Shown here piece by piece: positions 1 to 64,000 of a DNA stretch of 64,000 nucleotides; positions within the stretch are counted from its first letter, which is position 1, and each line of letters starts with the position of its first letter. The stretch comes from Nitrospinota bacterium. Lineage in GTDB: Bacteria > Nitrospinota_A > UBA7883. Both the position numbers and the translations under genes were made by a program. The notes below the pieces were generated by a model. That model was not told where the DNA came from and searched no databases. It saw only the letters and a list, made by a program, of their open reading frames with translations. The stretch lies in assembly GCA_965223725.1 (NCBI GenBank), contig CBDCXE010000003.1, forward strand, positions 156,689 to 220,688, read 5' to 3'.

Positions 1-175
1 GAAATTTTTCTTCAGCATAGCGCTGGCCAACAGACCGGCCTTGCTGCTGGCGATAATGCTGATATTCATCGGCGTGCAGTTTGTGTCGATCGGGCTGCTG
101 GCGGAGATGCTGTCGCGCACATACCATGAATCGCAAGACAAGCCTGTGTATGTGATCAAGAACATTCTGCAGTAG
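1..175 (+). CDS. 3' end of a membrane glycosyltransferase-like protein (partial; C-terminal TM segment ...LLAEMLSRTYHESQDKPVYVIKNILQ)
   Basis: Open frame runs off the window start; C-terminus resembles the hydrophobic tail of GT2/dolichol-phosphate-mannosyltransferase-like proteins; stop TAG at 173-175. Confidence 0.35.
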   Translation, partial: KFFFSIALANRPALLLAIMLIFIGVQFVSIGLLAEMLSRTYHESQDKPVYVIKNILQ

Positions 176-208
176 CGCCCGAACCACCACAATGGAGCCT
201 GATGATAT

Positions 209-1111
209 ATGGCTGTAAAACTTCTGGTGAACGGTTTTTTCCGGAGCGGGACGACCATCATCTGGAAAATCCTAAAAAAGAGCAACCCGAACGCTCTGGT
301 CCTTTATGAACCATGCCACGAGCTGATCGTCCATCATCTGGAGGAGTACCAACGTAAGCCGTTCGTCGATGAAACCCACGGCATGGATATCTGGGAGGAT
401 TACACGAAAGCTCCCGGCCTGATCGATAAAATCAGGCAGACGCATCCGAACCTGGGCAAGGGAAGGCTGTTGCCGGAGAGCGCGGATGATCTGCTCCGCT
501 ACGTTACTATCTTCGACCAGCTGGATAAAGATATAGTATTGCAAACCAACCGCTGGAGTTTTCATCTGAAAGAAATTACCGAGTCCAGCGGTTGCAAGAC
601 AATCCAGGTTGTCCGCAACCCGATCGATGTGTACAGGTCCATCATGGGAATTTATTTCAAACAGGGCGCCGCGCCGAAGCGGGCCATCAAAAATTTGCTG
701 AAACCGCTGTTCATCAACAAGGCGTTCGGCCTTGGCCCCATGTATAAGCATACATGGAACAAGTTTGGCGGAGCGTCCCACGGGTGGGAGCCGCCCTCGA
801 AAACAGCGATTAACATGAGGCCGTTTAATACGTTTCTGATCACATGGACCATGGCCAATTACAGCGCGCTGAAGGCGACACAGGGCGCGGGTGGAACATT
901 CGTATCGTATGAAACGGTGATGAACAACCCAGACGAGCTGAAAACTATAACAAATGAAAGCACAGGACTGGAGTTCAACCATGTCGGCATTTTGACCGAG
1001 CCGAAACGCCGCTTATTCATAACCGATGCGGAGCGGTGTGTGTTGGTGGCAAAGGCGGAGCAGTTAAATATAAACGAGGAGTTTAACTGCATCCTGAAAA
1101 AACTGGCCTGA
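209..1111 (+). CDS. sulfotransferase family protein
   Basis: 300 aa ORF; N-terminal FFRSGTT motif matches the PAPS 5'-phosphosulfate-binding loop of sulfotransferases (Stf0-like). Confidence 0.55.
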   Translation: MAVKLLVNGFFRSGTTIIWKILKKSNPNALVLYEPCHELIVHHLEEYQRKPFVDETHGMDIWEDYTKAPGLIDKIRQTHPNLGKGRLLPESADDLLRYVTIFDQLDKDIVLQTNRWSFHLKEITESSGCKTIQVVRNPIDVYRSIMGIYFKQGAAPKRAIKNLLKPLFINKAFGLGPMYKHTWNKFGGASHGWEPPSKTAINMRPFNTFLITWTMANYSALKATQGAGGTFVSYETVMNNPDELKTITNESTGLEFNHVGILTEPKRRLFITDAERCVLVAKAEQLNINEEFNCILKKLA

Positions 1112-1121
1112 AGCCCAACCT

Positions 1122-1793
1122 CTATACAGAGTTTTGAGCGGAGCCGGTCATCGGTACGAACCGGACAGCAGTGATATGGCGATATTTAATTTCTCCGTCA
1201 TGCTTGTCCCCACGAACAAGCTCCTGATATACAGCGTCGCCCCTGGGTATGACGATTACCCCACCATCGGCCAACTGGTCTTCCAGAACAGCGGGTGTTG
1301 TCTTTGGCGCTGCGGCGGATATGATCTTGTCATACGGCGCGTGCTCGGCCAAGCCTTCCGATCCATCCCGGTTGATCACCGTTACATTGTTATAGCCGAG
1401 CTTTTTTAATCTCTGGCCAGCTCCGTCCGCCAGCTCCGGCACGATCTCCAGGGCATAGACATACATGGAAAGCAATGACAGCAACGCAGCCTGATAGCCG
1501 CATCCGGCGCCGATCTCCAGCACGGTGTCCGTCTCTTTTAGCTCCAGCCATTCGATCATAAGGGCGACGATATATGGCTGGCTTATGGTCTGGTCGAACC
1601 CGATGGAGAGAGGGTTATCATCATAAGCCGCGCGCTCGAGCTGTGGCGCGATGAATTTTTCTCTGGGGATGGAATCCATTGCCTGGAGCACCCTGGGGTC
1701 GCGGATGTTCCGGCCGATCAAATGCTTCTCCATCATCACAGACTTTGCATGTTTCAGCCGTTTCGCCGGAGATTTCTGTAATGATGAGAACAT
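1122..1793 (-). CDS. pcm: protein-L-isoaspartate O-methyltransferase
   Basis: TISQPYIVALM, LEIGAGCGYQAALL (SAM-binding), VRFVPM at the C-terminus; GGAGTGG RBS upstream of the first ATG. Confidence 0.85.
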   Translation of the reverse strand: MFSSLQKSPAKRLKHAKSVMMEKHLIGRNIRDPRVLQAMDSIPREKFIAPQLERAAYDDNPLSIGFDQTISQPYIVALMIEWLELKETDTVLEIGAGCGYQAALLSLLSMYVYALEIVPELADGAGQRLKKLGYNNVTVINRDGSEGLAEHAPYDKIISAAAPKTTPAVLEDQLADGGVIVIPRGDAVYQELVRGDKHDGEIKYRHITAVRFVPMTGSAQNSV

Positions 1794-1877
1794 AATGGTT
1801 TACACCACTCCTGTGTATATATGGCCACGTTAAACGGCGGCTTTAATTGGGCAGGCGCGTTTTAAACGGATCTGTGG

Positions 1878-2270
1878 CTATAATATGAGGCCGTTTTTCT
1901 TCAGCCACTCGTCCTGATCGAACCTGTCCGCAAGGAATTTTCTAAAAGCGGTTTCGCTGGAAGTTTCCCTGATTCCATCTACTATATTGCTGATATCGAT
2001 ATCATGGTTGCGGAGTTCTTCTTCGACTTTTGTGTTAAACTCCAGCCTTTTTTCGTGGGTAAATTCTGTTCCGTTTTCGCCCTCGGTCCCCAACGAGTCG
2101 GCCAGATTCTGCACCTTCAGCATCAGCACCATCAACGATTTGGCATAGCTTTCGTCCGCCTGGAACAGTTTGTTCATGGCGTTGCGGACATCCTTTGATT
2201 TTACGATCGCGTCGATGATGGCCCGGGATAAGAGCTCCATTTCTTCATCAGGCCGTTCTTCATCAGGCAT
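1878..2270 (-). CDS. hypothetical acidic alpha-helical protein
   Basis: 130 aa ORF with a GGAGG RBS 7 nt upstream of the ATG; no recognisable family. Confidence 0.45.
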   Translation of the reverse strand: MPDEERPDEEMELLSRAIIDAIVKSKDVRNAMNKLFQADESYAKSLMVLMLKVQNLADSLGTEGENGTEFTHEKRLEFNTKVEEELRNHDIDISNIVDGIRETSSETAFRKFLADRFDQDEWLKKNGLIL

Positions 2271-2363
2271 TATTCAATCCTCCGATAGGGGAAAACAAGT
2301 AACACCTAGATTCTACCACACGGCAACAATCAGTCAAGGCGAGGTTAGGGCGGGCCTGTCGGG

Positions 2364-2956
2364 TCAAGTGCAAAGCCAGCCAGAGCCTTGTGACTCCTTA
2401 TGCTCAATGCCTTCTGGTATAACTACATCATCACCCAGAGGAGGTATTATCGGTTTCCTATGTGGTGGCCGTTTCGAGTCGTCGATTTCTTTTATAACAT
2501 GAATGTTATCTGAAAAATACTGAACCTTGAAGGACCGTCCATTTCCAATAGTAACCCTCGCTACTGTATGTCCACCACTTCCGATTCCTATGGTTACATT
2601 GCTATACTCGTTACCTTCAAGATGCCCGAAATAAACAGTGGTCCCACCAGTACCGGATACACGCACTCTATCAATAACAACAACAAAGTTGGCGTCGGGA
2701 AACAGGTTAAGAGTGATTTTCGGCGCTTCATTTGCTTCAGTGTTATTATTCAACACTTTGCCAGCATTGATAAGAAGGGAGGTATTAACCGTAGCATAGG
2801 TTTGCCGTATCACCCATCGACGCATCTTGGCGGGCCCTGAGGTCGGCGCTTCCGCTGGCCCTACCACCGGGGTGAACAGCTCCGGCGGGGTTTGGGCATG
2901 GCCGGTGGTGGTGGTGAAGAGCAGCATCAACACCGCAATGGTGGCGGCGAGCATGC
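2364..2956 (-). CDS. hypothetical secreted protein
   Basis: GAGGAGG RBS immediately upstream of the internal Met (MLAATIAVLMLLFTTTTGHAQ signal peptide); the ORF-track start at 3059 is probably an upstream extension. Confidence 0.45.
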
Positions 2957-3325
2957 CGGGTCCTCCTCTGATCGACTGAAACAGCCGGGTGTGGAGATAA
3001 TCGTGCACGATTAATCGATTGTTATATTGCATAACGACCACCTTCGTTAAAGGTTGCAACTTGCCCGCCCCGGCGCTTCCTACCCGGGGCCAAATATCAC
3101 TACCATCAGTAGAGCAAGGTTATCTTACCGTATGGTATTAATAAATGCAACCAAATATTAATACTATTATTATCACAGGCAATTCAAGGCATTGCGCCAC
3201 CTGGAGGCGCCGGACATTGGGCAACTTGTGGAAGTATGAGGATAAACCAAAGGACAGGAATCCATCGTATGTATTGTTGTATGCAATTGCCAGCACAGAT
3301 ATCTGATTATTTATACCGCACCGGC

Positions 3326-4282
3326 CTACTGTTTATCTAAAGAGTTCCTGCGCTCCTCCAGCAGATCTTCCAGCGTTTTATCCAGCGCGATCACCGGCGC
3401 CCAACCGGTCAGTGTGTTTAGCCTGGAAGCGGAGCCATATACAACCGGATTCTCCGACGCCCGCGCCCTGTCCGGGTCCAATACATGCTCGATTTTGCCA
3501 GTATAATTGCTAAGGTTAACAAGCCGGTTATAGACCGATTCGATCTTCATAGGTATGCCAGAGCAGATATTGTATATGGCGCCCGACTCAGCTTTTTCCA
3601 ATATCGACGTGAACGCCCGGACCACATCCCGCACATCACAAAAATCGCGCATGGCCCCCAGGTTGCCTGTTTTGATAACCGGCTCCTGCAACCCCGCCTC
3701 GATCCGGGCGATCTGCGTGGCGAACGCGGGCGCCGCGAACAGCTGTGACTGGCCCGGCCCGGTGAAATTGAAAGGACGCGCTATCACCACATGCAGTTTG
3801 CCGCTGTGGGCATATTGACCGGCAATAATCTCAGCGCACAATTTCGATGCGGAATAATGGTTGGCCGGCGCGGGCTCTCTGGTCTCTGGAACCGGGTTTT
3901 CGTCTGGCTTGACTTTCCCGTAAACTTCGGCGCTGCTGACGACAAGGGTTTTGCAGCTCGAGGTGTTTCTGGCCAGCGCTTCCAGCAGGTTGCATGTGCC
4001 GACACTGTTTATCTGGTATGCGTATGGTGGATTTTTATTCGCCTCCGGTACGAACGAAAGGGCGGCCATGTGATAAACCTCGTCTGGCTTGACATCTTTA
4101 ATGACAGATTCCAGATCGCCGAGCTTATTTAGGTTCAACTCGACCCCTTTTCCCCTGAAACCACCTGGCAAAGGACTAGAGCTGTATGTGCCGAAAACTT
4201 CTGCGTCGGGCGCCACGGTGGAGATATGCTCCGCCAGATGCGCTCCGGCGAAGCCTGCGGCCCCGGTAATGAGAACTCTCAT
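3326..4282 (-). CDS. NAD-dependent epimerase/dehydratase (GDP-sugar reductase/4,6-dehydratase-like)
   Basis: N-terminal Rossmann motif ITGAAGFAGAHL, YSASK catalytic motif; 318 aa. Confidence 0.8.
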   Translation of the reverse strand: MRVLITGAAGFAGAHLAEHISTVAPDAEVFGTYSSSPLPGGFRGKGVELNLNKLGDLESVIKDVKPDEVYHMAALSFVPEANKNPPYAYQINSVGTCNLLEALARNTSSCKTLVVSSAEVYGKVKPDENPVPETREPAPANHYSASKLCAEIIAGQYAHSGKLHVVIARPFNFTGPGQSQLFAAPAFATQIARIEAGLQEPVIKTGNLGAMRDFCDVRDVVRAFTSILEKAESGAIYNICSGIPMKIESVYNRLVNLSNYTGKIEHVLDPDRARASENPVVYGSASRLNTLTGWAPVIALDKTLEDLLEERRNSLDKQ

Positions 4283-4287
4283 TTAAA

Positions 4288-5175
4288 TCATGGTTGTTGT
4301 GATTGCCCGGAGTTTACCGACAGGATCATGACAAAGCTCGATTTCGATTTTTCCTTGTCCACCCCCCGCAGGAAGTTGACACTGAAGGAATCGGAGACGC
4401 CTTCCGAGCTGGCGATGACAACGCTTCCCGGGTCGTCCATCAAAATTTCTGTCGCCGCGTTTTTAACAATGAATGTTTCCCTCTTCTTGTCGTAATAGCT
4501 GACTTCTGGAACGAGGGAGACCCGCATCTTACCCTTACCAGCGCTCCTTGCCGTCACAACAAAGCTGGTACCAGCGTCCTTGAACTTCACATTTCTGGAG
4601 ATATAGCCATAGCGATAGCCATAGCTGAAAAAGTACTCCGTCAACGGCACCGATTCACCAACGAATATCCTGCCCTCGTGCCCTTCCATGAGCAGCAGAA
4701 ACTGCTTCTTCTTGCTGTCGAGGGTGGAGGAGGTGACCGAGCCTGTTACATGGACACCTTCCATGTCGTGGGGAACATTGCCCACGGTCCATCCAGGCCC
4801 CGAAATTCGCCAGTCCACATTGATTCCCAGCTTGTCCAGTTGCTCCTTCTCGATGAAATCGACATCTATCCGGATATTCTTCGGCCTGCGGTCCAGCCGC
4901 GCGATAAGGTCACGCGCCCTGGCGATATAAGCGGGAGTATCTACAACAATTAGAGTATTGGAAGGTGAGTTGACCGTGACCTTGCCTTTGTCACTCAGCA
5001 CAGACGCAACAGATTCGATAAGCTCCTGCGCGTCGGAATAATGGATCTCGAATACTTCAACAACGGTGGATTGGGCATATGCCGGGCTAGCCATAAGCAG
5101 AAGCTTGCAAAACACCAACCCGGCAAATGTTACCTTCGCAGATCCATCCATACGAATAATTTTATGCCATGGCAT
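4288..5175 (-). CDS. secretin N-domain (NolW-like) containing protein, signal-peptide bearing, lacks recognisable secretin C-domain
   Basis: Signal peptide (LLLMASPAYAQ) followed by a secretin_N-like module (ELIESVASVLSDKGKVTVNSPSNTLIVVDTPAYIARARDLIARL); 5-nt gap to the downstream epimerase; overlaps the upstream gene by 14 nt. Confidence 0.5.
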   Translation of the reverse strand: MPWHKIIRMDGSAKVTFAGLVFCKLLLMASPAYAQSTVVEVFEIHYSDAQELIESVASVLSDKGKVTVNSPSNTLIVVDTPAYIARARDLIARLDRRPKNIRIDVDFIEKEQLDKLGINVDWRISGPGWTVGNVPHDMEGVHVTGSVTSSTLDSKKKQFLLLMEGHEGRIFVGESVPLTEYFFSYGYRYGYISRNVKFKDAGTSFVVTARSAGKGKMRVSLVPEVSYYDKKRETFIVKNAATEILMDDPGSVVIASSEGVSDSFSVNFLRGVDKEKSKSSFVMILSVNSGQSQQP

Positions 5176-5485
5176 GGCGCAGATCGATAACGCCTATAAC
5201 CGCCACACAATCGCCCTTGGAGTCCCGAATAGGCGCGGCCATGACAGGTATCCCTTTATAGGGGCCGGATGTTGGCTTCTCACGCACGATCTCGTTTGTT
5301 TCCAGAACCTTTTCCAGCACCGGGCCGGTAAAATCATCATTTAATATGCGGCCAGATTCAACACGAATACCGTTCTTGTTTTTGCTGCGCATTGTAACCG
5401 GAAACTGGTCAACTATCTGATAAACAGCCAGCGCTATCGGGGCCAACTCTTCGCCGGTAGTGTCGGCAGTAATTAAATCTTTCAT
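5162..5485 (-). CDS. hypothetical protein (first gene of secretin-N/epimerase operon)
   Basis: 107 aa ORF translationally coupled (14-nt overlap) to the secretin-N protein gene. Confidence 0.4.
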   Translation of the reverse strand: MKDLITADTTGEELAPIALAVYQIVDQFPVTMRSKNKNGIRVESGRILNDDFTGPVLEKVLETNEIVREKPTSGPYKGIPVMAAPIRDSKGDCVAVIGVIDLRHAMA

Positions 5486-5876
5486 AAGACGATCTCCTTC
5501 ATATTAGTTTTGTCACTATTCGTTTTGCAAGCTTTCACTAATTATTGCTACGAAGCATCATATGACAGCTAACAATGTTTTACAATAAAAGATAAATAAT
5601 CAAACCAGCAAATATAACAGACGGATTGAATGCAAAATTGACGATCCAAGCGCCAGTATCAGCCAAAATGCCTGATCACAAAATATCTTTGGTGATTGCT
5701 ACAGGTTGCTGTTCATGGATCTCCCTTATTGTCGAAAATATTATATCACAGGAAAAGGACCAGCCAAGCTTGATCAATGAATTGTACAAAAGTCGTTTTA
5801 CCTGGAATATATGTTATGCCAGGCAAGTTTTATTGGAACGTTTTGTTATAAATCAACCGATCTTTACCTACATTTT

Positions 5877-6113
5877 TCAGAATGCCACTTTTCTTTCGTA
5901 CGACTCTATAGAATCGCGGGATACGCGATAAACACCACGTATTTTCAAGCCAGTAAGTTGGCCTTCCTCAATAAGACGCACAACAGTCGGCGCGCTAACA
6001 CCCCACCGAACACTTAATTGAGAAACGCCAAAATACTTTTTTCTGGATGGTCCAAGAGGGCCAAGCTTAAGTCCTGGCAAAACCAGAGTTGTATCCTTTT
6101 TTTCCAACACCAC
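5877..6113 (-). CDS. helix-turn-helix DNA-binding protein, excisionase/AlpA(MerR-superfamily)-like
   Basis: HTH segment FGVSQLSVRWGVSAPTVVRLIEEGQLTGLKIRGVYRV; strong GAGGAGG RBS 6 nt upstream of the GTG at 6113. Confidence 0.55.
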   Translation of the reverse strand: MVLEKKDTTLVLPGLKLGPLGPSRKKYFGVSQLSVRWGVSAPTVVRLIEEGQLTGLKIRGVYRVSRDSIESYERKVAF

Positions 6114-6175
6114 TAAACACCTCCTCAAAGACAGATTAAATTTGCCAAATCCGTCGCACACATTTATAATGTTAA

Positions 6176-6191
6176 TTAACAGATCTGTTAA
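6176..6191. promoter_or_regulatory. perfect 16-bp palindrome TTAACAGATCTGTTAA (putative operator) in divergent promoter region, with TATAAT at 6165-6170
   Basis: Read directly; lies between the divergently transcribed Xis-like HTH gene and the cI/LexA-like repressor gene. Confidence 0.45.
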
Positions 6192-6213
6192 ATGTCAATA
6201 CAAAAATTTACTA

Positions 6214-6939
6214 ATGCATAAAACAAATATTGCAGACCCGGAAGCCATTGGAAAAAGAATCAGGGCTATCAGAGGAAAGCAGACTTTGAAGCAGTTTGGC
6301 GACATTATCGGTGTTTCCCATACATCTGTCAAAAGGTATGAAGAGGGAACATTACCAGATATAAACATACTTCTGAAAATCGCCAGCGCAGGCAAAATCG
6401 ACCTGGGGATGCTGATTTTGGGAGAGCTTCTTCCGGTCGATGTGCGGGAGGCCAGGCCATTGGAAATTAACATTATCGACGACAAAAAGCATAAGGCTGA
6501 TGGCCTTAAAGAGTATGATTATATACCTGTTCCGATAACCGAGGGCAAGGTCGCCGCGGGCGCGCCAAGGATCATGGAAGATGATACGATCGATTACCTG
6601 CTAATACATTTCTGGATGCTTAAAAAAAGTGAAGTGTCGAAAAATATCATCGCGTGCAGGCTGGAGGGAGAGTCGATGTACCCACACCTTTCATCGGGCG
6701 ACATTGTCATAATAGACCGTGGGATAGACAAGGATAAAATCGAGGAGCGGCGAATCTACGCCATTTTCGAAAGTGGCGGTATTACAGTCAAAATGCTACA
6801 AAAAGATGGGCCGCACCTTTATCTTGTTCCCTCCAATTCCGCCGAGAAAATCCGCCATGTCGATCTGCGGGAGGTGGAGCATCCGGTCGTCGGGCTGGTG
6901 GTGGGCGCCTGGAAAAATTTTGGAGGTAAACTGGATTAG
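6214..6939 (+). CDS. XRE-family HTH + S24 peptidase repressor (phage cI/LexA-like, autocleavable)
   Basis: N-terminal HTH (RIRAIRGKQTLKQFGDIIGVSHTSVKRYE); C-terminal S24 motifs GESMYP (Ser nucleophile) and ITVKML (Lys). Confidence 0.8.
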   Translation: MHKTNIADPEAIGKRIRAIRGKQTLKQFGDIIGVSHTSVKRYEEGTLPDINILLKIASAGKIDLGMLILGELLPVDVREARPLEINIIDDKKHKADGLKEYDYIPVPITEGKVAAGAPRIMEDDTIDYLLIHFWMLKKSEVSKNIIACRLEGESMYPHLSSGDIVIIDRGIDKDKIEERRIYAIFESGGITVKMLQKDGPHLYLVPSNSAEKIRHVDLREVEHPVVGLVVGAWKNFGGKLD

Positions 6940-6974
6940 CAACAGGCCGTAAAGGGCAAACTTGAGGCCCGGAA

Positions 6975-8072
6975 TCAGTCCCCCTTGATCTGTTCTATAG
7001 TTTTTTTCACCATATCCTCTGCGATGCCCAGGGTCAGCTCTCTGGTTATAGCGTTGATCTGTTCCAGGATCTCCGGCTGTAGGTTGTTTATGGCTCTGCC
7101 GACACCCTTTTCAATGGCTTCTTCAAAATCGCCACCTGCAAATTTATTATTTATCACATTCTTCACTTCATCTTCGATCAGCGTCTGGAAATAGCTGGTG
7201 GATATTACATCTTCCACAGCTTTCCTGGTAGCTTCTTCCCACATATGGGAGCCAGGCTCAATCTTGTCTGTAGAGGTGACAACATTGTCTGGCACATCGA
7301 TAGGCTCTGTTCCGATATCACTTTCTTCCAGGATGTCGTTAGAGTCGCTTTCCAGATAATCGTACAGCTCTTTTTCAAGATCCACCGGCGTGTCATCCCG
7401 GGCGGCCGCAAAGCTGGCGCCTCGATTGTGTCTGGGTGAATTATTCTGGTCAACCAGCTCAGGCGTCTCTTCTCCGGTTGAATCGAGCAATATATCGCTC
7501 GCAACCTCGATGTCAGCATCATTCGGCTCAACATCAGCCGGGCGATCTATTTCCGCTTCCAACAGTTCTATATTGTAATCAAAACCATCATCATCCTGTT
7601 TATTATCGGTTGCTACAGTCTCTAGCAAGCTATCGAGCTGGACATCGATATCTTCAAATGAATCATCATCGCCATCTTCCTGTTGGCCAGGGTCAGCAGA
7701 AATAATTTTATGAACCTCGCTCACCATGTTTTCTGACCGAAATGGCTTTTCGAACCTTCCAGCGGCTTTCACTTTGTCAGCTTGATCAAAATCAAAATCA
7801 TCCAGAGCGCTCGACATCAGATAGACAGGAATCTGCGCAGTGGAAGGGTTTCTCTTTAACGCGGCGCAAAGCTCGAACCCGTCAAGGCCAGGCATGCTCA
7901 CATCCGCAATAACCATGGATGGCTTGTATTGCACCGCCCGCTCCAGCGCTTCATCACCGTCGCGCGCAATTATCATATCTATCGCTTCATTCTCGAATGC
8001 AAGCTCAAACACTTTCTGTATAGTAACGCTATCGTCCGCTACCACTACTTTCGGATTGTTTCCTTCAGACAT
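6975..8072 (-). CDS. response regulator receiver protein with long acidic C-terminal region
   Basis: CheY-like REC (VVVADDS...MVIADVSMPGLDG...KPF) followed by a ~240 aa D/E-rich low-complexity tail. Confidence 0.75.
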   Translation of the reverse strand: MSEGNNPKVVVADDSVTIQKVFELAFENEAIDMIIARDGDEALERAVQYKPSMVIADVSMPGLDGFELCAALKRNPSTAQIPVYLMSSALDDFDFDQADKVKAAGRFEKPFRSENMVSEVHKIISADPGQQEDGDDDSFEDIDVQLDSLLETVATDNKQDDDGFDYNIELLEAEIDRPADVEPNDADIEVASDILLDSTGEETPELVDQNNSPRHNRGASFAAARDDTPVDLEKELYDYLESDSNDILEESDIGTEPIDVPDNVVTSTDKIEPGSHMWEEATRKAVEDVISTSYFQTLIEDEVKNVINNKFAGGDFEEAIEKGVGRAINNLQPEILEQINAITRELTLGIAEDMVKKTIEQIKGD

Positions 8073-8233
8073 AGTTATCGCTTCAATTGACAGTTGATTT
8101 GACCAGCTTACACATACTGCCGGGGTGTGTCAATCAACTGGTTGTAAACTTTAATATTTCGGCACTATTTTATCTAATAGAAACTAAAACTGCCGGCTGG
8201 TTTCTGCTATTATATTCGATAGTTTCATAATGT

Positions 8234-8327
8234 GGAAGATGAGCGCGCCCGGTGGCGCGGCTGGACTTCAAATCCAGACAGGGGCGAATACGTCCTGGGA
8301 GGGTTCGACTCCCTTCATCTTCCGCCA
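8234..8327 (+). tRNA. selC: tRNA-Sec (selenocysteine tRNA, anticodon UCA)
   Basis: 94 nt: 8-bp acceptor stem GGAAGATG/CATCTTCC, 6-bp D-stem with 4-nt loop, anticodon loop CTTCAAA (UCA), long variable arm, T-arm GGTTCGACTCC, discriminator G, encoded CCA; near-identical in all arms to E. coli selC. Confidence 0.9.
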
Positions 8328-8377
8328 TATCTTCAATGATAACTATGGAATTAAACGACAATGAACATTCCAGCAAT

Positions 8378-9355
8378 ATGAGCATGCAGGAAGGGGCCAC
8401 AACCATTCGACCGGGGCACAAGTTTGCCGCTATACTTTTCTGTTGCTCCATCACCTTGATGCTATCCACCACAGATGTGGCGCAAAGCGCCGGCAGGGAT
8501 TCCACATTGATAATAGGTCAGGTCTCCTCCAACCCGAAAGATGATTATCATAAGCTTAAACCTGTTGTTGATTACACAGTTTCGCATATGGCTGATCTGG
8601 GTATCACAGAAGGTAAAGTTGTGATGGCAAAGGATAACTTACAACTTGTTGAATATATACGTGAGGGGAAGGTGGACTGGGTGACGCAGCCGCCCTTCTC
8701 CGCCATGATCTGCATGGAAGAAACAGGCGCGGAGATCATTTTGCGCAGGTGGATAGAAGGCGCGCCCGATAACTATTCAATTATCTTTACCCATAAAGAT
8801 AACAAAGTAAAATCGCTCGATTTTCTGAAGGGTAGGACTATAGCTTATAAGGACCCAGGCTCCACAGCGTCATACCTGGCGCCCATGGCGGAGCTTCGTA
8901 TGAATGGAATTGAATCGGCGCCCCTTAAAAGCGTGAATAGTAAACCAATGCCCGAAAAGGCAGGATATGTTTTCGCCGGTTCTGATTTGAATATAGCGGC
9001 ATGGGTGCGCGACAAAAAAGTAAACGCAGGGGCCATGAGCAACGTAGATTATATCAACATGAAAAAAAGCCTGGGCCCATGGCAGAAGGATATGAAAATA
9101 GTGTATGAAACTGCTCCGTTCCCGGCGGCGTTGGAGATGGTAAGACGAGACCTGGACCCAAACATCAAGCGGAGGCTGACGCAAACCTTGCTGGGCGCCC
9201 ATCGAGACAAAGCCGCCGGCGCTGCCATTGCAGCCTATAATAGTACATCCAAATTTGAAAAAGTTGACCAGGGCCTGAAGCAAAAGCTGGATGATCTGGG
9301 TCAGTTTGTTAATCTGATCCGCCCAGAAATAAAAATCAGCCGGCAGAATCTATGA
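8378..9355 (+). CDS. periplasmic phosphonate-binding-like (PhnD/SsuA family) substrate-binding domain protein
   Basis: Signal peptide then PhnD-like fold (DLKGRTIAYKDPGSTASYLAP); the ORF-track start at 8252 lies inside the tRNA-Sec gene, so the true start is downstream (ATG 8345, 8378 or 8384). Confidence 0.65.
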   Translation: MSMQEGATTIRPGHKFAAILFCCSITLMLSTTDVAQSAGRDSTLIIGQVSSNPKDDYHKLKPVVDYTVSHMADLGITEGKVVMAKDNLQLVEYIREGKVDWVTQPPFSAMICMEETGAEIILRRWIEGAPDNYSIIFTHKDNKVKSLDFLKGRTIAYKDPGSTASYLAPMAELRMNGIESAPLKSVNSKPMPEKAGYVFAGSDLNIAAWVRDKKVNAGAMSNVDYINMKKSLGPWQKDMKIVYETAPFPAALEMVRRDLDPNIKRRLTQTLLGAHRDKAAGAAIAAYNSTSKFEKVDQGLKQKLDDLGQFVNLIRPEIKISRQNL

Positions 9356-11154
9356 AGTCACTAAAGGCGCAGTTTTCAATTGCATTGGCTATATTCATAG
9401 TCATTGCCATTACGCTATTGGTCATGTTAAACATGGTCAATCTGAAATCCACAATCAGCCAAGCAAACAAACTGACATCTGAGCAAACGCAAAACAGCCT
9501 GGCAGAGCAATTCAAATCGAAGGCGGACACAATGGCTGCATTGATTACCGATGATGTAGCAAACCACCTTTACCATACCGATTATAGCGGAATCGACCGA
9601 ACCATGACCCGCGCGCTGAATATAAAGGATATATCGGCAGTTCAGCTGTTCGATGGCAGCGGGAACCTGATCTATGACGGTGTAGAAAAATTTCTGGTCA
9701 AGGATAAAACCGCCAACCGTGAAACGAACCTGCGTGTCATTGAATCAAAAAAACGTGAATTGAGGGTGAAGGATAATCTTCTGGAAGTCACCAGTCCGGT
9801 ATTGATTGGCGAGGATGCCATCGGAGGAGTAAGAGCCACTTTTTCCATGGCTGACATGAACCACAATATCAAAAAATTAACCCGCAACATCAGTAGCATC
9901 AGCGACGAACAGTATAACAGCAGCCTGGCTGACATCGCCGCCATAGCGCTTGCTGCTTCGCTTCTGGTCATATTCGCGCTGGTGATACTACTCAATCGAT
10001 TACTGGACCCGATCGCCTCCCTTGCCGACGCGACAAACAGGATGGATAAGGGCGAGTATAGCGTGAACCTGCCTGTAGAGCGGCGCGATGAAGTTGGCCA
10101 ACTGGCAGAGACATATACGAAAATGCGCAAAGAGATATGGGATCATAAGATCAGCATGGGAAAACAAGAAGAGGAGCTTGAGCGAAAAGCAAGTCTACGA
10201 ATCGAGGAGCTGTTAAAAAAAACGACGGAACTGGAATCGACCCAGCAGACGCTGTTGCACGCTTCCCGGAAATATGAGGAGCTGTTTAATATCAGCAATA
10301 GCTTGCTGATGAATTGTCCTGTGGGGATACTTCGCATTAACAAGGAGCTGGAGGTGGTTTACCTGAACAATGAAATGGAAAGGTTATTGTGCGAGGAAAC
10401 CGGTGTGGGGTCAGACTTTACAGCGATGAAGATCATGAAGATTCCACAGTTCCAGTCTACGGCGTTCGCAAATGCGCTGATATCGATGGAAGATGGAAAC
10501 GAAACGGTGGTTGAGAACAAATTTCTCTCACGGTTTGGCAAAGAGATATACTTGTCACTGAAGTGTACCCCGGTAATGGAGAATGGCCGGTTTGACGGAG
10601 CGGTTATATTTGTAACCGACATAACGGAATCGAGGCGGGTTGAAGAAGGTTTGCGTCGGGCCAAAGAGGAAGCGGAAAAGAAAAGCATGATGAAAAGCGA
10701 GCTGTTGGTCAATATGGGTCACGACTCTCTTCAACCTCGAAAAAACAGTTTTGCTGGTATTGCTGATGACACAGATAGAATATTCAATATAATGCTGGTG
10801 GGCGATTTCCAGCTAAATGACCAATCACCAAAAACCGCTCTTGAAGAGCTGGGCCATAAAGTTGCGGAAGTCGATACCGGCATGGAAGCTGTGGAAAAAT
10901 GGGAAAATGGTGATTTCGACGCGTTGCTGATGGATGGGGATATGCCGTTTTCCAGCGGCATCGACGCGACCATGCTGATCCGGTTCAAGGAGAAGTCGCC
11001 CATCAACAGGACAGTAATTATTGGCGCCACTGTGGATAAAAGAGATACGCAAAAATATCTCAGCTCCGGTATGGACGATCATTTACAAAAGCCTGTCGAC
11101 ATCGACCTGCTTATCCAGACAATAGACCTCCATACGCGAGACCGCCAGAATTGA
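9352..11154 (+). CDS. membrane sensor protein with HAMP, PAS, HisKA-like and receiver domains (no HATPase domain)
   Basis: N-terminal TM plus extracytoplasmic region and a second TM followed by HAMP (DPIASLADATNRMDKGEY), a PAS-like region, HisKA-like SELLVNMGHDSL, then REC (ALLMDGDMP...GMDDHLQKPV); start overlaps the stop of the upstream SBP gene (ATGA). Confidence 0.7.
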   Translation: MKSLKAQFSIALAIFIVIAITLLVMLNMVNLKSTISQANKLTSEQTQNSLAEQFKSKADTMAALITDDVANHLYHTDYSGIDRTMTRALNIKDISAVQLFDGSGNLIYDGVEKFLVKDKTANRETNLRVIESKKRELRVKDNLLEVTSPVLIGEDAIGGVRATFSMADMNHNIKKLTRNISSISDEQYNSSLADIAAIALAASLLVIFALVILLNRLLDPIASLADATNRMDKGEYSVNLPVERRDEVGQLAETYTKMRKEIWDHKISMGKQEEELERKASLRIEELLKKTTELESTQQTLLHASRKYEELFNISNSLLMNCPVGILRINKELEVVYLNNEMERLLCEETGVGSDFTAMKIMKIPQFQSTAFANALISMEDGNETVVENKFLSRFGKEIYLSLKCTPVMENGRFDGAVIFVTDITESRRVEEGLRRAKEEAEKKSMMKSELLVNMGHDSLQPRKNSFAGIADDTDRIFNIMLVGDFQLNDQSPKTALEELGHKVAEVDTGMEAVEKWENGDFDALLMDGDMPFSSGIDATMLIRFKEKSPINRTVIIGATVDKRDTQKYLSSGMDDHLQKPVDIDLLIQTIDLHTRDRQN

Positions 11155-11300
11155 TCGACCGCTAAATTCTGTTTGACTGCATAATGCATGGTTTGTCGCC
11201 AGGCCAGGCAGGTTATCTTATTATACAATCCCGATTTGAAAAGATTGTTTCGAAAAGCGCAACTGCTTTATACTGATCTGGAAAGGAAAAATATTACGAC

Positions 11301-12608
11301 ATGAATCAAAAACAGAGACTTAAAGTAGGCATACTGGTGGGCGGTGGGCCAGCGCCAGGTATAAACAGTGTTATCAGGGCGGCCACGATCAAGCTGCAAA
11401 ACCATTGCATAGAGGTGGTGGGTATATACGACGGATTTACCAGCCTTATGCAAAAAGATATAACTAACGTAAAATATTTGACCATAGAAGATGTGAGCGC
11501 GATCCACTTTGAGGGTGGCTCTGTGTTGCGCACGGCGCGCGCCAACCCGACCAAACGTAGAGAAGATATGGAAAATGTTCTCGACAGCCTGGCTCGGCTC
11601 AAAATTAACTGTCTGATCACCATCGGCGGGGATGATACCTGTTTCACAGCACACACCATCGCCAAGGAGGCGGAGGGTAGTATCCAGGTGATCCATGTGC
11701 CTAAAACCATCGATAATGACATCAATCTTCCATTCGGCATACGCACATTTGGCTTCGCGTCGGCCCGCAGTTTTGGTGTGAACATTGTCAAAAGCATAAT
11801 GAATGACGCCAAAACCACAGGCCGATGGTATTTCATTATCGCCATGGGCCGGAAGGCGGGGCACCTCGCGCTCGGTATCGGCAGCCCTGCGGGCGCTACA
11901 ATTACTGTTATCCCGGAGGAGTGCAAATCGCCGAAGCTCGATTTCCAATGGCTCACTGATACGCTCATTGGGTCTGTCCTCAAACGTAAAGCGGCCGGGC
12001 GCAACTATGGGGTGGCTATCCTGGCGGAAGGTCTGGCGGAAAAGCTGACAACCGAGGAGCTGGCTGATATGGGCCAGCTGGAATATGACGAGCATGGCCA
12101 TCCCCGGCTGGCCGAGATTGATTTTGGCAAGGTTATTAAAACAAAGGTACGGGAAGAGCTGGCAGAGATGGGTGTGAAAATTACGATCGTTGACAAGGAT
12201 ATCGGCTATGAATTGCGTTGTGTGGATCCTGTGCCGTTCGATATGGAGTATACAAAAGAGCTGGGATTCGCCGCCGCCAAACATGCCATCCTGGGTGGAT
12301 CGGGCGACATGGTGTCGATCCAGGACGGAAAATTTGTCCCTATACCGTTTTACGCAATAATGGATCCTGGTACCGGAAAAACAAAGGTGCGTATGGTTGA
12401 TATCCGATCTGAAGCCTACGAAATGGCGCTGGAGTATATGATACGCCTGATACCTGCTGATTTTAAAGATCAGAAAAAAGTGGAGCAGCTGGCCCAGAGC
12501 GCAAATATGAATGTGGATGAGTTCCGGGAACGGTTCGAGCCGGTGGCGGCCAGGTTTGAAGGGCAGTCAACTTTGGAAAGCTACATGCAGCCGGTGGAGA
12601 TGGATTAA
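11301..12608 (+). CDS. pfp: 6-phosphofructokinase, probably pyrophosphate-dependent
   Basis: PFK family; GGDDT (Asp at the Gly104-equivalent) and PKTIDND (Lys at the Gly124-equivalent) are the diagnostic PPi-PFK residues. Confidence 0.8.
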   Translation: MNQKQRLKVGILVGGGPAPGINSVIRAATIKLQNHCIEVVGIYDGFTSLMQKDITNVKYLTIEDVSAIHFEGGSVLRTARANPTKRREDMENVLDSLARLKINCLITIGGDDTCFTAHTIAKEAEGSIQVIHVPKTIDNDINLPFGIRTFGFASARSFGVNIVKSIMNDAKTTGRWYFIIAMGRKAGHLALGIGSPAGATITVIPEECKSPKLDFQWLTDTLIGSVLKRKAAGRNYGVAILAEGLAEKLTTEELADMGQLEYDEHGHPRLAEIDFGKVIKTKVREELAEMGVKITIVDKDIGYELRCVDPVPFDMEYTKELGFAAAKHAILGGSGDMVSIQDGKFVPIPFYAIMDPGTGKTKVRMVDIRSEAYEMALEYMIRLIPADFKDQKKVEQLAQSANMNVDEFRERFEPVAARFEGQSTLESYMQPVEMD

Positions 12609-12663
12609 AGCCTGGGTTTGATTATCAGGTTGCCCCGGTTTTGTCCGTCATATACATATAGAT

Positions 12664-13818
12664 ATGAAACATAAGCAATTAGTATTATCCATAACCCTGC
12701 TTTTCGTAATGGCGAGCAGTGGCTGCTCCACCACCACAGGTGTGACCGGCGGCGGCCCGACCATGGCCCAGGCGATGAAGGCTGGTTATGACGGGCCGAA
12801 GGCGCGGGTGGCTGTGGTCAGGTTCCTGAACAAAACCGCCCATGGTGGTGGAGAGTTTGGCAGTGGGTTGTCTGATATGCTGATCAGCTCCATGTTTCAA
12901 TCGGATCGTTTTATCATGCTCGACCGGTCCGACCTGGGCGATGTTGTCACCGAGCAGGACTTCGCCGCGGCCGGGCGAATATCGGAAGAGACCGCCGCAG
13001 CCATCGGCCAGATAGAAGGCGCCGACCTGCTGGTCATGGGCTCTGTCACAGAATTTGAGAAGGACCAGATCGGCGTGGGTGGTATCCTCATTGGAATATT
13101 GAGTATAGTAGGGTCTGTGGTGATAGCTTCCAAAAATGACGACGCTCCGCTCGGCGCGGTTACCTATAAGCAATCCCATGTGGCTATGGACCTGAAGGTG
13201 GTGGACGCGCGCACAGGCCGGGTGGTGCACGCTAATAACGTAACAGGAACATATCAGGATTGGGGCGGCGGAATCATCGGCGGCGTGGGCGGCGGCCGGT
13301 CGAGGGTGCCGGTGGGCCTGGGCGGATTCGCCGGGACCGGCGCAGAACAGGCGATCAAAAAGCTGATCAAGGCTTCAGTCGGCGAAATAGTCAAAAACAC
13401 ACCCACCAAATATTATCGGGAAATAACAGAGCCGGTGATCAAGGCAGGTCGGCTGGCCGCCATCTATCCGGTGGCCCTGCCGGACGCCAAGTCGGTCAAC
13501 CTAACGAAGAAAGAAGCGTTGATTATTGATGACGAAGAGAGTTATGGAAAACTGCTGGGCGACCTGGGTGTCGCTCGGGAAGGCGCGCCCGACTTCGACT
13601 GGAAACAAGCCAGGCTGATTGCCACATTCGCCGGGTCAAAAAAGTATTCTGGACATCGCATCGCCGTTGATAAAGCCATCCATCACAAAGACCATCTGGA
13701 AATTCAAATCAGGGAAGTCGAACCGGAAGAGAAAACAGAATTAGCCCACCCGGAAACTCCCTTCGACATCGCCCGTATCCACAACCCCGGCAAACCGATC
13801 CGCATAGTTTGGAAATAA
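12664..13818 (+). CDS. CsgG-family lipoprotein (curli-type secretion channel homologue) with ~120 aa C-terminal extension
   Basis: Lipobox MASSGCS; CsgG core (ARVAVVRFLNKT...LSDMLISSMFQSDRFIMLDRS...LLVMGSVTEF). Confidence 0.7.
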   Translation: MKHKQLVLSITLLFVMASSGCSTTTGVTGGGPTMAQAMKAGYDGPKARVAVVRFLNKTAHGGGEFGSGLSDMLISSMFQSDRFIMLDRSDLGDVVTEQDFAAAGRISEETAAAIGQIEGADLLVMGSVTEFEKDQIGVGGILIGILSIVGSVVIASKNDDAPLGAVTYKQSHVAMDLKVVDARTGRVVHANNVTGTYQDWGGGIIGGVGGGRSRVPVGLGGFAGTGAEQAIKKLIKASVGEIVKNTPTKYYREITEPVIKAGRLAAIYPVALPDAKSVNLTKKEALIIDDEESYGKLLGDLGVAREGAPDFDWKQARLIATFAGSKKYSGHRIAVDKAIHHKDHLEIQIREVEPEEKTELAHPETPFDIARIHNPGKPIRIVWK

Positions 13819-13826
13819 ACTTTTTC

Positions 13827-15005
13827 CTACAACGGCTCTGTTCCTTGGGATAAGATGTTAAGATAGCTGCCGTACACAAATAGTCGGCCTCGTTGCCTTC
13901 CGGTTATTTCTTTTGCAATACCTAACTCAGCAAGATGTCCTAAGGATTTCTGGACTGTTGGCGTGGACAGTTTTAGTTGCTGGGCCGCTCTTGATGCCGA
14001 AGCAACAACTTTCGACTGCAAATAGTGATGCACCCGAAGCGCAGACGCCGCCGGGCGACCCAGCTTTTCTATCTGCCTCCTGTCCTTATCAAACAAATCA
14101 AGAATACTTTTTGCCGCCTCTGCAGCCTGTTCCGAGGTTTCCTTCACACCGATTAGAAAAAATTCCAGCCAGGCTTCCCAATCTCCATGCTCACGAACCC
14201 GTTGAAGCAGATTATAATATTGGCGCCGATTAGTTTTTAAATACAAGCTCAGATAAAGTATTGGCTCCTTTAGCACCCCTTCTGCACATAGCAGAAATGT
14301 GATGAGCAGCCGGCCCAGCCTGCCATTACCATCCAGGAATGGGTGAATACTCTCGAACTGAACATGGATAAGAGCGGCTTTGACCAGAGGCGGCAATCCT
14401 GAACTTTCCTCATATATAAATTTCTCAAGTTCTCCCATGCAATCCAATACCATGTCATCCGGTGGTGGGACAAATATAGCGTTACCTGGCCTTGTGCCAC
14501 CAATCCAGTTCTGGCTACGCCGAAACTTGCCAGGTTGCCTGGTAGCCCCCCTTCCTTTTGAAAGCAGCTTTTCATGGATTTCTTTTATCAAGCGAAGCGA
14601 CAACGGAAACCCACCACGTAACCGTTCCAGTCCATAATCCATTGCTGTGACATAGTTGGAAACTTCTCGCACATCTTCCAGTGGCGCACCAGTCGTTTCT
14701 TCGCTTTCAAACAGCAATAGATCAGACAAGGATGATTGTGTCCCTTCGATCTGGGATGACAATAACGCTTCTTTGCGCACGTAGGTGTATAGGAACAATT
14801 CGGTATCTGGCAGAACTGTGGTAACGCCATCCAGGCGGCCAAGCGCTTGATTGGCCTCTTCCATCAATATATAAAAGCGCTCCAACTTTATCGGTGGGTT
14901 TGGCGGTAATGGATTAGGAATAAATATACGTATAGACTCGCTAGCAACAATTGTTTCTCTGAATCTTCCGGCTCTACGCGAAATGTCGTTAATTCGTTTG
15001 TTCAC
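13827..15005 (-). CDS. Fic family protein (AMPylation/Fic-DOC) with C-terminal winged-helix domain
   Basis: Fic motif HPFLDGNGRLGR; 392 aa; GTG start. Confidence 0.85.
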   Translation of the reverse strand: MNKRINDISRRAGRFRETIVASESIRIFIPNPLPPNPPIKLERFYILMEEANQALGRLDGVTTVLPDTELFLYTYVRKEALLSSQIEGTQSSLSDLLLFESEETTGAPLEDVREVSNYVTAMDYGLERLRGGFPLSLRLIKEIHEKLLSKGRGATRQPGKFRRSQNWIGGTRPGNAIFVPPPDDMVLDCMGELEKFIYEESSGLPPLVKAALIHVQFESIHPFLDGNGRLGRLLITFLLCAEGVLKEPILYLSLYLKTNRRQYYNLLQRVREHGDWEAWLEFFLIGVKETSEQAAEAAKSILDLFDKDRRQIEKLGRPAASALRVHHYLQSKVVASASRAAQQLKLSTPTVQKSLGHLAELGIAKEITGRQRGRLFVYGSYLNILSQGTEPL

Positions 15006-15018
15006 TTATGAAACGATC

Positions 15019-15100
15019 CTTTAATAAGCAATTTCCTTATTAAAGGATAGGCTATTAAACTTTAATAAGCAAGCACCTTATTAAAGAATAGGCTATTAAA
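15019..15100. repeat. 2 x 41-bp tandem repeat, each unit containing a perfect 10-bp inverted repeat CTTTAATAAG-N7-CTTATTAAAG (operator-like), partial third unit follows
   Basis: Read directly from the sequence; units are 37/41 identical; located immediately upstream of the Fic gene start. Confidence 0.7.
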
Positions 15101-15117
15101 CTTTAGTAATCTTCCGC

Positions 15118-15357
15118 CTACGCCCGCGGCTTATATTTCATTTTCATATATCGATCACCCTTGCGCAGCTCGTCTAGCATCTGGTTCAGCCGTTTTTGCT
15201 TGGTCTCCTCCCGCTTGGCGCTGGTTATCCAGCCGATATAGTCGTTTTGCTGGTATGGCGGGCGCTGTCGATATTTTTCCATGAGGCTTTCCGTTTCCAG
15301 CGCGTTACGAACAAACCTGGGCATCGGGTGACGTGGCCGTTTCAACATAAGTGACAA
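15118..15357 (-). CDS. small hypothetical protein (YdeI-like C-terminal motif)
   Basis: 79 aa ORF; C-terminal IGWITSAKREETKQKRLNQMLDEL resembles the YdeI/OmpD-associated family; weak. Confidence 0.35.
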   Translation of the reverse strand: MSLMLKRPRHPMPRFVRNALETESLMEKYRQRPPYQQNDYIGWITSAKREETKQKRLNQMLDELRKGDRYMKMKYKPRA

Positions 15358-15360
15358 ACC

Positions 15361-15918
15361 TTAATAAAAATCGCCGGCGTTTTCCTTGTCGAGCTTGCTC
15401 CAGAACTGGCTGAAGTAGTCGGCGGCGGAGACCACCGACAGGATCATGGCGATCCAGATGCCGACCTGGCCCAGGTAGTGGAACACAATATTGAAATCGA
15501 GGATCAGAAACTCGATGGCGACTATCTCCGCGATCATCTTGTATTTGCCGGAGGCGCCCGCGGCTATGTGGATGCCCTGCGCCGACGCGATCATCCGCAG
15601 GCCGGACACCGCGAACTCCCGCCCGATGATCACCACCACGATCCACGCCGCCACCCTGTCCAGCTCCACCAACGGCACCAGCGCGGCGATGACCAGCAGT
15701 TTATCCGCCACCGGGTCCAACAGCTTGCCCAGCAAAGTCACCTGATTGGTGACCCGCGCCAGATGACCATCCAGCCAGTCGGTGGCGGCGGCCAAGCCGA
15801 ACACGATCGACGCGGCGATGCAAGAGATCAGCGAGGGTGATATGAGAACAAGCACCAGCAGCGGGACGAGGAAAATACGAAAAAGTGTAATTTTGTTAGG
15901 GAGGTTCAGGCCGTGCAT
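15361..15918 (-). CDS. pgsA: CDP-diacylglycerol--glycerol-3-phosphate 3-phosphatidyltransferase
   Basis: CDP-alcohol phosphatidyltransferase motif DWLDGHLARVTNQVTLLGKLLDPVADK; multiple TM helices. Confidence 0.85.
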   Translation of the reverse strand: MHGLNLPNKITLFRIFLVPLLVLVLISPSLISCIAASIVFGLAAATDWLDGHLARVTNQVTLLGKLLDPVADKLLVIAALVPLVELDRVAAWIVVVIIGREFAVSGLRMIASAQGIHIAAGASGKYKMIAEIVAIEFLILDFNIVFHYLGQVGIWIAMILSVVSAADYFSQFWSKLDKENAGDFY

Positions 15919-15976
15919 AGAGCCCTCTGGTTAATGAACCTGGTAAAAGTCGCTTCAAACAAGAGAAGTTTCGGAA

Positions 15977-16906
15977 CTACTCTTCCAGTATATATCGGTA
16001 TGGGTTGACCGGCACACCGTTCAACAGCACCTCGTAATGCAGGTGCGGGCCGGTCGATCGGCCGGTGTTGCCCACCAAGGCCACCTTTTCGCCCCGCTTA
16101 ACCCGTTGACCAACCTCTACAAGGCTCTTGGAACAATGCCCATAACGGGTGACAACACCATATCCATGGTCTACTTCCACCATCTTGCCGTATCCGCCAT
16201 GATACCCGACACGGATAACCACCCCATTGGCAGGGGCCAGTATAGGCGAGTTCATCTGTGTGGCGACGTCAAGACCTTCATGCATCTCCCGCAGACCGGT
16301 GAATGGCGATTTGCGATAGCCAAACGCCGAAGTCACCCAACCTCGGGCGGGCCAGATCGATGGAGTGTGCGACAGCAACGAGGACTGCTCCTTGAAAAAC
16401 TCGTCCAGCTCGAAAAAGCTGATCTCCTGATTTTCCGCCCTTTCATTCATCAGATCGACTTCCTGGTTCAAAGAGTCGATAAGCGACTGGGTATATTGCC
16501 TGGAAGCGGAGGAGAAATTGACCATAGTGTCTTTCTCTGGGCCGCCGGAGCCGAAATCTTTATCTTTTTCTGGTTGACTCTCCAGAGCGGTGATAACGCG
16601 CAGTTTCTTGTCAAACTGTTCCAACCGAATCAGCTGCGCTTCTAACTGTTTAAGTTTTTGTGTAAATTTCTGAAATTCTTTTTTGTGGGTGGATGATACG
16701 CCTTGTAACGACTTAAGCTCTTCCAGGCCCTGGCTTTTATCAAGGATATAATTGGAGAAATAGCCAAAACCAAAAATGGATACCAGCCCCACAAGGAGAA
16801 TACCTTTAACTACAATTTTTGAAACAGATATTCGCTTGAATTCGCCAGTAACGTCAGGAATAAAAATGAAAGTGTATTTATCTTTAGCGAACAAAACATC
16901 CCCCAA
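15977..16906 (-). CDS. M23 family metallopeptidase (murein endopeptidase, coiled-coil N-terminus)
   Basis: HEGLD...GNTGRSTGPHLHYEV LytM/M23 motifs; N-terminal TM plus coiled coil. Confidence 0.85.
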   Translation of the reverse strand: MGDVLFAKDKYTFIFIPDVTGEFKRISVSKIVVKGILLVGLVSIFGFGYFSNYILDKSQGLEELKSLQGVSSTHKKEFQKFTQKLKQLEAQLIRLEQFDKKLRVITALESQPEKDKDFGSGGPEKDTMVNFSSASRQYTQSLIDSLNQEVDLMNERAENQEISFFELDEFFKEQSSLLSHTPSIWPARGWVTSAFGYRKSPFTGLREMHEGLDVATQMNSPILAPANGVVIRVGYHGGYGKMVEVDHGYGVVTRYGHCSKSLVEVGQRVKRGEKVALVGNTGRSTGPHLHYEVLLNGVPVNPYRYILEE

Positions 16907-17100
16907 AATTAACGGTAGCAGATAGACAAACCGTTTGAACTAGCACGATTTAATTTCTTCCCCAATAAAACAACGGTCTACAGGTCATTGCCGGTCATAT
17001 GGTCAAAAATCGACTGCATGGGCAGTATTTTTCAATAGAATACGGGTAAATCAGCCTAAAAGTCATTAACGTTGATTTATATCTGTTTTCAAATGTCGCG

Positions 17101-17604
17101 TCAAGGTTTTTTTGTGGTTTTTGACGACCGCTTTTGCCTGGGCGCCGCCTTGTCTTTTAATATATAAGTCGAGTCGAGGGAAATGTACCTGTCAGCGGCG
17201 TCTTTCATCATATCCGCGCACGTTTCCGGGAACGACCAGACCTCCACTTTGCAGCCCCGGTTTTTCAGATACCAGACCAGCGGAAGATAATCCTTGTCGC
17301 CGGCCACTATTATCGCCACATCCAGCTTTTCAGACAGGGTGACCGCGTCTATGGTCAGCCAGGCGTCGGCGTTTTTGACCGGTTGCTTTATTTCTCCCCC
17401 CAGCCCTTGCCAGAATCTTTTGAAATCCTCGCTGATGTTCTTGTGGATCGGTTTGTAATAGATGATCCGGGTCACTTCCCGCTGGCCGATTTCATCGATC
17501 AGCATCGCATAGTTAAACCGGCCTCCATGCAGGTTATACCCCGCCAGCTCGATATTCTCCGCGTCGATCAGGACGCCCACCTTCTGATAAACCAAATGTG
17601 ACAT
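17101..17604 (-). CDS. NYN-domain (LabA-like, PIN-related) protein
   Basis: VGVLIDAENI ... VAIIVAGDKDYLPLVWYLKNRGCKVEVW, typical NYN/LabA. Confidence 0.65.
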   Translation of the reverse strand: MSHLVYQKVGVLIDAENIELAGYNLHGGRFNYAMLIDEIGQREVTRIIYYKPIHKNISEDFKRFWQGLGGEIKQPVKNADAWLTIDAVTLSEKLDVAIIVAGDKDYLPLVWYLKNRGCKVEVWSFPETCADMMKDAADRYISLDSTYILKDKAAPRQKRSSKTTKKP

Positions 17605-17889
17605 ATAAATTCTAATCCTTAAAATTCGGGGCTATAGAACCCCTAGGGTCGTAAACCCCCTGGGTCATGGACCCCATAAAATAACTTGCGGCATTCAGGC
17701 AACGGCTCATCTTACCAGCTTTTGTCATATAAACCTTCAAAAATATTGCTTGGTAAAGCGGCAACCAGGCATAATCAGATAGCCACTATCTATTTGCCAC
17801 CATAACGGTCGGGTGCTATATTGATTTGGATCGATGTACGTCGGATCACAGTTTTATAAATAATTCCAGGTTAACAAGGTAGCGTCGCT

Positions 17890-18948
17890 ATGGCTGGTTG
17901 TTTATTCAGGTTTGTTTTTCTACCCATCATCATAATCGCCGCATTATTAACGATTTTCTCCCTTCGCGAGCCATATCCAACGCTCGATTTCGAAGCGGAA
18001 GGCGCAGTGACAGCCGCTTTCGTTATCGGTTTTCTCATCTGGTGGGCCGTCATCTCCTGGCTCGATATGCGTGATTTGTCGTCGACCCTGACGCTTTCCA
18101 AAAAATATGATTTCAAGGATGGCCAACCGGCGGTGATCTCCGGCCGTATAGAAGCGAAAGAAGAAACGCTGAAGGCGCCCTTCAGTGGTCAGGATTGTGT
18201 GGGCTATTGCTATAGGGTGCTTTATTTCGACAGTCCGAAGCGTGATAAAGATATGGACAATGAAAATGAACATCTGTTAAAGGCAAAGGACTATGAGGGG
18301 TTCGCCTTTGCTCCATCGGCAGTGCGTGGTTCATTACGCACTGCCAACATATTGGCCGAACCAGACGAAGGCCTGTTCGATGAAGCGCCAGAACGGGTGA
18401 TAACCAGTAAGGATGATTGGAAACGAGCAGTAGAGTATTTTGATAAAACAGATTTTGGCATAATGGAACCAGGAGAGAAAGAGAAAAAACAAACACGACT
18501 GATCCATGAGAAGCCTGGCGTTTTCCGTGAGGATAAAAAGGTGAATGAGCCACCTGAAAACCTGATGGATCATAGGCCAGATTATGAATCGATGGAAATG
18601 GATAACCGATTAGCCGGAAAAATAGACGATCCAAACGTCGCCGAGTTTGTCAAAAAAAGCCTGTTCAAGGTCCAGGGAAAGTTTGATAAAAAGCGCACGT
18701 TGCTGGAGTCTGTTATCAAGGAGGGGGACGAGGTTATGATCTCCGGTGTTTTCTCCGCCGCGCAAAATGGTATCGCGCCAGATCCAGACACAATCATGAA
18801 TCCTTTTAAAGTCTCATACGGTGGAGCAGAGCTGATCAGAAAAAAAATACGCAACCGCGTTATAGGCATTACGATCTCTTCACTGCTCGCCATTATTGGC
18901 GTCGCCTATTATTACTTTATTTACATGACAGACAACCTTGTTAAATAG
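17890..18948 (+). CDS. hypothetical membrane protein (2 N-terminal + 1 C-terminal TM helices, large charged central domain)
   Basis: Hydrophobicity pattern only; no recognised family. Confidence 0.45.
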   Translation: MAGCLFRFVFLPIIIIAALLTIFSLREPYPTLDFEAEGAVTAAFVIGFLIWWAVISWLDMRDLSSTLTLSKKYDFKDGQPAVISGRIEAKEETLKAPFSGQDCVGYCYRVLYFDSPKRDKDMDNENEHLLKAKDYEGFAFAPSAVRGSLRTANILAEPDEGLFDEAPERVITSKDDWKRAVEYFDKTDFGIMEPGEKEKKQTRLIHEKPGVFREDKKVNEPPENLMDHRPDYESMEMDNRLAGKIDDPNVAEFVKKSLFKVQGKFDKKRTLLESVIKEGDEVMISGVFSAAQNGIAPDPDTIMNPFKVSYGGAELIRKKIRNRVIGITISSLLAIIGVAYYYFIYMTDNLVK

Positions 18949-18975
18949 TTATTACAATCAGCCAGGAGTAAGTAA

Positions 18976-19533
18976 ATGAAATCTTTTGTCATTCAGGTCT
19001 CGATTTTGACCGTCGCGATATTTGCAGGGCTCACTTTGTCTGTGCAAGCGTTTGAGATGAAAAGTGAAGATATATCAGAAGGCCATCACATGGATAAAAC
19101 CTTTGAATATAAAGGTTTTGGGTGCGATGGCGATAACCTGTCGCCGATGCTGGAGTGGAGTAATCCACCGGAAAGGACCAAGAGCTTTGCATTAACTGTA
19201 TATGATCCCGACGCGCCAACGGGCAGCGGCTGGTGGCACTGGATTGTCACTGATATTCCAAAGGATGTATCTGGCCTGCCGCAGGGAGCTGGGTCCAGAG
19301 GATCTCAACTGCCCAAGGGCAGTCAATCACACAGTAACGATTTTGGATCAAAACAGTTCGGTGGCGCCTGCCCTCCGGAAAATGATGGGATGCATCGCTA
19401 TCAATTTACCGTGTGGGCGCTACCTGATGAAAAGCTTTCGTTGGCTGATGACGCCACCCCTGCATTAATTGGGTATATGTTAAACGCCAAATCGCTCGGC
19501 AAGGCGACCATAACGGCAACATACGCGCGATAA
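18976..19533 (+). CDS. YbhB/YbcL family Raf-kinase-inhibitor-like (PEBP) protein
   Basis: Signal peptide; PEBP signature YDPDAPTGSGWWHWIV ... HRYQFTVWAL. Confidence 0.85.
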   Translation: MKSFVIQVSILTVAIFAGLTLSVQAFEMKSEDISEGHHMDKTFEYKGFGCDGDNLSPMLEWSNPPERTKSFALTVYDPDAPTGSGWWHWIVTDIPKDVSGLPQGAGSRGSQLPKGSQSHSNDFGSKQFGGACPPENDGMHRYQFTVWALPDEKLSLADDATPALIGYMLNAKSLGKATITATYAR

Positions 19534-19611
19534 ACAGTATAAATTATGATGTGCAAAGCAATTTATCCTAAACTGTGTTAATCGAAAATTTTGAAGTAGG
19601 ACGGAATATTT

Positions 19612-20613
19612 GTGATTCTAAAATATGATATTGATCAACTCACTGGATTAATAGGCGGACGTCTTTTTGGTGGCCAGCCAGGCCAAAACCCGCCTTTAAT
19701 GATTACCACCATGTTTGCCGCCGGCGATAAAATCGTGAAATCCCGCAAGCAGAACAGGTTTGATCAAAATGCCGCCCGTGCGCAAATAGAGCGAATCATG
19801 GAGCTGGAGATCATAACAGGTTTACCTTCCCTAATAGATTTTGTGGCCAATTCAACCGGGGAAATAATACGCTATATAGATCTGTTTCTGGAAGTGACCG
19901 GCAAAACCGGGATGCCGTTCGCTTCTGACATGTTTATGAAAAAGGATAAGCTGGAAACCGCCAGGTATGTGGCCTCGATCGGAGAGCTGGACCGATACTT
20001 ATATAATTCACTCTCATTTTATGAAACAGAAGATCTTCAGGATGAGATTGAAGCGATCGCTAAAATCGGTGTAAAACATCTGTTGCTGGCGCTATGGGAC
20101 AAAGATTCCGAGCTGTCTGAAGGGCGGATGAAATGTCTGGGGAAAATGGCGCCACTACTGGAGCCATACAACTTCGAAACCATCCTGTGTGATACCACAC
20201 CGCTCAGCCTGCCCGCCTCGATGATTGGTAACAGGGCTGCGGAACTGATAAAGGAGAAATATGGCTTGTTATCTGGCTGTGGCCGTAACAACGGAGTATT
20301 GAACTGGTGGCGGGCATCGGGAGAGATGGGCGGAGTTAACACCTACAAGTCTGTTGATACTTCCATGGAAGCGCTCGGCTCTATGGGCGCGGACTTTCTG
20401 TTATATGGGCCAGCCGACGCCGCAGGCCGGATATACCCGGCGGTGGCCATCGCCCAATGCAACCTGGCCACCCTGGTTATGGACAAATATAAGACCTTGC
20501 CAGAAAATATGGAGCATCCGATCTACAAGATGTTTCCGGACGCAGTGAAAATGTTCCAGGATATGATTGCCGGCGCGCAAACAAAAAGACGCTGGCTTAT
20601 GAAACCGGGGTAA
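19612..20613 (+). CDS. MtrH-like methyltransferase (tetrahydromethanopterin/tetrahydrofolate:corrinoid methyltransferase subunit H family)
   Basis: N-terminal GGRLFGGQPGQNPPLMITTMFAAGDKIV ... FDQNAARAQIERIMEL matches the conserved MtrH N-terminus. Confidence 0.65.
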   Translation: MILKYDIDQLTGLIGGRLFGGQPGQNPPLMITTMFAAGDKIVKSRKQNRFDQNAARAQIERIMELEIITGLPSLIDFVANSTGEIIRYIDLFLEVTGKTGMPFASDMFMKKDKLETARYVASIGELDRYLYNSLSFYETEDLQDEIEAIAKIGVKHLLLALWDKDSELSEGRMKCLGKMAPLLEPYNFETILCDTTPLSLPASMIGNRAAELIKEKYGLLSGCGRNNGVLNWWRASGEMGGVNTYKSVDTSMEALGSMGADFLLYGPADAAGRIYPAVAIAQCNLATLVMDKYKTLPENMEHPIYKMFPDAVKMFQDMIAGAQTKRRWLMKPG

Positions 20614-20689
20614 TGAACAGATACCAGCGACCTTCACCCAGAACCCCTTTATTCTATAACCGCCAGAAGTAATGTGCCAGGAGTATATA

Positions 20690-21136
20690 TCAGATGCACA
20701 AATAAACACACCTTGTCTTAGCGGCGCCTGGCGTGGGGCAAACATTGACACTGCACCCAATCAGAAAACAGAATTTCCCTGCGGGCGCGCCCGGTGGGTT
20801 AAAGGCTGGGCAACCCCGCAGCAGGCAAACCCATTGCCCCATCGGGATCCAGACATTGCAAAATCGTAACATTTCAAAAAGAGCGGCTTTTGGATCGTTA
20901 AGCTTATATGTGGTAACGACTGGTTTCGATTTTGGTTTATCGAGCAGATGCTCGACAATGCGTAACTCAGACCCCTCGTTTTCTGTCGCCATCTCATATA
21001 ACTTGGCGGCCAATTCCAACTGGGCCTCGGCGCCCTTTGTTTGGGATTCCAAAGCTTTTTCCCACTTTTTTCCGATGGAAGCCAGTTTGCGGTCCAGAGC
21101 GGTCCTGCTCGTTTTTGTCCCCTTTTTTTTCTTCAT
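20690..21136 (-). CDS. hypothetical protein, Lys-rich N-terminus and Cys-rich C-terminus
   Basis: Strong GGAGGAGG RBS 8 nt upstream of the ATG (MKKKKGTK...); TGA stop; competing + strand ORFs lack an RBS. Confidence 0.4.
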   Translation of the reverse strand: MKKKKGTKTSRTALDRKLASIGKKWEKALESQTKGAEAQLELAAKLYEMATENEGSELRIVEHLLDKPKSKPVVTTYKLNDPKAALFEMLRFCNVWIPMGQWVCLLRGCPAFNPPGAPAGKFCFLIGCSVNVCPTPGAAKTRCVYLCI

Positions 21137-21374
21137 TTTAAATCCTCCTCCATATAACGGTTAGCGGGCCAAGACATCTGGCGTCTCCATCCGCGCAAAA
21201 CCCCCTCCTGCCATAGGCTGGGGCGCCCTGGGTTATAAATATAAGATCATTAGCATATTATTGTCAAGCGGAATAATTAGAAATTTATCATTATTAATAT
21301 TTGTCGGATTATGGCGACCCAAACCGACCAGATAAAAACAGCGCCCGCGATAAACCCCTTGTTTTGGGCTGCCG

Positions 21375-22100
21375 TTGTCCGGTATATTTTCATGTATGTC
21401 TGATAACAGTGATGATGAGTTTTATATATCCCGCCCATTACGATGGGCAATGTCCGCGGCGCGGTTCGTTAGCTATCCATTTGTCGATTTCTTTTTCAAA
21501 GTACTCAACCGAGCAAAAGCTATTGGCCAGGAAAATATTCCCAAAAAGGGTGGCGTAATAATTGCTTCGAACCATATATCCGGCATCGATACCCTCCTTA
21601 TCCCGTTAATGTCGGCCCAGCGGCTCTCCACAATGCCATACGTAGCCCCAGGCAAGGAGGAGCTGTTCAAAATACCGCTCATTGGCCAGATAATAAAATT
21701 GTGGGGCAGCTTCCCGGTGAAGCGCAGAGCGCACGACTATCAGTCGATGAACAGGATGATCTATTATGGCAAACATTATAATATGATGCTCTTTCCGGAA
21801 GGCACCCGCAGTAAAACCGGTGAGCTTTTAAAAGGCAGATCCGGCGCAGGGCGGGTGATCTATATGTCCAAGCCGACTGTGATCCCAACGCTGGTGATCA
21901 ATACACAGCAATTCTTCTGGCCCGGGCGTAAGCGCCCATGGTTTTTTGTACCATACCGGGTAGTGTTCGGGGAGCCGTTGAACCTGGAAAAATATTACGA
22001 AATGGAAGACTCTAAAAAAACATCGCAAGCTTTGATTAACGAGGTGATGAAAGCCATAGCCGATTTGAGGGAAAAACATAAAGACCTGTACCTGGACTGA
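21375..22100 (+). CDS. plsC: 1-acyl-sn-glycerol-3-phosphate acyltransferase
   Basis: HXXXXD motif NHISGID and PEGTRS motif. Confidence 0.8.
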   Translation: MSGIFSCMSDNSDDEFYISRPLRWAMSAARFVSYPFVDFFFKVLNRAKAIGQENIPKKGGVIIASNHISGIDTLLIPLMSAQRLSTMPYVAPGKEELFKIPLIGQIIKLWGSFPVKRRAHDYQSMNRMIYYGKHYNMMLFPEGTRSKTGELLKGRSGAGRVIYMSKPTVIPTLVINTQQFFWPGRKRPWFFVPYRVVFGEPLNLEKYYEMEDSKKTSQALINEVMKAIADLREKHKDLYLD

Positions 22101-22756
22101 TGCTGACCTTTGAAATAGAAGCGAAGCAAGCTGGCCACTCGGTTATAGCCGGGATAGATGAAGCGGGCAGGGGGCCGTTGGCCGGGCCGGTGGTGGCGGC
22201 GGCTGTTTACTTGCCGGATAATTGCGAAATGGACGGGCTCACCGATTCAAAAAAGCTGACGGAGAAGAAGCGGGACCGGTTTTATGACCAGATCCTGGAG
22301 CATGCTGTATGCGTCGGGGTGGGCATAGTGGACCATGAAACCATCGACGCCATCAACATCCTGCAGGCGACAAAGCTGGCGATGATCCGCGCCGTGCAAC
22401 AGATGAAGCAAACGCCGGACATATTACTGATAGATGGCAACCAAACAATTGAGTGGGACGGGCCGCAAAAAGCCATAGTAAAAGGCGACAGCCTCTCCCT
22501 CTCCATAGCCGCCGCGTCGGTGATCGCGAAAGTAACAAGGGACAGGATAATGGTGGAAAACGCGAGCCACTATACAAACTATGGCTTCGAGAAAAACAAA
22601 GGCTATGGATCGAAAACTCACCTGAAAGCCATCGAAAAATATGGCCCGTGCTGTATACACCGTAAAAGTTTTAAGGGCGTCCGCGAATTTGTCGAGGCCG
22701 CAAACAGCAATCATGACATCTCTGCTTCGCCCACTCAACTGGACCTGCTACCGTGA
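22100..22756 (+). CDS. rnhB: ribonuclease HII
   Basis: IAGIDEAGRGPLAGPVV ... DSKKL ... classic RNase HII motifs. Confidence 0.9.
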   Translation: MLTFEIEAKQAGHSVIAGIDEAGRGPLAGPVVAAAVYLPDNCEMDGLTDSKKLTEKKRDRFYDQILEHAVCVGVGIVDHETIDAINILQATKLAMIRAVQQMKQTPDILLIDGNQTIEWDGPQKAIVKGDSLSLSIAAASVIAKVTRDRIMVENASHYTNYGFEKNKGYGSKTHLKAIEKYGPCCIHRKSFKGVREFVEAANSNHDISASPTQLDLLP

Positions 22757-23178
22757 TCAAAGGCGGCTTGATACAATCGGCTTTCGACGCTATCGCCAGG
22801 CTGAAGGATCGATACCGCCAAGGTCCCGCCCATATAAAAACCGGCAAACTGGGCGAAGATCTGGCCGTCAACGCTTTGCGCGCCGACGGCTATAAAATTG
22901 TGGAACGCAATGCAAGGGTATACAAACGAGAGATCGATATCATAGCCGTCGATGGATCCTTGCTGGTGTTCGTCGAAGTCAAGGCCCGGGCGGATCACTC
23001 CCTCGGCAAGCCGATAGAAGCAGTCAACAGAAAGCGTCAGGCGCGGATACGCAAAGCGGCCGATCTATATATGATAGGCAAGAAACTGAGAAACAGTTCG
23101 GTCCGGTTCGATGTGGTCACCGTCGATTTTACAGATGACCCGAAAGGGAATGTGGAGATAGTGAAAAACGCGTTTTAG
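22753..23178 (+). CDS. yraN: YraN family (UPF0102) endonuclease
   Basis: GEDLAVNALRADGYKIVERN ... EIDIIA ... LVFVEVKAR; overlaps the rnhB stop. Confidence 0.85.
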   Translation: MIKGGLIQSAFDAIARLKDRYRQGPAHIKTGKLGEDLAVNALRADGYKIVERNARVYKREIDIIAVDGSLLVFVEVKARADHSLGKPIEAVNRKRQARIRKAADLYMIGKKLRNSSVRFDVVTVDFTDDPKGNVEIVKNAF

Positions 23179-23743
23179 TGAAGAAAGGTCGATTAGCTGG
23201 GCAGGTTATGTCGCGACCTGTTGAGTCTACATTCATCAAGCGATGAACACCGCCCAGGCAGACAACAGCATCACAGCATGTGAACTGACGCGTGGAGCCA
23301 TTACTCCGCAGCGCCAGGAAGCGGGTTACGCTGTTTTCTGCAAAGTTTCTTCGTTACAGTGGTGGCATACATGGCTCTGGTCCCGGCCGCACATCAGGCA
23401 GGAGACGGAGCCTCTGTAGTAGCGGATTATTCCACCACAATGCTTGCACTTGTTTTCTTGTTTGACGATTGTTTTAGCTCTAATCATTTTTCTGTTCTAA
23501 AAAAATTAATATTTGCAATTAGTAAAACGCAAATTGCATGCCTGAATGCTATAAGTATGCTAAATAATTGTAACATCTATAAATACAATCTATTGAGACC
23601 ATAGATTGCAAGTTGTGTTTTCTTATTGGCTTAAAGAATTTATTATTGCGACAATTTTTGTAGCGTTTGCCAAAAATAGTCACCACCAAAATGCTATATT
23701 TGTATAGTAAAAGTGTACAAAAATCGCTTAATGAACTAAAAAA

Positions 23744-24247
23744 TTGAAGATTATCACTTATCCCGATCCGATCCTTCTCAAAAGCTCTGAGCCGGTGGAG
23801 AGGATAACCGATGAAATTCGTCATTTTTGTGAAGAGCTGATTTCAACCACCACAGCTATACCAGCCTACGGCATAGCCGCGGTCCAGGTAGGCATGCCTT
23901 TGCGTTTGTTCACAATCTACCCGGACGCAGGCGGCGATGTGAGTGGGATCGACCCTTTTGTTGTGATCAACCCGGAAATAAAAGGCGTCGATGGGTCGAT
24001 TACAAAAAGCGAAGGTTGCCTCAGCGCCCCCGGTGTGTATATTAACATTGCCCGGCCAGAGCATATAGACCTGGCGTATACGAACATAGATGGCGTCGCC
24101 TCCCGGTTCGACGCAACCGGTATCATGGCGCGCTGCGTGGCCCATGAGATGGATCATCTGAACGGGATTATGTTTTGGGACGCGTTGAGTAAAACAAAAA
24201 GGTTTCGATATAAAACCAAATTTTATTATATAAACGGATTTAAATAA
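23744..24247 (+). CDS. def: peptide deformylase
   Basis: GIAAVQVG, EGCLS, HEMDHLNG motifs. Confidence 0.9.
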   Translation: MKIITYPDPILLKSSEPVERITDEIRHFCEELISTTTAIPAYGIAAVQVGMPLRLFTIYPDAGGDVSGIDPFVVINPEIKGVDGSITKSEGCLSAPGVYINIARPEHIDLAYTNIDGVASRFDATGIMARCVAHEMDHLNGIMFWDALSKTKRFRYKTKFYYINGFK

Positions 24248-25182
24248 TGAACCCTGTTAAAGTTGTGTTTATGGGAACGCCAGATTTTGCCGTACCCACA
24301 TTATTATCTTTGAATTATGACATTCGGTTTGATGTTCTGGCGGTGATGACCCAGCCGGACCGACCGAAGGGCAGAGGTAGAAAGCTAACCCCTTCACCGG
24401 TGAAAGTTGTGGCCACTGAATTTGATATCCAGACCCTGCAGCCAGCAAAAGCTTCCGCCCCCGAATCTCTGGATATACTGCGCAAACTGGCGCCAGATTT
24501 TCTGGTCGTGGTCGCTTATGGGCAGATCCTTTCCCCGGAGGCGCTGAATGTACCAAAATACGCCCCTGTGAACCTGCATGCGTCGCTGCTGCCCAAATGG
24601 CGCGGCGCGGCGCCTATACACAGGGCATTTTTAAGTGGGGATACACTCACCGGGGTATGTACCATGATAATGGAGGAAGGGCTCGACACCGGCGATGTTC
24701 TGCTTTCCAGAAAAACTGAAATAACAGATGAGGATACCACTGGTAAAGTACACGACAGGCTGGCGCTGACTGGGTCGACATTGATGATAGACACATTGAT
24801 CGATTACAAAGCCGGCAAAATAGAACCAGTGAAACAAAATGACGCGGAAGCCACATATGCAAAAAAACTGACCCGGGAAGATTTCGATATAGACTGGAGC
24901 CAGCCGGCGGAAATCGTCAGCAGGCAAATCCGAGGATTGTCGCCATTCCCTGGGGCGGTCACAAAATTAAACGGCAAAATTATCAAGCCGCTCTTTGCCA
25001 CCGTAAGTAAAAACAGTGAAGGAACTCCAGGAGATGTGATATCATTAGAAGACGGGATAACAGTGGCTTGTGGAGACAGTTCTGTAACTATCACAGAACT
25101 GAAACCAGAAGGAAAAGGTAGCATGACAGCAAAATCGTTTTCTTTGGGACGTAATATAAATGTTGGCTCCAGGTTTGAGTAA
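24247..25182 (+). CDS. fmt: methionyl-tRNA formyltransferase
   Basis: Formyltransferase N-terminal and C-terminal domains; start overlaps the def stop. Confidence 0.9.
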   Translation: MNPVKVVFMGTPDFAVPTLLSLNYDIRFDVLAVMTQPDRPKGRGRKLTPSPVKVVATEFDIQTLQPAKASAPESLDILRKLAPDFLVVVAYGQILSPEALNVPKYAPVNLHASLLPKWRGAAPIHRAFLSGDTLTGVCTMIMEEGLDTGDVLLSRKTEITDEDTTGKVHDRLALTGSTLMIDTLIDYKAGKIEPVKQNDAEATYAKKLTREDFDIDWSQPAEIVSRQIRGLSPFPGAVTKLNGKIIKPLFATVSKNSEGTPGDVISLEDGITVACGDSSVTITELKPEGKGSMTAKSFSLGRNINVGSRFE

Positions 25183-25220
25183 GGGAAGCAATATTTATAT
25201 TTTTGAATAAATAGAAACAG

Positions 25221-26465
25221 ATGAATAACCGCGACAGAACCGGGATGAAACAAAGCTTTACCACCGGCGAGGTGGATCAGGGTCTGGTTCAGTTCCTTCT
25301 TGATCTCGGCATATCCCTCTCCTCCGAGTTGTATATCGACAAGCTGCTGGAAAAAATAGTCGATGAAGCGCTGAGAATAACCAACGCGGATGGTTGCTCG
25401 CTATACCTGGTGCACGAAGACGGCATGCTCCACTTCACCATTAGTAAAAACAAATCGCTGAAGATGAATATCGGCGGCTATTCCGGCACACCGGTGCAGT
25501 ACGCCCCGGTCCCGCTGGATCCTGCGTTTGTTTCCGCCTATGCGGCCATCCACAACAAAATTGTCAATATACGGGATGTCTATAAATCATCCGAGTTCGA
25601 TTTTACCGGGCCCAAAAAATATGATCTTCTGAACGAATACCACAGCGAGTCGATGCTGGTCTCTCCGCTCACCAACCATGAGGGCGAAGTGATCGGCGTC
25701 ATGCAGCTGCTAAACGCCATCGACCCTGCCAACGGCGGCGTCATACCGTTCGACAAAAAGTTCGAGGTGCTGATAAAATCGTTGTCCAGTTTCGCGGCTA
25801 TGGCGATAACCAATGTCCGCCTGGTGGATGAAACCCGGGAGCGGGCGCGGCTGCTCAAAGACGCCAATCTGGACGCCATATACAGCCTGGCCATGGCGGC
25901 GGAGGAAAAGGACGACACCACCGGCGAGCATGTGCGCAGGATACAGATGTACTCCACGGTGCTCTCCAGCAAGCTGGGGCAGTCGGATCGCTATTCCGAC
26001 GAAATCGGGTATTCATCGATCATGCATGATGTGGGCAAGCTGTCCATTCCGGACAGCATTATAAAAAAGCCGGCCAAGCTCTCCTCGGAGGAGTTTGATA
26101 TTATGAAAACCCACACAACCGCGGGGGAACGAATATTGCCCTCAAGCACATTTTTCGAGATAGCCCGGCAGATAGCCAAATGCCACCATGAAAAGTGGGA
26201 TGGCTCTGGCTATCCGGATGGCCTGGTGGGTGAGGATATTCCGTTGCCCGCCCGGATAGTGGCGGTGGCGGATGTGTTCGACGCGTTGACCAACGCCCGG
26301 CCGTATAAAGAGTCGTGGCCTGTCGAAAAAGCGTTGGAAGAACTGAAGAGAAACTCCGGCTCCCATTTCGATCCATATCTCATCGGTGTTTGGGAGAAGC
26401 TGTGCAAACAAGGCACCCCCCAGCAAATTGCGGAAAAAATGAAGCAGAGAGAAAGCCTGCCGTAA
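25221..26465 (+). CDS. GAF domain + HD-GYP domain protein (probable c-di-GMP phosphodiesterase)
   Basis: HD motif MHDVGKL; HHEKWDGSGYPDGL (GYP). Confidence 0.85.
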   Translation: MNNRDRTGMKQSFTTGEVDQGLVQFLLDLGISLSSELYIDKLLEKIVDEALRITNADGCSLYLVHEDGMLHFTISKNKSLKMNIGGYSGTPVQYAPVPLDPAFVSAYAAIHNKIVNIRDVYKSSEFDFTGPKKYDLLNEYHSESMLVSPLTNHEGEVIGVMQLLNAIDPANGGVIPFDKKFEVLIKSLSSFAAMAITNVRLVDETRERARLLKDANLDAIYSLAMAAEEKDDTTGEHVRRIQMYSTVLSSKLGQSDRYSDEIGYSSIMHDVGKLSIPDSIIKKPAKLSSEEFDIMKTHTTAGERILPSSTFFEIARQIAKCHHEKWDGSGYPDGLVGEDIPLPARIVAVADVFDALTNARPYKESWPVEKALEELKRNSGSHFDPYLIGVWEKLCKQGTPQQIAEKMKQRESLP

Positions 26466-26527
26466 TCTTGCCGTTTCATTTTGATTCCACGTCAACCTGC
26501 TATTAACTAACCTGAAGGTATAAATAA

Positions 26528-28183
26528 TTGAAAAGTGATCTGATTAAAAAAGGAATCGAGCGGGCGCCCAGCCGTTCGTTGTTATACGCCACCGGCGTGA
26601 CGGAAAAATCGATGGACCGGCCGTTCGTGGCGCTGATATCCTCCTTCACCGACATCATCCCCGGGCATATCGGGTTTCGCGACCTGGAGCGGGCCATAGA
26701 GAAAGGCATACACTCCGGCGGCGGCCAGGCGTTCATGTCATCGGTGCCAGGCGTGTGCGACGGGATAGCCATGGGCCACAAAGGGATGCACTACTCCTTG
26801 CCGACGCGCGACCTGATCGCGGATATGATCGAATGCGTGGTCGAGGCCCACGCCTTCGACGGGATGGTGATGCTGACCAACTGCGACAAGATAACCCCCG
26901 GCATGCTGCAGGCCGCGGCGCGGCTCGATATACCAACCGTTGTGGTGACCGCTGGGCCGATGATGGCCGGTGTGCACAGACAACAGCGCAGATCGCTGGT
27001 GCGCGACACGTTTGAGGCGGTGGGGCAGGTGCAGGCAGGCAGCATGTCTTGCGACGAGATGACCGCCCTGGAGAAGGAAGCATGCCCCGGGCCCGGCTCC
27101 TGTTCCGGGATGTACACGGCCAACACCATGGCCTGCGTCACAGAAGCGATCGGCATGAGCATCACCGGTTGCGCCACGGCGCTGGCCGTCAGCGGCAAGA
27201 AAAGGCGCATCGCCTTCGACTCCGGGTTACAGGTGATGGAGCTGATAAAGAAAGGGGTCACCGCCCGGTCGATCATGACCCGCAAAGCGTTCGAGAACGC
27301 CATATGCGTGGACCTGGCCCTGGGTGGCTCGACCAATACTGTGCTGCATATCCCCGCCATCGCCCACGATGCCGACGTCAACCTTCCGCTGGAGACGTTC
27401 GACAAGCTGGCCAGAAAAGTTCCACAATTATGCAGTGTGCGCCCCGGCGGCGAAGACTTTATCGAGGATGTGGAGTATGCAGGCGGCATCCCGGCGGTGA
27501 TGAAAGAGCTGAGAAAATCGATCCACGACCTGCCGACGGTAAATGGCATCTCTACAAAAAAGATAATCGGCAAAGCGATCAACGCCAACCCGGAAGTGAT
27601 CCGGCCCGTGTCCAAGGCTTACAAAAAAGAGGGCGGGCTGGTGATACTAAAGGGAAACCTTGCTCCGGACGGTTCTGTGGTCAAACAATCGGCCATCGTG
27701 CCGGAGATGATGAAGTTTTCCGGCAAGGCGGTCTGTTTCGATTCTGAAGAGGCGGCCATGGAGCGGATCATGGCGGGCAAAGTGAAAGCAGGGCAGGTCG
27801 TCATCGTCCGCTATGAAGGTCCGAAAGGCGGACCCGGCATGCGGGAAATGCTGGCGCCCACCGCCGCCATCGCCGGCATGGGTCTGCAAAACAGCGTGGC
27901 GTTGATCACCGACGGCCGCTTTTCCGGCGGCACCCGTGGGCCATGCATCGGCCATGTATCGCCGGAGGCCATGGAAGGTGGCGTGATAGCACTGGTGAAG
28001 AACGGCGACGTGATAGACATCGATATCCCGAAACGGAAGATGCATCTGAATGTATCCCAGGCGGAACTGAAAAAACGGCTCAAAAAATGGAAAAAACCGA
28101 AGCCGAAAATCGATAAAGGTTACCTGGTGCGCTATGCCGAAACCGTGTCCAGCGCCGCGCAGGGAGCGATATTAAAAAAGTAG
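26528..28183 (+). CDS. ilvD: dihydroxy-acid dehydratase
   Basis: ILVD/EDD family: CDKITPGML, Cys ligands of the Fe-S cluster, [13 protein letters not shown]; TTG start. Confidence 0.9.
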
Positions 28184-28201
28184 TGTCGGCCACTCTGTGC
28201 C

Positions 28202-28765
28202 ATGGGGAAGGGTATAAAACCAAGGATCAGCAGATCGACGGAAGCAGATATAACCGAGGCGCTGAATGTCGAAGTGGAAGCGTTCGGCGCCGATGAAGGC
28301 CCGGTCATCGCCGACCTTGTCACCCGGTTGTTGAATGACCCCACAGCGATGCCGCTGCTATCGCTGCTAGCCAGATACAATGATCAAGCCGTCGGGCACA
28401 TCCTGTTTACAAAAGTACATATCAACTCCACCGACGATTCAACATCGGCTGCCATCCTTGCGCCCCTCGCGGTTCTCCCCTCCGCACAATCGCAAGGCAT
28501 CGGTCGTGCGCTTATTGAAGAGGGGCTGCGGCGATTGTCCAACTCCGGGGTTGACCTGGTCTTTGTGCTGGGGTATCCGGATTATTATTCCCGCCATGGG
28601 TTCCGTCCGGCGGGCGCGCTGGGGTTCCAGGCCCCCTATTCAATAGCGGAAAAAAACGCTGACGCCTGGATGGTCCAGGAGCTTCGTCCTGGTGTGATTG
28701 GGCGTGCAAGTGGAACAGTCATATGCGCCGATGCGTTGGATCGACCTGAATATTGGCGTGAATAG
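28202..28765 (+). CDS. GNAT family N-acetyltransferase
   Basis: Acetyl-CoA-binding motif QSQGIGRALIEEGLRRL. Confidence 0.7.
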   Translation: MGKGIKPRISRSTEADITEALNVEVEAFGADEGPVIADLVTRLLNDPTAMPLLSLLARYNDQAVGHILFTKVHINSTDDSTSAAILAPLAVLPSAQSQGIGRALIEEGLRRLSNSGVDLVFVLGYPDYYSRHGFRPAGALGFQAPYSIAEKNADAWMVQELRPGVIGRASGTVICADALDRPEYWRE

Positions 28766-28869
28766 AAACCGGTAGATCAAAGATAAAATATGTGAATGGA
28801 GTGCAAATTGTAGTATCCTGAATACGAAACAATAATCGTCCCCAAAATACTCGAAAGGGTTATAGAAAC

Positions 28870-30516
28870 ATGAGCGATTACGACTATTCAGACCTGCCCA
28901 GCAAGCTGGATTATCCTGAAACTCCAATAACTTCACTGCTTTACGACGCTGTATCAAAATATCCTGACAATATTGCCATAGATTTTTTCGGCCACACCTT
29001 GACGTATCGTGAGTTTGACCGGCAGGTCCAAATATTCATGAGTGTATTAAAAGGACTGAATATAGCCCAGGGTGACGTGGTGGCGATCATGGCGCCCAAC
29101 TGCCCCCAAGGGATGATAGCATATCAGGCGATCCTGCGGCTGGGCGGGATCGTGGTGCAGACCAATCCGCTGTATGTGGAGCGGGAGATCGAGCATCAGT
29201 TCAACGACGCCGGTGTCAAGGTCGCGGTTGTCCTGGACCTGATGGCGCCCAAGGTGGATGAAGCGCTGGATAAAACATCGGTGGAGAAGGTGGTCGTTTT
29301 CAAACTGCAGGATTATATGCCGTGGCCCATATCGTGGCTGTTTCCGATCAAGCTTATGGTCCAAAGGCAAAGCCCGAAAAAAGTCAGCGGGCCGAAATAT
29401 TTCAGGTGGACCGACCTGATGGCAGGCGCAAAAGAGGGCGCGGAGACTGTGGATGTGTCGGTGGATGATATTGCGCTGTACCAGTACACCGGCGGCACCA
29501 CCGGCGTGGCCAAAGGTGTGGAGCTGACCCACCGGAACCTGATAGCCAACGCCATGCAGGCGAAAACATGGTTTGTGGGCGCGGAGGAGGCGAAGGAAGT
29601 GTTTTTGCTGACATTGCCGACTTTCCACGCGTTCGGCATGACCGTGGGGATGAACCTGGGTATATCACTGGCGGCGAAAATTGTTGTTGTACCAAAGTTC
29701 GATCCGTCAATGATCCTCAAGCTGATAGAGAAGCATCGGGTCACAATGTTCCCGGGCGTGCCTGCGATGTATACCGCCATCAACAACAACCCGAAAGCGG
29801 CCACCACTGATATCTCGTCGATCAAATACTGCATATCCGGCGCGGCGCCCTTGCCGGGGGAGACCCGCGACAAATTCGAAGAGATCACCGGCGGGACATT
29901 GGTGGAAGGTTACGGCCTGACCGAGGCCAGCCCGGTCACCCATTGCAACCCATTAACCGGGGGCGCCAAGCTGGGGTCCATCGGCCACAACCTGCCCGGT
30001 ACAGAGCATAAAATTGTGGGCGAAGAGTCTGGCGAGGAGTTGCCGAAAGGTGAGGTGGGCGAGCTGCTGATCAAAGGGCCGCAGGTGATGAAAGGCTATC
30101 GCAACAACCCGGAGGAGACCGCCAATGTGCTCAAGGATGGCTGGTTGCTGACCGGCGACATGGGTTATGAAGATGAGGACGGGTTCATATTCCTCATGGA
30201 CCGGAAGAAGGAGATGGTGATATCTGGCGGCTATAACGTATACCCAAAAGAAGTGGAAGAGATCCTGTACAAAATCGATGGTGTAAAAGAAGCGGCGGTC
30301 ATTGGCGAGCCGGACGAACGGTTTGGTGAAATGGTTGTGGCGGCTTTGGTGAAACAGGAAGGGGCGGAGATCACCGAGGAGAGCATTATAGAAGAATGTA
30401 AAGAGGAGCTGGCCAGCTATAAAGTCCCCAAAAAGGTTGTGTTCCTCGATAGTTTGCCAAGGACTATCATAGGCAAGGTTTTAAAACGGGAGCTGAAGAA
30501 ACAGCTTCAAGGCTGA
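28870..30516 (+). CDS. fadD: long-chain-fatty-acid--CoA ligase (AMP-binding enzyme)
   Basis: AMP-binding motif YTGGTTGVAKGV, GYGLTE, and C-terminal lysine region. Confidence 0.85.
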   Translation: MSDYDYSDLPSKLDYPETPITSLLYDAVSKYPDNIAIDFFGHTLTYREFDRQVQIFMSVLKGLNIAQGDVVAIMAPNCPQGMIAYQAILRLGGIVVQTNPLYVEREIEHQFNDAGVKVAVVLDLMAPKVDEALDKTSVEKVVVFKLQDYMPWPISWLFPIKLMVQRQSPKKVSGPKYFRWTDLMAGAKEGAETVDVSVDDIALYQYTGGTTGVAKGVELTHRNLIANAMQAKTWFVGAEEAKEVFLLTLPTFHAFGMTVGMNLGISLAAKIVVVPKFDPSMILKLIEKHRVTMFPGVPAMYTAINNNPKAATTDISSIKYCISGAAPLPGETRDKFEEITGGTLVEGYGLTEASPVTHCNPLTGGAKLGSIGHNLPGTEHKIVGEESGEELPKGEVGELLIKGPQVMKGYRNNPEETANVLKDGWLLTGDMGYEDEDGFIFLMDRKKEMVISGGYNVYPKEVEEILYKIDGVKEAAVIGEPDERFGEMVVAALVKQEGAEITEESIIEECKEELASYKVPKKVVFLDSLPRTIIGKVLKRELKKQLQG

Positions 30517-30680
30517 CTGGCCCGCGTACGAGATATGGACCCTGGGGCCTGCATATAAGCCGACTGTAAAACGGGGAATAAAAACAACCTGTTGTAAAAT
30601 TAGTGCTAAACAGATAAAATATCACAGGTAGCTGAATTGCTTCAGTTTAACTTAATTGAAAAAGAGATTGGAATAGTGGT

Positions 30681-30965
30681 ATGACAAAAATAGACATTAT
30701 TAATCGTGTAGCCGATCAGACTGGACTTCCAAAACAGGACGCAGACCTGTCCATCGAAACCATCATAGCTTTGATTAAGGAATCACTTTCGCACGATGAA
30801 CCGGTCATACTACGCAGGTTCGGCTCGTTCCAGACCCGCGAAAAAAGTCCCCGCATCGGCAGAAACCCGAAAACGGGTGAAGAAGCAAATATTTCGGCGC
30901 GCAAGGTTGTTCGCTTCAAGGCGGGCAAACATTTCAAGCAGGCAGTAAACAACGAAATCGACTGA
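30681..30965 (+). CDS. HU/IHF family DNA-binding protein
   Basis: [38 protein letters not shown], the HU/IHF arm signature. Confidence 0.85.
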
Positions 30966-31030
30966 TCCGGCCAACCTGGTCAAGCAGTTGTAATAAATCC
31001 ACACCATATAGAAAATCAGAGGTCCCACCC

Positions 31031-31570
31031 ATGGAAGAATCTGTAAGATCAATATTGACATCAATTGGCGAGGACCCGGACCGTGAAGGTTTGCTGGATA
31101 CCCCCGCCAGAGTGAATAAATCCTTAAGGTTCCTGACCAGCGGATACAAGATGAACGCCGCTGATGTCATAAAAAACGCGCTGTATACTGAAAAATGCGA
31201 CGATATGGTCATTGTCAAGGATATCGACCTGTTCTCGCTGTGCGAGCATCATATGCTCCCGTTTTACGGCAAGGTCCATGTGGCCTACCTGCCCCGCGGC
31301 AAGGTTGTGGGGCTATCGAAGATCCCCCGGGTTGTCGATGTGTTCGCCAAGCGGCTCCAGGTACAGGAGAGGCTCACGAACCAGATTGCCAACGCCCTGG
31401 AAGAAAATCTGAAACCGGGAGGCGTGGCCGTGGTGATAGAAGCGTTGCATCTGTGTATGGCCATGCGCGGCGTAGAGAAGCAAAACTCCACCACCATCAC
31501 ATCAGCCATGCTGGGCGGCTTCAAAGAGGACCCCAGGACCAGACAGGAATTCTTATCGTTGATAAGATGA
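31031..31570 (+). CDS. folE: GTP cyclohydrolase I
   Basis: [18 protein letters not shown] signature. Confidence 0.9.
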
Positions 31571-31586
31571 CGGCTGTGTCGCCTTG

Positions 31587-32777
31587 TCAGGCGCGTTTGT
31601 CAACGGTCAGCCATTTATTGCCGGCAACTGATATCCCGATGGCGCCCAGCGGCGCGGTCAGTATGATCGATAACACTGCCACCGCTAGGATAATTTCGCC
31701 GCCTTGTATTCCCATCTCCAGCGGTATCGCGCCGATGGCGGCCTGAACAGTGGCTTTTGGAATGTATGAGATCACGCAGAACATTTTTTCGTTCCTGTTG
31801 AAATCGGTTCCATACAACGAAAGATAGGTTCCCACACTCCTCGCTATCAGACCAATCGCTATCAATAATGTACCGATCAAACCGGCGCCGAGCGCAACTT
31901 CAATATTCACCTGCGCGCCTACCAGCACAAACAGCAGTATCTCGGCAAATATCCAGACCTTGGAAAGTTTGTGCGATATTTTGTGGGCCCTGTTCTCCGC
32001 CTTTTCCAGCAGAACAAACCCGATCGTCATAGCACCCAACAGCGCCGACATGCTCAGCTTTGTTTTCAGCTCTTCCTCAAGCCATGTCAGGATCACCGCC
32101 ACTGATATAAGAACTATGGTCATTTTCGTCGCCCGCGGGTGGTATCGCTCGAACAGATGAAGGAGAACATAGCCGGCCAATGCGCCAACAGCGATGCCCA
32201 GTATGATCGCCTCCGGCACTTCCAACAGTTTCCAATATAGCCCTTCGACATTACCGCCATACATCCCCAGCAAAATAGTGAAGATCACAATGACGAAAAC
32301 ATCATCCACCGATGACGCGCCCAACAGCAAGGTTGGGATCCCTTTCTTAACGCCTCTTCGTTTGTCTATAAACCCGATCATAAGCGGGACAACCACAGCA
32401 GGCGAGACAGCAGCCAGAATCGAACCGAGGATCGCGGCCTCCAGATAGCTGATCCCCAACAGCGGGGGCGCGGCCAGGGTGACGATCGCCCCTTCTAATA
32501 TGGCCGGCGCCGTGGCCATGACCAACGCGGTTTTGCCGACACGGTTCAATGTGTCCTTCCGAAGCTCCAGCCCGGCCCGCAACAGGATGACGATCAGCGC
32601 GACCATACGAAGATCAGCGGAGACCACCAGCAACTCCGGCTGGATAATGTTGAACACATGCGGTCCGCAAAGCACGCCAAAGAGCAGCATCCCAACAAGC
32701 CCTGGCAGGTTGAGTTTACTGAAAAGGTATTCCGACAGCAGCCCAAGCAGGATGATCAATGCAATGCTTATGGCCAC
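31587..32777 (-). CDS. cation:proton antiporter (CPA1/NhaP-type Na+/H+ exchanger)
   Basis: About 12 TM helices; Na+/H+ exchanger family N-terminal pattern. Confidence 0.75.
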   Translation of the reverse strand: MAISIALIILLGLLSEYLFSKLNLPGLVGMLLFGVLCGPHVFNIIQPELLVVSADLRMVALIVILLRAGLELRKDTLNRVGKTALVMATAPAILEGAIVTLAAPPLLGISYLEAAILGSILAAVSPAVVVPLMIGFIDKRRGVKKGIPTLLLGASSVDDVFVIVIFTILLGMYGGNVEGLYWKLLEVPEAIILGIAVGALAGYVLLHLFERYHPRATKMTIVLISVAVILTWLEEELKTKLSMSALLGAMTIGFVLLEKAENRAHKISHKLSKVWIFAEILLFVLVGAQVNIEVALGAGLIGTLLIAIGLIARSVGTYLSLYGTDFNRNEKMFCVISYIPKATVQAAIGAIPLEMGIQGGEIILAVAVLSIILTAPLGAIGISVAGNKWLTVDKRA

Positions 32778-32802
32778 AACAGGTTATTGCCGATAAGGTT
32801 AA

Positions 32803-33675
32803 TCAGCCATCGCCCAGCAGTGGGTAGCCCATCTGTTCCCGAAGCGCCATATATCCCTCCGACACCCGTTTCGCGATGGCCCGGACCCGACCGATATAGC
32901 CGGTGCGGGCGGTGACCGATATGGCGTTGCGCGCGTCGAGCATGTTGAAGGTGTGACTGCATTTCAGGCAATAATCATACGCTGGCAATACCAGGCCTTC
33001 ATCCAGCAGTCGATGGCTCTCTTTCTCATACTCGTCGAACCATTTCAAATGCAGCTCGATATCCGCCTGATTGAAGTTGTAGTCAGAGAACTCAACCTCC
33101 GTCCGATGATGAACATCGCCGTATGTGATGTCATCGTTCCATTTCAGGTCGTATATATTGTCGCAATTCTGCAGGTACATGGCGATCCGCTCCAGCCCGT
33201 AGGTCAGCTCCGCGGTGACCGGCTTCAGGTCGATGCCGCCGCACTGCTGAAAATAAGTGAACTGGGTGATCTCCATCCCGTCGAGCCACACCTCCCAACC
33301 AAGGCCCCAGGCGCCGAGGGTGGGCGACTCCCAATCGTCTTCCACGAACCGGATATCATGCTGTTCCGGCCGGATACCAAGGTCCATCATCGATTCGAGA
33401 TACAGATCCTGAGTGTTCTCCGGGTTCGGCTTGATGACCACCTGATACTGATAATAATGTTGCAGGCGGTTCGGGTTCTCGCCATACCGGCCGTCGGTGG
33501 GGCGGCGGGAAGGCTCCACATAGGCCGCCTTCCACGGCTCCGGACCGAGAGCTCGCAGAAAAGTATGCGGGCTGAAGGTCCCGGCGCCGACTTCGATATC
33601 ATACGGCTGGACGATCAGAAAACCTCTGCTCGACCAGAATTGCTCCAACCTTAAAATAACATCCTGAAAATTCAA
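32803..33675 (-). CDS. glyQ: glycine--tRNA ligase alpha subunit
   Basis: Near-collinear with E. coli GlyQ ([32 protein letters not shown]); probable TTG start near 33675; the ORF-track start at 33834 is a non-homologous N-terminal extension. Confidence 0.85.
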
Positions 33676-34088
33676 ATTTACTCCGAAAGATAAGTGTAAA
33701 GATAAATTGGAAGGATACCCCGCCCGCGCTCCATTTGCAAGGGGCGAAGGGCGAAGAGGGCTGAACAGTCCAGGCGCGCCAGACGAGTCGAAAGTCCGCC
33801 GGGCCGGATGGCCGCAGGCTCGATCAATCAACAATGTAAAACCAAATTCATATCCACGTCATAACAGACACTCCACAGTAAACAGTTACCACGCACACAT
33901 TAATATAATAATAAATTTATGAATAAAGTCAAGAAGGAAATGAAAAGTTGGTAGGGTGGGTGATTGGTAGGGGAAGGTAAAAATAAAAATCTGTAAAAAG
34001 CGACTAGACCGGTGGAGTGAAAAGTTGAATTAGTGAAATAAATTGTGCTACCCTTTATTTATAAACAAACAAGGGTTCAATTATTACA

Positions 34089-34529
34089 ATGCTTAATTCA
34101 TCAATTACAACATTACCTAATACAGATGTGCTTCAGGATATTTCGGACACTATTAAGTTTCTAAAAAAAGAAGCACATAAAAAGTTTTCATTTTTGAAAG
34201 TTATATGGAAAGTATTTAAAATACAGGCGAAATTTAGAATTTTATTGAATAATATCGAACTAATTGAAAAAAAATCATTTGGAATAGCAAAGCCAGACCA
34301 TCAAATTTGGCAAGAAATAAAAGATCAACTTTCGGTAGCTTGTTCTGATAGTAATGAATTTATTGCCATACTGAAAGATTACAACTATTTAAAGCTTTTT
34401 ATTAAATCTCAAGAAGAAATTTCAGATAGATTTGAAGAAAAACTCGAAGCCTATCAATTTGTAGGGGATAGCGAAGCCAATGACTTAATGAATGAAATAG
34501 CTGAACTGGCAACGCGTGACAGTGGATGA
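34089..34529 (+). CDS. hypothetical alpha-helical protein (first gene of AT-rich cassette)
   Basis: 146 aa ORF in the AT-rich island; 14-nt overlap with the downstream RelE/HigB-like ORF; no recognised family. Confidence 0.4.
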   Translation: MLNSSITTLPNTDVLQDISDTIKFLKKEAHKKFSFLKVIWKVFKIQAKFRILLNNIELIEKKSFGIAKPDHQIWQEIKDQLSVACSDSNEFIAILKDYNYLKLFIKSQEEISDRFEEKLEAYQFVGDSEANDLMNEIAELATRDSG

Positions 34530-34866
34530 TTTACTACCCTTCTTTGCTCGACAGATAGACAAGATATTAAAAAGCTATCCTAACTCAAATAGCTCCCTCA
34601 ATAACCTACTTTTAAAGATATCAGATAATCCATTATCATTCGGCAATCGAATGCCAGGTTTCGATCAACATATTAGGAAAATAAGAGCAGGTTTTCCAGA
34701 GTATAAGATTTCTAAAAGAGATGGAGCGCGTATTATTATATTGGTTACAGAGCAGCAAAAACCAATATTTATATCTATTTATTTAAAATCTAAGTCCAAA
34801 GGCGAGCAGGCTGAAATAAAATACATAAAAGATAAACTTAAGGAAATAAAATCTGAGTTGGAATAG
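34516..34866 (+). CDS. RelE/ParE/HigB(Gp49)-superfamily toxin-like protein
   Basis: C-terminal core IRKIRAGFPEYKISKRDGARIIILVTEQQKPIFISIYLKSK fits the RelE/HigB pattern (G..R.iy...g..i.i..i..K). Confidence 0.45.
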   Translation: MTVDDLLPFFARQIDKILKSYPNSNSSLNNLLLKISDNPLSFGNRMPGFDQHIRKIRAGFPEYKISKRDGARIIILVTEQQKPIFISIYLKSKSKGEQAEIKYIKDKLKEIKSELE

Positions 34867-34955
34867 TGGGGTCAGGTCTTTGATTTTGATATTCCATGAA
34901 ACGATTTCTGCGGCGCAGTAGCTGAGCGTTCCAATTCATAACAGCAATCCGTGTG

Positions 34956-35273
34956 CTATTGCGCAGTAAGCACTTCCAGTTGAACACCTTCTTTCTTTTG
35001 CAGATAATTAATCATTTCAAAAAGATTTTGCGCCTGGGGGTTGCCGCGGGCGCCGAGCATGCGCATCAGGCTTTTGGGTGATTTGTTCATGGCGCGGGCC
35101 AGCTCCTCGAAACCTATGGTGGCGTTAATATAATCGCGAAGCGCCGCCTTGCCGGTCTCCATATCGTTGGCAAGCATGAGCTGGACAGCTTCCGTCAGTA
35201 ACGCGTTGCGGAACCCTTTATCATGCAGCGCGCGCTCCTGAATTGTCTCTTTAAAATCCCGTGTCAATACCAT
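34956..35273 (-). CDS. higA: HigA-family addiction-module antidote protein
   Basis: Antidote-protein pattern (TIQERALHDKGFRNALLTEAVQLMLAND ... MNKSPKSLMRMLGARGNP); overlaps the upstream toxin gene. Confidence 0.75.
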   Translation of the reverse strand: MVLTRDFKETIQERALHDKGFRNALLTEAVQLMLANDMETGKAALRDYINATIGFEELARAMNKSPKSLMRMLGARGNPQAQNLFEMINYLQKKEGVQLEVLTAQ

Positions 35274-35619
35274 CCTGTTTTTCCTCTCTTTTCCTCTTCT
35301 TATAATCCAGCCATAAAAGTTTGGCGCTCTCTATATCCTTCTGTTGCCGTTTTTTCGTGCCGCCGCCCAGCAAAATAATTAGCCGGTCTCCATCTTTACC
35401 AAAGTAAATTCGGTAGCCGGGACCAAAATCGAGCCGCAATTCCCAGACACCGGCTCCAACGCTTTTATGGTCGGACAAGTTGCCCAGTTCGACCCGTGTC
35501 AGAGCTATGGTTACCCGCACGGCGGTAGTTGCATTCAGACGATTGAACCATTTTGCGAATGGACTTTTGCCATGTGTGTCCAAATACTCTCTGACTTCAA
35601 CCATGTTAAATGGTAACAT
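35251..35619 (-). CDS. higB: addiction-module killer protein (HigB/RelE-like toxin)
   Basis: VGAGVWELRLDFGPGYRIYFGKDGDRLIILLGGGTKKRQQKDIESAK matches the killer-protein family; likely start at internal Met (AAGGT 6 nt upstream); the ORF-track start at 35706 is an extension. Confidence 0.7.
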   Translation of the reverse strand: MLPFNMVEVREYLDTHGKSPFAKWFNRLNATTAVRVTIALTRVELGNLSDHKSVGAGVWELRLDFGPGYRIYFGKDGDRLIILLGGGTKKRQQKDIESAKLLWLDYKKRKREEKQDGIDTGF

Positions 35620-35731
35620 ATACGTTACCTTTGTTAACCATAAACCTGATTGCGCCCCGGCCCCCGCGATAGTAGACTTCTTGTACGGCTTGATGCGTGG
35701 GTTCAACTGGTTACAGGAGTGATGCTGTCGA

Positions 35732-36424
35732 ATGAAAAATTTTCTCTATCTGCTTTTCAAATCGTTTGTGGATGTGGTCCCTCTGATCGTGGTGATCTTC
35801 TTCTTCCAGGTGATCGTCATGGGCAAAACTTTTGAGAACCCGATCCAGATCGGCGGCGGGCTGGTCCTGGTGATCTTCGGGCTGTTCCTGTTCATGCGCG
35901 GGCTGGAGGTCGGCCTCTTCCCGCTGGGCGAGAGCATGGCATACTCCTTCGCCGAACGGGGCAACATATGGCTGCTGCTATCGTTCGCCGCCGCCATCGG
36001 CTATACAACCACCATCGCCGAACCTGCGCTAATCGCCATCGCCGACAAAGCGGAGATCATCACCGACGGCAAGCTGACCGCCTTCTCATTGCGTAACGCT
36101 GTGGCCATCGGTGTGGCGGCCGGCATCGCCATCGGCACGTTGCGGATCATCCTGGGCCACCCGATCCACTACTACATAATCACCGGCTACATGATCGTGA
36201 TGGTGGTCACCATTTTTGCGCCGCAGGAGATCATCGGCCTGGCCTACGACAGCGGCGGCGTCACCACATCCACCGTCACCGTCCCGCTGGTGACTGCGCT
36301 GGGGGTAGGGTTAGCGAACTCCATCGCCGGGCGCAACCCGATGATCGACGGGTTCGGGTTAATCGCCTTCGCGTCGCTGACACCGATGATCACCGTCATG
36401 GGATACGGGTTGATCATGCTATGA
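35732..36424 (+). CDS. DUF1538 family membrane protein
   Basis: Polytopic; internal duplication typical of DUF1538; paralogous to the next gene. Confidence 0.7.
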   Translation: MKNFLYLLFKSFVDVVPLIVVIFFFQVIVMGKTFENPIQIGGGLVLVIFGLFLFMRGLEVGLFPLGESMAYSFAERGNIWLLLSFAAAIGYTTTIAEPALIAIADKAEIITDGKLTAFSLRNAVAIGVAAGIAIGTLRIILGHPIHYYIITGYMIVMVVTIFAPQEIIGLAYDSGGVTTSTVTVPLVTALGVGLANSIAGRNPMIDGFGLIAFASLTPMITVMGYGLIML

Positions 36425-37143
36425 GAGCCGCACTCGAAACCATAGCGTTCGACTTCCTGTCGGTCATCCGCGATGTAGGGCCGATGCTGGCGGTGATCCT
36501 GTTTTACCAGCTTGCCATCCTGCGGAAAAAACTGCCGAACGTGAAGATGATCATCCTCGGCTTCCTTGCGGTGATGGGCGGGTTGTACCTGTTTTTGATC
36601 GGTCTGGACATCAGCATCTTCCCCATCGGCGAGGCATTGGCAGAGCAGTTCGCCGTGGGCGAAAACCGGTGGTGGCTTTACGCCTTCGCGTTCGCCATGG
36701 GCTATTCCACCACCATGGCGGAACCGGCGCTGCTGGCCATCGCCATCAAGGCCGAAGAGATATCCGCCGGCGGCCTGCCCAGCCTCTACCTGCGAAACGC
36801 CGTGGCCACCGGTGTGGCGCTCGGTTTGACGCTGGGTGTGTATCGGCTGATCTCGGGCGACCCTTTGTGGATATATATACTGATTGGATATATCGTCACC
36901 ATAGCGCTGACCTACGCCGCGCCGAAGGAGATAGTGCCGCTGGCGTACGACAGCGGCGGTGTGACCACATCTACCATCACGGTGCCGTTGGTGGCGGCGC
37001 TGGGCCTAGGGTTGGCGACACATATCCCGGGCCGCAACCCGCTGATCGACGGGTTCGGGCTGATCGCCTTCGCGTCGGTGTTCCCTATGATTTCGGTATT
37101 GGGCTACGCAACCATAATAAAATTAAAAAATCGAAGTGTATAA
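36421..37143 (+). CDS. DUF1538 family membrane protein (paralogue)
   Basis: Clear paralogy with the upstream gene (…AYDSGGVTTSTxTVPLV…GRNPxIDGFGLIAFAS…); start overlaps the upstream stop. Confidence 0.7.
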   Translation: MRAALETIAFDFLSVIRDVGPMLAVILFYQLAILRKKLPNVKMIILGFLAVMGGLYLFLIGLDISIFPIGEALAEQFAVGENRWWLYAFAFAMGYSTTMAEPALLAIAIKAEEISAGGLPSLYLRNAVATGVALGLTLGVYRLISGDPLWIYILIGYIVTIALTYAAPKEIVPLAYDSGGVTTSTITVPLVAALGLGLATHIPGRNPLIDGFGLIAFASVFPMISVLGYATIIKLKNRSV

Positions 37144-37159
37144 TCAGGAGGTATGAACA

Positions 37160-37507
37160 ATGTTTAACCTTATATTTACAATCTGCCCGGCGGATAACCA
37201 GACAGAGGTCATGGAAGCGGCGAAGGCCACCGGCGCGCGGGGCGCCACCATACTATCCGCCAGGGGCACAGGGCATAAGGAGGCGACCACCTTTTTCGGG
37301 CTGAGCCTCGACCGGCCGCAGGAGGCGATGGTAATGCTGGTGGAGAAGGGCCATAGCGCGGATATCATGCAGGCGATCTACGACGCTGGTAATATGAAAG
37401 AGCCGGGCAATGGCATATGCTTTTCGCTGCCGGTGGACCATGCCATGGGGCTGGAGAGCCAGCTGTGCGTGCTGCCGGATGATGATAACGATGATGATGA
37501 CCAGTGA
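37160..37507 (+). CDS. P-II (GlnB)-like signal-transduction protein with acidic C-terminal tail
   Basis: PII-like fold pattern (TGARGATILSARGTGHKE ... T-loop-like region) and the conserved DUF1538/PII-like genomic association; tail LPDDDNDDDDQ. Confidence 0.55.
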   Translation: MFNLIFTICPADNQTEVMEAAKATGARGATILSARGTGHKEATTFFGLSLDRPQEAMVMLVEKGHSADIMQAIYDAGNMKEPGNGICFSLPVDHAMGLESQLCVLPDDDNDDDDQ

Positions 37508-37551
37508 CGGTCTGTTTGATACAATATAGTATTGGAACAAGGAGAGGTTTG

Positions 37552-37767
37552 ATGACGAAGAAGACGATAAATATTGATGGCATGAGCTGCGGCCATTGCA
37601 TAAACTGGATATCTGAAGCGCTGGAGAAGATCGATGGGGTGGAGACTGCGAAGGTGAGCCTAGAAGCGCAAAACGCCAACGTGGAATACGACGAAAATAT
37701 AGTGACCGAGCAGATGATGCAAGGCGCCATAGAAAAAGCTGGATATACGGTCAAATCATTTACATAA
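37552..37767 (+). CDS. heavy-metal-associated (HMA) domain protein, CopZ-like
   Basis: GMSCGHC metal-binding motif; AAGGAGAGG RBS before the ATG at 37552. Confidence 0.8.
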   Translation: MTKKTINIDGMSCGHCINWISEALEKIDGVETAKVSLEAQNANVEYDENIVTEQMMQGAIEKAGYTVKSFT

Positions 37768-37802
37768 GCCGGCATACCCCATAACTTCCTCGGATATATA
37801 AC

Positions 37803-39032
37803 ATGAGCCGTACGGCTTCGGTAATTACAATAGTTGCGACCATTTTTGCGTTGTCGCTGGCGTTCGCTTTTACTGGACCAGGCAAAGGAATTTATAAGCC
37901 GGGCCCTTTACTGTCGGGGCATGAAAGGTTTGGGACCGCTTGCCAGGCTTGTCACGAAAGATGGAGCGACCCATCGGAAGAAAAATGTATAGTTTGCCAC
38001 CAGCATCTTAAGAAAGACGACACCCACTCGGCCAAAGCAATGGCGAATCCGGTCAAGGCCGTTATCCCGGCCGAACTGGAGAAGCTAGGCTGTGTGTCAT
38101 GCCATATGGAGCATATGGCTGACATCATTTCATCCGGATATACCGGCCCGCTCGACTTTTGTATCGGTTGCCATCCGGTGGATAAGCTGAACCTGGGGCA
38201 CAAAAAATTTGGCAATAAATCGTGCGCCGAATCGTCGTGCCATAACTATCATTACAACCTGCCCGTAGAAGAATTTAAAACTTCCAGTAATGTCCGGCTA
38301 TTGCCATCTACCATAAAGGTAGTAAAGCCAGAGCCGAAAGAGCGCTTTAAAGCGACCGATGAAGTGATGGAGGCCATGCGCGGCTCCAAATTTTATAAAT
38401 CGAACAAGATAATATCCGCCCAGTATAACCTGAGCGATCACAACGGCACTGAGGCCACATGCGACAAGTGCCATAAAACGAAACTCGGTTTGCGAACCCT
38501 TCAGCCATCGATTAATGTTTGCATGTCTTGCCATGAGTATCAGACCAGGACGTTTGGGTTTGGCAGGCATGGCGCCCCGTCGCGGCTGAAGGTCGCGCCG
38601 GCGGAAGATGAAAGCGCGCAGGTCGGATGCGGGTCGTGCCACGATGTGCACAGCCTGAGGCAGGAAAACTCCAGATATCAGGCATGCGTCCGGTGCCATG
38701 AAAATGACCATGAATTAAATTACAGTAAATCCGGGCATTCGCGGTACCTGACCGACCCTGTGTTTAATCTGAAGCCGATGAAAGGCGCCGACTGCGCCAC
38801 CTGCCATATGCCATTGATGGAAAACGCCCAGGGGGCCACCATGCATAATGAAAGCTATACATCATCATCCAGATGGAAAATGGCTGAAACCGTATGCGTG
38901 CGGTGCCACGGCCTGGAGTTTGCGCTGCGTGGCCTGTATGACAATGGTATGGTCAAGCATGGCTTCACATTCTCGCCAGACTCCACCCCGGTGGGGATTG
39001 AATACGGATTCCGTAAAACGGATGTAAAATAG
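37803..39032 (+). CDS. multiheme (deca-heme) cytochrome c, secreted
   Basis: Signal peptide; 10 CXXCH motifs (CQACH, CIVCH, CVSCH, CIGCH, CDKCH, CMSCH, CGSCH, CVRCH, CATCH, CVRCH) plus one CX4CH. Confidence 0.85.
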   Translation: MSRTASVITIVATIFALSLAFAFTGPGKGIYKPGPLLSGHERFGTACQACHERWSDPSEEKCIVCHQHLKKDDTHSAKAMANPVKAVIPAELEKLGCVSCHMEHMADIISSGYTGPLDFCIGCHPVDKLNLGHKKFGNKSCAESSCHNYHYNLPVEEFKTSSNVRLLPSTIKVVKPEPKERFKATDEVMEAMRGSKFYKSNKIISAQYNLSDHNGTEATCDKCHKTKLGLRTLQPSINVCMSCHEYQTRTFGFGRHGAPSRLKVAPAEDESAQVGCGSCHDVHSLRQENSRYQACVRCHENDHELNYSKSGHSRYLTDPVFNLKPMKGADCATCHMPLMENAQGATMHNESYTSSSRWKMAETVCVRCHGLEFALRGLYDNGMVKHGFTFSPDSTPVGIEYGFRKTDVK

Positions 39033-39065
39033 TAGATATAGACTGTTAGGCTGGTAATTAAGAAA

Positions 39066-40520
39066 ATGTATTCACAATCACAAACATTAAAATCTCTGGT
39101 CAATTCACCGCAATTGGCGGGCGCCCCGGTGGAAGCGGTGGAAAACCTGATCGAACATGGAGATTTGACCCACATCCCCGCCGGGGAAGTGATCATCGAA
39201 GAGGGCGAGTTCGAGATGATCAGTTACTATGTCCTGGAAGGGAAGTTCCAGATCCGGGTCACCGACAGAGAGACAGGCGAAAAACGCCTGGCATGGGAAG
39301 TGGGCCCCGGTAAAATTCTGGGCGCCATGGCTATATTGGGCGGCACACCCCGCATCGCCGAGGTGAAATGCGTCAAGAACGCCACAATGTTAAGGATAGA
39401 GCGGAAGCACCTGCTCGACTTCCTGGCGGCGGCCCCCACTGTAAAAGCGCGCTTGGATAATACGTATAAGGAAAAGGCGCTTTTGCACGTCTTGATGAAG
39501 GTCGACTTTTTCTCTCATATAGAAGGGCCGGTGATGCAGGCGCTGGCCAAGAAGGTCGAACTGAAGTTCTATAAAAAGGGTGACGTGATCTTCTATCACG
39601 GGGACCGGGCCGAAGAGTTTTTCATGATCCGGGACGGATTCGTGAAGGTTTCCCGCGCCATCAGCGAGGCGGACGCCGCGTTTTTCGATTCCCGGTTCGA
39701 CAAGACCCAGATAAACCCGATGAAAGAGCAGAAAGATGAAGAGTTCATTATGGGCTATATTGGCCCGGGCCAATATTTCGGCGAGCTGGCGCTGTTCGAT
39801 AACCGAAGACGCTCCGCCACGGTCACGGCGTTGACCCGGCTGGAACTGGTGGTTATCACAAGAAATGATTTCCAGGCCCTGATACTGCGCTATCCGGAGA
39901 TAGGGCAGAGGATGCGGGAAGTGGCGGATTATCGATATGCAAGTGACAAACAGCTGGCCCAGTCGAAGCAGGATATGCTCAAATGGGTGGCCAGCCATGA
40001 CATACTGGCGGCGGAGTCGCTGTTGATCCTGGATCTGAACCAATGCATGCGCTGCCTCAACTGCATCAGCGCCTGCGCCAAGCTCCATGACGGCGTCACC
40101 CGCATCACCCATAACGGTGTGCGCTATAAAAATATATTGATACCCACATCGTGCCGCCACTGCCGCGAACCGACCTGCATGATAGGCTGCCCCACCGGCG
40201 CGATACAGCGCGACATCCATGGCGAAGTGTTCCACACCGATTCATGTATCGGGTGCGGCAATTGCGCGTCTCGGTGCCCCTTTGGCAATATCAGCATTGT
40301 GGAGCTGAGCAGCGGTAAAAAGTGGTGGGCGCGTCCGGGCCGTGGCAACGGTGGATCCCCGAAGGCGCGGATCCCCGCCAAGATAGACAAGCGTGCCGTT
40401 AAATGCGATATGTGTATGGATTACGATTACATGGGTTGCGAGCATAACTGCCCCACGGGCGCCATCAAATCGGTCAAGCCATCCGAATATTTCGCCAAAT
40501 ATTCACAGGAAGACAAATGA
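39066..40520 (+). CDS. protein with two cyclic-nucleotide-binding domains fused to 4Fe-4S ferredoxin (polyferredoxin) domains
   Basis: Two cNMP-binding beta-roll segments (GEVIIEEGE...RIAEVKC; GDVIFYHGD...RRSATVTA) and four Cys clusters (CMRCLNCISAC, CRHCREPTCMIGCP, CIGCGNCASRCP, CDMCMDYDYMGCEHNCP). Confidence 0.8.
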   Translation: MYSQSQTLKSLVNSPQLAGAPVEAVENLIEHGDLTHIPAGEVIIEEGEFEMISYYVLEGKFQIRVTDRETGEKRLAWEVGPGKILGAMAILGGTPRIAEVKCVKNATMLRIERKHLLDFLAAAPTVKARLDNTYKEKALLHVLMKVDFFSHIEGPVMQALAKKVELKFYKKGDVIFYHGDRAEEFFMIRDGFVKVSRAISEADAAFFDSRFDKTQINPMKEQKDEEFIMGYIGPGQYFGELALFDNRRRSATVTALTRLELVVITRNDFQALILRYPEIGQRMREVADYRYASDKQLAQSKQDMLKWVASHDILAAESLLILDLNQCMRCLNCISACAKLHDGVTRITHNGVRYKNILIPTSCRHCREPTCMIGCPTGAIQRDIHGEVFHTDSCIGCGNCASRCPFGNISIVELSSGKKWWARPGRGNGGSPKARIPAKIDKRAVKCDMCMDYDYMGCEHNCPTGAIKSVKPSEYFAKYSQEDK

Positions 40521-41329
40521 CCGACGAAGCTTATCGTTTATTGGCCCTTAGCGCGGCCACGGTATTGATCGCATTCGGTATTGGTTTCGTAGAGCCGTTC
40601 GCCTATGAGAGGTCGTTTGGATCATTTTCCATCAAGCCGTATTTCGGTTGGCTAACCTTGCTTTTTGCCATCGTCTCTGCGTTATACAGCCTCCGCAAAA
40701 GGGTTGTCATACAGCTCCCGGGCAGACTAATTGTCTGGAAACTGGCGCACATAATCCTTGGCCTTACCGTGCTGGTCCTGATGTATCTGCATTCTGGCGG
40801 GGCCATGGGGCAAGGAGCTTCGCTGGCGGTAAATTTACTGGTGGTCGGGCTGCTGCTGACTGGGGTCTGGGGCATAATTAACCAGGGATTGATACCCAGG
40901 ATAATGACCGAATCGTTGGAGGATCCGGTCTATAAAAGCGAATTGCAAGATGATGTGAACGAAATGCTAAAAGAAATCTCTGATGATCTGGACGAGCAGT
41001 CACCCGAGTTTAACCGGATCTACCAGCGCCATATATTACCGGCGATCACTCTGGAACATCCCACGGAAGGTAACCAGAAAGCGCTCTATCAACGTTACGA
41101 CCCATCCTCCAACGATCCCACCGCCGCCATCCAAGACCTGAACGCCATGAGCCTGGGTGAAATTGAAGATTTCTACCAAATGGCCGAGAAGGTGATGGAC
41201 ATTGTGGAAATCCGCCGAAGCCAGACTTATCAGCGTAACATGAACCATTGGCTTGTTTGGCACGTGGGTATGACCGCGGCGTTGGGTGTGGCCCTTTTTT
41301 TCCATGTGCTCGCTTCGCTATATTTTTAA
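40517..41329 (+). CDS. hypothetical integral membrane protein (4-5 TM), last gene of cytochrome operon
   Basis: Hydrophobicity; start overlaps the stop of the upstream gene. Confidence 0.5.
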   Translation: MTDEAYRLLALSAATVLIAFGIGFVEPFAYERSFGSFSIKPYFGWLTLLFAIVSALYSLRKRVVIQLPGRLIVWKLAHIILGLTVLVLMYLHSGGAMGQGASLAVNLLVVGLLLTGVWGIINQGLIPRIMTESLEDPVYKSELQDDVNEMLKEISDDLDEQSPEFNRIYQRHILPAITLEHPTEGNQKALYQRYDPSSNDPTAAIQDLNAMSLGEIEDFYQMAEKVMDIVEIRRSQTYQRNMNHWLVWHVGMTAALGVALFFHVLASLYF

Positions 41330-41386
41330 TGGAACTCTGGAATGGTTTGTTATAGTATTGAAAAAGTTTAATTTGGGAGATTGTTA

Positions 41387-41758
41387 ATGAGTGATACATT
41401 GAAAAAAGTTTTATTGATAGTGACCACCAGCGATGAAGAGACCTTCCGCGCAGGGATGCTCAACGCCGCCAACCTGCTGGCGTCTGATGTAGAGGTGCAG
41501 TTTTTCATCAGCCAGCAAGCGTGCAATTTTTTTACCAAAAGCAGTTTTGACAGCGCGCCGGATGGGACAACGACTGTGAAGGGCCGGGTCACCGATGCGA
41601 TGAAACTTGGGGCCAGTATAATTATCTGCCGAACAGCCATCGCCAACTATGGCCTGGGGCCGGAGGATTTCATCGACGGTGTGGACGCCACAAAAGGCTG
41701 GATGGATATCGTTGATGACCAGATCGATCCTAACGTACAGGTTGTGTGGGTTGGATAG
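41387..41758 (+). CDS. DsrE/DsrF-like family protein
   Basis: KKVLLIVTTSDEET...QFFISQQA pattern of the DsrE/YchN-like fold; GGGAGA RBS before the ATG at 41387. Confidence 0.55.
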   Translation: MSDTLKKVLLIVTTSDEETFRAGMLNAANLLASDVEVQFFISQQACNFFTKSSFDSAPDGTTTVKGRVTDAMKLGASIIICRTAIANYGLGPEDFIDGVDATKGWMDIVDDQIDPNVQVVWVG

Positions 41759-41773
41759 AAGCCTGTCAGGCTG

Positions 41774-43378
41774 TCAATCTATTATAGTGTCATTCAGATA
41801 ACGGTCATCCTTGTCCGGATGGTCCAGATTATAGTGCAAACCGCGGGATTCTTTTCTGGCAATGGCGCAATCGATTATCAGCTCTGCGCATAACGCCAGG
41901 TTGCGCAGCTCCAGCAGATCCGGGGTGACCACAAAGTCCCAGTAATATTCGTTTATCTCTTGCCGGATAAACTCTATCCGGCTTTTTGCCCGGGCCAGCC
42001 GCTTGTCGGTCCGCACGATACCCACATAGTTCCACATCAGGCGGCGGATCTCGTCCCACAGATGGCTGATCACCACCAGCTCGTCGGCGTCCACCGCGGC
42101 GCCCTTGTTCCATGGCGGAGTTTCAGGCGCCGGGCTGTGCTTTACAGATTCCAGCCATTCGCGGCATGCGTCGGCCACACCGTTGGCGAATACCACCGCC
42201 TCCAGTAAGGAGTTGCTCGCTAACCGGTTGGCGCCATGCACACCGGTGCAGGATACTTCGCCTATGGCGAACAGGCCTGGTATGGTCGTCCTTGCTTTGA
42301 TATCGGTGACCACACCGCCACACATATAATGCGCCGCCGGCACCACCGGAATTGGCTCTTTGGTCGGGTCGAACCCGTATTGCATGCAGGTTTCATAAAT
42401 ATTCGGGAACCGGTCGATGGACCGCTCGGAGCCGATCACGGTGGCATCGAGGAAAACAGAGTCCGCGCCGCTTTTTTTCATTTCGTGGTCGATGGCCCTG
42501 GCCACAATGTCCCGGGGCGCCAGGCAACCCATGTCGTGATATTTTTCCATGAATTCAGAGCCGTCCTCCAGCTTCAGGATGGCCCCTTCGCCACGGACCG
42601 CCTCCGAGATCAGGAACGATTTGGCCTGGGGATGGTAAAGGCAGGTGGGGTGGAACTGCATAAACTCCATATTGGCGATTGAAGCGCCAATTCTCCGGGC
42701 CATGGCCACACCATCACCGCTGGCGATATCCGGGTTGGAAGTATACAGATATACTTTGCCCGCTCCGCCGGTGGCCAGCAATGTGGCGTCCGCCTGAAAC
42801 GTGATGATGTCTCCGGAGGCCCTGTCCTGCACATAGGCGCCCAGGCATCGGTCCTGTTTGGAGCCAGGCGCCACGCTTTGATCGATTTTCGCCATAGAGA
42901 TCAGATTCACACACATATGGTTTTCGAAAATTTTGATCTGCGGGTTTTGCCTGGCCTGGCTGATCAACGCGCGCTCTATCTCCGCGCCGGTGGTGTCCTT
43001 CGCATGGGCGATCCGCCGGAATGAATGGCCGCCCTCTTTGCCAAGCTCCAGCTCGTCGTCATCTTCACTTCTGCTGAACTGCACGCCGAAATCGATCAGC
43101 TCCTGGATCATACTTGGCCCATTCTCCACCAGGAACCGAACCACACTCTCCTTGCAGAGCCCCTGGCCGGCGTATAAAGTATCCTTGATATGAGATTCGA
43201 ACGAATCACCCTCGCCCAGCACGGCGGCGATACCCCCTTGCGCATAATTGGTGTTCGATTCCGCCAGTTCCTTTTTGGTGACCAGGGCCACTTCGCCCAT
43301 GTCCGCCAGCTTCAAGGCGCAGGATAATCCGGCGATGCCAGACCCTATTACCAGGAAACGGGAAGTTACATTAGTCAC
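41774..43378 (-). CDS. nadB: L-aspartate oxidase
   Basis: FAD-binding GSGIAGLSCA, YAQGGIAA, succinate dehydrogenase/fumarate reductase flavoprotein family; ~534 aa. Confidence 0.9.
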   Translation of the reverse strand: MTNVTSRFLVIGSGIAGLSCALKLADMGEVALVTKKELAESNTNYAQGGIAAVLGEGDSFESHIKDTLYAGQGLCKESVVRFLVENGPSMIQELIDFGVQFSRSEDDDELELGKEGGHSFRRIAHAKDTTGAEIERALISQARQNPQIKIFENHMCVNLISMAKIDQSVAPGSKQDRCLGAYVQDRASGDIITFQADATLLATGGAGKVYLYTSNPDIASGDGVAMARRIGASIANMEFMQFHPTCLYHPQAKSFLISEAVRGEGAILKLEDGSEFMEKYHDMGCLAPRDIVARAIDHEMKKSGADSVFLDATVIGSERSIDRFPNIYETCMQYGFDPTKEPIPVVPAAHYMCGGVVTDIKARTTIPGLFAIGEVSCTGVHGANRLASNSLLEAVVFANGVADACREWLESVKHSPAPETPPWNKGAAVDADELVVISHLWDEIRRLMWNYVGIVRTDKRLARAKSRIEFIRQEINEYYWDFVVTPDLLELRNLALCAELIIDCAIARKESRGLHYNLDHPDKDDRYLNDTIID

Positions 43379-43408
43379 AGTGTCAGCCAGCTTTACTGCT
43401 TATCGAAG

Positions 43409-44107
43409 CTAGGCGCGAAACTCGAAAGTGTAGGAGCCGATGCTGAATTGATCTTCATCAGCAAGCTTATGATTTGTGATCTTGTTGCCGTTCATCTTCA
43501 GCTTGGAATACCCGCCCTGATAGGCGATAAAATAACCGTCGGCAGATTTGGTGACGCTGGCGGCTACTTTGCCGATGAAAAAGCCGCTGATCTTTATATC
43601 AGAATTGGGGCCAGAGCCGATCAATGTGGTTTCCTTTTCCAGCCTGAAGGCCTTTGGAGGGCCGGATGATTGATGGATCAATATTTTCGAAGGTTTTTCT
43701 TCCGCTTCCTTTTTCGCCAGGGTTGATTCACTTATTATATTTCTGATTTGCCCTGTATCCACCATAACGGTCATCCCTCCGATATCATCTTCGCGATCGA
43801 AAGCGTCAACCGGGCTCGATTCCTCATCCGGGTTGCGATATTTCAGGTGGAACCGCCCTATGGTAATCACATCGCCGGAGCGCAGCTCCTGCACCGCCAC
43901 TTGCTTGGAATTAATAAAGGTGCCGTTGGTACTGTCCAAATCGTGGACTATGAACCTGTTCCCCACTTTTTCGATCTTTACATGGGCGGCGGATACTGTA
44001 GGGTTTTTCAGGATGATATCCCCCTTTTCGCGCCCCACAGCAATGGTCTTTATAAGATTAATCTCTTTAAAGACTTTATCCTTACTGGATATAGTTAACG
44101 TAGCCAT
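43409..44107 (-). CDS. protein with two FHA domains
   Basis: N-terminal FHA (TIAVGREKGDIILKNPTVSAAHVKIE...LDSTNGTFIN) and a second FHA-like C-terminal half. Confidence 0.75.
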   Translation of the reverse strand: MATLTISSKDKVFKEINLIKTIAVGREKGDIILKNPTVSAAHVKIEKVGNRFIVHDLDSTNGTFINSKQVAVQELRSGDVITIGRFHLKYRNPDEESSPVDAFDREDDIGGMTVMVDTGQIRNIISESTLAKKEAEEKPSKILIHQSSGPPKAFRLEKETTLIGSGPNSDIKISGFFIGKVAASVTKSADGYFIAYQGGYSKLKMNGNKITNHKLADEDQFSIGSYTFEFRA

Positions 44108-44400
44108 TCACAACTCAAAGATTTATATGACTATGTGTTATTGCACAGATCAATATACAATTATATATTATAACTTGCGGTCCTTGTAAAGTACAGTTTT
44201 TAATCTGGTTTTCCCGCCAGCCGGGGTGGGTCGTTTTATTTCCCGGAACGCCGCGCTGTTCAACGGTTCAGCCTGGCTTGCCCGCCGGAAGCATATCACC
44301 GATTGAAATCTTATAGGATTATAGTAGAATACACACAACATACGAGTGTGGCTGGTTACGATAGCCGGTCAGTTGTCAGTAGTATTTTATTAAAATAGTA

Positions 44401-46116
44401 ATGTTATCAAGCAGATTCAATAAAACCTGGTTCTTCTATAGTTTTCCAATTACGCTTCTGATAGCGCTGGTAACGCTGGACGCAGGGGTCGGCCATGCCT
44501 TTTCGCTGGGCAAAATCCGGGTCACCGGCGCCTTCGAAAGCCCGTTCCGGGCGGAAATCCCTGTGCGCTCCAACGGTATGGAAGGTCTGCAGGCGTGGCT
44601 GGGGGACGAAAACGATTACCGGAAAATGGGGCTGGAGCGGCCAGCGATCATAGACACCCTGTCGCTGGAGGTGGCCGACCATCCAATCCATAGCGACCAG
44701 AAAATTATCTATATCACCGGCACAGAGCCGATATCACAGCCCTCATTCAACCTGGCCATCAAAGCCGCGTTGGGCAGCGGCGTGATCCTGGAGAATTATT
44801 TTCTGGCGCTTGACTTCCAGAAAAACCTCAGCCTGGAAGCGCCCACCACCAAAGAGGAACGCGAAGAGATGAAAAAGGTCGCCAGCGAGCTTGAAGCGCT
44901 GCGCCCCGGGGCGGATAAAAAAATCGTAGACCAGGAACAGGCCGCCGTGGTGGAAGGGGCGGAGCTGATGTCGGAGCTGGACAAAATCCGCGCCGAGGAA
45001 GAGATAGCGGAAGCGAAGAGAAATAACAGAAACGCCGATAAACCGGCGGCGGTGGTGAAAAAGAAAAGCGTGACCATGAAAGAGCCTGCCGTTGTGGAGC
45101 GGGAAATAACATCTGTAGATATAGAAACAGCATATATAGACCCAAAGCCTGCAGCTCAAACAGCTAAACAGGAGACAGCGCCACAGAAAAAAGCGTCCGA
45201 TGTGATGGCGATAGCCTTATCTTCCGACCCGGCGAAGAACCGGTATGATGTGGTGGGCGGCGACACCTTGTACCAGGTCGCCAAAAAACTGGGCGCCACC
45301 GACAAGGACCTGGATCGCGTGGTGGTAGCGTTGTGGAAAGATAATAAAGAGCATTTCATCGATGGCAACATTCATGGGCTGCTGAAAGGGCGGACCCTCG
45401 ATTTTTCCAGCGTAAACGAAACCTTTCACAATACAACGCATGAAGAAGCGAACAAAGTGATCATGGGACAGTGGCCCGAATGGCAAGCGTTCAGAAGATC
45501 GTTAAAACCGGCGCCGGTGATGAAAGCGAAAGCCGCGCCTGCGGATCGACCGGCAAAAAAAGCTGCTGGTGGCGACCTTACCGTGGAGCCGGTCGGCCTG
45601 GAGATGTCCGCCGAGGAACAGGCATCGCTGGCGGACGAGTCGGCGCCGGAGGAAACGCAAAGCCATCCCTATGTGTTGCATGTGGCGTCGTTCAAAAAGC
45701 GGGACGACGCGCGGGAGCTGGTGTCGCTGTTGCGGAGCAAGGGTGTGAGCGCGTTTGAAGTGTTAAGCTCCATCGCTAATAAAGGTGAATGGTACCGGGT
45801 TGTGACGAACCGGTTCGATTCTCCGGCGGAGGCGGAGGAATTTTCCGAGAAGATCGGCAAGCTGGGCGTCTCCCGATACACCCGCATCCTCAACCTGCCG
45901 TACGCCATACAGATAGGCGCCGATATCGGGCAGGCGGAAGCGAAGACCAAGCTGGACGAATTATACAAAGCCGGAATTTCCGCATACAGCATGGACAGCG
46001 GCAGGGAAGGCTATGTGCGGCTCTACTCCGGCGCGTTCGAGTCGGCGGCGAGCGCGGACCTGGCGATGGACTCTCTTCCTCAAATCGGCATACGTTATAG
46101 CGTGGTCCAGCCTTGA
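44401..46116 (+). CDS. FimV-like protein with LysM-like and C-terminal SPOR domains
   Basis: Signal/TM then FimV-N motif (FSLGKIRVTGAFESPFRAEIPV), LysM-like segment (DVVGGDTLYQVAKKLG), coiled-coil/low-complexity region, two SPOR-like repeats at the C-terminus. Confidence 0.65.
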   Translation: MLSSRFNKTWFFYSFPITLLIALVTLDAGVGHAFSLGKIRVTGAFESPFRAEIPVRSNGMEGLQAWLGDENDYRKMGLERPAIIDTLSLEVADHPIHSDQKIIYITGTEPISQPSFNLAIKAALGSGVILENYFLALDFQKNLSLEAPTTKEEREEMKKVASELEALRPGADKKIVDQEQAAVVEGAELMSELDKIRAEEEIAEAKRNNRNADKPAAVVKKKSVTMKEPAVVEREITSVDIETAYIDPKPAAQTAKQETAPQKKASDVMAIALSSDPAKNRYDVVGGDTLYQVAKKLGATDKDLDRVVVALWKDNKEHFIDGNIHGLLKGRTLDFSSVNETFHNTTHEEANKVIMGQWPEWQAFRRSLKPAPVMKAKAAPADRPAKKAAGGDLTVEPVGLEMSAEEQASLADESAPEETQSHPYVLHVASFKKRDDARELVSLLRSKGVSAFEVLSSIANKGEWYRVVTNRFDSPAEAEEFSEKIGKLGVSRYTRILNLPYAIQIGADIGQAEAKTKLDELYKAGISAYSMDSGREGYVRLYSGAFESAASADLAMDSLPQIGIRYSVVQP

Positions 46117-46135
46117 TCGGGCACGGCTTCATTTT

Positions 46136-46354
46136 ATGGCAAGTGAAATAAAACTTTTAATCAAGGGTATGTCTTGCGGTCGGTGTGTAAAGGAGGCCAA
46201 GGACGCGCTGGAGGGCGTGTATGGTGTGGAGCAGGTGGCGCTGAGCATGGTGAAAGGCACGGCCCGGATAACATACGATGAGAATATCGTGGGCAAGGAA
46301 CGATTTATCCAGACAATAAACGACATCGGCTTTGAGTCTGATAGTGATCAATAG
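46136..46354 (+). CDS. heavy-metal-associated (HMA) domain protein
   Basis: GMSCGRC motif; 72 aa from the ATG at 46136. Confidence 0.7.
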   Translation: MASEIKLLIKGMSCGRCVKEAKDALEGVYGVEQVALSMVKGTARITYDENIVGKERFIQTINDIGFESDSDQ

Positions 46355-46393
46355 CATATGGTAAACAATTAAATTCGAGGATTTTCAGAATAG

Positions 46394-47683
46394 ATGGTAA
46401 CAGCAGCGCCTTTTAAAGGCATCACCTATAACCCGGACATAATAACAAACCTCAGCGATGTCCTGGCGCCACCCTATGATGTGATATCGCCGACCATGCA
46501 GGACCAGTTGCACCAACTGCATGATCATAATGTTATCCGGCTTATTCTGGGCAAGACCGGCAGTGAAGATAATGATGAAAACAACCGCTATACCAGGGCG
46601 GCGGAATACCTCGGACAATGGCTTGAAGATGGCTCTTTAACCAGAAGTGACGAGCCTGCCATCTATCTCTATTCGCAGGAATATAACATTGGCGATACAA
46701 AATCACACCGGCTGGGCTTTATCTGCCGCGTCCGGCTGGAGCCGTTTGGCGCCTCTATATACCCGCATGAGCGGACCATGTCCGGGCCAAAGGAGGATCG
46801 GCTGAAGCTTATGAAAGCGTGCGAAACCAACTTTTCGCAGGTATTTGGCTTGTATGCGGACAAGGAGCTGACCCTCGATACAGTATGGGAAAATGTTATG
46901 CGGCAACCAGCCGACATGTCCGCCACTGTGGAAGGGATCGAACATGAGGTATGGGTTATCTCAAACAAAAACGTCATCAATCAGATAACCAGCTTCTTGA
47001 CCGATGTTACCGTCGTTATTGCCGATGGCCATCATCGATATGAAACCGCGCTGAACTATAGCCAGTGGCGCAGGGAGCGGGATAACGAAAACCGAAACGA
47101 CGCCGATTACGATTATGTGATGATGTATTTGTCGAATATCCACTCGCAAGGGTTCACTGTGTTGCCGACCCACCGCATTGTGACCGATAAATGTGAAGCC
47201 AACCTCGAAGCGCTGCTTGAGCGGCTGAAAACCGATTTTGACATAGTGGAACGGCAAGTCACACCAGACATGGCGGGAGAGTTTGAAAAGGAACTAAAGG
47301 CGGCGGGGGCGAATGCGCCCAGCTTCGGGATGTATCTGGGGAACGGGGCCATGAGCCTTTTGACCATGAAGGGCGAAGTGTTGTCAACTTTGAACAGCAC
47401 ATTGCAGCGGCTGGATGTGACGATCCTGCAGGAGAGGATATTGGAAAACGCGCTGGGCATTTCCAAGGAGCAGGTGGCCAGCAAATCCGCCGTTTGTTAT
47501 ATGGTGGACGCCGGCGGCGCCATGGAGCTGGTGGACAACGGTGTGGCGCAGGCGGCCTTTCTGATGAACAATACAGAGGTGGATCAGGTAATGGATGTGG
47601 CGACCTCTTGCGGGGTAATGCCGCAGAAATCGACCTATTTTTATCCGAAACTGATTTCGGGGCTGGTGTTCAATCCGTTGTGA
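46394..47683 (+). CDS. DUF1015 domain-containing protein
   Basis: Conserved N-terminus PFKGITYNP ... LAPPYDVIS and overall length typical of DUF1015. Confidence 0.75.
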   Translation: MVTAAPFKGITYNPDIITNLSDVLAPPYDVISPTMQDQLHQLHDHNVIRLILGKTGSEDNDENNRYTRAAEYLGQWLEDGSLTRSDEPAIYLYSQEYNIGDTKSHRLGFICRVRLEPFGASIYPHERTMSGPKEDRLKLMKACETNFSQVFGLYADKELTLDTVWENVMRQPADMSATVEGIEHEVWVISNKNVINQITSFLTDVTVVIADGHHRYETALNYSQWRRERDNENRNDADYDYVMMYLSNIHSQGFTVLPTHRIVTDKCEANLEALLERLKTDFDIVERQVTPDMAGEFEKELKAAGANAPSFGMYLGNGAMSLLTMKGEVLSTLNSTLQRLDVTILQERILENALGISKEQVASKSAVCYMVDAGGAMELVDNGVAQAAFLMNNTEVDQVMDVATSCGVMPQKSTYFYPKLISGLVFNPL

Positions 47684-48279
47684 AAGTCAACTCCGCCACA
47701 TTTATCAAATCTGCGGTAAAACCGGAACAATACCCCGATCTGCCCTTACCGGAGATAGCGTTCGCTGGCCGATCAAATGTGGGTAAATCGTCGCTGATCA
47801 ATTCGCTGACCGGCCGCAAGGGCCTGGTCAAGGTCAGCAAAACCCCGGGCAAAACCCAGCTGCTGAACTTCTTTTCGATAAACGAAAAGCTGGCCTTTGT
47901 GGATATGCCCGGTTACGGCTTCGCCAACGTGCCGTTACAGGCGAAAAAGAGCTGGGGACGGATGGTGGAGACTTATCTGGAGACCAGCGGCAACCTGCAG
48001 GCGGTCGCCATGTTGCTCGACTGCCGGCGGGATCCTAATGAAGACGACCGGTTGCTGCTATCGTGGCTGGATGAAATGGAGATCCCGCTGATCCTGGTCT
48101 TCACGAAGATCGACAAGATCCCGAAAACCCGCAGGGCGAAGCGGATCAGATCTGTCATGTCGAATATTAACGATATCGTTGATAGCGATGTGCGCGCTGT
48201 CTGCTATTCTGCCCACACTGGCGAAGGCAAACGAGAGCTGTGGACGGCGATAACCGAGAGCGCCGGCTTGAAAAGATGA
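47680..48279 (+). CDS. engB: ribosome biogenesis GTP-binding protein YihA/YsxC
   Basis: G1 GRSNVGKSSLIN, G3 DMPGYG, G4 TKIDK; probable GTG start overlapping the upstream stop; the ORF-track start at 47494 is an extension. Confidence 0.85.
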   Translation: MKVNSATFIKSAVKPEQYPDLPLPEIAFAGRSNVGKSSLINSLTGRKGLVKVSKTPGKTQLLNFFSINEKLAFVDMPGYGFANVPLQAKKSWGRMVETYLETSGNLQAVAMLLDCRRDPNEDDRLLLSWLDEMEIPLILVFTKIDKIPKTRRAKRIRSVMSNINDIVDSDVRAVCYSAHTGEGKRELWTAITESAGLKR

Positions 48280-48282
48280 ATA

Positions 48283-49086
48283 TCACCCCGGACGTGAGAG
48301 CATGAATCTGCGGCAACGCCGAACGAACATTTTAAACATGGCGCCGCTGGCGCTATTGTCATTGAGCTGCTCCGGGTGCCACTGCACACCTAATATGAAC
48401 CGCCCGCTGTCCACGCCCTCCACCGCCTCTATCACACCGTCCGGCGCCACAGCGCAAACTGTTAATCCTTTGCCGATATCCTTGATCGCCTGATGGTGTG
48501 TAGAGTTGACATCCAGCGATGTCGATTTCACAGCTTTTGCCAGAACAGAGCCACGGACCAGATCAACCGGATGGCTGGATTCGCTTGCCGGCAGCGGCTT
48601 CTGCTCATGTTGTAAGCAGTTATCCATCTGGGTGTTCAGGTCTTGATACAGTGACCCTTTGAAGGCGATGTTGATCGCCTGGAGCCCGCCGCAAATACCG
48701 AATATCGGGATGCCCCGGTCCACCGCTTTTTTGATCAGGTATATCTCCGAGTCGGTTCTGTCTGGCTTGATTTCATCGATTCTGAATAAAGGCTCTTCGC
48801 CGTACAGCCGCGGGTCTATATCGAAATATCCGCCGGTGACCAGAAGCCCGTCCACTATAGCGAGGTATGAGTCATTCCTGCGGGCAGGGACCAGGGCCGG
48901 GAGGATCAGCGGGGCGGCGCCAGCTTCGGAGACAGCTTCCACATAACGTCTTTTCATGGAAAAGAGAGGGTCATCGCTTTCATCAATATCAGCGGTCAAC
49001 CCAATAAGCGGTCGTTTACCAGTACCCATCATGATAAAATAGCTGACAGCGGCAAGCTGGTCAAACAGCTTTTGCAAATTAATCAT
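48283..49086 (-). CDS. class I glutamine amidotransferase-like / gamma-glutamyl-GABA hydrolase (peptidase C26) family protein
   Basis: GICGGLQ nucleophile elbow and HHQ/H-E region. Confidence 0.75.
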   Translation of the reverse strand: MINLQKLFDQLAAVSYFIMMGTGKRPLIGLTADIDESDDPLFSMKRRYVEAVSEAGAAPLILPALVPARRNDSYLAIVDGLLVTGGYFDIDPRLYGEEPLFRIDEIKPDRTDSEIYLIKKAVDRGIPIFGICGGLQAINIAFKGSLYQDLNTQMDNCLQHEQKPLPASESSHPVDLVRGSVLAKAVKSTSLDVNSTHHQAIKDIGKGLTVCAVAPDGVIEAVEGVDSGRFILGVQWHPEQLNDNSASGAMFKMFVRRCRRFMLSRPG

Positions 49087-49209
49087 GGGTTAGTATAAAT
49101 GCGTTTGAATTTTTGGATGCCCAGGTCATAGCTGCGGATCTATTTTGTAAGCGCGCGTTTTGAGGGAGCTGAACAGTTGAATCGGTATAAGTGATTGGAA
49201 AGAAAACGA

Positions 49210-49239
49210 TTGACAACTCAATAAATATTGAATTATACT
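49210..49239 (+). promoter_or_regulatory. sigma70-like promoter (TTGACA-N17-TTATAC) for the GTPase/Roadblock operon
   Basis: Read directly from sequence; ~125 nt upstream of the first operon gene. Confidence 0.35.
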
Positions 49240-49362
49240 TATAGCAACCAAGCCGGAAATTTAGCCGCACAATGCAGATCTTAGTGGTGGGGAATCCGTT
49301 TTAGTCAAATTGAGAGGAAAGTTGGTCAACCTTGGTTGTATTGGGTATAGTTCCATAATTAA

Positions 49363-50424
49363 ATGAATAAAACAGTATCGACAGGACAGAAACCGACTCC
49401 AGAAGTGGAGTCGTACAAGAAAGTTGCCAGAGATTTACTGAAATTAAGCGAGTTTTCTTTAGCGCTGGGTGTATGTAACCAAGGTTTGAATAAAAACCCT
49501 GATAGTAGCGCGATGTTTATTACCAAGTCAGAAGTTTTCATCGCCCAATACAAAGGCGAAAGCAACCCGGACTTGCTGAAAAAAGCTTTATCAAACCTGA
49601 ATAATGCCATAAAGCTGGACCCGAACAACTATATAGCCAAAATCCTTGCCAGTCAGATATACCTTAAGGGCAGCGCATTCAGCAAGGCCACAACCTTGTT
49701 GGAAAGTATTTTGAGCGCGTTTCCCAACGACGCCCGGGCATTGGCGTTGATGGACGCGGTCACCGCCAAAATGGCCAAACAGGTGACGCAGACTGCCAAG
49801 GTTCAGGACGTGGAAAAAAAGGCCAGGGCGGAAGCGAAGCCGTCTGCGGCGCCAGCGTCCGACATCATGCAAGGCATGTCCGCCGCCGCCGACAGGGGCG
49901 AAAGGGCCAAGCCGACTGATCCAGAGGTCGTCGAGGATGAAGTGATAATTGCCAGCGACGCCGAACGCCCGGTCGAGGTTCCGGGTGGACTGGTGGAGAC
50001 CAGCCCGGGTGACACCGGTTGGTTTACCGATGACCAGGAGGTCATATTAATCGGTGATGACAAGGACGACACCAAGCATATTGAAATACTGAAATCCAAT
50101 TTCACCATGTTCAGCCGGCTGGATGGTCTGAGCGCGATTTTCCTTGTCAGCGAAAATGGAGAGCCGCTGAAGATCATAAACAAATCCAAAATCGATGAAA
50201 AAGTTTTGCCGTCGCTGATATCAGACCTGTACAGGGCTTCGTTTGTGGGTGTTCAGAAAACACGCTTCGGCAGTTTTCAACGGGGTAAGCTGGTGACACC
50301 TTTGGGCACCATATTCATTGCCAATGCGTTCTATGCGATTCTGGCGCTGGTGGTGAAGAATGACGCCAACTTCAAAACTGTCAACGCCCGGATAAACAGA
50401 TATCTCGAAGAGGTGTCACGATGA
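49363..50424 (+). CDS. TPR-like N-terminal domain + C-terminal Roadblock/LC7 (MglB-like) domain protein
   Basis: TPR-like helical N-terminus; C-terminal ~110 aa has the Roadblock pattern (LSAIFLVSENGEPL ... FIANAFYAILALVV). Confidence 0.55.
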   Translation: MNKTVSTGQKPTPEVESYKKVARDLLKLSEFSLALGVCNQGLNKNPDSSAMFITKSEVFIAQYKGESNPDLLKKALSNLNNAIKLDPNNYIAKILASQIYLKGSAFSKATTLLESILSAFPNDARALALMDAVTAKMAKQVTQTAKVQDVEKKARAEAKPSAAPASDIMQGMSAAADRGERAKPTDPEVVEDEVIIASDAERPVEVPGGLVETSPGDTGWFTDDQEVILIGDDKDDTKHIEILKSNFTMFSRLDGLSAIFLVSENGEPLKIINKSKIDEKVLPSLISDLYRASFVGVQKTRFGSFQRGKLVTPLGTIFIANAFYAILALVVKNDANFKTVNARINRYLEEVSR

Positions 50425-50783
50425 ACGCGCTTAAATCCGCGCTGAATATTTTACGTAATGATCATCACGTGCGAGACAGCCTGGTTGTCACGAAGGACGG
50501 TATGATAATAGAGTCGAGTTTGGATGATATACGCAGGGCGGAGAAGTTAAGCGCTTATTCGTCGCAGATTGCGCTAACAATCAAGGCATCTATGAAAGAT
50601 TTGGGGTTTGATAATTTTATCCGGTATGTAATAAGCTCCAACGAGGGCAAGATATATATTGTCGACCTGGGCCAATCGCTGCTGGTCACGCTGACCGACC
50701 TGGATATTGATTCTGAAAGAATAAATGTGGCGCTATTTCAAGCGGCGAACCTCATTAAAAAATCGGGCAGACTGGATATATAG
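50421..50783 (+). CDS. Roadblock/LC7 domain protein (MglB-like)
   Basis: DSLVVTKDGMIIESS ... KIYIVDLGQSLLVTLT; start overlaps the upstream stop (ATGA). Confidence 0.7.
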   Translation: MNALKSALNILRNDHHVRDSLVVTKDGMIIESSLDDIRRAEKLSAYSSQIALTIKASMKDLGFDNFIRYVISSNEGKIYIVDLGQSLLVTLTDLDIDSERINVALFQAANLIKKSGRLDI

Positions 50784-50803
50784 GGTGTAAATAAAATATA
50801 ACC

Positions 50804-52033
50804 ATGCAAATAAACTATGCAAAGCAGGAGGTGTCTTGCAAGATCGTCTATTATGGGCCGGGGATGAGCGGCAAGACAACCAACCTGGAGATAATACACC
50901 AAAAGGTTCCTGAAGATAACAAAGGGCAAATGACATCTATCGCCACAGAAGGCGATCGCACCCTGTTTTTCGATTTTCTGCCTTTGGACCTGGGCAACGT
51001 GAGGGGTATGACGACCAAGTTCCAGCTTTATACCGTGCCGGGGCAGGTCTACTACGCTTCCACAAGGAAGTTGGTGTTGCAAGGCGCCGATGGCGTTATA
51101 TTTGTCGCCGACTCTCAGGCGGACAAGCTGGCCGAGAATATCGAGTCGTTTGAAGATCTTAAGGAGAACCTGAGTGAATCGAGGATCGATATTGAGGAAA
51201 TACCGTTTGTGATGCAGTGGAACAAGCGTGACCTTCCGGGCGCCATGCCGATAGAAGAGCTGGAAGAAAAAGTAAACCTGATCAACGCGCCGTCCGTATC
51301 GGCGGTGGCGGCGACTGGTGAGGGAGTGCTGGAGACATTGAAAATGATAGCGTCCCTGGTATTGGAGAGGCTCAATAGCAGTGATAAAGCAGAACAACCC
51401 GCCGCCAAGCCGGCGCCAGCGCAAGCGCCCAAAAAAACGGATCATGGCGCCGATGAGTATATCGCCAAGGTCAACAACGATTCGATCTCGAAGGCGTATT
51501 TCAACCAGTATTGTCAGGTTCAGTACAGGCTGGGTGTTAAAAACGATGCAGTGAGTGATTTTAAAAAGTTTACACTGGAAGAGAAAAAGAGACTGCTCGA
51601 TTCCTTGATCAACTATGTCCTGCTGCTACAAGACGCTAAAAGCCGTGGTTTAAAAGCGGACAGGAGTGAGGTGTCTGCCCAGTTAAGTTCGTTCAGTAAT
51701 AAGTTTCGCGCCAGGGAAGAGCTCGATAAATTCCTGGAAACGCGTAACCTCACCATGGACAATCTGCGCAATGAGGCCATTAAAAACATCATCATCGGAA
51801 AAATCATCCATGATGTTATTCCCGATGTACAGCAGAGGGTTCGAATATCAGAAAATGAGATGCGCGATCACTATAATGAAAACAAGAATAAATACGGTGA
51901 TAAGCCGTTGGATCAGGTGAAAAGGGATGTAGCTTCCTATTTAAAGGCCATCAAAAAACGCGCTTTACTCAACGAGTTTTACAGTAAACTACGATCCCGG
52001 GCCTCTATTGAAGTGAGGGAAGATAAATTATAA
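50804..52033 (+). CDS. mglA: MglA-family Ras-like small GTPase fused to a C-terminal SurA-N-like chaperone domain
   Basis: N-terminal ~190 aa near-collinear with MglA (KIVYYGPGMSGKTTNL, DRTLFFDFLPL, YTVPGQVYY, NKRD); Ala/Pro-rich linker; C-terminal ~200 aa matches the SurA/PpiD N-terminal domain pattern (LLDSLINYVLLLQDAKSRGLKADRSEV ...). Confidence 0.8.
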   Translation: MQINYAKQEVSCKIVYYGPGMSGKTTNLEIIHQKVPEDNKGQMTSIATEGDRTLFFDFLPLDLGNVRGMTTKFQLYTVPGQVYYASTRKLVLQGADGVIFVADSQADKLAENIESFEDLKENLSESRIDIEEIPFVMQWNKRDLPGAMPIEELEEKVNLINAPSVSAVAATGEGVLETLKMIASLVLERLNSSDKAEQPAAKPAPAQAPKKTDHGADEYIAKVNNDSISKAYFNQYCQVQYRLGVKNDAVSDFKKFTLEEKKRLLDSLINYVLLLQDAKSRGLKADRSEVSAQLSSFSNKFRAREELDKFLETRNLTMDNLRNEAIKNIIIGKIIHDVIPDVQQRVRISENEMRDHYNENKNKYGDKPLDQVKRDVASYLKAIKKRALLNEFYSKLRSRASIEVREDKL

Positions 52034-52051
52034 CAGTTTTGAGGTGAGCCG

Positions 52052-52552
52052 ATGAAAGATAACAAACTGCGGGACCAACGGCTTGTGTATTACAAAGAGG
52101 ATCTCGACCAGATTGATAAGCTAGTTTCAGAGTTTCTTAAACTATCCAATGCAAGATGTCTTTTTCTTATAGACAAGGAAGGGCACTCCATCACCAGCTC
52201 TGGCTCCACCCAGGAGATAGACCCGGAGACTATTTCCGCCCTTGTGGCTGGCTCCTTCGCCGCCACCAAAGAGTTGGCCAGAACATTGGGCGAGAGTGAA
52301 TTTTCCGTCATGTTTCATCAAGGCAAGACTGATAATATCCATGTGTCACTGATCGGGGACAGGGCCATAACCGCCATAGTATTCGACGAGAAAACCACTG
52401 TTGGCATGATAAATCTGTATTCGAAGGAGCTGACCAGCAAACTGGAAAAAATATTTGATATAGCGTCACGACGGGTAGCCCAACAAAGCGTGATAGAAAC
52501 CAATTATTCAGAGTCTGTAAAAGATAAACTGGACGATATGTTTAAAGACTGA
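52052..52552 (+). CDS. Roadblock/LC7 domain protein (MglB-like, third copy)
   Basis: CLFLIDKEGHSITSSGS ... AITAIVFD pattern. Confidence 0.65.
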   Translation: MKDNKLRDQRLVYYKEDLDQIDKLVSEFLKLSNARCLFLIDKEGHSITSSGSTQEIDPETISALVAGSFAATKELARTLGESEFSVMFHQGKTDNIHVSLIGDRAITAIVFDEKTTVGMINLYSKELTSKLEKIFDIASRRVAQQSVIETNYSESVKDKLDDMFKD

Positions 52553-52583
52553 GCCATTTCACTAGGCTGAATAAAGCTTCGTC

Positions 52584-54503
52584 TTGCAAAGGCATATGAA
52601 AAAAACAAGCTGGATGGTATGTTGCCTGATAATCGCGCTTTTTTATATTTCAAATGAAGGCGCTTTTGCCTATGGCGCGGATGAGCAGGGGACCTATCTG
52701 CCGTTAAACCGTTTTAATGAAGGCTCCCTTGTTTCCCACAGCGAGCTGTCGGACGCCCTTTGGTCCTGGAAAGAATCGATAGACTCCGCCGATCGTGTGG
52801 AAGCGCTGGAGGCCACCAGCAGGGTCCAGAGCTCCGTCGATCATTTTGGGCCACGCAATTTTATATCCCTCGCCGATTTTTTTATTTCTGCAGGCAGAAC
52901 AGCCATAAAGAATAATAACTATGAAGGCGCCGTTCTGGCCGGTAAAAACGCCGCCATGTTCGCGCCAGATTATCCTGCGGCAAACTTTTTTCTGGCTGAC
53001 GCTTTGTTTAAACAAGACAAGTTAAATATCAGCAGCGTAGTTTATTCCATGGTGGCGGGAATAAAATCGAAGTTAACAAATCGTTTGGAGCGCAACAGGC
53101 TGGTCTCATTCCATATGCTATATTTTCTGTTGTCTTTAGCCGTGGCGTTTGTCGCGTGTTTCCTGGTTATGCTCTATACCAACATTCACACATTGTTTGC
53201 CGATATAGCGCTCCGTTTGCCGTTCAAGCCGGGTCGGTACGTCAAGCTCGCTATTATAGCCTTGTTAATTATTTTGCCCTTCGCCCTAGGTGGTTGTTTG
53301 TTGTTCGCCATGGCTCTGCCATTGCTGACCTGGCCATACCTGCGGCCAGCGGGCCGGATGATTGTTCTGCTGTTCGCTATATTTATTCTGATCGTTCCAC
53401 CAAGTTTCAAACTGTTGGCCACAGCCGAAGTGATACAGAAAGAAGATACTTACAAGACGCTGTTATCGCTGACTGATCAAACGTGGGACCATGAGATGAT
53501 CGCGGCGCTGGAACGGGAATACGACAGCCACCCTGATAACGATCTGACCACATTTGCATTGGGTAATTTATATCATCTGGCCGGCATGGATGAAAAAGCC
53601 ATCGCCGTGTATGACGCGTTGCTGGCCATGGACCCAGGGAACGTACAGGTTATGGTGAACAAGGCGAATATATACTTCGAACTGAAAGATTATGAAAGCG
53701 CCAGAAAGCTTTATAACGAAGCGCTGGTGGTGGACCCAAAGTCTGTGGAAGCGCACTATAACCTGGCAAATACTTACACTGCGCTGTTTCGCACCAAGGA
53801 TTCCGACATTGCATACCAGAAAGCTCGCAGTATTAATCCGGAAAAAACCGACAGTTTCAGGGTCGCCCTTGAAAGTAATCCGGATAAAAAAGTATTTGGC
53901 TTTCCAATCACGAAAAAACATTTGAAACAATACAGAAAAACCATGAGCCCGAAAGTTGAATCGTTGGCTTCGGCGTTCTGGGTAACTTATTTTGGCGCCA
54001 CATCGCGCAATGCTTACTACTTGCTGGCGGTGTTGTTTTTATTGGTTGTCTGCCTGCTCTATTTAGTGTGGCATCGTGTTATCGCCCACCAGACCTGCTC
54101 TTCATGCGGCAAGCCGTTTCTTCCCCCTATCCATGTCAAATCACCAGACCCTAGGTGTAACCAGTGTGTGGCGACACAAAGCACAAAAAAAGTTGTGTCG
54201 ACAGCTAAAAAAGAGAGCAAGCGCAAGAAGATAAGGATATATCAATCACGCCGCGCTACCATCGCCAGGATCATGGACAGGGTATTGCCCGGCATGGGGC
54301 GGACCTTTTTTCAACCTACGATCACAGGGTTTGTATTAACATTTGTCACATTCTGGCTCCTGATCTATGTGGGTGTATACCTGTATGACGCCGCAGTTTT
54401 GCAATTGGGCGTTTTGGCAAGTTACTGGAAGCTTTCTATTATCGTGGTGGCGGCGCTTTACTGGCTGAGTATGAACACATTTCTTAAACGGGAATTTTAT
54501 TGA
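52584..54503 (+). CDS. polytopic membrane protein with TPR repeats and a Cys4 zinc-ribbon
   Basis: Signal/TM, TPR repeats (e.g. AIAVYDALLAMDPGNVQVMVNKANIYFELKDYESARKLYNEALVVDP), multiple TM helices, CSSCGKPF...CNQC zinc-ribbon, basic stretch. Confidence 0.6.
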   Translation: MQRHMKKTSWMVCCLIIALFYISNEGAFAYGADEQGTYLPLNRFNEGSLVSHSELSDALWSWKESIDSADRVEALEATSRVQSSVDHFGPRNFISLADFFISAGRTAIKNNNYEGAVLAGKNAAMFAPDYPAANFFLADALFKQDKLNISSVVYSMVAGIKSKLTNRLERNRLVSFHMLYFLLSLAVAFVACFLVMLYTNIHTLFADIALRLPFKPGRYVKLAIIALLIILPFALGGCLLFAMALPLLTWPYLRPAGRMIVLLFAIFILIVPPSFKLLATAEVIQKEDTYKTLLSLTDQTWDHEMIAALEREYDSHPDNDLTTFALGNLYHLAGMDEKAIAVYDALLAMDPGNVQVMVNKANIYFELKDYESARKLYNEALVVDPKSVEAHYNLANTYTALFRTKDSDIAYQKARSINPEKTDSFRVALESNPDKKVFGFPITKKHLKQYRKTMSPKVESLASAFWVTYFGATSRNAYYLLAVLFLLVVCLLYLVWHRVIAHQTCSSCGKPFLPPIHVKSPDPRCNQCVATQSTKKVVSTAKKESKRKKIRIYQSRRATIARIMDRVLPGMGRTFFQPTITGFVLTFVTFWLLIYVGVYLYDAAVLQLGVLASYWKLSIIVVAALYWLSMNTFLKREFY

Positions 54504-54504
54504 T

Positions 54505-55704
54505 ATGGCCCTTAGAGGAAGCCTGGACGATTTTAATATCGTAAACATCCTGCAGATGATAAAGCTGGAGAACAAAACCGGCAAGCTGTCCCTGAACGAA
54601 CTGGATGACCAGGTGAACATTACCTTCGATGATGGCAAAATAGTCTATGCGGAGGGCACAATCGAAAGTGATGAGAAACGTCTTCAATCAACACTGCTCA
54701 GCAACTATATGATCCGGCCCGAAGACTGGAAAGCGATTGAAACAGAACATGAAAACAGGCTCACGTCTTACTGGGATATCCTTCCGAGATATGTGAACCA
54801 TCAGGCGCTTTCGGAGCTGATCAGCCGCCAGGTGGTCGATAACGTTTACTATGCGTTGAGATGGTCCAAAGGGACATACGAATTCACGCCAATGAAAAGC
54901 GTCACGTACAACAAAAGCACAATGCCCCACCGGGATGTGGATGGGATGCTGATGGATGGTGTTCATGTGGCCGACTTATGGGTCAAGACCAGCGCTTATA
55001 TGCCCCCCATGGGCACTTACGTTGAAAAAAATATCATGGGCGAAGTGGAAGCTGGTGGAGCCCTGGATAATACAGATAGCGCGGAGAGCAGGGAGGATTT
55101 CATAGGATCGCTGGAGCATGAGATCCTGACAGCCCGCGGCGTCTCCCTTACCGATCAGGAAACAAAAGTCCTCGCTGTACTGGTTGAAAGCAAGACGATA
55201 GATGGTATTTTAAATTCCGCCCGTCAAAATAAATATGACTCATTACAGGCGTGCCAGTCGTTACTAAAGGCCGGGATCATTAAAGAGGTGAGACCAGGTG
55301 ATCAAACCGCAGCCAGGAAAGGCAACAGTAAATATTCAATAGGTGGGCTGGCCACGGTCCTGATTATAGCGGCGGTGGTAGTGGCGGGGGTGATCTACCA
55401 GCTGATAGCATGGCCCGACGGGCGGGCGGCCAGCGATAGCGGCTCTACAAAAGTTATGATTCATAACTCTGAGAAAGGGCTGAAAAAAATAGAGCATGCA
55501 ATTAAAATATATATTGCATTGAGCAGGGAATACCCCGACGATTTAAATAACCTGGTAAACTCTGGAGTATTGCAAAGCTCTGATATAGTGGATCCATGGG
55601 GCAGGGATTATGAACTGGTCATTACAGAAGATCGTTTTTCACTTTTTTCCCATGGTCCGGATGATATGACAACATCTGATAATATATATCTGCCTGCTAA
55701 TTAA
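54505..55704 (+). CDS. DUF4388 domain - TM helix - type II secretion pseudopilin (GspG)-like C-terminal domain protein
   Basis: N-terminal DUF4388 hallmark (GSLDDFNIVNILQMI); TM helix (LATVLIIAAVVVAGVIYQLI); C-terminus matches the GspG/T2SS_G domain (IKIYIALSREYPDDLNNLVNSGVL...DPWGRDYELVI...FSLFSHGPD); no prepilin cleavage motif. Confidence 0.7.
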   Translation: MALRGSLDDFNIVNILQMIKLENKTGKLSLNELDDQVNITFDDGKIVYAEGTIESDEKRLQSTLLSNYMIRPEDWKAIETEHENRLTSYWDILPRYVNHQALSELISRQVVDNVYYALRWSKGTYEFTPMKSVTYNKSTMPHRDVDGMLMDGVHVADLWVKTSAYMPPMGTYVEKNIMGEVEAGGALDNTDSAESREDFIGSLEHEILTARGVSLTDQETKVLAVLVESKTIDGILNSARQNKYDSLQACQSLLKAGIIKEVRPGDQTAARKGNSKYSIGGLATVLIIAAVVVAGVIYQLIAWPDGRAASDSGSTKVMIHNSEKGLKKIEHAIKIYIALSREYPDDLNNLVNSGVLQSSDIVDPWGRDYELVITEDRFSLFSHGPDDMTTSDNIYLPAN

Positions 55705-55784
55705 AATAATTAAACCACGATTTTATTTATTGAATTTATTATATACAGCCTGGCCAAATATCAGGCGGTTTCATTACTAAGGGG

Positions 55785-57290
55785 ATGAAGATGGATTTCT
55801 TTACTACTAAAAAAAGATTTGAATCATACAAGACAGAGGGCCTTCTTATAGGCGTCACCCATAAAAATTTTTCCGACCCTGTCCTGGCAGCGATAGACAA
55901 ACGTCTGGGCGGCGCGATGAAAAAATCGATGAGGAGCGCCCGGTTCGAGGGCTCTCCGGGGCAAACGTTCAGCATCGACACCTTGGGCAGACATCCCGCC
56001 GCAAAGGTGGTTATCGTGGGGCTGGGCAAGAAAAATGAATTCACCCTGGATGTCATCCGACGAGCCTCCGCCGGAGGCGCCAAAGCGATGAAATCGGCCG
56101 GAGTTAAAAAATACGCCACCACCCTGGCGTTGGAGCCGCTTAATAAAATCACCATTAAAGAGCTGGCCCAGGCGGTATGTGAAGGCGCCAACCTGGCCAT
56201 GTACAGCTTTGACCAGCTGAAGGCGGAGAAAACAAAAAGGAAAGTGGAAAGCCTGACCCTGTTCGCCGCAAACAGCAAATGCATGGCATCCATATCCGAG
56301 GGTATGAACCGGGGCAAGGCGACCTCCGACGGCGCATGTTTCGCCCGTGACCTCATCAACCTGCCGGGCAATGTGGTCACCCCATCCTACATGGCCAACC
56401 AGGCCAAAAAATTCTCCGCCGAAACCGGGATCAAGTGCAAGGTTCTGTTGCCGAAGGATATCAAGCGTCTGAAAATGGGCGGCCTGGCCGGTGTGGCCCG
56501 TGGCAGTGACGAGCCGGCGCGGTTTATCGTGATGGAGTGGATGAAAGGGCCGAAATCGCAAAAACCGATCGTGCTGGTCGGTAAAGGGCTGACCTTCGAC
56601 ACCGGCGGCATCTCCCTCAAACCATCGGGCGACATGCACGAAATGAAGGCGGACATGTCTGGCGGGGCCGCGGTGCTGGCCACCCTGCGCACAGCCGCGC
56701 AGCTGAAGCTCAAGGTCAACCTGGTGGGGCTGGTGCCATCCACCGAAAATATGCCGGGCGGGTCGGCCACCAAGCCGGGCGACGTGCTGACCGGGATGTC
56801 TGGCGTCACCATGGAGGTGCTGAACACAGACGCGGAGGGTCGGCTGATCCTGGCGGACGGCCTGGCCTATGCGGAGCGGTACAACCCGGATTGCGTAATA
56901 GATATCGCCACCCTCACCGGAGCCTGCATGGTGGCGCTCGGCTCCTATGCTTCCGGCTTGTTTGGCAACGACGACAAACTGAAAGAGCAGATCCGGCAGG
57001 CGGGCGAGCGCACGGGCGAGCGGATGTGGCCGATGCCGCTATGGCCAGAGTATGAGGATGATATAAAAAGCGATGTGGCCGACGTGCAAAACATCGGGCC
57101 GCGCTGGGGCGGCGCCATCACCGCCGCCGCGTTTCTGAAAAAACATGTGACCGGCGCCTGGGCCCATCTGGATATCGCCGGAACCGCGTATAGTAAAGCC
57201 GCGCGGCACTATATCAGCCCCGGCGGTGTCGGGCTGGGTGTTCGCCTGATGATAGAGTTTATCGAAAACCGCGCAAAACTTAAAAAGTAG
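55785..57290 (+). CDS. pepA: leucyl aminopeptidase (M17)
   Basis: NTDAEGRL and the cytosol aminopeptidase metal-binding region. Confidence 0.9.
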   Translation: MKMDFFTTKKRFESYKTEGLLIGVTHKNFSDPVLAAIDKRLGGAMKKSMRSARFEGSPGQTFSIDTLGRHPAAKVVIVGLGKKNEFTLDVIRRASAGGAKAMKSAGVKKYATTLALEPLNKITIKELAQAVCEGANLAMYSFDQLKAEKTKRKVESLTLFAANSKCMASISEGMNRGKATSDGACFARDLINLPGNVVTPSYMANQAKKFSAETGIKCKVLLPKDIKRLKMGGLAGVARGSDEPARFIVMEWMKGPKSQKPIVLVGKGLTFDTGGISLKPSGDMHEMKADMSGGAAVLATLRTAAQLKLKVNLVGLVPSTENMPGGSATKPGDVLTGMSGVTMEVLNTDAEGRLILADGLAYAERYNPDCVIDIATLTGACMVALGSYASGLFGNDDKLKEQIRQAGERTGERMWPMPLWPEYEDDIKSDVADVQNIGPRWGGAITAAAFLKKHVTGAWAHLDIAGTAYSKAARHYISPGGVGLGVRLMIEFIENRAKLKK

Positions 57291-57294
57291 AATC

Positions 57295-57810
57295 ATGAAA
57301 TCAAAAAGAGAACTTAAAGATATTTTAGAGAGCAGGAAAGCCCTGTTTAAACGTAAACCGGAAGCTGCTATTTACAAGCCGAAGGTGACCACGCAATGGA
57401 AAGGGGGCCTGCTGCATGAAAACAGTATAAGGGATCATATTGTAGAGTCGGACTATCCGGTTCCATCTGGCGGGTCCGATAAGGCGGCCAACCCTATGGA
57501 GTTGGTGCTTGCGTCGCTCGGCTCTTGTGTATCCGCTGTGTATATCGAATACGCCGTATTGATGGGTGTTACCCTAGACAGCGTGACCGTGGAGACGGAA
57601 GGGGTGATAGACCTGCGTGGATTGTTTAGCGTAGCCGATGATGTGCCTTCCGGGTTCGAGTCGATCACTTATAATGTAACCATCAAATCTGGCGAGGGTA
57701 AGGATGCGATCGATAAACTGATCGCCGTGGCGGAGAGCCACTGCCCGGTATCAGATTCGCTGAAAAGAAGCGTAACCGTAAAATCGAATGTCGAGGTAGT
57801 TTCCGGCTAA
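57295..57810 (+). CDS. OsmC/Ohr family protein
   Basis: Conserved Cys pair (LGSCVS ... ESHCPVSDSL). Confidence 0.8.
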   Translation: MKSKRELKDILESRKALFKRKPEAAIYKPKVTTQWKGGLLHENSIRDHIVESDYPVPSGGSDKAANPMELVLASLGSCVSAVYIEYAVLMGVTLDSVTVETEGVIDLRGLFSVADDVPSGFESITYNVTIKSGEGKDAIDKLIAVAESHCPVSDSLKRSVTVKSNVEVVSG

Positions 57811-60092
57811 CGGTTGACACCGCCCAAAAACGCTGGCCATATGGCGGCGTTTGGCTCTGTTTTACGATTGAACGAGTAGACGCTGATTTTACCATTCTGG
57901 CTTGCTGTGGCTATATCTACAGTTCCATCGCCGTTTATATCACCGACAGTTGGCGAGGCGACAAAGCTGTTGGCGCCTTCGACAGGGATGTTCAAAACCA
58001 CCTGTCGCCCAGCGACATCGACCACCGATATAGCGCCCTCCTGATCCAGCGCGATAATATTCAAAACGCCGTTATTATCGAAATCGACCAGCGCCAAAGA
58101 CGCTTTCACTTTTGCGCCCAGCGGCGCGCGCCAATCTTCTTCACCACTGGCCAGGTCCAGAATATGAATATCACCCTTCGTCGATACAATTGCGATCTCA
58201 GAAACATTGTCTCCATCCATATCGGCGATGACAGGGCTGGAAAAAAATTCACTTTTTACATCGTATTTCCATACTACCTTTCCATCCATCGATGAAAGGG
58301 CGATCAGTCCGCTCTCTTTTGTGGCGAATACTACCAGGCCCTTTTTACCCGCTTTACCATAAGCAGGCGAAGAGTATTGCACCGGCGGTATATTAGCGGA
58401 CCAGAGCAGGGCCGGTTTGTCACGACGGCCTGTCACGGCGGCGACTTTGCCGGAGCTGGAAACAGTGATAAATTCAGGAGGGCCATCCCGATTCAAATCA
58501 GCTAGCAAAGGAACGGCCACCAGCGCGCCGGTATCCAGGTGGGCGGTATCCCACAGCTTGGCGCCATTGCTACCGTCCAGCGCCACCAGTCCTTTTTTAA
58601 TGGTAGGAACAATTATGTCCGGAATGTTGTCGCCTGTGATATCCCGGATGGTCGGCATGTTGATGACACTGCCAAGCTGGAGGCCAGAGCCAGCTTTCCA
58701 TAAAGTTTTTCCTTTACCATCCAGAGCGGTCACACCCCCGGAATTATCGGCGATAATGATATCCTCTGATCCATCACCATCCAGGTCGGCGGTAGCTGGC
58801 GCCGCAAAAACAGGCGCCGAGTTGTCGACTTTAAACAACTGTTTGCCATCTTGCCCGTTGAAGGCGAGCGCCATACCGGTGGCAGACGCAATAATAACAT
58901 CCAGCGAACCATCACCATTGATATCAGCCAGGGCAGGGGTGGCCGGGTTGCTGGCGCTGTGGGTCATGCTTTGCTCCCACATTAGTTTGCTGTCGAGCCT
59001 TTGCAAACTATCTCCGCCCTGCCGCGCCAGGTTTCCCCCAGGCTCACCTTTCGATCTGCTCTCCCACAGCTCCAGGCCTTTAATTTTTTCGATCAATGGG
59101 TTCAAAGTTGTCGTATCTATCAGGCCGGGGCTGAACGCGGAGTTAACAATGAAACCGGCTATAATAAGGCTCAGCAACGCTAGTAACCAGCCAAACATCG
59201 GATAATGGGTTGAACGTTTGACCGATGTTGAATCAAAATCGATCTCTTCTTCATCAATATCTTTGAAATCGGGGAAATTATCTTTTGGACCGCCAACACT
59301 GGCGACAATATCCTCCGGGACAGAGAGGTCTTCGATATCATGCACCACCGTCTCCCCCGCAGTTGATTCAACCTTATCGTCCGATATGTCCAAATCAGTG
59401 GCAGGTATCCTGATGACTGTCAGGTCAGGGTCAGCCTTGCTTTTCCCTACCATAAACCGGACCAGATCAAATCCGACCTTGTCACCTTCATTCAGTTCTG
59501 ATTCCCTGGTTTCCACCCCATTCACAAAAGTTCCGTTGATAGACGCCAGATCCTCGACCATTAACTTGCCACCTTTTATATAGAGCTGCGCATGCTTCCG
59601 GGAAACTCCGTCTGATTTGATAACAATATCGTTCGACTCGTCACGGCCGACCGTCTGGGTCGACGTGATAAAAAATTTCATTTTTTGAAAGTCTTTACTT
59701 TGGCCCTCGATATACCATTTTGTATTCTCTTTTGTGGGTGACCCGATTTCTATTTCTGGTTCCGCTGGCGCTTGCGCGTCCAGTTCCATCCTGGCGAATT
59801 CATCTGGATCAATATCCATAACCTTGATGGTTGAATTGCCCAGCTTGATGATATCCTGTGGCTCTAACTTATGCTTTTCGTCGATGCATTCATCATTCAC
59901 AACAGTGCCGGAGGCGCTATCGAGGTCCAAAACATAGATTTCGTCCTCTTCGGTAATTATTTCAGCATGAAAATCATCGATCCAACGATCTTTCAGGATA
60001 ATATCGTTCTTTGGATCGGCGCCAATACGCAACCGGGGTGTGTCGAGAACCATCCGCTCCTGATCAATTCCACTGATATTTAAAACTATCAT
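57807..60092 (-). CDS. transmembrane protein with two N-terminal FHA domains and a C-terminal FG-GAP-type beta-propeller
   Basis: Two FHA modules; a TM helix (MFGWLLALLSLIIAGFIV); seven D-x-[DN]-G-D-G repeats (INGDGSLDVII, DLDGDGSEDIII, ITGDNIPDII, DLNRDGPPEFI, DMDGDNVSEIAI, DFDNNGVLNIIA, DINGDGTVDIA). Confidence 0.75.
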   Translation of the reverse strand: MIVLNISGIDQERMVLDTPRLRIGADPKNDIILKDRWIDDFHAEIITEEDEIYVLDLDSASGTVVNDECIDEKHKLEPQDIIKLGNSTIKVMDIDPDEFARMELDAQAPAEPEIEIGSPTKENTKWYIEGQSKDFQKMKFFITSTQTVGRDESNDIVIKSDGVSRKHAQLYIKGGKLMVEDLASINGTFVNGVETRESELNEGDKVGFDLVRFMVGKSKADPDLTVIRIPATDLDISDDKVESTAGETVVHDIEDLSVPEDIVASVGGPKDNFPDFKDIDEEEIDFDSTSVKRSTHYPMFGWLLALLSLIIAGFIVNSAFSPGLIDTTTLNPLIEKIKGLELWESRSKGEPGGNLARQGGDSLQRLDSKLMWEQSMTHSASNPATPALADINGDGSLDVIIASATGMALAFNGQDGKQLFKVDNSAPVFAAPATADLDGDGSEDIIIADNSGGVTALDGKGKTLWKAGSGLQLGSVINMPTIRDITGDNIPDIIVPTIKKGLVALDGSNGAKLWDTAHLDTGALVAVPLLADLNRDGPPEFITVSSSGKVAAVTGRRDKPALLWSANIPPVQYSSPAYGKAGKKGLVVFATKESGLIALSSMDGKVVWKYDVKSEFFSSPVIADMDGDNVSEIAIVSTKGDIHILDLASGEEDWRAPLGAKVKASLALVDFDNNGVLNIIALDQEGAISVVDVAGRQVVLNIPVEGANSFVASPTVGDINGDGTVDIATASQNGKISVYSFNRKTEPNAAIWPAFLGGVNR

Positions 60093-60123
60093 CTCTACTT
60101 ATAAATTGTGCTGGTACTTAAAT

Positions 60124-61767
60124 CTATATTTTATTAATAGTCTGGTCAACAATCTCTTTTGCGTTTTCCTGAATATTACGCAGATGGTCAGCGCCCAAAA
60201 AGCTTTCCGCATAGATTTTATAGATATCCTCGGTGCCGGAGGGCCGGGCGGCAAACCATCCGTTTTCCGTGACCACTTTCAGCCCGCCGATCGGGGCGTT
60301 GTTGCCCGGCGCGCTGGTCAGCCTCGCCGTTATTTTTTCGCCCGCCAGCTCTTCCTCGGTCACCATATCGGCCGACAGTTTTGATAACGCCGATTTCTGG
60401 TCCGATGTCGCCGGCGCGTCGATCCGCTCGTATACCGGCTCGCCATATTTTTGTTCCAACTCCTTGTACAGCTCGCCCGGATCTCTCCCGGTCACCGCCG
60501 TTATCTCCGCCGCCAACAGGTTTAAAATTATCCCATCCTTGTCGGTGGTCCAGACGGAGCCGTCCCTGCGCAGGAACGATGCGCCAGAGCTCTCCTCGCC
60601 GCCGAACCCGACAGAGCCATCCATCAGCCCATCCACAAACCATTTGAACCCGACAGGAACCTCCGACAATCGCTTGTCCAACCCCGCCGTCACCCGGTCG
60701 ATCATCGAGCTGGAGACCAACGTCTTGCCCACCGCCACATCGGCGCCCCAGCCGGGCCGGTTGGCGAACAGATAGTTAACAGCCACCGAAAGATAGTGGT
60801 TCGGGTTGAGGATCCCGCTGCTTCTGGTCACGATCCCGTGCCGGTCATAATCGGGGTCGTTGCCAAAGGCGATATCGAATTTATCTTTCATATCGATGAG
60901 GCCGGCCATGGCAAAAGGGGATGAACAATCCATCCTGATTTTCCCATCCTTATCAACCGTCATGAAAGAGAATGTCGGATCGATTTGATCATTTACGATT
61001 TCGATATCGAGCTTGTACTTTTCCGCGATCGGTGTCCAGTACGCAATGCCGGAGCCGCCCATCGGGTCCACCCCGATTTTCAGACCCGCCGATGATATAG
61101 CCTCCATATCCAGCACATTCGCCAGGTCGTCCACATAAGGAGTTATGAAATCGTACTGCTCCACATAGCTGCTGTTAACAGCATTGGCGTAAACGGTACG
61201 GTACAACATTTCGTCGCCGGCCATGATTTCGTTGGCTCGATCCTGGATCCATTTAGTGACAGAAGTATCCGCCGGGCCGCCATTGGTGGGGTTGTATTTT
61301 ATGCCGCCATCGGCCGGGGGGTTGTGGGATGGCGTGATTACCACACCGTCCGCCAGCCCGGAATTTTTTCCTTTGTTATAAGTCAATATGGCGTGGGAAA
61401 TGACCGGGGTCGGCGTGTATCCCCGTCCCTGCTGGATCTTTAGATAGACATCGTTGGCCGCGAACACCTCCACCGCCGTGGTGAACGCCGGCTCCGAAAG
61501 CGCATGGGTGTCCATACCCAGAAACAGCGGACCCGACGTGCCTTGCGCCTTTCTGTATTCACATATAGCTTTGCAGATAGCCACGATGTGCGCTTCGTTA
61601 AAGCTCGACTCGAGCGACGAGCCGCGGTGACCCGATGTGCCGAACGCGACTTTATGCCTGGCGTCGAATACGTCAGGAATGTTGCTGTAATAGGCGCTGA
61701 CCAGATGTGGAACATTAACGAGGATCGACCGGGGCGCAGGCTTGCCCGCCAGTTTACTAATTACCAT
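60124..61767 (-). CDS. pgm: phosphoglucomutase (alpha-D-glucose phosphate-specific)
   Basis: TSGHRG and TPSHNPP active-site motifs; ~547 aa like E. coli Pgm. Confidence 0.9.
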
Positions 61768-61784
61768 TTTAATGTTCAGTCCGA

Positions 61785-63701
61785 TTACGAAGTATTTATT
61801 TTCTGATTTTTGTGGCTGCTTTCGATCCAGCTGATCACATGTTCCGCCGCCAGCTCCGGGTCAATCCTGCTTTGTTCCAACGCGCTCTCCATCAGTTGTT
61901 CGACCCCGATCCAGGGTTGATCGTCACAGATAACCTTGTTCACCTTCGGGTGTTCCGTCGGGTACAGTTTTTCCCTCTCGCTGGAGAGCTCTTCCGTCAC
62001 TTTTTCACCCTCCCGAAGGCCGGTATATACCAGGCTGATATCCCGCTCCGGCTCGAACCCGGCCATTTTAATCATTTTCTCCGCCAGATCTTTTATTTTC
62101 ACCGCCTCGCCCATTTCCAACAGGAATATATCGCCCTGGCCCCCCAGTGCGCCAGCCTGCAGAATCAGCCCCACCGCCTCCGGGATCGTCATAAAATAGC
62201 GCTCGATATCAGGATGGGTGATGGTCACCGGCCCGCGGCGCTCTATCTGGCTCATAAATGTGGGGACGACGCTGCCGTTGCTGCCCAGCACATTGCCGAA
62301 CCGTACGGCCATATATTCGGTCCCGCCCTTGTCGGCCATATATTGCATATACAGCTCACACACCCGTTTCGACGCGCCCATGACGCTGACCGGATTGACA
62401 GCCTTGTCTGTGGAGATCAGTATAAACTTCAGAGTGTTATACCGCAGCGCCAGGTCGGCCATGGTCTGCGTGCCGCCGATGTTGTTTCGGATGCCTTCAT
62501 CCTTGTTCTTCTCCATCATCGGCACATGCTTGTAGGCGGCGGCGTGGAACACCAGCTCCGGCTTATGCTCGGCGAATACCCGCTCCATTTTTTCCTTGTC
62601 GGTAACGTCGGCGCATATATACCGGGTTAAAACATTATCAGGCCCGCCAATGTCCAGCTCCAGTTGGTGCAGATTGTTTTCCGATATATCCACAAATGTC
62701 AGGCGCGAAGGCGAGAATCCGGCTATCTGCTTCGACAGCTCCGCGCCAATGGAGCCACCGGCGCCGGTTATCATCACCCTGCGCTCATTTAGAGCGCTCT
62801 CAATTTTCGTATAATCGACGCAGACAGGCTCGCGATAAAGCAGATCTTCGATCTGGATATTTCGGAGCGATGACGCGCTTATTTTATGGTGATGCTCATC
62901 AAAATAGCCCGGTATCACACGGCAGGCGATATGCTGTTCGTTGCACATGTTGTAAATATGCTCCAGCTTATCCCCCTCCAGCCTGGTGGCCACCAGCATC
63001 TCCTGCACACCAAACCGCGCCACCAGGTCTTCCAGAGTATCCAACGAGCTGAACACCGGATAGCCATGGATGCTTGTTCCTGCGTATACCGGGGCCTCAT
63101 CGATAAACCCGGCCACATTGTAATGTATGTTCGACTCGGCCGGATTGCTCTCCAACGAGCGCAACAGGTGCTCGCCCCTGTCGTTGGCGCCATATATAAC
63201 CACCGAAATTCCGCTGTCGCTAACGAAGTTGCCAACGCCTTGCTGGCTGGTAAACAGAGACTTGACAAATGAAGCAGGGTCATGATTTTTTGAATAATAG
63301 AGCCGGATCGAAAGCCGAAACAACGATATTAGCCCAACTGTTATTATCATATCGATAATCATCACCGACCGGCTGAACTTGCCGGCAAAATCGGGGAAAT
63401 AGTAGAAAAACATCCCTATCATGATAATGGCGGAGCTGATAACAGAAGCTTTGATTATGTTTATAAAATCGGTTACTCCGGTGTATCTCCACATGCCAGA
63501 TTGCAAACCGAACAGGGCGAATATAACAAGCTTGATGAGTACCACAGGCAGAACCGTTTGCTGGAAAAGTTCAAATGGAGCGCCCGCCAACGTTTCATAT
63601 CTCAGCCAGAAAGCCATCCAATAGGAGATACAAAGCAGCAGCGCGTCGGAAAAAATGACTATATAAGTATTCGGGTTGCCAAAGGCAATTCTAAATTTCA
63701 T
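61785..63701 (-). CDS. polysaccharide biosynthesis protein, membrane-bound NDP-sugar 4,6-dehydratase/epimerase (CapD/WbpM/PglF family)
   Basis: N-terminal 4 TM helices; Rossmann [14 protein letters not shown]; YxxxK region; ~638 aa. Confidence 0.9.
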
Positions 63702-63852
63702 TCCGGAATTCTATCATTTTTAGCGAAATGACACCCCTTGTATTGCGCAATCGAGAGCACACCGAGCGCGTTTGATCGTAAATCATTCGGTAGTGGGTCA
63801 GTTTGAATCGTAGCACACTACCACTCACCACTTCAGTATTGTATAATGATCG

Positions 63853-64000
63853 CATGAAAAAGAAAGTTAAACGTCCACGGGATTTAAACCAGCGGGCCGC
63901 TTCAATCGTTAAAGCCGCCACCGAGGGTGAAACAGTTGAGGATGACGGCAAAAACCCAGCCGCTGTGGAGCTAGGCAGGTTGGGTGGACTGAAAGGCGGT
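63853..64000 (+). CDS. 5' end of small conserved basic protein (…KNPAAVELGRLGGLKGG…), partial
   Basis: ORF runs off the window end; N-terminal MKKKVKRPRDLNQRAASIV and the GRLGGLKGG motif resemble a widespread small DUF-type protein. Confidence 0.45.

Follow-up and report, generated by a model that had tools for sequence, protein, structure and literature searches.

The 64-kb window, by which we mean the whole stretch of 64,000 nucleotides that was analysed, contains at positions 8234-8327 of its forward strand what we consider with great confidence to be a genuine, intact, and standard bacterial selenocysteine tRNA gene (selC) with the anticodon UCA. ARAGORN found a single tRNA in the window and called it tRNA-SeC with the anticodon TCA, beginning and ending exactly at these positions, the tca triplet being located at position 35 of the tRNA. 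In Rfam, the tRNA-Sec family RF01852 matched positions 8234..8323 with 76.1 bits against a gathering score of 47. The E-value of this match is 7.4e-14 for a search of the whole window on both strands with all 4227 families, and the model was covered fully (1-91 of 91). No other Rfam family matched the window with an E-value below 0.1, and a permissive search added only a sub-threshold match to a miRNA model (E = 0.12), which we regard as due to chance. The first-pass annotation had placed a tRNA-Sec gene at 8234-8327 and had proposed tRNA-calling programs as a check. Both ARAGORN, which returned the same coordinates, and Rfam identify a tRNA-Sec at this locus. The gene is of an already known kind, is detectable by routine tRNA tools, and is ordinary. 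The sequence of 8234..8327 (+) is GGAAGATGAGCGCGCCCGGTGGCGCGGCTGGACTTCAAATCCAGACAGGGGCGAATACGTCCTGGGAGGGTTCGACTCCCTTCATCTTCCGCCA.

Structure of the tRNA

The sequence can be drawn as the canonical bacterial 8/5 cloverleaf with 31 pairs, all of which are standard, and this structure evaluates to -43.0 kcal/mol (Table 1). The acceptor stem and the T-stem are stacked directly onto each other (positions 82 and 83 are adjacent) and build a 13-bp branch, in which the T-stem contributes the pairs G.U, A-U, G-C, G-C, and G-C and closes the loop UUCGACU. The discriminator base is G91, corresponding to G73 in the standard numbering, and the CCA end is encoded at tRNA positions 92-94. Of the features that define membership in RF01852, those of sequence and structure are all found in this gene, namely a score above the gathering score, UCA within a 7-nt loop, the 13-bp 8/5 branch, a 6-bp D-stem with a tetraloop, a long variable arm, and G73. 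The 8/5 geometry of acceptor and T-stem, whose absence had been named beforehand as a reason to abandon the assignment, is present with 8 + 5 standard pairs, and the other structural details that had been listed for the cloverleaf were likewise all found in the sequence, at the same positions.

Table 1. Coordinates of the tRNA-Sec gene, its structural elements, and its direct neighbours.
Feature	Position	Strand	Basis
tRNA-Sec (selC) gene, 94 nt with encoded CCA	8234..8327	+	ARAGORN; Rfam RF01852; 8/5 cloverleaf
Acceptor stem, 8 bp (GGAAGAUG/CAUCUUCC)	tRNA 1-8/83-90	+	Explicit pair list
Acceptor 5' strand GGAAGATG	8234..8241	+	Pairs with 8316-8323
D-arm: 6-bp stem CGCGCC/GGCGCG, 4-nt loop CGGU	8244..8259; tRNA 11-16/21-26	+	
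Anticodon arm: 5-bp stem, loop CUUCAAA, anticodon 8268-8270	8261..8277; tRNA 28-32/40-44	+	
Variable arm, 21 nt: 6 contiguous pairs plus C46-G65, loop AAUA	8278..8298; tRNA 45-65	+	
T-arm: 5-bp stem GAGGG/CCCTT, loop TTCGACT	8299..8315; tRNA 66-70/78-82	+	
Acceptor 3' strand CATCTTCC, discriminator G (8324), and CCA (8325-8327)	8316..8327	+	Pair list
Response-regulator gene, divergent from the tRNA	6975..8072	-	Pfam Response_reg
Intergenic region between response regulator and tRNA, presumed to hold both promoters	8073..8233	.	Inferred
PhnD-like periplasmic substrate-binding protein gene	8345..9355	+	Pfam Phosphonate-bd, E 1.9e-36

By free energy, the fold reaches a z-score of -3.84, and not a single one of 200 shuffled sequences folds as well. 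The unconstrained MFE structure (-47.3 kcal/mol) does not alter the D, anticodon, and variable arms, but its T-stem is displaced by two positions and its acceptor stem is extended to 10 bp, in contrast to the canonical 8/5 structure at -43.0 kcal/mol. The canonical register is to be preferred because of its T-loop UUCGACU, because of the alignment to the covariance model, and because the compensatory changes described below occur in exactly that register. The T-loop sequence given by the canonical register is universal.

There are tRNAs that resemble tRNA-Sec and insert another amino acid at UGA, namely the selC* tRNA-Cys and the serine-charged allo-tRNAs. These reach good scores with the covariance model of tRNA-Sec, among whose false positives they were first discovered (PMC5389517). 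Both have the long variable arm and the lengthened acceptor stem in common with the window tRNA, and the allo-tRNAs in addition have a long D-stem with a tetraloop (PMC5389517). The differences are found in the acceptor branch, at the discriminator position, and in the gene neighbourhood. Bacterial tRNA-Sec have a 13-bp acceptor branch in the 8/5 arrangement (PMC5389517), whereas the branch of the allo-tRNAs comprises 12 bp and is built from an 8- or 9-bp acceptor stem and a 4- or 3-bp T-stem (8/4 or 9/3; Mukai et al., NAR 2017, PMC5389517). The branch found here has 13 bp in the 8/5 arrangement including five standard T-stem pairs. The selC* tRNA-Cys, some of which carry the UCA anticodon, are characterized by a U73 discriminator and often, in some groups, by selB*/cysS* genes downstream (PMC5389517), while the window tRNA has a G at 8324 and is followed by the PhnD-like gene. 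In addition, UGA is the stop codon of 25 of the 60 gene models in the window, so that a general suppression of UGA would be harmful. We therefore consider it extremely improbable that the gene encodes a tRNA inserting cysteine or serine at UGA, and retain its assignment as tRNA-Sec.

Comparison with selC of E. coli and of Nitrospinota-labelled genomes

The E. coli selC sequence was taken from the RefSeq record annotated as tRNA-Sec. Both genes have the 8-bp acceptor stem, the 6-bp D-stem with the 4-nt loop, an identical anticodon arm, the long variable arm, the 5-bp T-stem that opens with a G.U pair, G73, and the encoded CCA in common. They differ in length, the E. coli gene having 95 nt compared to the 94 nt found here, and in the sequence and the loop of the variable arm. 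Overall, 73 of 95 alignment columns are identical (about 77% identity by blastn). The arms had been described as nearly identical to those of E. coli. This is appropriate for the anticodon arm (17/17) and for the acceptor stem, in which each strand is identical at seven of the eight positions, but it is overstated for the D-arm (11/16), the T-arm (13/17), and the variable arm (12/22). Five stem pairs differ between the two genes by compensatory double changes. These are acceptor pair 8 (a G-C pair in the window tRNA, a C-G pair in E. coli), two pairs of the D-stem, and two pairs of the T-stem, three of the five thus being located within the 8/5 branch.

Closer relatives of the tRNA are present in three MAGs, all labelled "Nitrospinota bacterium" (JAOUNV010000029.1, JAOUPQ010000015.1, and JAOUMU010000033.1). 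The first 44 nt at the 5' end of the window tRNA occur exactly in all three, each of which contains a tRNA-SeC according to ARAGORN. The MAG copies agree with the window tRNA in 89-90 of 95 columns, and every arm is identical except for the variable arm, which is one nucleotide longer in the MAG copies and has a G-C pair where the window tRNA has G48.U63. If the window tRNA, E. coli selC, and the three MAG copies are aligned together, 98.4% of the cells at the stem positions are paired, compared to 43-52% if the pairing partners are slid. Five pairs are changed on both sides, a number that is reached in none of 500 shuffles.

Hardly any of the sequence flanking the tRNA in the MAG loci can be aligned with the window. 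The response regulator encoded divergently to the window tRNA is only 46% identical to the one that is located divergently upstream of the tRNA-Sec in one of the MAG loci (L003, 4444-5479; Pfam-confirmed). Given that the arms of the tRNA have nevertheless been kept, this pattern indicates strong purifying selection on the tRNA sequence. Among named GlyQ homologues, the best ones (78-82% identity) also come from Nitrospinota/Nitrospinae MAGs, in agreement with the evidence from the tRNA. The host is an uncultured lineage, and the nearest relatives that carry a name are labelled Nitrospinota.

Neighbouring genes and the start of the PhnD-like gene

The divergent arrangement of the response-regulator gene and the tRNA-Sec gene is conserved in the relatives. 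In the other two MAG loci (L002 and L004), ORFs of a size similar to that of the response regulator adjoin the tRNA-Sec gene. Downstream of the window tRNA, the PhnD-like gene is accompanied by a gene for a HAMP/PAS/receiver protein as annotated by Pfam. This pair is not shared by L003, whose downstream neighbour is a convergent mutS2-like gene, and at the place of the mutS2-like gene L002 and L004 have a 787-aa ORF.

The ORF 8252..9355, which has a GTG start and encodes 367 residues, is identical to a protein deposited at NCBI/ENA (P0001), which is encoded on a contig of 369,080 bp. If this public annotation were correct, the region would represent the 5' end of a protein-coding gene and the cloverleaf would be a chance fold. 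We give next to no credence to this reading. A chance fold is excluded by the Rfam E-value of 7.4e-14, and the 94 nt have been kept, with the identity given above, in genomes that do not contain such an ORF after the tRNA. In addition, the first about 50 residues of the deposited protein do not have a counterpart in any of eight homologues, which are 305-324 residues long and all start at the signal peptide, and the Phosphonate-bd domain starts well downstream of the GTG at 8252. In-frame ATG codons are found at 8345, 8378, and 8384, all of them 3' of the tRNA. Judged from the homologues, one of these ATGs and not the GTG at 8252 would be the true start of the PhnD-like gene, and the deposited 367-aa CDS appears to be over-extended and to start inside the tRNA gene. 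The tRNA gene thus seems to expose an annotation error, and the start of the deposited CDS would need to be corrected. The part of this ORF lying over the tRNA had already been regarded as an artefact in the first-pass annotation, to which the missing N-terminal counterparts lend support. The same had been proposed for the ORF 8170..8505 on the reverse strand, and this ORF indeed does not match any Pfam family and overlaps, in its entire length, the tRNA and the beginning of the PhnD-like gene.

Some E. coli strains carry pathogenicity islands inserted at selC. The locus in the window differs from these in having neither an integrase gene nor a repeat of the tRNA 3' end nearby. A genomic island integrated at the tRNA was considered and rejected, as there is no integrase domain among the Pfam matches of the window. 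A second copy of the 3' end of the tRNA (26 nt) was not found in the window either, even if three mismatches were allowed.

Transcription and maturation

A scan for sigma-70 promoters did not reveal a consensus site on the forward strand upstream of the tRNA, and returned one site on the reverse strand at 8236..8209. A possible -10 box (TATATT) is located at 8211-8216, and no good -35 box accompanies it. At the aligned place, the MAG relatives have TTGACG and TATCAT separated by 17 nt, in contrast to the degenerate CTGCCG...TATATT of the window.

No terminator was found between the tRNA and the PhnD-like gene. The 107 nt 3' of the tRNA do not contain a stable hairpin and do not fold better than shuffled sequences (z = +1.0). 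Because there is no terminator and the earliest candidate start of the PhnD-like gene is only 18 nt 3' of the tRNA, read-through transcription into the PhnD-like operon would be possible. One could imagine that selC does not stand alone but is transcribed together with the signalling operon of the PhnD-like and HAMP-PAS-receiver genes, forming the 5' part of a tRNA-mRNA co-transcript, although we regard this as unlikely. If such a co-transcript existed, it would couple the supply of tRNA-Sec to the expression of the signalling operon, and this coupling would fall in a lineage, the Nitrospinota-labelled MAGs, that is perhaps unusually rich in selenoproteins. Given that the CCA end is encoded, maturation of the tRNA would only need RNase P at the 5' end and trimming at the 3' end.

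Probable selenocysteine decoding in the host

The host probably uses selenocysteine, and it is reasonable to infer from the presence of the tRNA gene that the selenocysteine machinery is encoded elsewhere in the genome. As UGA is the normal stop codon of 25 of the 60 genes, a dedicated recoding tRNA is needed here and not a reassigned codon, and the insertion of selenocysteine would need recoding by SECIS and SelB. According to established knowledge, SerRS would charge the tRNA with serine, recognizing the long variable arm and G73 (PMC13326102, PMC5389517). SelA would then turn Ser-tRNASec into Sec-tRNASec using selenophosphate supplied by SelD (PMC13326102, PMC5389517). SelB would recognize the 13-bp (8/5) helix of acceptor and T-stem and deliver the tRNA to those in-frame UGA codons that have a SECIS hairpin behind them (PMC13326102, PMC5389517). 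Owing to this helix, the tRNA would be bound by SelB-GTP and not by EF-Tu. In-frame UGA codons elsewhere in the host genome may accordingly have been mis-annotated as stops. Nitrospinota-labelled MAGs, belonging to the GTDB phylum UBA8248, a lineage that may or may not include the host of the window, have been reported to be among the most selenoprotein-rich bacteria (2026 database paper, PMC13326102).

The window itself was searched for selenoprotein genes with three scans. In the first, all six frames were screened for pairs of ORFs that are linked by a single in-frame TGA and of which both members have 80 codons or more. In the second, the 60 gene models were extended through TGA codons at both ends, and in the third, read-through ORFs were searched in every gap of at least 90 nt. 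None of the scans revealed a convincing selenoprotein gene with an in-frame UGA in the 64-kb window. All in-frame-TGA candidates either overlap a gene that has better support in a different frame or on the other strand, or they belong to genes whose Pfam domain is already complete. That the window contains no convincing gene of this type had also been the impression from the first reading, with which the three scans and the Pfam annotation of the about 60 genes agree. The DsrE-like and OsmC-like families, which we take to have selenoprotein members, are represented in the window by the genes 41388..41758 and 57295..57810, respectively. Both were rejected as selenoproteins, since neither contains an internal UGA. 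The DsrE-like gene has a cysteine where the sequence was read.

Neither SelA, SelB, and SelD nor formate dehydrogenase were found among the about 60 genes of the window by Pfam. Together with the missing selenoprotein genes and the missing consensus promoter upstream of the tRNA, this could be taken to mean that the gene is a relic, that is an intact tRNA-Sec gene in a genome that has lost selenocysteine decoding and does not have working selA/selB/selD and selenoproteins any more. However, selenocysteine genes are usually scattered over the genome, and their absence from 64 kb therefore says little. None of the 31 pairs is non-standard, and no identity feature has been lost. The arms other than the variable arm are identical in three further genomes despite the only 46% identity of the neighbouring protein and the unalignable flanks, which would be unexpected for a decaying gene. 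Thus, a relic is very unlikely, and a selC gene that is in use by the host is the preferred reading, to which nothing in the sequence runs counter.

Other genes of the window

The rest of the window represents ordinary chromosome including pfk, def-fmt, ilvD, folE, glyQ, pepA, multihaem cytochromes, and an MglA/Roadblock cluster. The latter extends from 49363 to 55704 on the forward strand. Besides TPR proteins and a DUF4388 protein, it encodes two MglB-like proteins (Roadblock/LC7) and a Ras/Arf-like GTPase that also carries a fused SurA_N-like region. In this composition it resembles a polarity or motility module of the MglA/MglB type. Another group of genes (37803-41758, +) encodes a multihaem cytochrome c, a protein that combines three cNMP-binding domains with fused 4Fe-4S ferredoxin domains, a 270-aa protein without Pfam match, and the small DsrE-like protein. 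All are oriented in the same direction, and the genes possibly form a redox-sensing operon.

The 565 nt upstream of def-fmt (23179-23743) contain neither a credible ORF nor an Rfam match. A gene for a 94-aa DNA-binding protein of the HU/IHF type (Pfam Bac_DNA_binding, E 1.2e-29) is located at about 30681-30965 (+), within a stretch that does not contain any ORF of at least 100 aa. Between the glyQ and DUF1538 genes there is a patch of low GC content (33835-35706; about 42% compared to about 51% in the window). It contains a Gp49/HigB-like toxin gene (35251..35706, -), an adjoining small ORF (34956..35273, -), and two ORFs without Pfam matches, and it may represent a small acquired toxin-antitoxin islet. 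At 4288-5485 on the reverse strand, a gene for a DUF2111 protein overlaps the start of a gene for a short secretin-like protein consisting of Secretin_N and a partial Secretin domain. This pairing is unusual, and DUF2111 is described as a family conserved in archaea.

Follow-up and report, generated by a model that had tools for sequence, protein, structure and literature searches.

The HigB2-HigA2 system of Vibrio cholerae (PDB 5JAA, 5MJE; PF06296 RelE) is encoded with the HigB2 gene first, and its antitoxin HigA2 is an HTH protein that neutralizes the toxin through a disordered N-terminal region (PMC5416850). Mutagenesis has defined R51, R64, Y82, and K84 as the active-site residues of HigB2 (PMC5416850). 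HigBA systems are defined by a toxin gene that precedes the gene of an Xre-type HTH antitoxin. In the classical RelBE, YefM-YoeB, and ParDE systems the antitoxin is encoded first, an order that is general for RelBE and ParDE, and it neutralizes the toxin with a C-terminal helix; these antitoxins are 70-95 aa long and carry RHH, Phd/YefM, or related N-terminal DNA-binding domains.

The locus described here lies in a 64-kb window (the whole stretch of DNA that was analyzed), with the glyQ upstream region on one side and a further RelE/ParE-family toxin gene on the other (Table 1). It comprises two genes, ORF1 and ORF2, whose lengths and 14-nt overlap are as first called in a sequence-only reading of this DNA. 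In contrast to the V. cholerae system, the partner gene comes first here, and ORF1 differs from HigA2 in being an all-helical protein of 146 aa in which no HTH was detected and in which the conserved motif is C-terminal. The structure-based sequence identity of ORF2 and HigB2 is ~20-22%, and ORF2 alone falls below the PF06296 threshold. The gene order that defines HigBA is also not found, as the partner is upstream and no HTH was found in ORF1. Compared with the antitoxins of RelBE, YefM-YoeB, and ParDE, the ORF1 family is longer (141-157 aa) and does not match their models. The segment is probably a bicistronic type II toxin-antitoxin module gained by horizontal transfer, with ORF2 as a divergent RelE/HigB2-type toxin and ORF1 as its cognate antitoxin. 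This option had been raised from the sequence alone, and it is the best fit. The system is of an ordinary kind, and its partner is the sole new feature.

Table 1. Features of the locus and its flanks, in window coordinates.
Feature	Position	Strand	Remarks
glyQ (glycyl-tRNA synthetase alpha subunit), left-flank housekeeping gene	32803..33669	-	PF02091, E 1e-146; upstream region abuts the island
AT-rich, compositionally foreign segment, ~1.1 kb	33822..34909	.	Bounded by composition change points; GC 0.32
Left direct repeat copy, TCCAcgTCATAACAG	33853..33867	+	Exact 9-mer at 33859-33867; marginal significance
AT-rich non-coding leader of the module	33868..34088	+	Tandem repeat and minus-strand promoter-like site inside
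ORF1, candidate antitoxin (146 aa, all-helical) from a partner family of 141-157 aa not filed before	34089..34529	+	
ORF2, 116 aa, RelE/HigB2-type toxin (predicted)	34516..34866	+	GTG start; 14-nt overlap with ORF1; active-site equivalents R57, R72, Y89, K91
Right direct repeat copy, TCCAatTCATAACAG	34930..34944	+	Exact 9-mer at 34936-34944; follows the resident 105 aa gene, 12 nt after its stop codon
105 aa gene, downstream of the resident toxin	34956..35273	-	23-nt overlap with the toxin gene; HigA position; family not confirmed
Resident toxin gene, Gp49/TIGR02683-type RelE/ParE family	35251..35610	-	PF05973 E 2.6e-7, TIGR02683 E 2.9e-30; context, outside the cassette

ORF2 and its toxin relatives

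The family of ORF2 was reached only by an exhaustive phmmer search, which returned 114 relatives with full lengths of 115-130 aa; a word-index homologue search with ORF2 alone returned nothing. The top phmmer match (P0002, 2693 aa) is a VWA-repeat protein without a match to the family HMM, and was excluded as a repeat-summed false positive. A family profile of 99 relatives matches the HigB2 chains 5JA8, 5JA9, and 5MJE in the PDB with E-values of 1.1e-12 to 2.1e-12, and the majority of the homologues that the profile search listed carry PF06296. By itself, ORF2 is below every Pfam and NCBIfam threshold, with PF06296 absent at E <= 1; its best Pfam match is Gp49 (E 0.032, 14.7 bits vs a 23.9-bit cut-off).

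The AF2 model of ORF2 (pLDDT 93.3) has the small alpha/beta fold of the RelE/ParE superfamily, in which N-terminal helices lie against an antiparallel sheet of 3-4 strands, and its best Foldseek match is 5jaa_D (probability 0.99). The four active-site residues of HigB2 align, in the order given above, to R57, R72, Y89, and K91 of ORF2, positions that are nearly invariant across the family. Profile, predicted fold, and active-site evidence together support the assignment of ORF2 as a RelE/ParE-superfamily toxin. This agrees with the RelE/ParE/HigB(Gp49) fold suggested earlier for its C-terminal half, and the structure prediction proposed as a check did reveal the expected RelE-superfamily likeness.

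In a scan of the 99 family members, 7 match RelE and 15 match ParE_toxin, the latter count being a point against reading these toxins as mRNA-cleaving enzymes. Gyrase poisons are also possible among RelE/ParE folds.

The protein of the ORF2 locus is absent from a 5.8-billion-cluster collection in which ORF1 and the neighboring genes are present, so the source annotation probably missed ORF2. The resident gene next to the module encodes a Gp49/HI1419-type HigB (TIGR02683) of the same superfamily as ORF2. A profile comparison of this toxin with the ORF2 family gives no significant match (hhalign probability 0.4%), and the resident genes have the opposite order, toxin first. The adjoining genes had been called a resident HigB/HigA pair; the toxin half of that description is borne out, whereas the 105 aa protein has no significant match to an HTH or antitoxin model that would identify it as HigA.

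ORF1 and the two-gene layout

A word-index homologue search with ORF1 returned the query alone. The ORF1 family was found in eight other loci, so ORF1 is a family member and not a single-locus oddity, and the ORF1-ORF2-type pairing is seen in nine independent loci. Among the closest ORF2 relatives, a partner ORF of 141-157 aa precedes the toxin gene with an overlap of 1-20 nt in L081-83, L085/86, L087, L088/91, L089, L090, and L093; in L092 only a C-terminal fragment of the partner is visible, with the motif included. Furthermore, wherever the contig reaches far enough to show the upstream side of a relative in the ORF2 clade, a partner is located there. The layout of a type II toxin-antitoxin system is found both here and elsewhere, as adjacent co-oriented small genes that overlap by 14 nt at this locus and by 1-20 nt in seven other modules. 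The gene order and the partner size had both been called atypical from the sequence alone. The size, like the family, is indeed unusual, but the order departs from expectation only if the pair is labeled HigBA and is the rule in the toxin's own clade.

The partner ORFs align with ORF1 and have in common the C-terminal motif [WYF]E[DN]xLE[DN][YF]-x-[IFL]-[AGV]-x-D-[PSD]-E...L...[IL][AS]. ORF1 is split in charge, with an acidic stretch of 35 residues at the C-terminus (pI 4.1) and a basic N-terminal part (pI 9.0). The acidic C-terminus is present in 8/8 partners (pI 4.1-5.5) and the basic N-terminal part in 7/8, while the toxins have pI values of 9.7-10.3. Several members of the family also feature a CxxC...C motif in mid-protein.

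No recognizable family had been assigned to ORF1 at the outset, and Pfam, NCBIfam, PHROGs, PADLOC, and PDB profiles all agree. The eight partner-family members have no consistent Pfam match and no PHROGs match; ORF1 alone has no NCBIfam or PADLOC match, and no DNA-binding or known antitoxin domain was detected in it. Among the known antitoxin families (Phd/YefM, RelB, ParD, RHH, HTH, Panacea), neither a curated model nor a solved antitoxin matches the partner. PDB profile searches with the ORF1 family gave designed helical repeats only, and AF2 modeling of ORF1 from its single sequence gave no usable structure (pLDDT 45). The C-terminal motif was also considered as a neutralizing helix of the Phd/YefM-C kind, an idea that found no support, as the profile matched designed helical repeats via a generic 'DPExxxL' helix cap.

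More distant toxins have another kind of partner. In the modules L094-L099 and L101, whose toxins are homologues (E 1e-20 to 1e-23 vs the family profile), the partner is again upstream and overlaps the toxin gene by 11-26 nt. However, this partner is only 74-88 aa long, ends in a C-terminus of the '...G.....E.LL.EL' type, and has no significant similarity to the ORF1 family (E 0.05 or worse vs the ORF1-family HMM). A resemblance of the ORF1 C-terminal motif to these short antitoxins (e.g., L096 '...ETTYLAESPTFRRLV') is possible, though not statistically supported. The long partner family probably takes the place of the short antitoxins, a case of antitoxin partner swapping.

Judging from its fold and residues, ORF2 most likely acts from within the ribosomal A site, where it would cleave mRNA under translation by means of the Arg/Arg/Tyr/Lys site defined in V. 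cholerae HigB2. ORF1, as the cognate antitoxin, would be translationally coupled to ORF2 through the 14-nt overlap. Its acidic C-terminal helix-loop-helix motif may bind and neutralize the basic toxin, and the basic helical N-terminal ~110 residues may serve in dimerization and/or operator binding. The leader features a tandem direct repeat of TTGGTAGGG (33948-33956 and 33964-33972), and the two copies are a possible candidate operator. A putative minus-strand promoter, by consensus match only, faces glyQ within the leader (TTGACT-16-TATTAT, 33932-33905). No convincing homology was found in a nucleotide alignment of the leader with that of L087.

The surroundings of the module raise the question of whether the pair is a dedicated anti-phage system of the abortive-infection type, with ORF1 as a phage sensor and the freed RelE-type toxin halting translation. 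ORF2 does match the phage protein family phrog_5869 (E 8.5e-8), the module adjoins another toxin gene in the window, and homologous modules elsewhere are located next to a type I R-M system (L085), a CRISPR-cas locus (L090), and a tyrosine integrase in an island with DUF6932 (L089). The unusually large partner would also leave room for a second function. However, association with defense islands is generic among toxin-antitoxin modules, and PADLOC-DB 2.0 has no match to ORF1 and, for ORF2, a single one to an orphan-methyltransferase model at E 0.01, which is not meaningful. Neither protein was matched in 50,697 phage records or 72,556 plasmids, and a scan of viral contigs gave no relatives. 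A dedicated anti-phage role, which would be compatible with the toxin-antitoxin reading, is unlikely.

Composition of the segment and its direct repeats

Windowed GC is 0.27-0.38 in the segment (~33880-34900) and 0.5-0.6 in the flanks, and the segment is the lowest 1-kb GC bin of the whole window (0.329). Between the repeats the GC content is 0.322, whereas the window averages 0.504 (sd 0.044, equal-size windows), and the next lowest value is 0.394. GC3 is 0.22 in ORF1 and 0.29 in ORF2 vs 0.72 in glyQ and 0.60 in the resident partner gene. These values support the segment as compositionally foreign. In every homologous locus with usable flanks the module is likewise more AT-rich than its surroundings, in L085 by just ~0.05. 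The tyrosine integrase (L089), type I R-M system (L085), and CRISPR-cas locus (L090) that adjoin homologous modules also speak for a foreign origin. ORF1 and ORF2 are the only substantial ORFs of the island, Rfam has no match within 33500-35100, and only 89 nt separate the 3′ side of ORF2 from the convergent resident gene.

The sharp AT-rich drop noticed at first sight is thus real, but it does not fall exactly between the two repeats, as had been claimed. The composition changes at ~33822 and ~34909, and the repeats, being ~35 nt away, are not exactly at these edges. The 9-mer TCATAACAG occurs just twice in 64 kb. The right copy had been placed correctly, while the left one lies at 33859-33867 rather than 33860-33868. 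The extended match TCCAnnTCATAACAG holds at 13/15 positions between 33853-67 and 34930-44, or at 15/21; the imperfect 21-bp match described earlier survives in the latter form, except for a trailing 'CC' that does not align.

Flanking repeats of this kind could be the mark of a 1.1 kb non-autonomous element, moved by a transposase or site-specific recombinase acting in trans, which either duplicated TCATAACAG as a 9-bp target or left a 15-nt att-like core. The rarity of the 9-mer and its distance of ~35 nt or less from both change points are in keeping with such an element, as is the result of excising the insert with one copy, which yields a plausible intergenic region of ~210 nt between glyQ and the resident partner gene. 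Shuffling gives P = 0.007 in narrow zones, but these were picked post hoc around the repeats; with zones of 150-200 nt, P rises to 0.08-0.12. In a control with pairs of zones 1 kb apart, drawn from the real sequence of the same window, matches of at least 9 nt occur in 10/414 narrow pairs (2.4%) and 86/414 wide pairs (21%). The 350-nt zones beside ORF1-ORF2 (33739-34088 and 34867-35216) themselves share three stretches of 9 nt or more, including one of 10 nt. The direct repeat is therefore not clearly beyond chance.

The machinery of such an element is also missing. Of 19 inverted-repeat pairs, none links the two ends immediately within the direct repeats, no transposase or integrase is among the island ORFs, and the promoter-like site facing glyQ falls within the supposed insert. 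The homologous modules have no flanking repeat in common; a search for the cassette between the same repeats elsewhere had been suggested as a check. The module segment is flanked by a 42-nt direct repeat in L081 and by a 40-nt inverted repeat in L085, which would suit a mobile element, but these repeats differ from locus to locus in sequence, orientation, and length, and L087, L089, and L090 have none. What had been called the signature of a site-specific insertion with target duplication is not clearly supported: the 9-nt repeat behind it is of marginal significance, and it lacks terminal inverted repeats, a transposase, an integrase, and attC-like cores. A mobile mini-cassette is quite unlikely. 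A target-site duplication, if real, would have indicated a new route of mobility for toxin-antitoxin cassettes, a claim that is not established.

Two more specific kinds of element were considered and rejected. An integron gene cassette does not fit, as both strands of 34867-34951 when read for attC contain no RYYYAAC/GTTRRRY cores (TCATAAC and GTTATGA deviate from the consensus), and the ORF list has no integron integrase near the cassette. A MITE, or any element with terminal inverted repeats, was discarded on inspection of the repeats and the sequence.

Related genomes offer little for comparison. Each of the five neighboring or module proteins looked up from this contig forms a singleton cluster in a set of 15 billion sequences, and going by these the collections contain no close relative of this genome. 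The best GlyQ relative among the matches listed is 79% identical and not syntenic, and no synteny around glyQ is shared with L001 or L002, the nearest GlyQ relatives among the at least 80 loci listed. The organism behind L087 is related to this one (77% identity in FolE), and there the module is found in a different neighborhood and orientation, which speaks neither for nor against insertion.

In the boldest version, ORF1-type proteins would represent a new antitoxin fold, whose large basic N-terminal domain goes beyond transcriptional repression, e.g., by sensing a phage or stress signal to release the toxin, possibly via CxxC...C, and the two genes would form a self-contained cassette mobilized in trans that leaves short direct repeats. 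We consider this improbable.

Role of the partner and significance

Whether ORF1 is an antitoxin at all can be judged from its conservation. It might be a regulator, a phage protein, or the like that was transferred along with ORF2 but is unrelated to its control, with ORF2 neutralized otherwise, e.g., by the neighboring 105 aa protein or an RNA. The lack of a known antitoxin domain and the match of the C-terminal motif profile to designed helical-repeat proteins only would agree with this, and in L087 an extra ORF of 72 aa abuts the partner gene. Against it, the ORF1-type gene is the sole conserved neighbor over nine independent modules, always upstream and on the same strand, and it overlaps the toxin start in 8/8 modules with a measurable junction, whereas the small neighboring ORFs vary between loci. 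An acidic C-terminus opposite a basic toxin is, moreover, the typical charge pattern of antitoxins, and the resident pair is convergent with the module and has a toxin that is not significantly similar to the ORF2 family profile. A role for ORF1 other than as antitoxin is very improbable. That the module is an inert relic of an old mobile element, as the island without a recombinase or other mobile-element gene, the apparently uncalled ORF2, and its GTG start without an obvious Shine-Dalgarno might suggest, is highly unlikely, since both ORFs are of full length for their families, the nearly invariant and catalytic residues are all intact, the overlapping GTG start is common to the closest homologue (L087/P0003), and the strong AT bias of the cassette is unameliorated.

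The general understanding of toxin-antitoxin systems is unchanged by this module. If the toxin-antitoxin reading is true, a long all-helical antitoxin family joins the known partners of RelE/HigB2-type toxins, one that has no library entry and that was encountered here solely among environmental bacteria not in culture (Nitrospinota-like, Deferrisoma, and others). It would also provide a clean natural case of antitoxin swapping within one toxin clade, between partners of 74-88 aa and 141-157 aa, and the swap would therefore be useful for locating the part of antitoxins that bears specificity.

The ORF2 toxin

As a single sequence, ORF2, the second gene of the AT-rich module, matches the Gp49 model below threshold (E 0.032) and the phage family phrog_5869 at E 8.5e-8. 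A word-indexed homologue search with ORF2 returned zero matches, while an exhaustive phmmer search with a cut-off of E 0.001 yielded 114 relatives, almost all of them 111-138 aa long and aligned over their full length. The top phmmer match (P0002, 2693 aa) was discarded as a VWA-repeat false positive, its score being the sum of 12 weak matches to KKRDGAQVILIIL. A profile search gave 417 homologues, with PF06296 in most of the 120 listed, and family members matched the ParE_toxin, RelE, and Gp49 models. Across 99 aligned toxins, F10, G43, K55, R57, G70, R72, Y89, K91, and E97 are near-invariant, and all are kept in ORF2.

A RelE-type fold had been suggested for ORF2 from the sequence alone, and the structural search bears this out. 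AF2 modelling from the alignment gives a confident structure (pLDDT 93.3), whose top Foldseek match is HigB2 (5jaa_D, probability 0.99); HigB2 chains from V. cholerae are also hit by the family profile (E ~1e-12). Mutagenesis places the HigB2 active site at Arg51, Arg64, Tyr82, and Lys84, and its cleavage was shown to be ribosome-dependent (PMC5416850). These residues align to R57, R72, Y89, and K91, and the evidence together identifies ORF2 as an intact, divergent toxin of the RelE/HigB2 type, with fold, family link, and catalytic residues established and activity predicted. The intact toxin counts against reading the module as an inert relic, one of the rival explanations. Several proteins of the 369 kb contig are represented in a 5.8-billion-cluster collection (ORF1, the 105 aa neighbour, DUF1538, P-II, and FolE), whereas none comes from the ORF2 locus, so the source annotation probably lacks an ORF2 call.

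The long partner family

The two overlapping small ORFs are as originally described, with a 14-nt overlap, and ORF1 is indeed without a recognisable family, as it has no meaningful match in Pfam, NCBIfam, PADLOC, PHROGs, or PDB sequences and matches only itself in the 5.8-billion-cluster collection. Its single-sequence AF2 model is all-helical and unreliable (pLDDT 45). Among the closest relatives of ORF2, however, seven loci (L081-83, L085/86 from a Deferrisoma MAG, L087, L088/91, L089, L090, and L093) carry a co-directional 141-157 aa ORF directly upstream, with 1-20 nt of overlap at the toxin start; in L092 a gene of this kind is represented by its C-terminal end. The pairing and overlap of the two gene types are thus conserved, and a GTG toxin start overlapping the partner stop (GTGACAG...TGA) is common to the window and the closest homologue. 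Partner identity to ORF1 is 14-29%, highest in L087, and the partners share the C-terminal motif [WYF]E[DN]xLE[DN][YF]x[IFL][AGV]xD[PSD]E...L...[IL][AS].

The last 35 residues are acidic in all eight partners (pI 4.1-5.5), the remainder is basic in seven of the eight (pI 8.7-10.8), and the paired toxins are basic (pI 9.7-10.3), which is the classical antitoxin layout. This layout argues against ORF1 being something other than an antitoxin, a reading with which the lack of any consistent Pfam or PHROG family, or of a match to a solved antitoxin, among the eight partners would be compatible. No library entry covers the long partner family, which is apparently new.

Several partners have a mid-protein Cys cluster (alignment columns ~85-100: L085 CIGCSHRC, L089 CAICTDPTC, L090 CNTMCEDGKC, L087 DCSKESPC), possibly with a metal-binding or redox function; window ORF1 has a single Cys there. 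In L087 a 72 aa ORF lacking a Pfam match runs 1 nt into the partner gene start, which suggests a three-gene operon; the window has no counterpart.

More distant toxins of the family have a 74-88 aa upstream partner unrelated to ORF1 (L094, L096, L097/98, L099, and L101), and the part visible in L095 is a 36-residue C-terminal piece of this short type. Long- and short-partner loci are all partner-upstream, and thus the gene order once considered atypical is the rule in this toxin clade; the unusual feature is the long partner family. Such swapping of antitoxin partners is well documented (PMC10440598).

Composition, boundaries, and mobility of the module

The sharp AT-richness reported for the segment was confirmed by windowed GC. 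From ~33880 to 34900 GC is 0.27-0.38 versus 0.5-0.6 on both flanks (200-nt windows), and bin 34001-35000 (0.329) is the minimum of the 64 one-kb bins. Between the proposed repeats GC is 0.322, against a mean of 0.504 (sd 0.044) for same-size windows over the 64 kb and 0.394 in the next-lowest one outside the island. GC3 is 0.22 in ORF1 and 0.29 in ORF2, compared with 0.72 in glyQ and 0.60 in the resident partner gene, and composition changes at ~33822 and ~34909. The segment is foreign by composition.

Features of the window and of related loci
Sequence	Feature	Coordinates	Strand or orientation	Details
Window	265 aa ORF	6142-6939
Window	tRNA-SeC gene	8234-8327
Window	glyQ	left flank	-	PF02091, E 1e-146
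Window	TCATAACAG, left copy	33859-33867
Window	TTGACT-16-TATTAT	33905-33932	-	10/12
Window	TGAAAAGTTG x2	33941 and 34018
Window	TTGGTAGGG x2	33948-33972		16 nt apart
Window	ORF1	34089-34529		146 aa
Window	ORF2	34516-34866		116 aa, GTG start
Window	105 aa gene	34956-35273	convergent with module
Window	TIGR02683/Gp49-type RelE/ParE-family toxin gene	35251-35610	convergent with module	E 2.9e-30
L081	42-nt direct repeat	2042-2083 and 3722-3763		81% identical
L081	tRNA-Arg	4492-4568
L085	40-nt inverted repeats	2311-2350 vs 3429-3468 and 3521-3560		83% complementary
L085	92-nt tandem duplication	3405-3588
L087	72 aa ORF	110-328
L089	tyrosine integrase	316-1569		PF00589, E 1.7e-28
L090	105 aa IS200/RAYT-like ORF	702-1019	-	...CLMPTHYHLL...
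L090	GTTCATCCCCACGTGTGTGGGGAAC x3	2391-2537		25 nt, 61-nt spacing
L090	three ORFs after the repeats	2555-5194	-	resemble cas5, cas7, cas6 by eye

The TCATAACAG direct repeat exists, but its left copy lies one base from the position first assigned, and its best extension, TCCAnnTCATAACAG, matches at 13 of 15 positions. Its statistical weight is marginal: shuffling gives P 0.007 with tight zones drawn post hoc around the repeats and 0.08-0.12 with 150-200 nt zones. In the real window sequence, zone pairs spaced by 1 kb share at least 9 nt in 10 of 414 cases for narrow zones and in 86 of 414 for wide ones, and three 9-10 nt matches join the 350-nt zones flanking the module.

To the left, the region upstream of glyQ runs into the island, and the best promoter-like site near glyQ, ~235 nt upstream of its start, falls inside the AT-rich segment; the glyQ promoter may be supplied or overlapped by foreign DNA. 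To the right, the neighbours taken for a HigB/HigA pair overlap by 23 nt and do include a Gp49/TIGR02683 toxin gene, but the 105 aa protein in the HigA position has no significant HTH or antitoxin model match. Farther out come housekeeping-type genes (FolE, Na/H exchanger, two DUF1538, P-II-like, HMA, and multihaem cytochrome). In a lower-GC stretch at 5-7 kb of the window (0.43-0.46), the 265 aa ORF looks by eye like an HTH plus S24-peptidase (LexA/CI-type) repressor.

In every locus with usable flanks the module is the more AT-rich, at 0.32 against 0.46-0.48 in L081, 0.37 against 0.47-0.55 in L087, 0.34 against 0.42 in L089, 0.39 against 0.43-0.51 in L090, and 0.65 against 0.68-0.71 in L085. 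The surroundings, too, are those expected of accessory DNA: type I R-M genes downstream in L085, CRISPR-like repeats with cas-like genes and an IS200/RAYT-like ORF in L090, and a tRNA-Arg near the module in L081. The L089 module directly follows an integrase gene in what is probably an integrative island. The organism behind L087 is related to that of the window (FolE 77% identical), yet its module has cytochrome genes as neighbours and is oriented differently with respect to folE. Together these observations give good support to horizontal acquisition. A defence (abortive-infection) role is a rival explanation.

Other features accompany these modules. Downstream of the L089 module come a DUF6932 gene and a ligase-like ORF, and the start of that contig translates like a tRNA 3' end, though ARAGORN finds no tRNA. 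The L090 repeats, ~250 nt downstream of the module, look like a CRISPR array, and the IS200/RAYT-like ORF is upstream. The hairpin-bearing (CCGG...CCGG) L081 repeats bracket a 1.68 kb segment containing the module, with the tRNA-Arg ~1.1 kb downstream. The L085 inverted repeats flank the module with core CTTTATAACCTGTC / GACAGGTTATAAAG, the right arm lying inside the tandem duplication.

A true target-site-duplicating mini-element, the site-specific insertion of the sequence-only reading, would account for the TCATAACAG repeat but is not well supported: the window module lacks terminal inverted repeats, a recombinase, and attC cores, flanking repeats differ in kind between L081 (direct) and L085 (inverted) and are absent from L087, L089, and L090, and the glyQ-facing promoter-like site lies inside the supposed insert. 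As to related genomes in which an empty site might be sought, each of the five proteins looked up from the window contig is the lone member of its cluster in a collection of 15 billion sequences. Overall, what that reading observed is partly confirmed and its interpretation partly supported.

Proposed mechanism and placement of the system

As a toxin-antitoxin module, ORF2 would cleave ribosome-bound mRNA, and the acidic C-terminal helix-loop-helix of ORF1 would bind and inactivate it. The basic N-terminal part of ORF1 may serve dimerisation, operon repression, or both, with the paired TTGGTAGGG as candidate operator, and degradation of ORF1 would free the toxin. Both TTGGTAGGG and TGAAAAGTTG lie in the AT-rich leader that precedes ORF1 and are possible operator elements. 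ORF2 adds a divergent new member to a well-known toxin family, and the arrangement is a variant of a known system type in which the apparently new element is the partner family.

Follow-up and report, generated by a model that had tools for sequence, protein, structure and literature searches.

Seven open reading frames, g1 to g7, occupy positions 35732-41329 of the window, the whole 64-kb stretch of DNA that was analysed. All seven lie on the + strand, where an earlier note on this DNA had placed them, and its description of them as co-directional, tightly packed and carrying the domains it named is confirmed by our analysis: taking ATG 37552 as the start of g4, the successive junctions from g1 to g7 measure -4, 16, 44, 35, 33 and -4 nt. 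Terminator-like sites were found at none of the six junctions, and promoter- or terminator-like sites in the region are no commoner than in shuffled sequence. With no detectable terminator in the gene string, co-transcription of g1 to g7 in this genome is plausible, and transcriptional read-through may well join the two gene groups distinguished below as module A (g1-g4) and module B (g5-g7). An eighth frame, g8 (41381..41758, + strand), begins 51 nt past g7 and is only weakly DsrE-like (21.9 bits against the Pfam DsrE model, under its cut-off of 22.7). None of the related loci contains a g8 homologue at E<=1e-4, and g8 stands adjacent to, and outside, both conserved modules.

The first two genes, g1 (35732..36424) and g2 (36421..37143, overlapping g1 by 4 nt), match Pfam PF07556 over their full length with 232 and 223 bits, and constitute an adjacent pair of paralogous DUF1538 membrane proteins. 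Their best-scoring NCBIfam models are UmpA for g1 and UmpB for g2, but the scores, 258.5 and 238.4 bits, fall far under the cut-offs of 490 and 500 set for these equivalogs (NF041627/NF041628); judged by their sequences, g1 and g2 are members of the DUF1538 family and not demonstrable functional equivalents of UmpAB. Orthologues of g1 in two related loci (L016 and L019) share 55-72% identity and always sit beside another DUF1538 gene and one for a PII-like protein. In the window the latter position is taken by g3 (37160..37507), which has an acidic C-terminal tail and reaches 33.4 bits against Pfam P-II (PF00543; cut-off 25). Since it has no match in NCBIfam and resembles solved PII proteins only weakly (best E 5e-4), g3 is best described as PII-like rather than as GlnB/K. 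Its homologues form 33 clusters at 59-72% identity, all four of the taxon-named ones being Nitrospinae/Nitrospinota, and g3-type genes come after a DUF1538 pair in each of the four contexts examined.

The product of g4 (37552..37767) is a CopZ-like protein of 71 aa with a single HMA domain and a GMSCGHC motif of the MxCxxC type. It scores 60.6 bits against Pfam HMA and 64.5 against TIGR00003 (cut-off 62), and stays under the cut-off of the specific CopZ models (80 versus 91). The start at ATG 37552, with a strong AAGGAGAGG Shine-Dalgarno sequence 5 nt upstream, agrees with the 71-aa product on record and with orthologues of the same length, which follow PII-CBS genes in L016/L017/L018 and L019/L020 and are absent in L034. 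As g4 has no signal peptide or hydrophobic N-terminus, we place it in the cytoplasm, and by its sequence context the HMA gene goes with the DUF1538/PII cluster and not with the cytochrome. We propose that module A would encode a UmpAB-type secondary transporter, a heterodimer of two DUF1538 proteins, together with its PII-like regulator; the cytoplasmic CopZ-like metallochaperone would be an accessory that varies between loci. A CBS-domain gene, normally located between the PII and HMA genes, has probably been lost from this genome.

Module B begins with g5 (37803..39032), a predicted periplasmic c-type cytochrome with one N-terminal hydrophobic helix (residues 5-23) that may act as a signal or anchor. 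It is the only frame in the 64-kb window with two or more CXXCH motifs. The earlier note counted ten CXXCH and one CX4CH and called the protein a decaheme; the counts hold (the CX4CH reads CAESSCH in g5), but the CX4CH is present in 116 of 120 homologues, which makes g5 a protein of 11 heme motifs. The homologues also share 11 invariant histidines outside these motifs, one for each of the 11 hemes, a number that would fit bis-His ligation throughout and leave no open heme site. CXXCK occurs in 0/120 homologues, and a conserved Tyr/Arg/His catalytic triad was not identified in g5.

The next product, g6 (39066..40520), has no transmembrane segment and is predicted to be cytoplasmic. It matches Pfam cNMP_binding (131 bits) as well as Fer4 families (Fer4_11, 30.5 bits), and consists of two tandem cNMP-binding (CNB) domains, PKA-R-like, followed by a HycB/HydN/NrfC-like C-terminal half in which 16 cysteines form four [4Fe-4S] motifs. 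Fifteen of these cysteines are invariant and the sixteenth, C397, is at least 90% conserved, fused relatives included. The cassette of CNB-B (FGELAL..RRSAT) is canonical, and CNB-A carries an E-to-A exchange found in this genome only.

Overlapping g6 by 4 nt, g7 (40517..41329) encodes an inner-membrane protein of 270 aa to which no Pfam or NCBIfam model matches at threshold. An AF2 model (pLDDT 85.5), with which hydropathy concurs, has five transmembrane helices, at residues 2-25, 40-62, 71-92, 101-133 and the end of 213-269. The motif WX3HX13H occurs twice, as W74/H78/H92 on TM3 and W245/H249/H263 on TM5; its residues are invariant in 20 clade members, and among remote relatives 143-145 of 146 and 123-124 of 124 sequences keep them. 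TM4 bears a [S/T]GxxG-type motif (T115-G116-V-W-G119), with Ser (91/146) or Thr (45/146) at position 115 in the remote family and glycines in 145/146 and 144/146. Five TM helices, [S/T]GxxG and two WX3HX13H are together the features published as characteristic of the PCC3/PCC4 inner-membrane protein (IMP). The motif pair implies two b-type hemes, which are a prediction in the published family as well, and the fold is similar to those of the quinone-reactive di-heme b proteins CybB, FdnI and cytochrome b6. A cytoplasmic helical insert of ~100 aa is clade-specific; only 8 representatives reach E<=1e-30. Gene fusions elsewhere join g7-like domains to g6-type cNMP-polyferredoxins, NAD(P)H flavoproteins and multiheme cytochromes.

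Comparison with related loci separates the two gene groups. Among Nitrospinota(-like) MAGs and metagenome contigs, module B is kept as a self-contained unit in 15 loci, as g5-g6-g7 in 12 and as g6-g7 in 3, which upholds the earlier pairing of a periplasmic multiheme cytochrome with a cyclic-nucleotide-binding Fe-S protein. Eleven of the trio or duo loci extend at least 3.4 kb further upstream, and in tblastn searches none of the 11 has DUF1538, PII or HMA genes there; DUF1538x2-PII-CBS(-HMA) is conserved as a cluster of its own. One contig of GCA_016208975.1 carries both modules at a distance of ~580 kb; in L019 they are convergent and ~5.5 kb apart, with serS, TPR and gyrA between them; elsewhere, trio orthologues adjoin gyrA-TPR-serS or BMC loci. 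We conclude, with a probability of roughly 0.7, that the region brings together, in this lineage specifically, two modules that are each conserved on their own, a transporter (A) and a three-subunit electron conduit (B). The earlier note had instead read all seven genes as one system, in which a PII-gated transporter, a metal chaperone and cytochromes would cooperate, perhaps to reduce or detoxify metals or metalloids. Tight spacing without a terminator-like site at any junction speaks for such a unit, as do the position of the HMA gene next to the redox module and the proximity of the modules in L019. However, the seven-gene arrangement recurs in none of the 11 loci with enough upstream sequence, an outcome that the earlier note had itself named as refuting its reading; the distance in GCA_016208975.1 and the housekeeping genes between the convergent modules of L019 disfavour a functional link, as do the other settings of the trio, and the HMA protein belongs to the transporter cluster and has no export signal. 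We regard a single seven-gene system as very improbable.

We propose that module B forms a three-subunit transmembrane electron conduit. On the cytoplasmic side, g6 would hold four [4Fe-4S] clusters behind its two cyclic-nucleotide-binding domains. The membrane subunit g7 would cross the bilayer five times, with its N-terminus in and its C-terminus out, and bind two b-type hemes, one through H78 and H249 near the cytoplasmic face and the other through H92 and H263 near the periplasmic face; its cytoplasmic insert probably docks g6. The periplasmic subunit g5, either membrane-tethered or secreted, would carry eleven c-hemes. Electrons most likely enter from a cytoplasmic low-potential donor, pass the Fe-S clusters, the b-hemes and the c-hemes in turn, and leave to an acceptor in the periplasm; cNMP binding to g6 may modulate this flow. 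The motifs and their conservation, the order and synteny of the genes, their fusions and the similarity of folds are observed; from them we infer that the cofactors bind, that the three proteins form a complex, and what the topology, the direction of flow and the role of cNMP would be.

It is possible, if unlikely, that g5 is itself an enzyme, a distant relative of HAO or octaheme nitrite reductase that reduces a periplasmic nitrogen oxide such as nitrite, NO or hydroxylamine. The only solved structures that its model resembles are HAO, HAO-like proteins, octaheme nitrite reductase and NrfA; some homologues match Pfam Cytochrom_C552, and one carries the name of a nitrite reductase from its source. 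Proteobacterial g5-like genes neighbour globin and NirB-like flavoprotein genes, and the relatives of the trio are MAGs of Nitrospinota, a phylum with known nitrite oxidisers. Set against this, the structural likeness is partial and weak (191 residues aligned, Foldseek TM 0.3), the invariant histidines described above fit a protein without an open heme site, and neither CXXCK nor the catalytic triad was identified. Such an enzyme would receive cytoplasmic electrons from g6-g7, an arrangement compatible with the conduit model for those two subunits. A quinone-linked respiratory module, with g7 acting as a quinol- or quinone-active cytochrome b that exchanges electrons between quinones and g5, and g6 merely a regulator or side branch, strikes us as similarly doubtful. 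The fold of g7 points that way, and a quinol/quinone role was put forward as a hypothesis for the PCC3/PCC4 IMP by He et al. (PMC5566968). However, g7-like domains are repeatedly fused to polyferredoxins and NAD(P)H flavoproteins, and fusion to cytoplasmic redox domains follows the NOX/FRD logic of direct transfer, which makes a quinone intermediate unnecessary; the 4-nt overlap of g6 and g7 and the near-invariance of the Fe-S cysteines also argue against a peripheral g6, and a quinone-site motif was not identified in g7.

Electrons could also flow inward, module B oxidising a periplasmic donor (for instance Fe(II), Mn(II) or a carrier in its reduced form) and delivering electrons to the cytoplasm, as PCC4, found in the genomes of Fe(II) oxidisers, has been modelled as an uptake route (PMC5566968). 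This we consider improbable. There is no second multiheme cytochrome in the window or near any trio, the g5 orthologue being the sole multi-CXXCH gene type at every trio locus (in two copies in L003/L010), and the gene tables of four loci (L001, L012, L014 and L019) list no porin family. Moreover, reducing low-potential [4Fe-4S] clusters with Fe(II)-level donors is uphill by established redox chemistry, and the proteobacterial variant has as its cytoplasmic component an NAD(P)H flavoprotein, which is more naturally a donor. Beyond the outward conduit that we favour, it is tempting to speculate that module B is a cNMP-gated electron valve, in which g6 switches low-potential electrons via the two b-hemes to an HAO-related undecaheme reducing a periplasmic nitrogen oxide or other oxidant, and that its placement behind a PII-controlled cation/H+ transporter and a copper chaperone is adaptive. 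This combination of claims is a long shot; if true, it would mean that ion and metal homeostasis is co-regulated with periplasmic redox chemistry in this lineage.

Both modules have counterparts among known systems. In SbtA-SbtB and other transporter/PII-like pairs, the gene of a membrane transporter is immediately followed by that of a small PII-superfamily protein, which is presumed to gate the transporter by adenine-nucleotide status; g3 likewise sits right behind transporter genes, although the transporter family of g1-g2 is another one. The DUF1538 family, which the earlier note took to be functionally uncharacterised, now has a characterised member in Halomonas zhaodongensis, the two-component Na+(Li+,K+)/H+ antiporter UmpAB (PMC5484666), and monovalent cation/H+ antiport is the sole demonstrated activity in the family. 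Two adjacent paralogous genes and a predicted membrane heterodimer are common to UmpAB and g1-g2, whereas the scores of g1 and g2 are about half of the equivalog cut-offs, and pairs of the g1-g2 type are followed by PII-like, normally CBS and often HMA genes, none of which is mentioned for umpAB.

For module B, the nearest architectural parallels differ in their parts. Tmc and Hmc of sulfate reducers share its layout: a cytochrome b in the membrane, a multiheme cytochrome c in the periplasm and an Fe-S protein in the cytoplasm, by which the redox pools of the two compartments are linked. The subunit families are unrelated: Tmc/Hmc have an HdrD-like CCG protein where module B has a HycB-like polyferredoxin, their cytochrome b is NarI-like, and they are not known to have cNMP-binding domains. 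With respect to the FRD superfamily (NOX, FRE) and prokaryotic cytochrome b561 (CybB, FdnI), none of whose Pfam models reaches threshold for g7, the protein with its five TM helices has one fewer than FRD proteins (six) and one more than CybB (four), and its partners are a cytoplasmic cNMP polyferredoxin and an outer multiheme cytochrome c. HAO, octaheme nitrite reductase and NrfA have 8 or 5 hemes as against the 11 motifs of g5, which lacks CXXCK and has invariant His enough for all-bis-His ligation.

The closest match is the PCC4 gene cluster (subgroup II) of He et al. 2017 (PMC5566968), later named ptdABCDEFG (bioRxiv 10.1101/2023.11.21.568154), whose function has been inferred from genomics only and whose listed carriers include one Nitrospina MAG. 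The earlier note was aware of no description of its gene combination, but the redox part of it matches part of this cluster. By shared signatures, rather than sequence-to-sequence comparison, we regard g6 as the putative counterpart of PtdE, a cytoplasmic pfam13247-type Fe-S protein with cNMP-binding domains, g7 as that of the IMP PtdF that follows it (~300 aa, 5 TM, SGXXG, two WX3HX13H), and g5 as that of PtdG, a periplasmic cytochrome with 10 CXXCH, to which g5 adds its conserved CX4CH. The Nitrospinota trio differs in gene order (decaheme, Fe-S, IMP versus Fe-S, IMP, decaheme), in the clade-specific insert of g7, and in the absence of the 4-heme and 5-heme cytochromes from the 64-kb window and every trio locus. 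Families of porins or FAD/NAD(P) oxidoreductases (PtdB, PtdC; Pyr_redox) are missing from the gene tables of the four loci named above, PCC porins often having no Pfam match. Judged on these signatures, module B looks like a stripped-down core of PCC4/ptd, comprising its inner-membrane and decaheme part: a type already noted in the literature, here reduced to a three-protein set without the 4- and 5-heme cytochromes.

Seven co-directional ORFs, g1 to g7, lie where the earlier note had placed them, as an ORF listing with translation confirmed, and Pfam and NCBIfam searches returned the domains it had named. With a further ORF, g8, they occupy 35732-41758 on the plus strand. DUF1538 was found in g1 and g2 with both databases and a weak P-II match in g3 (33 bits); g4 is an HMA protein with a GMSCGHC motif, g5 a multiheme cytochrome with ten CXXCH motifs and a CAESSCH, g6 a protein with cNMP-binding domains and four cysteine clusters, and g7 a multi-TM protein that falls in no family. 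Junctions from g1 to g7 measure -4, 16, 44, 35, 33 and -4 nt, and for g4 the start is ATG 37552, which is preceded by a strong Shine-Dalgarno sequence and yields the 71-aa product on record. The weak DsrE-like g8, 51 nt after g7, was rejected as an eighth member since its homologue is absent from all related loci. Scans of the region showed promoter- and terminator-like sites at frequencies not above those in shuffled sequence, and none at the junctions; operon boundaries therefore cannot be set from sequence, and co-transcription of g1 to g7 is possible but not demonstrable in this way. The regions upstream of g5 in 12 loci have no FNR/CRP or sigma-54 motif in common. In the whole window the sole Rfam match is a tRNA-Sec gene (8234-8323, plus strand, 76 bits), which indicates that the organism uses selenocysteine, and riboswitches or leaders are absent near the cluster. 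Just upstream of g1, within 33900-35706, is a low-GC island (GC 0.29-0.37 at 34000-35000) with two ORFs of no family, beside which the minus strand encodes a Gp49/HigB-like toxin (35251-35706) and a small putative antitoxin (34956-35273). Lying between glyQ and the cluster, the island and toxin genes are insertions of mobile type.

Whether the seven genes form one functional redox system, as the earlier note proposed, depends on the company they keep elsewhere. Scanning genomes and metagenomes with the g7 alignment, and looking up gene contexts, gave 15 distinct informative loci, whose content was tested by tblastn with g1 to g8. The order and orientation of g5-g6-g7, hereafter the trio or module B, are kept in 12 of them, and the other three (L006, L030 and L033) hold g6-g7 with no adjacent g5. 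The assembly GCA_015231995.1 has g6-g7 at L006 and its g5 orthologue alone on another contig (L002), beside a DUF218 gene, so that in some Nitrospinota the cytochrome is separable from the Fe-S/membrane protein pair. Upstream sequence of 3.4-7.3 kb is available for 11 loci, and in none of them did tblastn detect homologues of g1-g4 (module A) upstream of the trio or duo. The usual downstream neighbours are gyrA-TPR-serS, and upstream there are either unrelated genes or a divergent RpiR-type regulator accompanied by genes for microcompartment shells. In two Nitrospinota lineages (L001:2493-4711 and L012:185-7073) the trio divergently adjoins this regulator and a bacterial microcompartment locus encoding BMC shell proteins, EutN/CcmL, an aldehyde dehydrogenase, an RnfC-like protein and a class II aldolase. 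The contig JAJRZK010000024.1 carries two mirror-image loci (L003 and L010), with a second g5 copy inverted ~6 kb from the first; either the trio has undergone inverted duplication or the assembly is at fault.

The two modules lie ~580 kb apart on one 2.2-Mb contig of GCA_016208975.1, and on the 27-kb contig of L019 they are convergent, separated by a 96-aa hypothetical gene, DUF1858, serS, TPR and gyrA. L019 also supplies the closest relatives of g1 and g2 (72% and 68% identity), and the simplest account of the window arrangement is that an L019-like state was rearranged. The complete seven-gene set recurs in no other locus, the outcome that the earlier note had named as refuting its proposal, while each half is conserved separately, which does not support a single seven-gene system; conservation of the trio as a redox unit upholds part of the earlier interpretation, but its coupling to module A is not supported. 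That coupling is very probably a lineage-specific juxtaposition, as judged from relatives more distant than close sister genomes, 11 of 18 window proteins having been found by exact cluster match and every one being a singleton at 90% identity. As a system, the seven-gene combination is not worth pursuing.

Homologues of g3 sit in a separately conserved cluster, apart from the trio. At L016, L017, L018, L019 and L020 the gene order is DUF1538-DUF1538-PII-CBS-HMA, and at L034 a nitroreductase gene takes the place of HMA, which makes HMA a variable accessory of the transporter cluster. The CBS gene has been lost from the window, which contains no homologue of it anywhere. A DUF1538 pair has been characterised once, as UmpAB of Halomonas zhaodongensis, a heterodimeric Na+(Li+,K+)/H+ antiporter (PMC5484666). 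The best NCBIfam match of g1 is UmpA and that of g2 is UmpB, at scores about half the equivalog cut-offs, and a putative UmpAB-like cation/H+ secondary transporter is the best-supported reading of the pair. By analogy with transporter/PII-like pairs, its activity would presumably be regulated by the PII-like protein and, in relatives, by the CBS protein, sensing adenine nucleotides. The g4 product is a cytoplasmic CopZ-like chaperone; a role as periplasmic partner of the cytochrome was rejected, since g4 lacks a signal peptide and accompanies module A. Another stand-alone HMA gene (46130-46340, plus strand, Pfam 50.6 bits) is flanked by a FimV/SPOR gene (44401-46116) and a DUF1015 gene (46394-47683). 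A classical Na+/H+ exchanger (31587-32777; PF00999, 167 bits) is encoded on the minus strand ~3 kb upstream of the DUF1538 pair, so the genome has a conventional antiporter near the UmpAB-like one.

Within module B, the membrane protein g7 has just 27 homologous clusters among 5.8 billion proteins, the named ones all from Nitrospinota. A Pfam search with g7 at E<=10 returned nothing, and the g7-type domain has no Pfam family. An exhaustive profile search recovered 1,866 representatives at E<=1e-3, only 8 of them at E<=1e-30; counted at 50% identity, the domain family numbers 1,866 representatives or more. Two histidine pairs inside TM helices, H78-x13-H92 and H249-x13-H263, are invariant in the clade alignment. 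W74, H78, H92, G116 and G119 are kept in 143-145 of the 146 best remote matches, Ser or Thr occupies position 115 in 136 of them, and W245, H249 and H263 are kept in all 123-124 sequences that span TM5; the loop residue His172 is not conserved in remote relatives. Mean K+R is 3.35 for loop 2 against 0.4 and 0.25 for loops 1 and 3, respectively, which places the N-terminus inside, the insert in the cytoplasm and the C-terminus outside. With this topology H78 and H249 would lie close to the cytoplasmic face, H92 and H263 close to the periplasmic one.

In g6, the N-terminal half is similar to the tandem CNB domains of PKA regulatory subunits and the C-terminal half to the polyferredoxins HycB, HydN and NrfC. 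Fifteen of its 16 Fe-S cysteines are invariant, fused proteins included, and the remaining one, C397, is conserved at 90% or more. The g6 orthologues have two canonical phosphate-binding cassettes. The CNB-A cassette (residues 86-100) reads GAMAIL..PRIAEV here versus GEMS..PRxAE in 8/8 orthologues, so that the conserved ribose-contacting Glu is Ala in the window genome only; CNB-B is canonical. For g5, the pattern of 10 CXXCH and one CX4CH recurs in 116 of 120 homologues, and an alignment of 73 sequences contains the 11 invariant motif histidines and exactly 11 other invariant histidines, which fits eleven bis-His hemes and points to a wire. An NrfA-like assignment was rejected, as g5 has no CXXCK.

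Gene fusions indicate how these parts connect. The g7-like domain occurs in fusions among the profile matches P0268, P0276, P0297, P0312, P0327, P0213 and P0293. Proteins of ~800 aa combine two cNMP-binding domains, Fer4 and a C-terminal g7-like domain; two named relatives are the Acidobacteriota proteins P0332, a member of the P0312 cluster, and P0340, putatively of similar domain make-up. P0213 (476 aa) joins Fer4 to the g7-like domain, and in P0293 (705 aa; named cluster member from Thermodesulfobacteriota) the domain is followed by a multiheme cytochrome c. Cytochromes with 27-29% identity to g5 occur in Filomicrobium, Tropicibacter and an Oceanospirillaceae MAG; each follows a Pyr_redox_2/Rubredoxin_C flavoprotein of 640-690 aa whose C-terminus matches the g7 profile (E ~1e-8) with the same His motifs. 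These three unrelated Proteobacteria have a cluster in common (L022:7975-12613, L023:7989-12971 and L024:8069-12915) comprising the NirB-like flavoprotein with its C-terminal g7-like di-His membrane domain, the g5-like cytochrome, which has 11 heme motifs, a Tll0287-like protein, a globin and, in two of the three, a small cytochrome c. The cluster resembles a NOX-style form of the module B conduit driven by NAD(P)H, possibly linked to NO or O2 chemistry, and we found no published description of it. Through these independent fusions g7 is physically joined at its N-terminal side to a cytoplasmic reductase module and at its C-terminal side to a periplasmic cytochrome. The g7-type domain recurs as a link between g5-type multiheme cytochromes and interchangeable cytoplasmic reductases, either a cNMP-polyferredoxin or an NAD(P)H flavoprotein.

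The signature of g7 is exactly that of the conserved inner-membrane protein (IMP) of the PCC3 and PCC4 gene clusters of He et al. 2017, which has five TM helices, SGXXG on TM4 and WX3HX13H on TM3 and TM5, and for which two b-hemes were proposed (PMC5566968). PCC4 subgroup II includes, besides other redox genes, a porin, periplasmic cytochromes with 4, 5 and 10 hemes and, upstream of the IMP gene, one for an Fe-S (pfam13247) protein (PMC5566968). In the later-named ptdABCDEFG, PtdE is a cNMP protein with 4Fe-4S, PtdF a ferric-reductase-like TM protein and PtdG a decaheme cytochrome (bioRxiv 10.1101/2023.11.21.568154), and on the strength of this matching composition we equate the cluster with PCC4 subgroup II. 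By architecture and signature, as opposed to direct sequence comparison, g6, g7 and g5 correspond to PtdE, PtdF and PtdG. In contrast to PCC4/ptd, with its extra multiheme cytochromes, a second multiheme gene is absent from the window and from all trio surroundings, the gene order differs, and the porin and flavoprotein families do not appear in the gene tables read around the trio. We therefore class the trio as a stripped-down PCC4/ptd variant and not as a full member. Around the distant g5 homologues in Filomicrobium, Tropicibacter and Oceanospirillaceae, full ptd clusters were not found, the different flavoprotein cluster being present instead.

Neither paper provides experimental support for PCC4/ptd function (PMC5566968; bioRxiv 10.1101/2023.11.21.568154). 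We lean towards an electron conduit for g5-g7, whose direction, substrate and cNMP gating we infer, and assign a probability of about 0.7 to the combined explanation of two juxtaposed modules with the trio as conduit. The trio, a compact three-gene version of the PCC4/ptd machinery with no additional cytochromes and no porin noted nearby, would be a convenient minimal system, offering a handle on whether the g7-type domain moves electrons through the inner membrane independently of quinones, in which direction, and whether cyclic nucleotides gate this transfer.

Follow-up and report, generated by a model that had tools for sequence, protein, structure and literature searches.

The window, by which we mean the whole stretch of 64,000 nucleotides that was analysed, comes from a Nitrospinota-lineage bacterium and carries a gene for a 484-aa protein in which two cyclic-nucleotide-binding (CNB) domains are followed by a four-cluster ferredoxin module. 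An earlier note on this DNA had placed the gene between a decaheme cytochrome and a small membrane protein, and this arrangement is confirmed. The genes and features of the locus are as follows.

37504..37767, + strand, HMA (heavy-metal-associated) protein, 87 aa, directly upstream of the decaheme gene
37803..39032, + strand, periplasmic multiheme cytochrome c, 409 aa, the decaheme partner (PtdG-like)
39066..40520, + strand, Fe-S/cNMP protein, 484 aa, with CNB-A, CNB-B and a 4x[4Fe-4S] module; reading frame confirmed
39129..39500, + strand, CNB-A, aa ~22-145, from cassette comparison and the AF2 model
39321-39365, + strand, phosphate-binding cassette of CNB-A, aa 86-100, GAMAILGGTPRIAEV
39525..39953, + strand, CNB-B, aa ~154-296, with an insert of ~25 residues at aa ~200-225
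39780-39824, + strand, canonical phosphate-binding cassette of CNB-B, aa 239-253, GELALFDNRRRSATV
40020..40487, + strand, ferredoxin module of the HycB/HydN type with four clusters, aa 319-474; its 16 Cys, in four groups, are invariant
40517..41329, + strand, inner-membrane partner, 270 aa, five TM helices, PtdF/PCC4-IMP-like
41381..41758, + strand, DsrE-like protein, 125 aa, a weak match (E=2e-4, below the Pfam cut-off), directly downstream of the membrane-protein gene

Pfam, NCBIfam and the Cys motifs agree on an open reading frame with tandem cNMP domains and an Fe-S half, as the earlier note had read it. Pfam matches PF00027 (cNMP_binding) at E=1.2e-38, with 131.4 bits against a gathering cut-off of 27.5, in three stretches that amount to two domains, the second with an insert. 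Fer4-family matches cover residues 357-467, and Fer4_11 (PF13247) is found at E=4.2e-7. The protein has no signal peptide, TM segment or HTH and is cytoplasmic. Its database model (P0001, 463 aa) starts 21 residues later than the reading frame; we favour the longer ATG start at 39066 because an N-terminal motif, LxxxPxFxG, is conserved across the family (LVNSPQLAG in the 484-aa protein). The AF2 model has a mean pLDDT of 86.9. The earlier note had also claimed that a DNA-binding HTH is missing and that the protein is not a transcription factor. Both claims stand, since neither Pfam nor NCBIfam matches an HTH family at E<=0.01 and the AF2 model has nothing but two linker helices (277-296 and 299-310) between domain B and the ferredoxin fold. 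An ordinary CRP/FNR regulator with a hidden HTH was rejected on these grounds, and what is left is an Fe-S electron-transfer protein with conserved predicted cNMP pockets.

The two N-terminal domains had been described as CAP/CRP-type beta-rolls. That there are two cNMP domains is borne out, but the tandem is of the PKA-R/PKG type: residues 38-274 align as a single unit with residues 67-269 of RI-alpha, and Foldseek matches the model to the CNB-A/B tandem of PKG (E=2.5e-22, probability 1.00 to the PKG/PKA-R tandem). The top NCBIfam match for the N-terminal half is mycobacterial Pat (69.5 bits against a cut-off of 460), and CRP appears there in weak partial matches limited to the cassette region. 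Similarly, the cassette signature G-E...R-[ST]-A-[TE]-V had been assigned to each domain but is present only in domain B, which is canonical (GELAL..RRSATV, that is G239-E240...R249-S-A-T-V) and whose G239, E240 and R249 are invariant across 99 sequences. The domain A cassette reads G86-A87...R96-I97-A98-E-V, with Ile where Ser/Thr is expected and the Glu absent (the A87 codon is GCC, 39324-39326). A Glu occupies position 87 in 98 of the 99 relatives and in all 83 alignable further genome-derived relatives, which leaves the window protein as the only one of ~180 without it. G92 in CNB-A is also unique to the window protein, S/T being present there in 94 of 99 family members. As read from its cassette, domain A of the window protein has thus lost the ribose-contacting Glu. 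The ligand pocket, for which the earlier note had singled out a conserved Arg and Glu, is otherwise well preserved: with hardly an exception, both domains of the 99 relatives and of the further genome-derived sequences keep the cassette G, E and R, and more broadly the pattern G-E..R-x-A. Cyclic nucleotide binding is therefore predicted at domain B, where we consider it likely, and probably at domain B only, because domain A has lost its Glu.

Among known proteins, the PKA regulatory subunits (RI-alpha, RII) and PKG likewise have two consecutive CNB domains with a canonical domain-B cassette (Foldseek E~1e-22), but their output is a kinase-inhibitory segment whereas that of the window protein is an Fe-S wire. 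The window protein further differs from them in a domain A without Glu, a domain B with the ~25-residue insert and a bacterial host. Regulators of the CRP/FNR family have a single CNB-type effector domain per chain and a C-terminal winged HTH, as opposed to two CNB domains and no HTH here. The mycobacterial cAMP-regulated acetyltransferase Pat is a bacterial precedent for a CNB domain that allosterically controls a fused module that does not bind DNA; unlike the window protein, it has a single CNB domain, a GNAT acetyltransferase output and no redox cofactors.

The C-terminal half was said to contain four CxxCxxCxxxCP-type motifs. Four complete Cys groups are indeed present, in the order and spacing of the family (C327-x2-C-x2-C-x3-C, C363-x2-C-x4-C-x3-CP, C394-x2-C-x2-C-x3-CP and C447-x2-C-x7-C-x3-CP), but only the third has the literal spacing. 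All 16 Cys are invariant in the 99 relatives and in 84 further genome-derived sequences. The best NCBIfam matches of this half are two four-cluster ferredoxins, HydN (44.4 against 260 bits) and the N-terminus of AegA (46.7 against 1003 bits), and residues 319-473 align end to end with each of them; the scores are far under the cut-offs, and the module is therefore related to these named proteins without being one of them. Residues 320-474 also align with residues 6-161 of HycB3 from the hydrogen-dependent CO2 reductase (7qv7_A, E=1.3e-15). Like this module, HycB3/HycB4 (7qv7), HycB of formate hydrogenlyase (7z0s) and HydN are cytoplasmic ferredoxins with four [4Fe-4S] motifs that act as pure electron wires. 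Their partners are a hydrogenase or a formate dehydrogenase, whereas the window module is joined to a tandem of sensor domains in one chain and has a probable diheme membrane protein as its partner.

The start of the membrane-protein gene overlaps the stop of the Fe-S gene by 4 nt (ATGA). Its product has five long TM helices in the model, with a helical cytoplasmic insert of ~115 residues between TM4 and TM5. Two WX3HX13H motifs are invariant, one on TM3 (W74-x3-H78-x13-H92) and one on TM5 (W245-x3-H249-x13-H263), and TM4 carries T115-G116-x-x-G119, in which Thr replaces the Ser of SGXXG. No Pfam family (E<=0.01), PF01794 included, and no NCBIfam family was matched, and a profile search against PDB sequences gave nothing meaningful (best E=0.52). 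The five helices and the two invariant motifs indicate that the protein is probably a diheme cytochrome b. It resembles the ferric-reductase-domain superfamily (NOX, FRE, MsrQ/YedZ) in its motif pattern and, weakly, in its fold, but members of that superfamily have six TM helices and an FAD/NADPH domain as donor, as against five helices, a large helical insert separating TM4 from TM5, and an Fe-S wire as donor in the membrane partner. NarH-NarI and FdnH-FdnI likewise combine a four-cluster Fe-S subunit with a diheme cytochrome b as membrane anchor; these come with a molybdoenzyme and have quinol as the outer partner, while the window module is without a molybdoenzyme subunit, has a multiheme cytochrome as its outer partner, and includes a membrane protein with no detectable sequence relationship to NarI or FdnI.

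The upstream cytochrome has 10 CxxCH motifs and 1 CX4CH motif together with an N-terminal signal/anchor at residues 1-27. The cassette is flanked in the window by DUF1538, P-II, HMA, DsrE-like and NadB-like genes. Membership of the HMA protein in the cassette is doubtful, its gene not being conserved beside the cassette elsewhere (it is absent from L001, L003 and L004), and the same holds for the DsrE-like protein, whose gene is not conserved there either. Scans for promoters and terminators between 35 and 42 kb found about as many as in shuffled sequence and are uninformative on operon structure. No nucleotide cyclase was found among the 48 ORFs of the window; all that turned up was a GAF-HD_5 protein 12.6 kb away.

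The three core genes themselves are conserved together, in a cassette that occurs in at least 569 genomes. In 88 of 89 related loci the membrane-protein gene follows the Fe-S gene on the same strand, and in 81 of the 89 a homologous decaheme family is encoded on the same strand. The adjacency of the partners spans phyla despite differing flanking genes, and in 14 sequence clusters the Fe-S protein and the membrane protein are encoded as one polypeptide. The link to the downstream membrane protein suggested in the earlier note is thus strongly borne out. A long form is present at 39 loci, where the Fe-S protein has a NuoG-like N-terminus and its gene is located after a NuoE/F fusion; in many Acidobacteriota the family is linked to an NADH dehydrogenase module. 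In short-form cassettes, no recurrent cytoplasmic donor or cNMP-metabolism gene was seen beyond the three core genes. On contig JAJRZK010000024.1 the cassette seems to occur twice (L010/L011), but the two ranges mirror each other about the contig midpoint with identical sequences, and this duplication was dismissed as a palindromic assembly artefact.

The Fe-S/cNMP protein belongs to a kind that is already known but uncharacterised. The ptd cluster contains PtdE, PtdF and PtdG, which are a cNMP-binding 4Fe-4S protein, a ferric-reductase-like 5-TM protein and a periplasmic decaheme (2024 preprint, bioRxiv 10.1101/2023.11.21.568154), and the Fe-S protein, IMP and decaheme of 'PCC4 subgroup II' (He et al. 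2017, PMC5566968) are equivalent to these. PCC4 is defined by a pfam13247-type Fe-S gene immediately upstream of the IMP gene (PMC5566968), and the PCC4/Ptd IMP has five TM helices with WX3HX13H on TM3 and TM5 and SGXXG on TM4. Compared by the descriptions in these papers, the window module matches the Fe-S/IMP/decaheme core of PCC4 and PtdE/F/G, having an Fe-S gene directly upstream of a 5-TM gene with WX3HX13H on TM3 and TM5, plus a decaheme. However, PCC4/Ptd clusters also hold a porin, a tetraheme, a pentaheme and an FAD/NAD(P) oxidoreductase, whereas the window has the three genes only: none of the four was found in its cluster, and no other ORF in the 64 kb has more than one CxxCH. The decaheme gene comes first in the window and last in PCC4/Ptd, and two clusters are counted in PtdE in the preprint as against four complete motifs in the window protein. 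Both papers describe the module genomically and assign it no established function (PMC5566968; bioRxiv 10.1101/2023.11.21.568154). Our literature search for experimental work on cNMP/Fe-S fusions returned only these PCC4 and Ptd genomic descriptions.

Since its gene nearly always adjoins those of the probable two-heme membrane protein and the decaheme, the 484-aa protein most likely forms the signal-sensitive inner end of a widespread electron pathway across the cell membrane, and it is very probably part of a membrane complex. Its C-terminal half would form a wire of four [4Fe-4S] clusters docking on the cytoplasmic face of the 5-TM protein. The latter would hold two hemes of b type, ligated by H78/H249 and by H92/H263 and placed near opposite faces of the membrane; occupancy of the complex by four clusters and two b hemes is predicted with good confidence. 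Flow would most likely be outward: a cytoplasmic donor would reduce the Fe-S wire, and the two b hemes would relay the electrons to the periplasmic decaheme cytochrome c, whose gene is the upstream one. The donor would be NADH in the long form, by way of the NuoE/F-like flavoprotein and the NuoG-like N-terminal extension, and in the short form, as in the window, ferredoxin is the leading guess. The PKA-R-like CNB tandem would serve as a built-in regulator, in that cAMP or cGMP, once bound, may shift its position and thereby switch the electron path, or the donor's access to it, on or off. Taken as a whole, a three-subunit inner-membrane electron conduit with a cNMP-regulated cytoplasmic Fe-S subunit is the reading that we favour with reasonable confidence, and the outward direction of flow is given about the same weight. 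For the gating itself, that is control of electron transfer by cAMP/cGMP as suggested by residue conservation, we consider the case evenly balanced.

The same complex could also run inward, with electrons from periplasmic or extracellular donors passing through the decaheme and the b hemes to the Fe-S wire, or act in a quinone-coupled variant; we judge this rather unlikely. In NarH/NarI the diheme cytochrome b passes electrons inward to a four-cluster Fe-S protein, which favours the inward direction, and the host lineage includes nitrite oxidisers with electrons originating in the periplasm. An electron-uptake role and a quinone-active cytochrome b were also proposed by He et al. (PMC5566968), with the inward direction drawn in iron oxidisers. 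Yet inward flow opposes the membrane potential, cytochrome c lies at a far more positive potential than ferredoxin-type clusters and NAD+, and the high-potential cytoplasmic acceptor that would be needed is not encoded with the cassette. Also, in all contexts known so far, the NuoE/F/G-like module of the 39 long-form loci feeds in electrons by oxidising NADH. A somewhat less probable reading accepts the complex and takes the CNB tandem as a scaffold, a dimerisation module or a binder of some other ligand. No cyclase or phosphodiesterase is conserved near the related loci examined, domain A of the window protein is without its Glu, and many effector domains of the CRP/FNR family bind other ligands, as do the trypanosome PKA-R, which have the same fold and by their PDB titles bind nucleosides and not cAMP. 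Against this, the Arg that contacts the cyclic phosphate and the Glu that contacts the ribose hardly vary in either domain over ~180 sequences from several phyla at 30-60% identity, a pattern otherwise unexpected, which therefore argues for selection on the canonical ligand contacts. Where the CNB fold has taken on other ligands, as in FNR, CooA, NtcA and trypanosome PKA-R, the Arg/Glu are lost, which again speaks against a tandem that does not sense cNMP.

Two further explanations dispense with the membrane complex. The 484-aa protein has no TM segment, and its HycB/HydN-type relatives work with soluble or peripheral enzymes, which would fit a soluble, stand-alone cNMP-regulated ferredoxin serving cytoplasmic enzymes beside incidental neighbours; the partner adjacency across phyla (88/89 loci), the ATGA translational coupling and the 14 fusion clusters make this very improbable. 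Hardly worth entertaining is an atypical CRP/FNR-type transcription factor with its Fe-S clusters as redox sensor, for which the CNB fold and the weak NCBIfam CRP matches could be cited, as neither Pfam nor NCBIfam finds an HTH, the model has just two linker helices ahead of the ferredoxin fold, the tandem matches PKA-R/PKG across both domains, and four-cluster HycB-type modules are electron wires and not sensors.

A stronger form of the conduit that we favour, in which it is second-messenger-gated and possibly quinone-independent and cNMP binding physically switches the Fe-S wire on or off, is put forward tentatively. In the long form, the tandem would then be flanked by a NuoEFG-like input that oxidises NADH and an output of HycB type. 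To our knowledge, and in the literature that we searched, there is next to no documented case in bacteria of a second messenger that controls an electron-transfer chain directly at the protein level; the known effects of cNMP on respiration act via transcription factors. The family places a conserved predicted cNMP sensor inside an Fe-S wire tied, sometimes by gene fusion, to a diheme protein and a decaheme, and an unannotated family of ~270-aa 'hypothetical proteins' gains a concrete, testable role as diheme cytochrome b. If true, the export of electrons from the cytoplasm to multiheme cytochromes of the periplasm would be controlled post-translationally, and the gated conduit would count both as a new type of NADH:cytochrome c oxidoreductase and as a new principle of respiratory regulation, shared by hundreds of species from soil and sea (Acidobacteriota, Nitrospinota, Nitrospirales and Verrucomicrobiia). 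The module may represent how many uncultured bacteria of soils and seas bring electrons across the inner membrane with no recourse to the classical quinone-dependent routes, and with it the physiological signal that opens or closes this path, in a compact three-gene system suited to reconstitution.

The open reading frame at 39066..40520 is real and, as the earlier note had described, lies between the gene of a decaheme cytochrome and that of a small membrane protein, with which it forms a three-gene cassette:

37803..39032 (+), multiheme cytochrome with 10 CxxCH motifs, one CX4CH and an N-terminal signal/anchor, upstream of the cNMP-FeS gene
39066..40520 (+), cNMP-FeS protein, 484 aa
40517..41329 (+), membrane protein, downstream, its start overlapping the cNMP-FeS stop codon (ATGA)

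Pfam was used to search the cNMP-FeS protein for known domains. A PF00027 match (cNMP_binding, 131 bits, E=1.2e-38) falls into three stretches that represent two domains, the second being split by an insert, and several 4Fe-4S families match residues 357-467, which bears out the fusion read from the sequence alone. Four complete Cys groups start at C327, C363, C394 and C447, as had been claimed, and no HTH family was found by Pfam, in agreement with the stated lack of a DNA-binding domain. In NCBIfam, residues 319-473 align with HydN and the N-terminus of AegA, both four-cluster ferredoxins, over their full length, with scores far under the equivalog cut-offs. As the protein has neither a hydrophobic segment nor a signal peptide, it is cytoplasmic. 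The G-E...R-S-A-T-V cassette, reported earlier for both domains, is present only in domain B (GELALFDNRRRSATV), whereas in domain A (GAMAILGGTPRIAEV) Ala replaces the Glu and Ile the Ser/Thr. Apart from this one detail the earlier observation is confirmed, and its interpretation as an allosterically controlled electron-transfer protein is partly supported. It may be noted that the public model P0001 of this protein (463 aa) begins 21 residues after the ATG at 39066 and is probably truncated, because the N-terminal motif LxxxPxFxG, conserved in the family, is encoded inside 39066..39128, that is, in the missing residues.

The AlphaFold2 model, for which 99 relatives were used as input, is confident (mean pLDDT 86.9, pTM 0.74) and shows two beta-roll domains with helices, one at about 22-145 and one at about 154-296. 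Two linker helices lead from there to a ferredoxin fold that starts at residue 319. By sequence, the CNB-A/CNB-B tandems of PKA RI-alpha and PKG I align as a single unit with residues 38-274, and such tandems are also the best PDB structural matches in Foldseek (E down to 2.5e-22). Since both comparisons lead to these tandems, the sensor half is of the PKA-R/PKG type and not a CAP dimer, where the earlier note had named the CAP/CRP type. For the Fe-S half, the alignment with HycB3 of the hydrogen-dependent CO2 reductase runs from end to end (320-474 versus 6-161, E=1.3e-15); formate hydrogenlyase HycB, ArrB and NrfC/PsrB align as well, and all of these are pure electron-wire subunits.

More than 100 full-length relatives were among the matches listed in one search, the closest carrying Nitrospinota/Nitrospinae labels, and the fullest name given to any is "cyclic nucleotide-binding domain-containing protein". 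The window's IlvD, too, shares 78-84% identity with proteins of Nitrospinota/Nitrospinae MAGs, so that the stretch stems from an uncultured bacterium of the Nitrospinota lineage. A relative is encoded in at least 569 species-level genomes, those listed being Nitrospinota, Nitrospirales, Acidobacteriota, Verrucomicrobiia and Dormibacterota, and an index-free search (E<=1e-30) gave 493 clusters at 50% identity. Across 99 aligned relatives (31-60% identity) all 16 Cys as well as G86, R96, G239, E240 and R249 are invariant, and position 87 is Glu in 98. A further 84 distinct sequences from reference genomes repeat this conservation of Cys and cassette residues with three exceptions: R249 is replaced by Tyr once and A251 by Met once, and in one sequence all eight cassette columns are gaps. 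That the cyclic-phosphate Arg and ribose Glu do not vary in either domain across phyla is our main argument that both are working cNMP sites in the family. The sole exception at position 87 is the window's own protein, where the codon is GCC, two changes from either Glu codon and therefore not a one-base error; Gly at position 92 is likewise found only here (Ser/Thr in 94 of 99). Its domain A is probably impaired, while domain B is canonical. In several Nitrospinota MAGs (L015-L022, L017/L018) the cNMP-FeS gene has a second paralogue, ~35% identical and accompanied by a membrane partner of its own; two paralogous cassettes therefore coexist in this lineage.

The three genes recur together in close relatives despite differing flanking genes, and relatives at just 33-36% identity keep the same partners, sometimes in changed order. 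A profile search found the membrane-protein homologue directly downstream on the same strand in 88 of 89 loci, the remaining one being a contig of 2 kb which breaks off at the gene. A homologous decaheme family is represented on that strand in 81 of 89, and 87 of 88 have some multiheme ORF no more than 4 kb away; the 64-kb window has no other heme-rich ORF. The window's flank (a DUF1538 pair, P-II-like, HMA, DsrE-like and NadB-like genes) is not kept beside the cassette in relatives, not even the same-strand, tightly packed set at 35732..37767 (+) directly upstream of the decaheme gene (two adjacent DUF1538 membrane proteins, a P-II-like protein and an 87-aa HMA protein). At L003 (1202..2472) and L004 (1362..2633) the cassette adjoins shell genes of a bacterial microcompartment (BMC, EutN/CcmL, CsoS1D-like) and an aldehyde dehydrogenase, which are absent from the window. 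An apparent duplicate (L010/L011, JAJRZK010000024.1, 67,712 bp) was rejected: the copies mirror each other about the contig midpoint with identical partner sequences, probably a palindromic assembly artefact.

Elsewhere in the window, a GAF and HD_5 (HD-GYP-type) protein is encoded at 25221..26465 (+), 12.6 kb upstream of the cassette. In a distant relative (L007, 972..4932), GAF-HD-cNMP_binding and receiver-HD proteins immediately precede the cNMP-FeS gene, an arrangement hinting that some lineages have a local link to nucleotide signalling. A tRNA-Sec gene (8234..8327, +, anticodon TCA) is overlapped by the ORF of a phosphonate-type periplasmic binding protein (8252..9355), whose true start is therefore probably later; a HAMP-PAS-receiver protein follows (9352..11154). 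The run at 50804..55704 (+), with an Arf/MglA-like small GTPase fused to a SurA_N-like region, Roadblock/LC7 (MglB-like), TPR and DUF4388 proteins, looks like a polarity/motility-type GTPase module. There is also an MtrH-like protein (tetrahydromethanopterin S-methyltransferase subunit H family) in this bacterial context (19612..20613, +), and two FHA-domain proteins (43409..44107, -; 57807..60092, -), the larger having two FHA domains fused to FG-GAP/PQQ-type beta-propeller repeats.

The ~270-aa membrane protein is without a sequence relative in Pfam, NCBIfam or the PDB. H78, H92, H249 and H263, and likewise W74, W245, G116 and G119, are essentially invariant in 84 distinct partners, and the four His are among 15 invariant columns in eight partners of 19-54% identity. 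Its Arg/Lys-rich TM2-TM3 loop and its fusions to the cNMP-FeS protein place the N-terminus in the cytoplasm, so that H78/H249 lie towards the inner face and H92/H263 towards the outer one; this arrangement, judged from sequence, is that of a transmembrane diheme cytochrome b. Such single polypeptides occur in 14 independent 50%-identity clusters with both WX3HX13H motifs intact, one also having the long N-terminal extension; this Rosetta-stone evidence argues that the pair works as a single physical unit with the Fe-S module on the cytoplasmic face. "PCC3/PCC4" clusters were described in iron oxidisers by He et al. 2017 (PMC5566968), with inner-membrane proteins of ~300 aa and five TM, WX3HX13H on TM3 and TM5, SGXXG on TM4 and two proposed b hemes. 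In PCC4 subgroup II the gene of the inner-membrane protein is directly preceded by an Fe-S (pfam13247) gene, the two being annotated as a single gene in one genome, and there are also 4-, 5- and 10-heme cytochromes and a porin (PMC5566968). A 2024 preprint renamed the cluster ptdABCDEFG and assigns it no function whatever (10.1101/2023.11.21.568154). Matched by these published descriptions, our cassette agrees feature by feature with the ptd E/F/G core, but is without the porin, tetraheme, pentaheme and flavoprotein. Literature searches found no experimental study of any family member.

A long form of the Fe-S protein occurs in 39 of 89 loci. It has ~340 extra N-terminal residues, which hold Fer2_4, a 4Fe-4S domain of the NuoG type and a 2x[4Fe-4S] domain, and is preceded by a NuoE-like/NuoF-like fusion (FMN/NADH site). 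Long forms retain all pocket residues and Cys, save one Tyr at R249. The predicted chain would run from NADH through FMN and Fe-S clusters, the cNMP tandem, the four [4Fe-4S] clusters and two b hemes to the decaheme, and a conformational change in the tandem, sitting between two Fe-S modules, could make or break the wire. Short-form cassettes, the window's included, have no conserved cytoplasmic donor gene beside them. In our proposal the diheme protein offers its cytoplasmic face and helical insert as the docking site for the four-cluster module, and electrons would pass through its two b hemes across the membrane and on to the periplasmic decaheme. Inward flow may occur instead, and the membrane protein may carry a quinone site; the outward direction is favoured because electrons would then move with the membrane potential and descend the expected redox ladder, and because the long form has an NADH-oxidising input. 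We propose that cNMP binding to the tandem (in the window probably domain B only) gates the wire or the access of the donor to it, by analogy with PKA, where the same tandem releases the kinase.

The window's system is a minimal version, with three genes and a degenerate first site, of a widespread family that was noticed on two earlier occasions but never characterised. Its interest lies in a family-level hypothesis, that of a transmembrane electron conduit gated by a second messenger; the conserved pockets, obligate pairing, fusions and NADH-module variants make this hypothesis concrete and testable.
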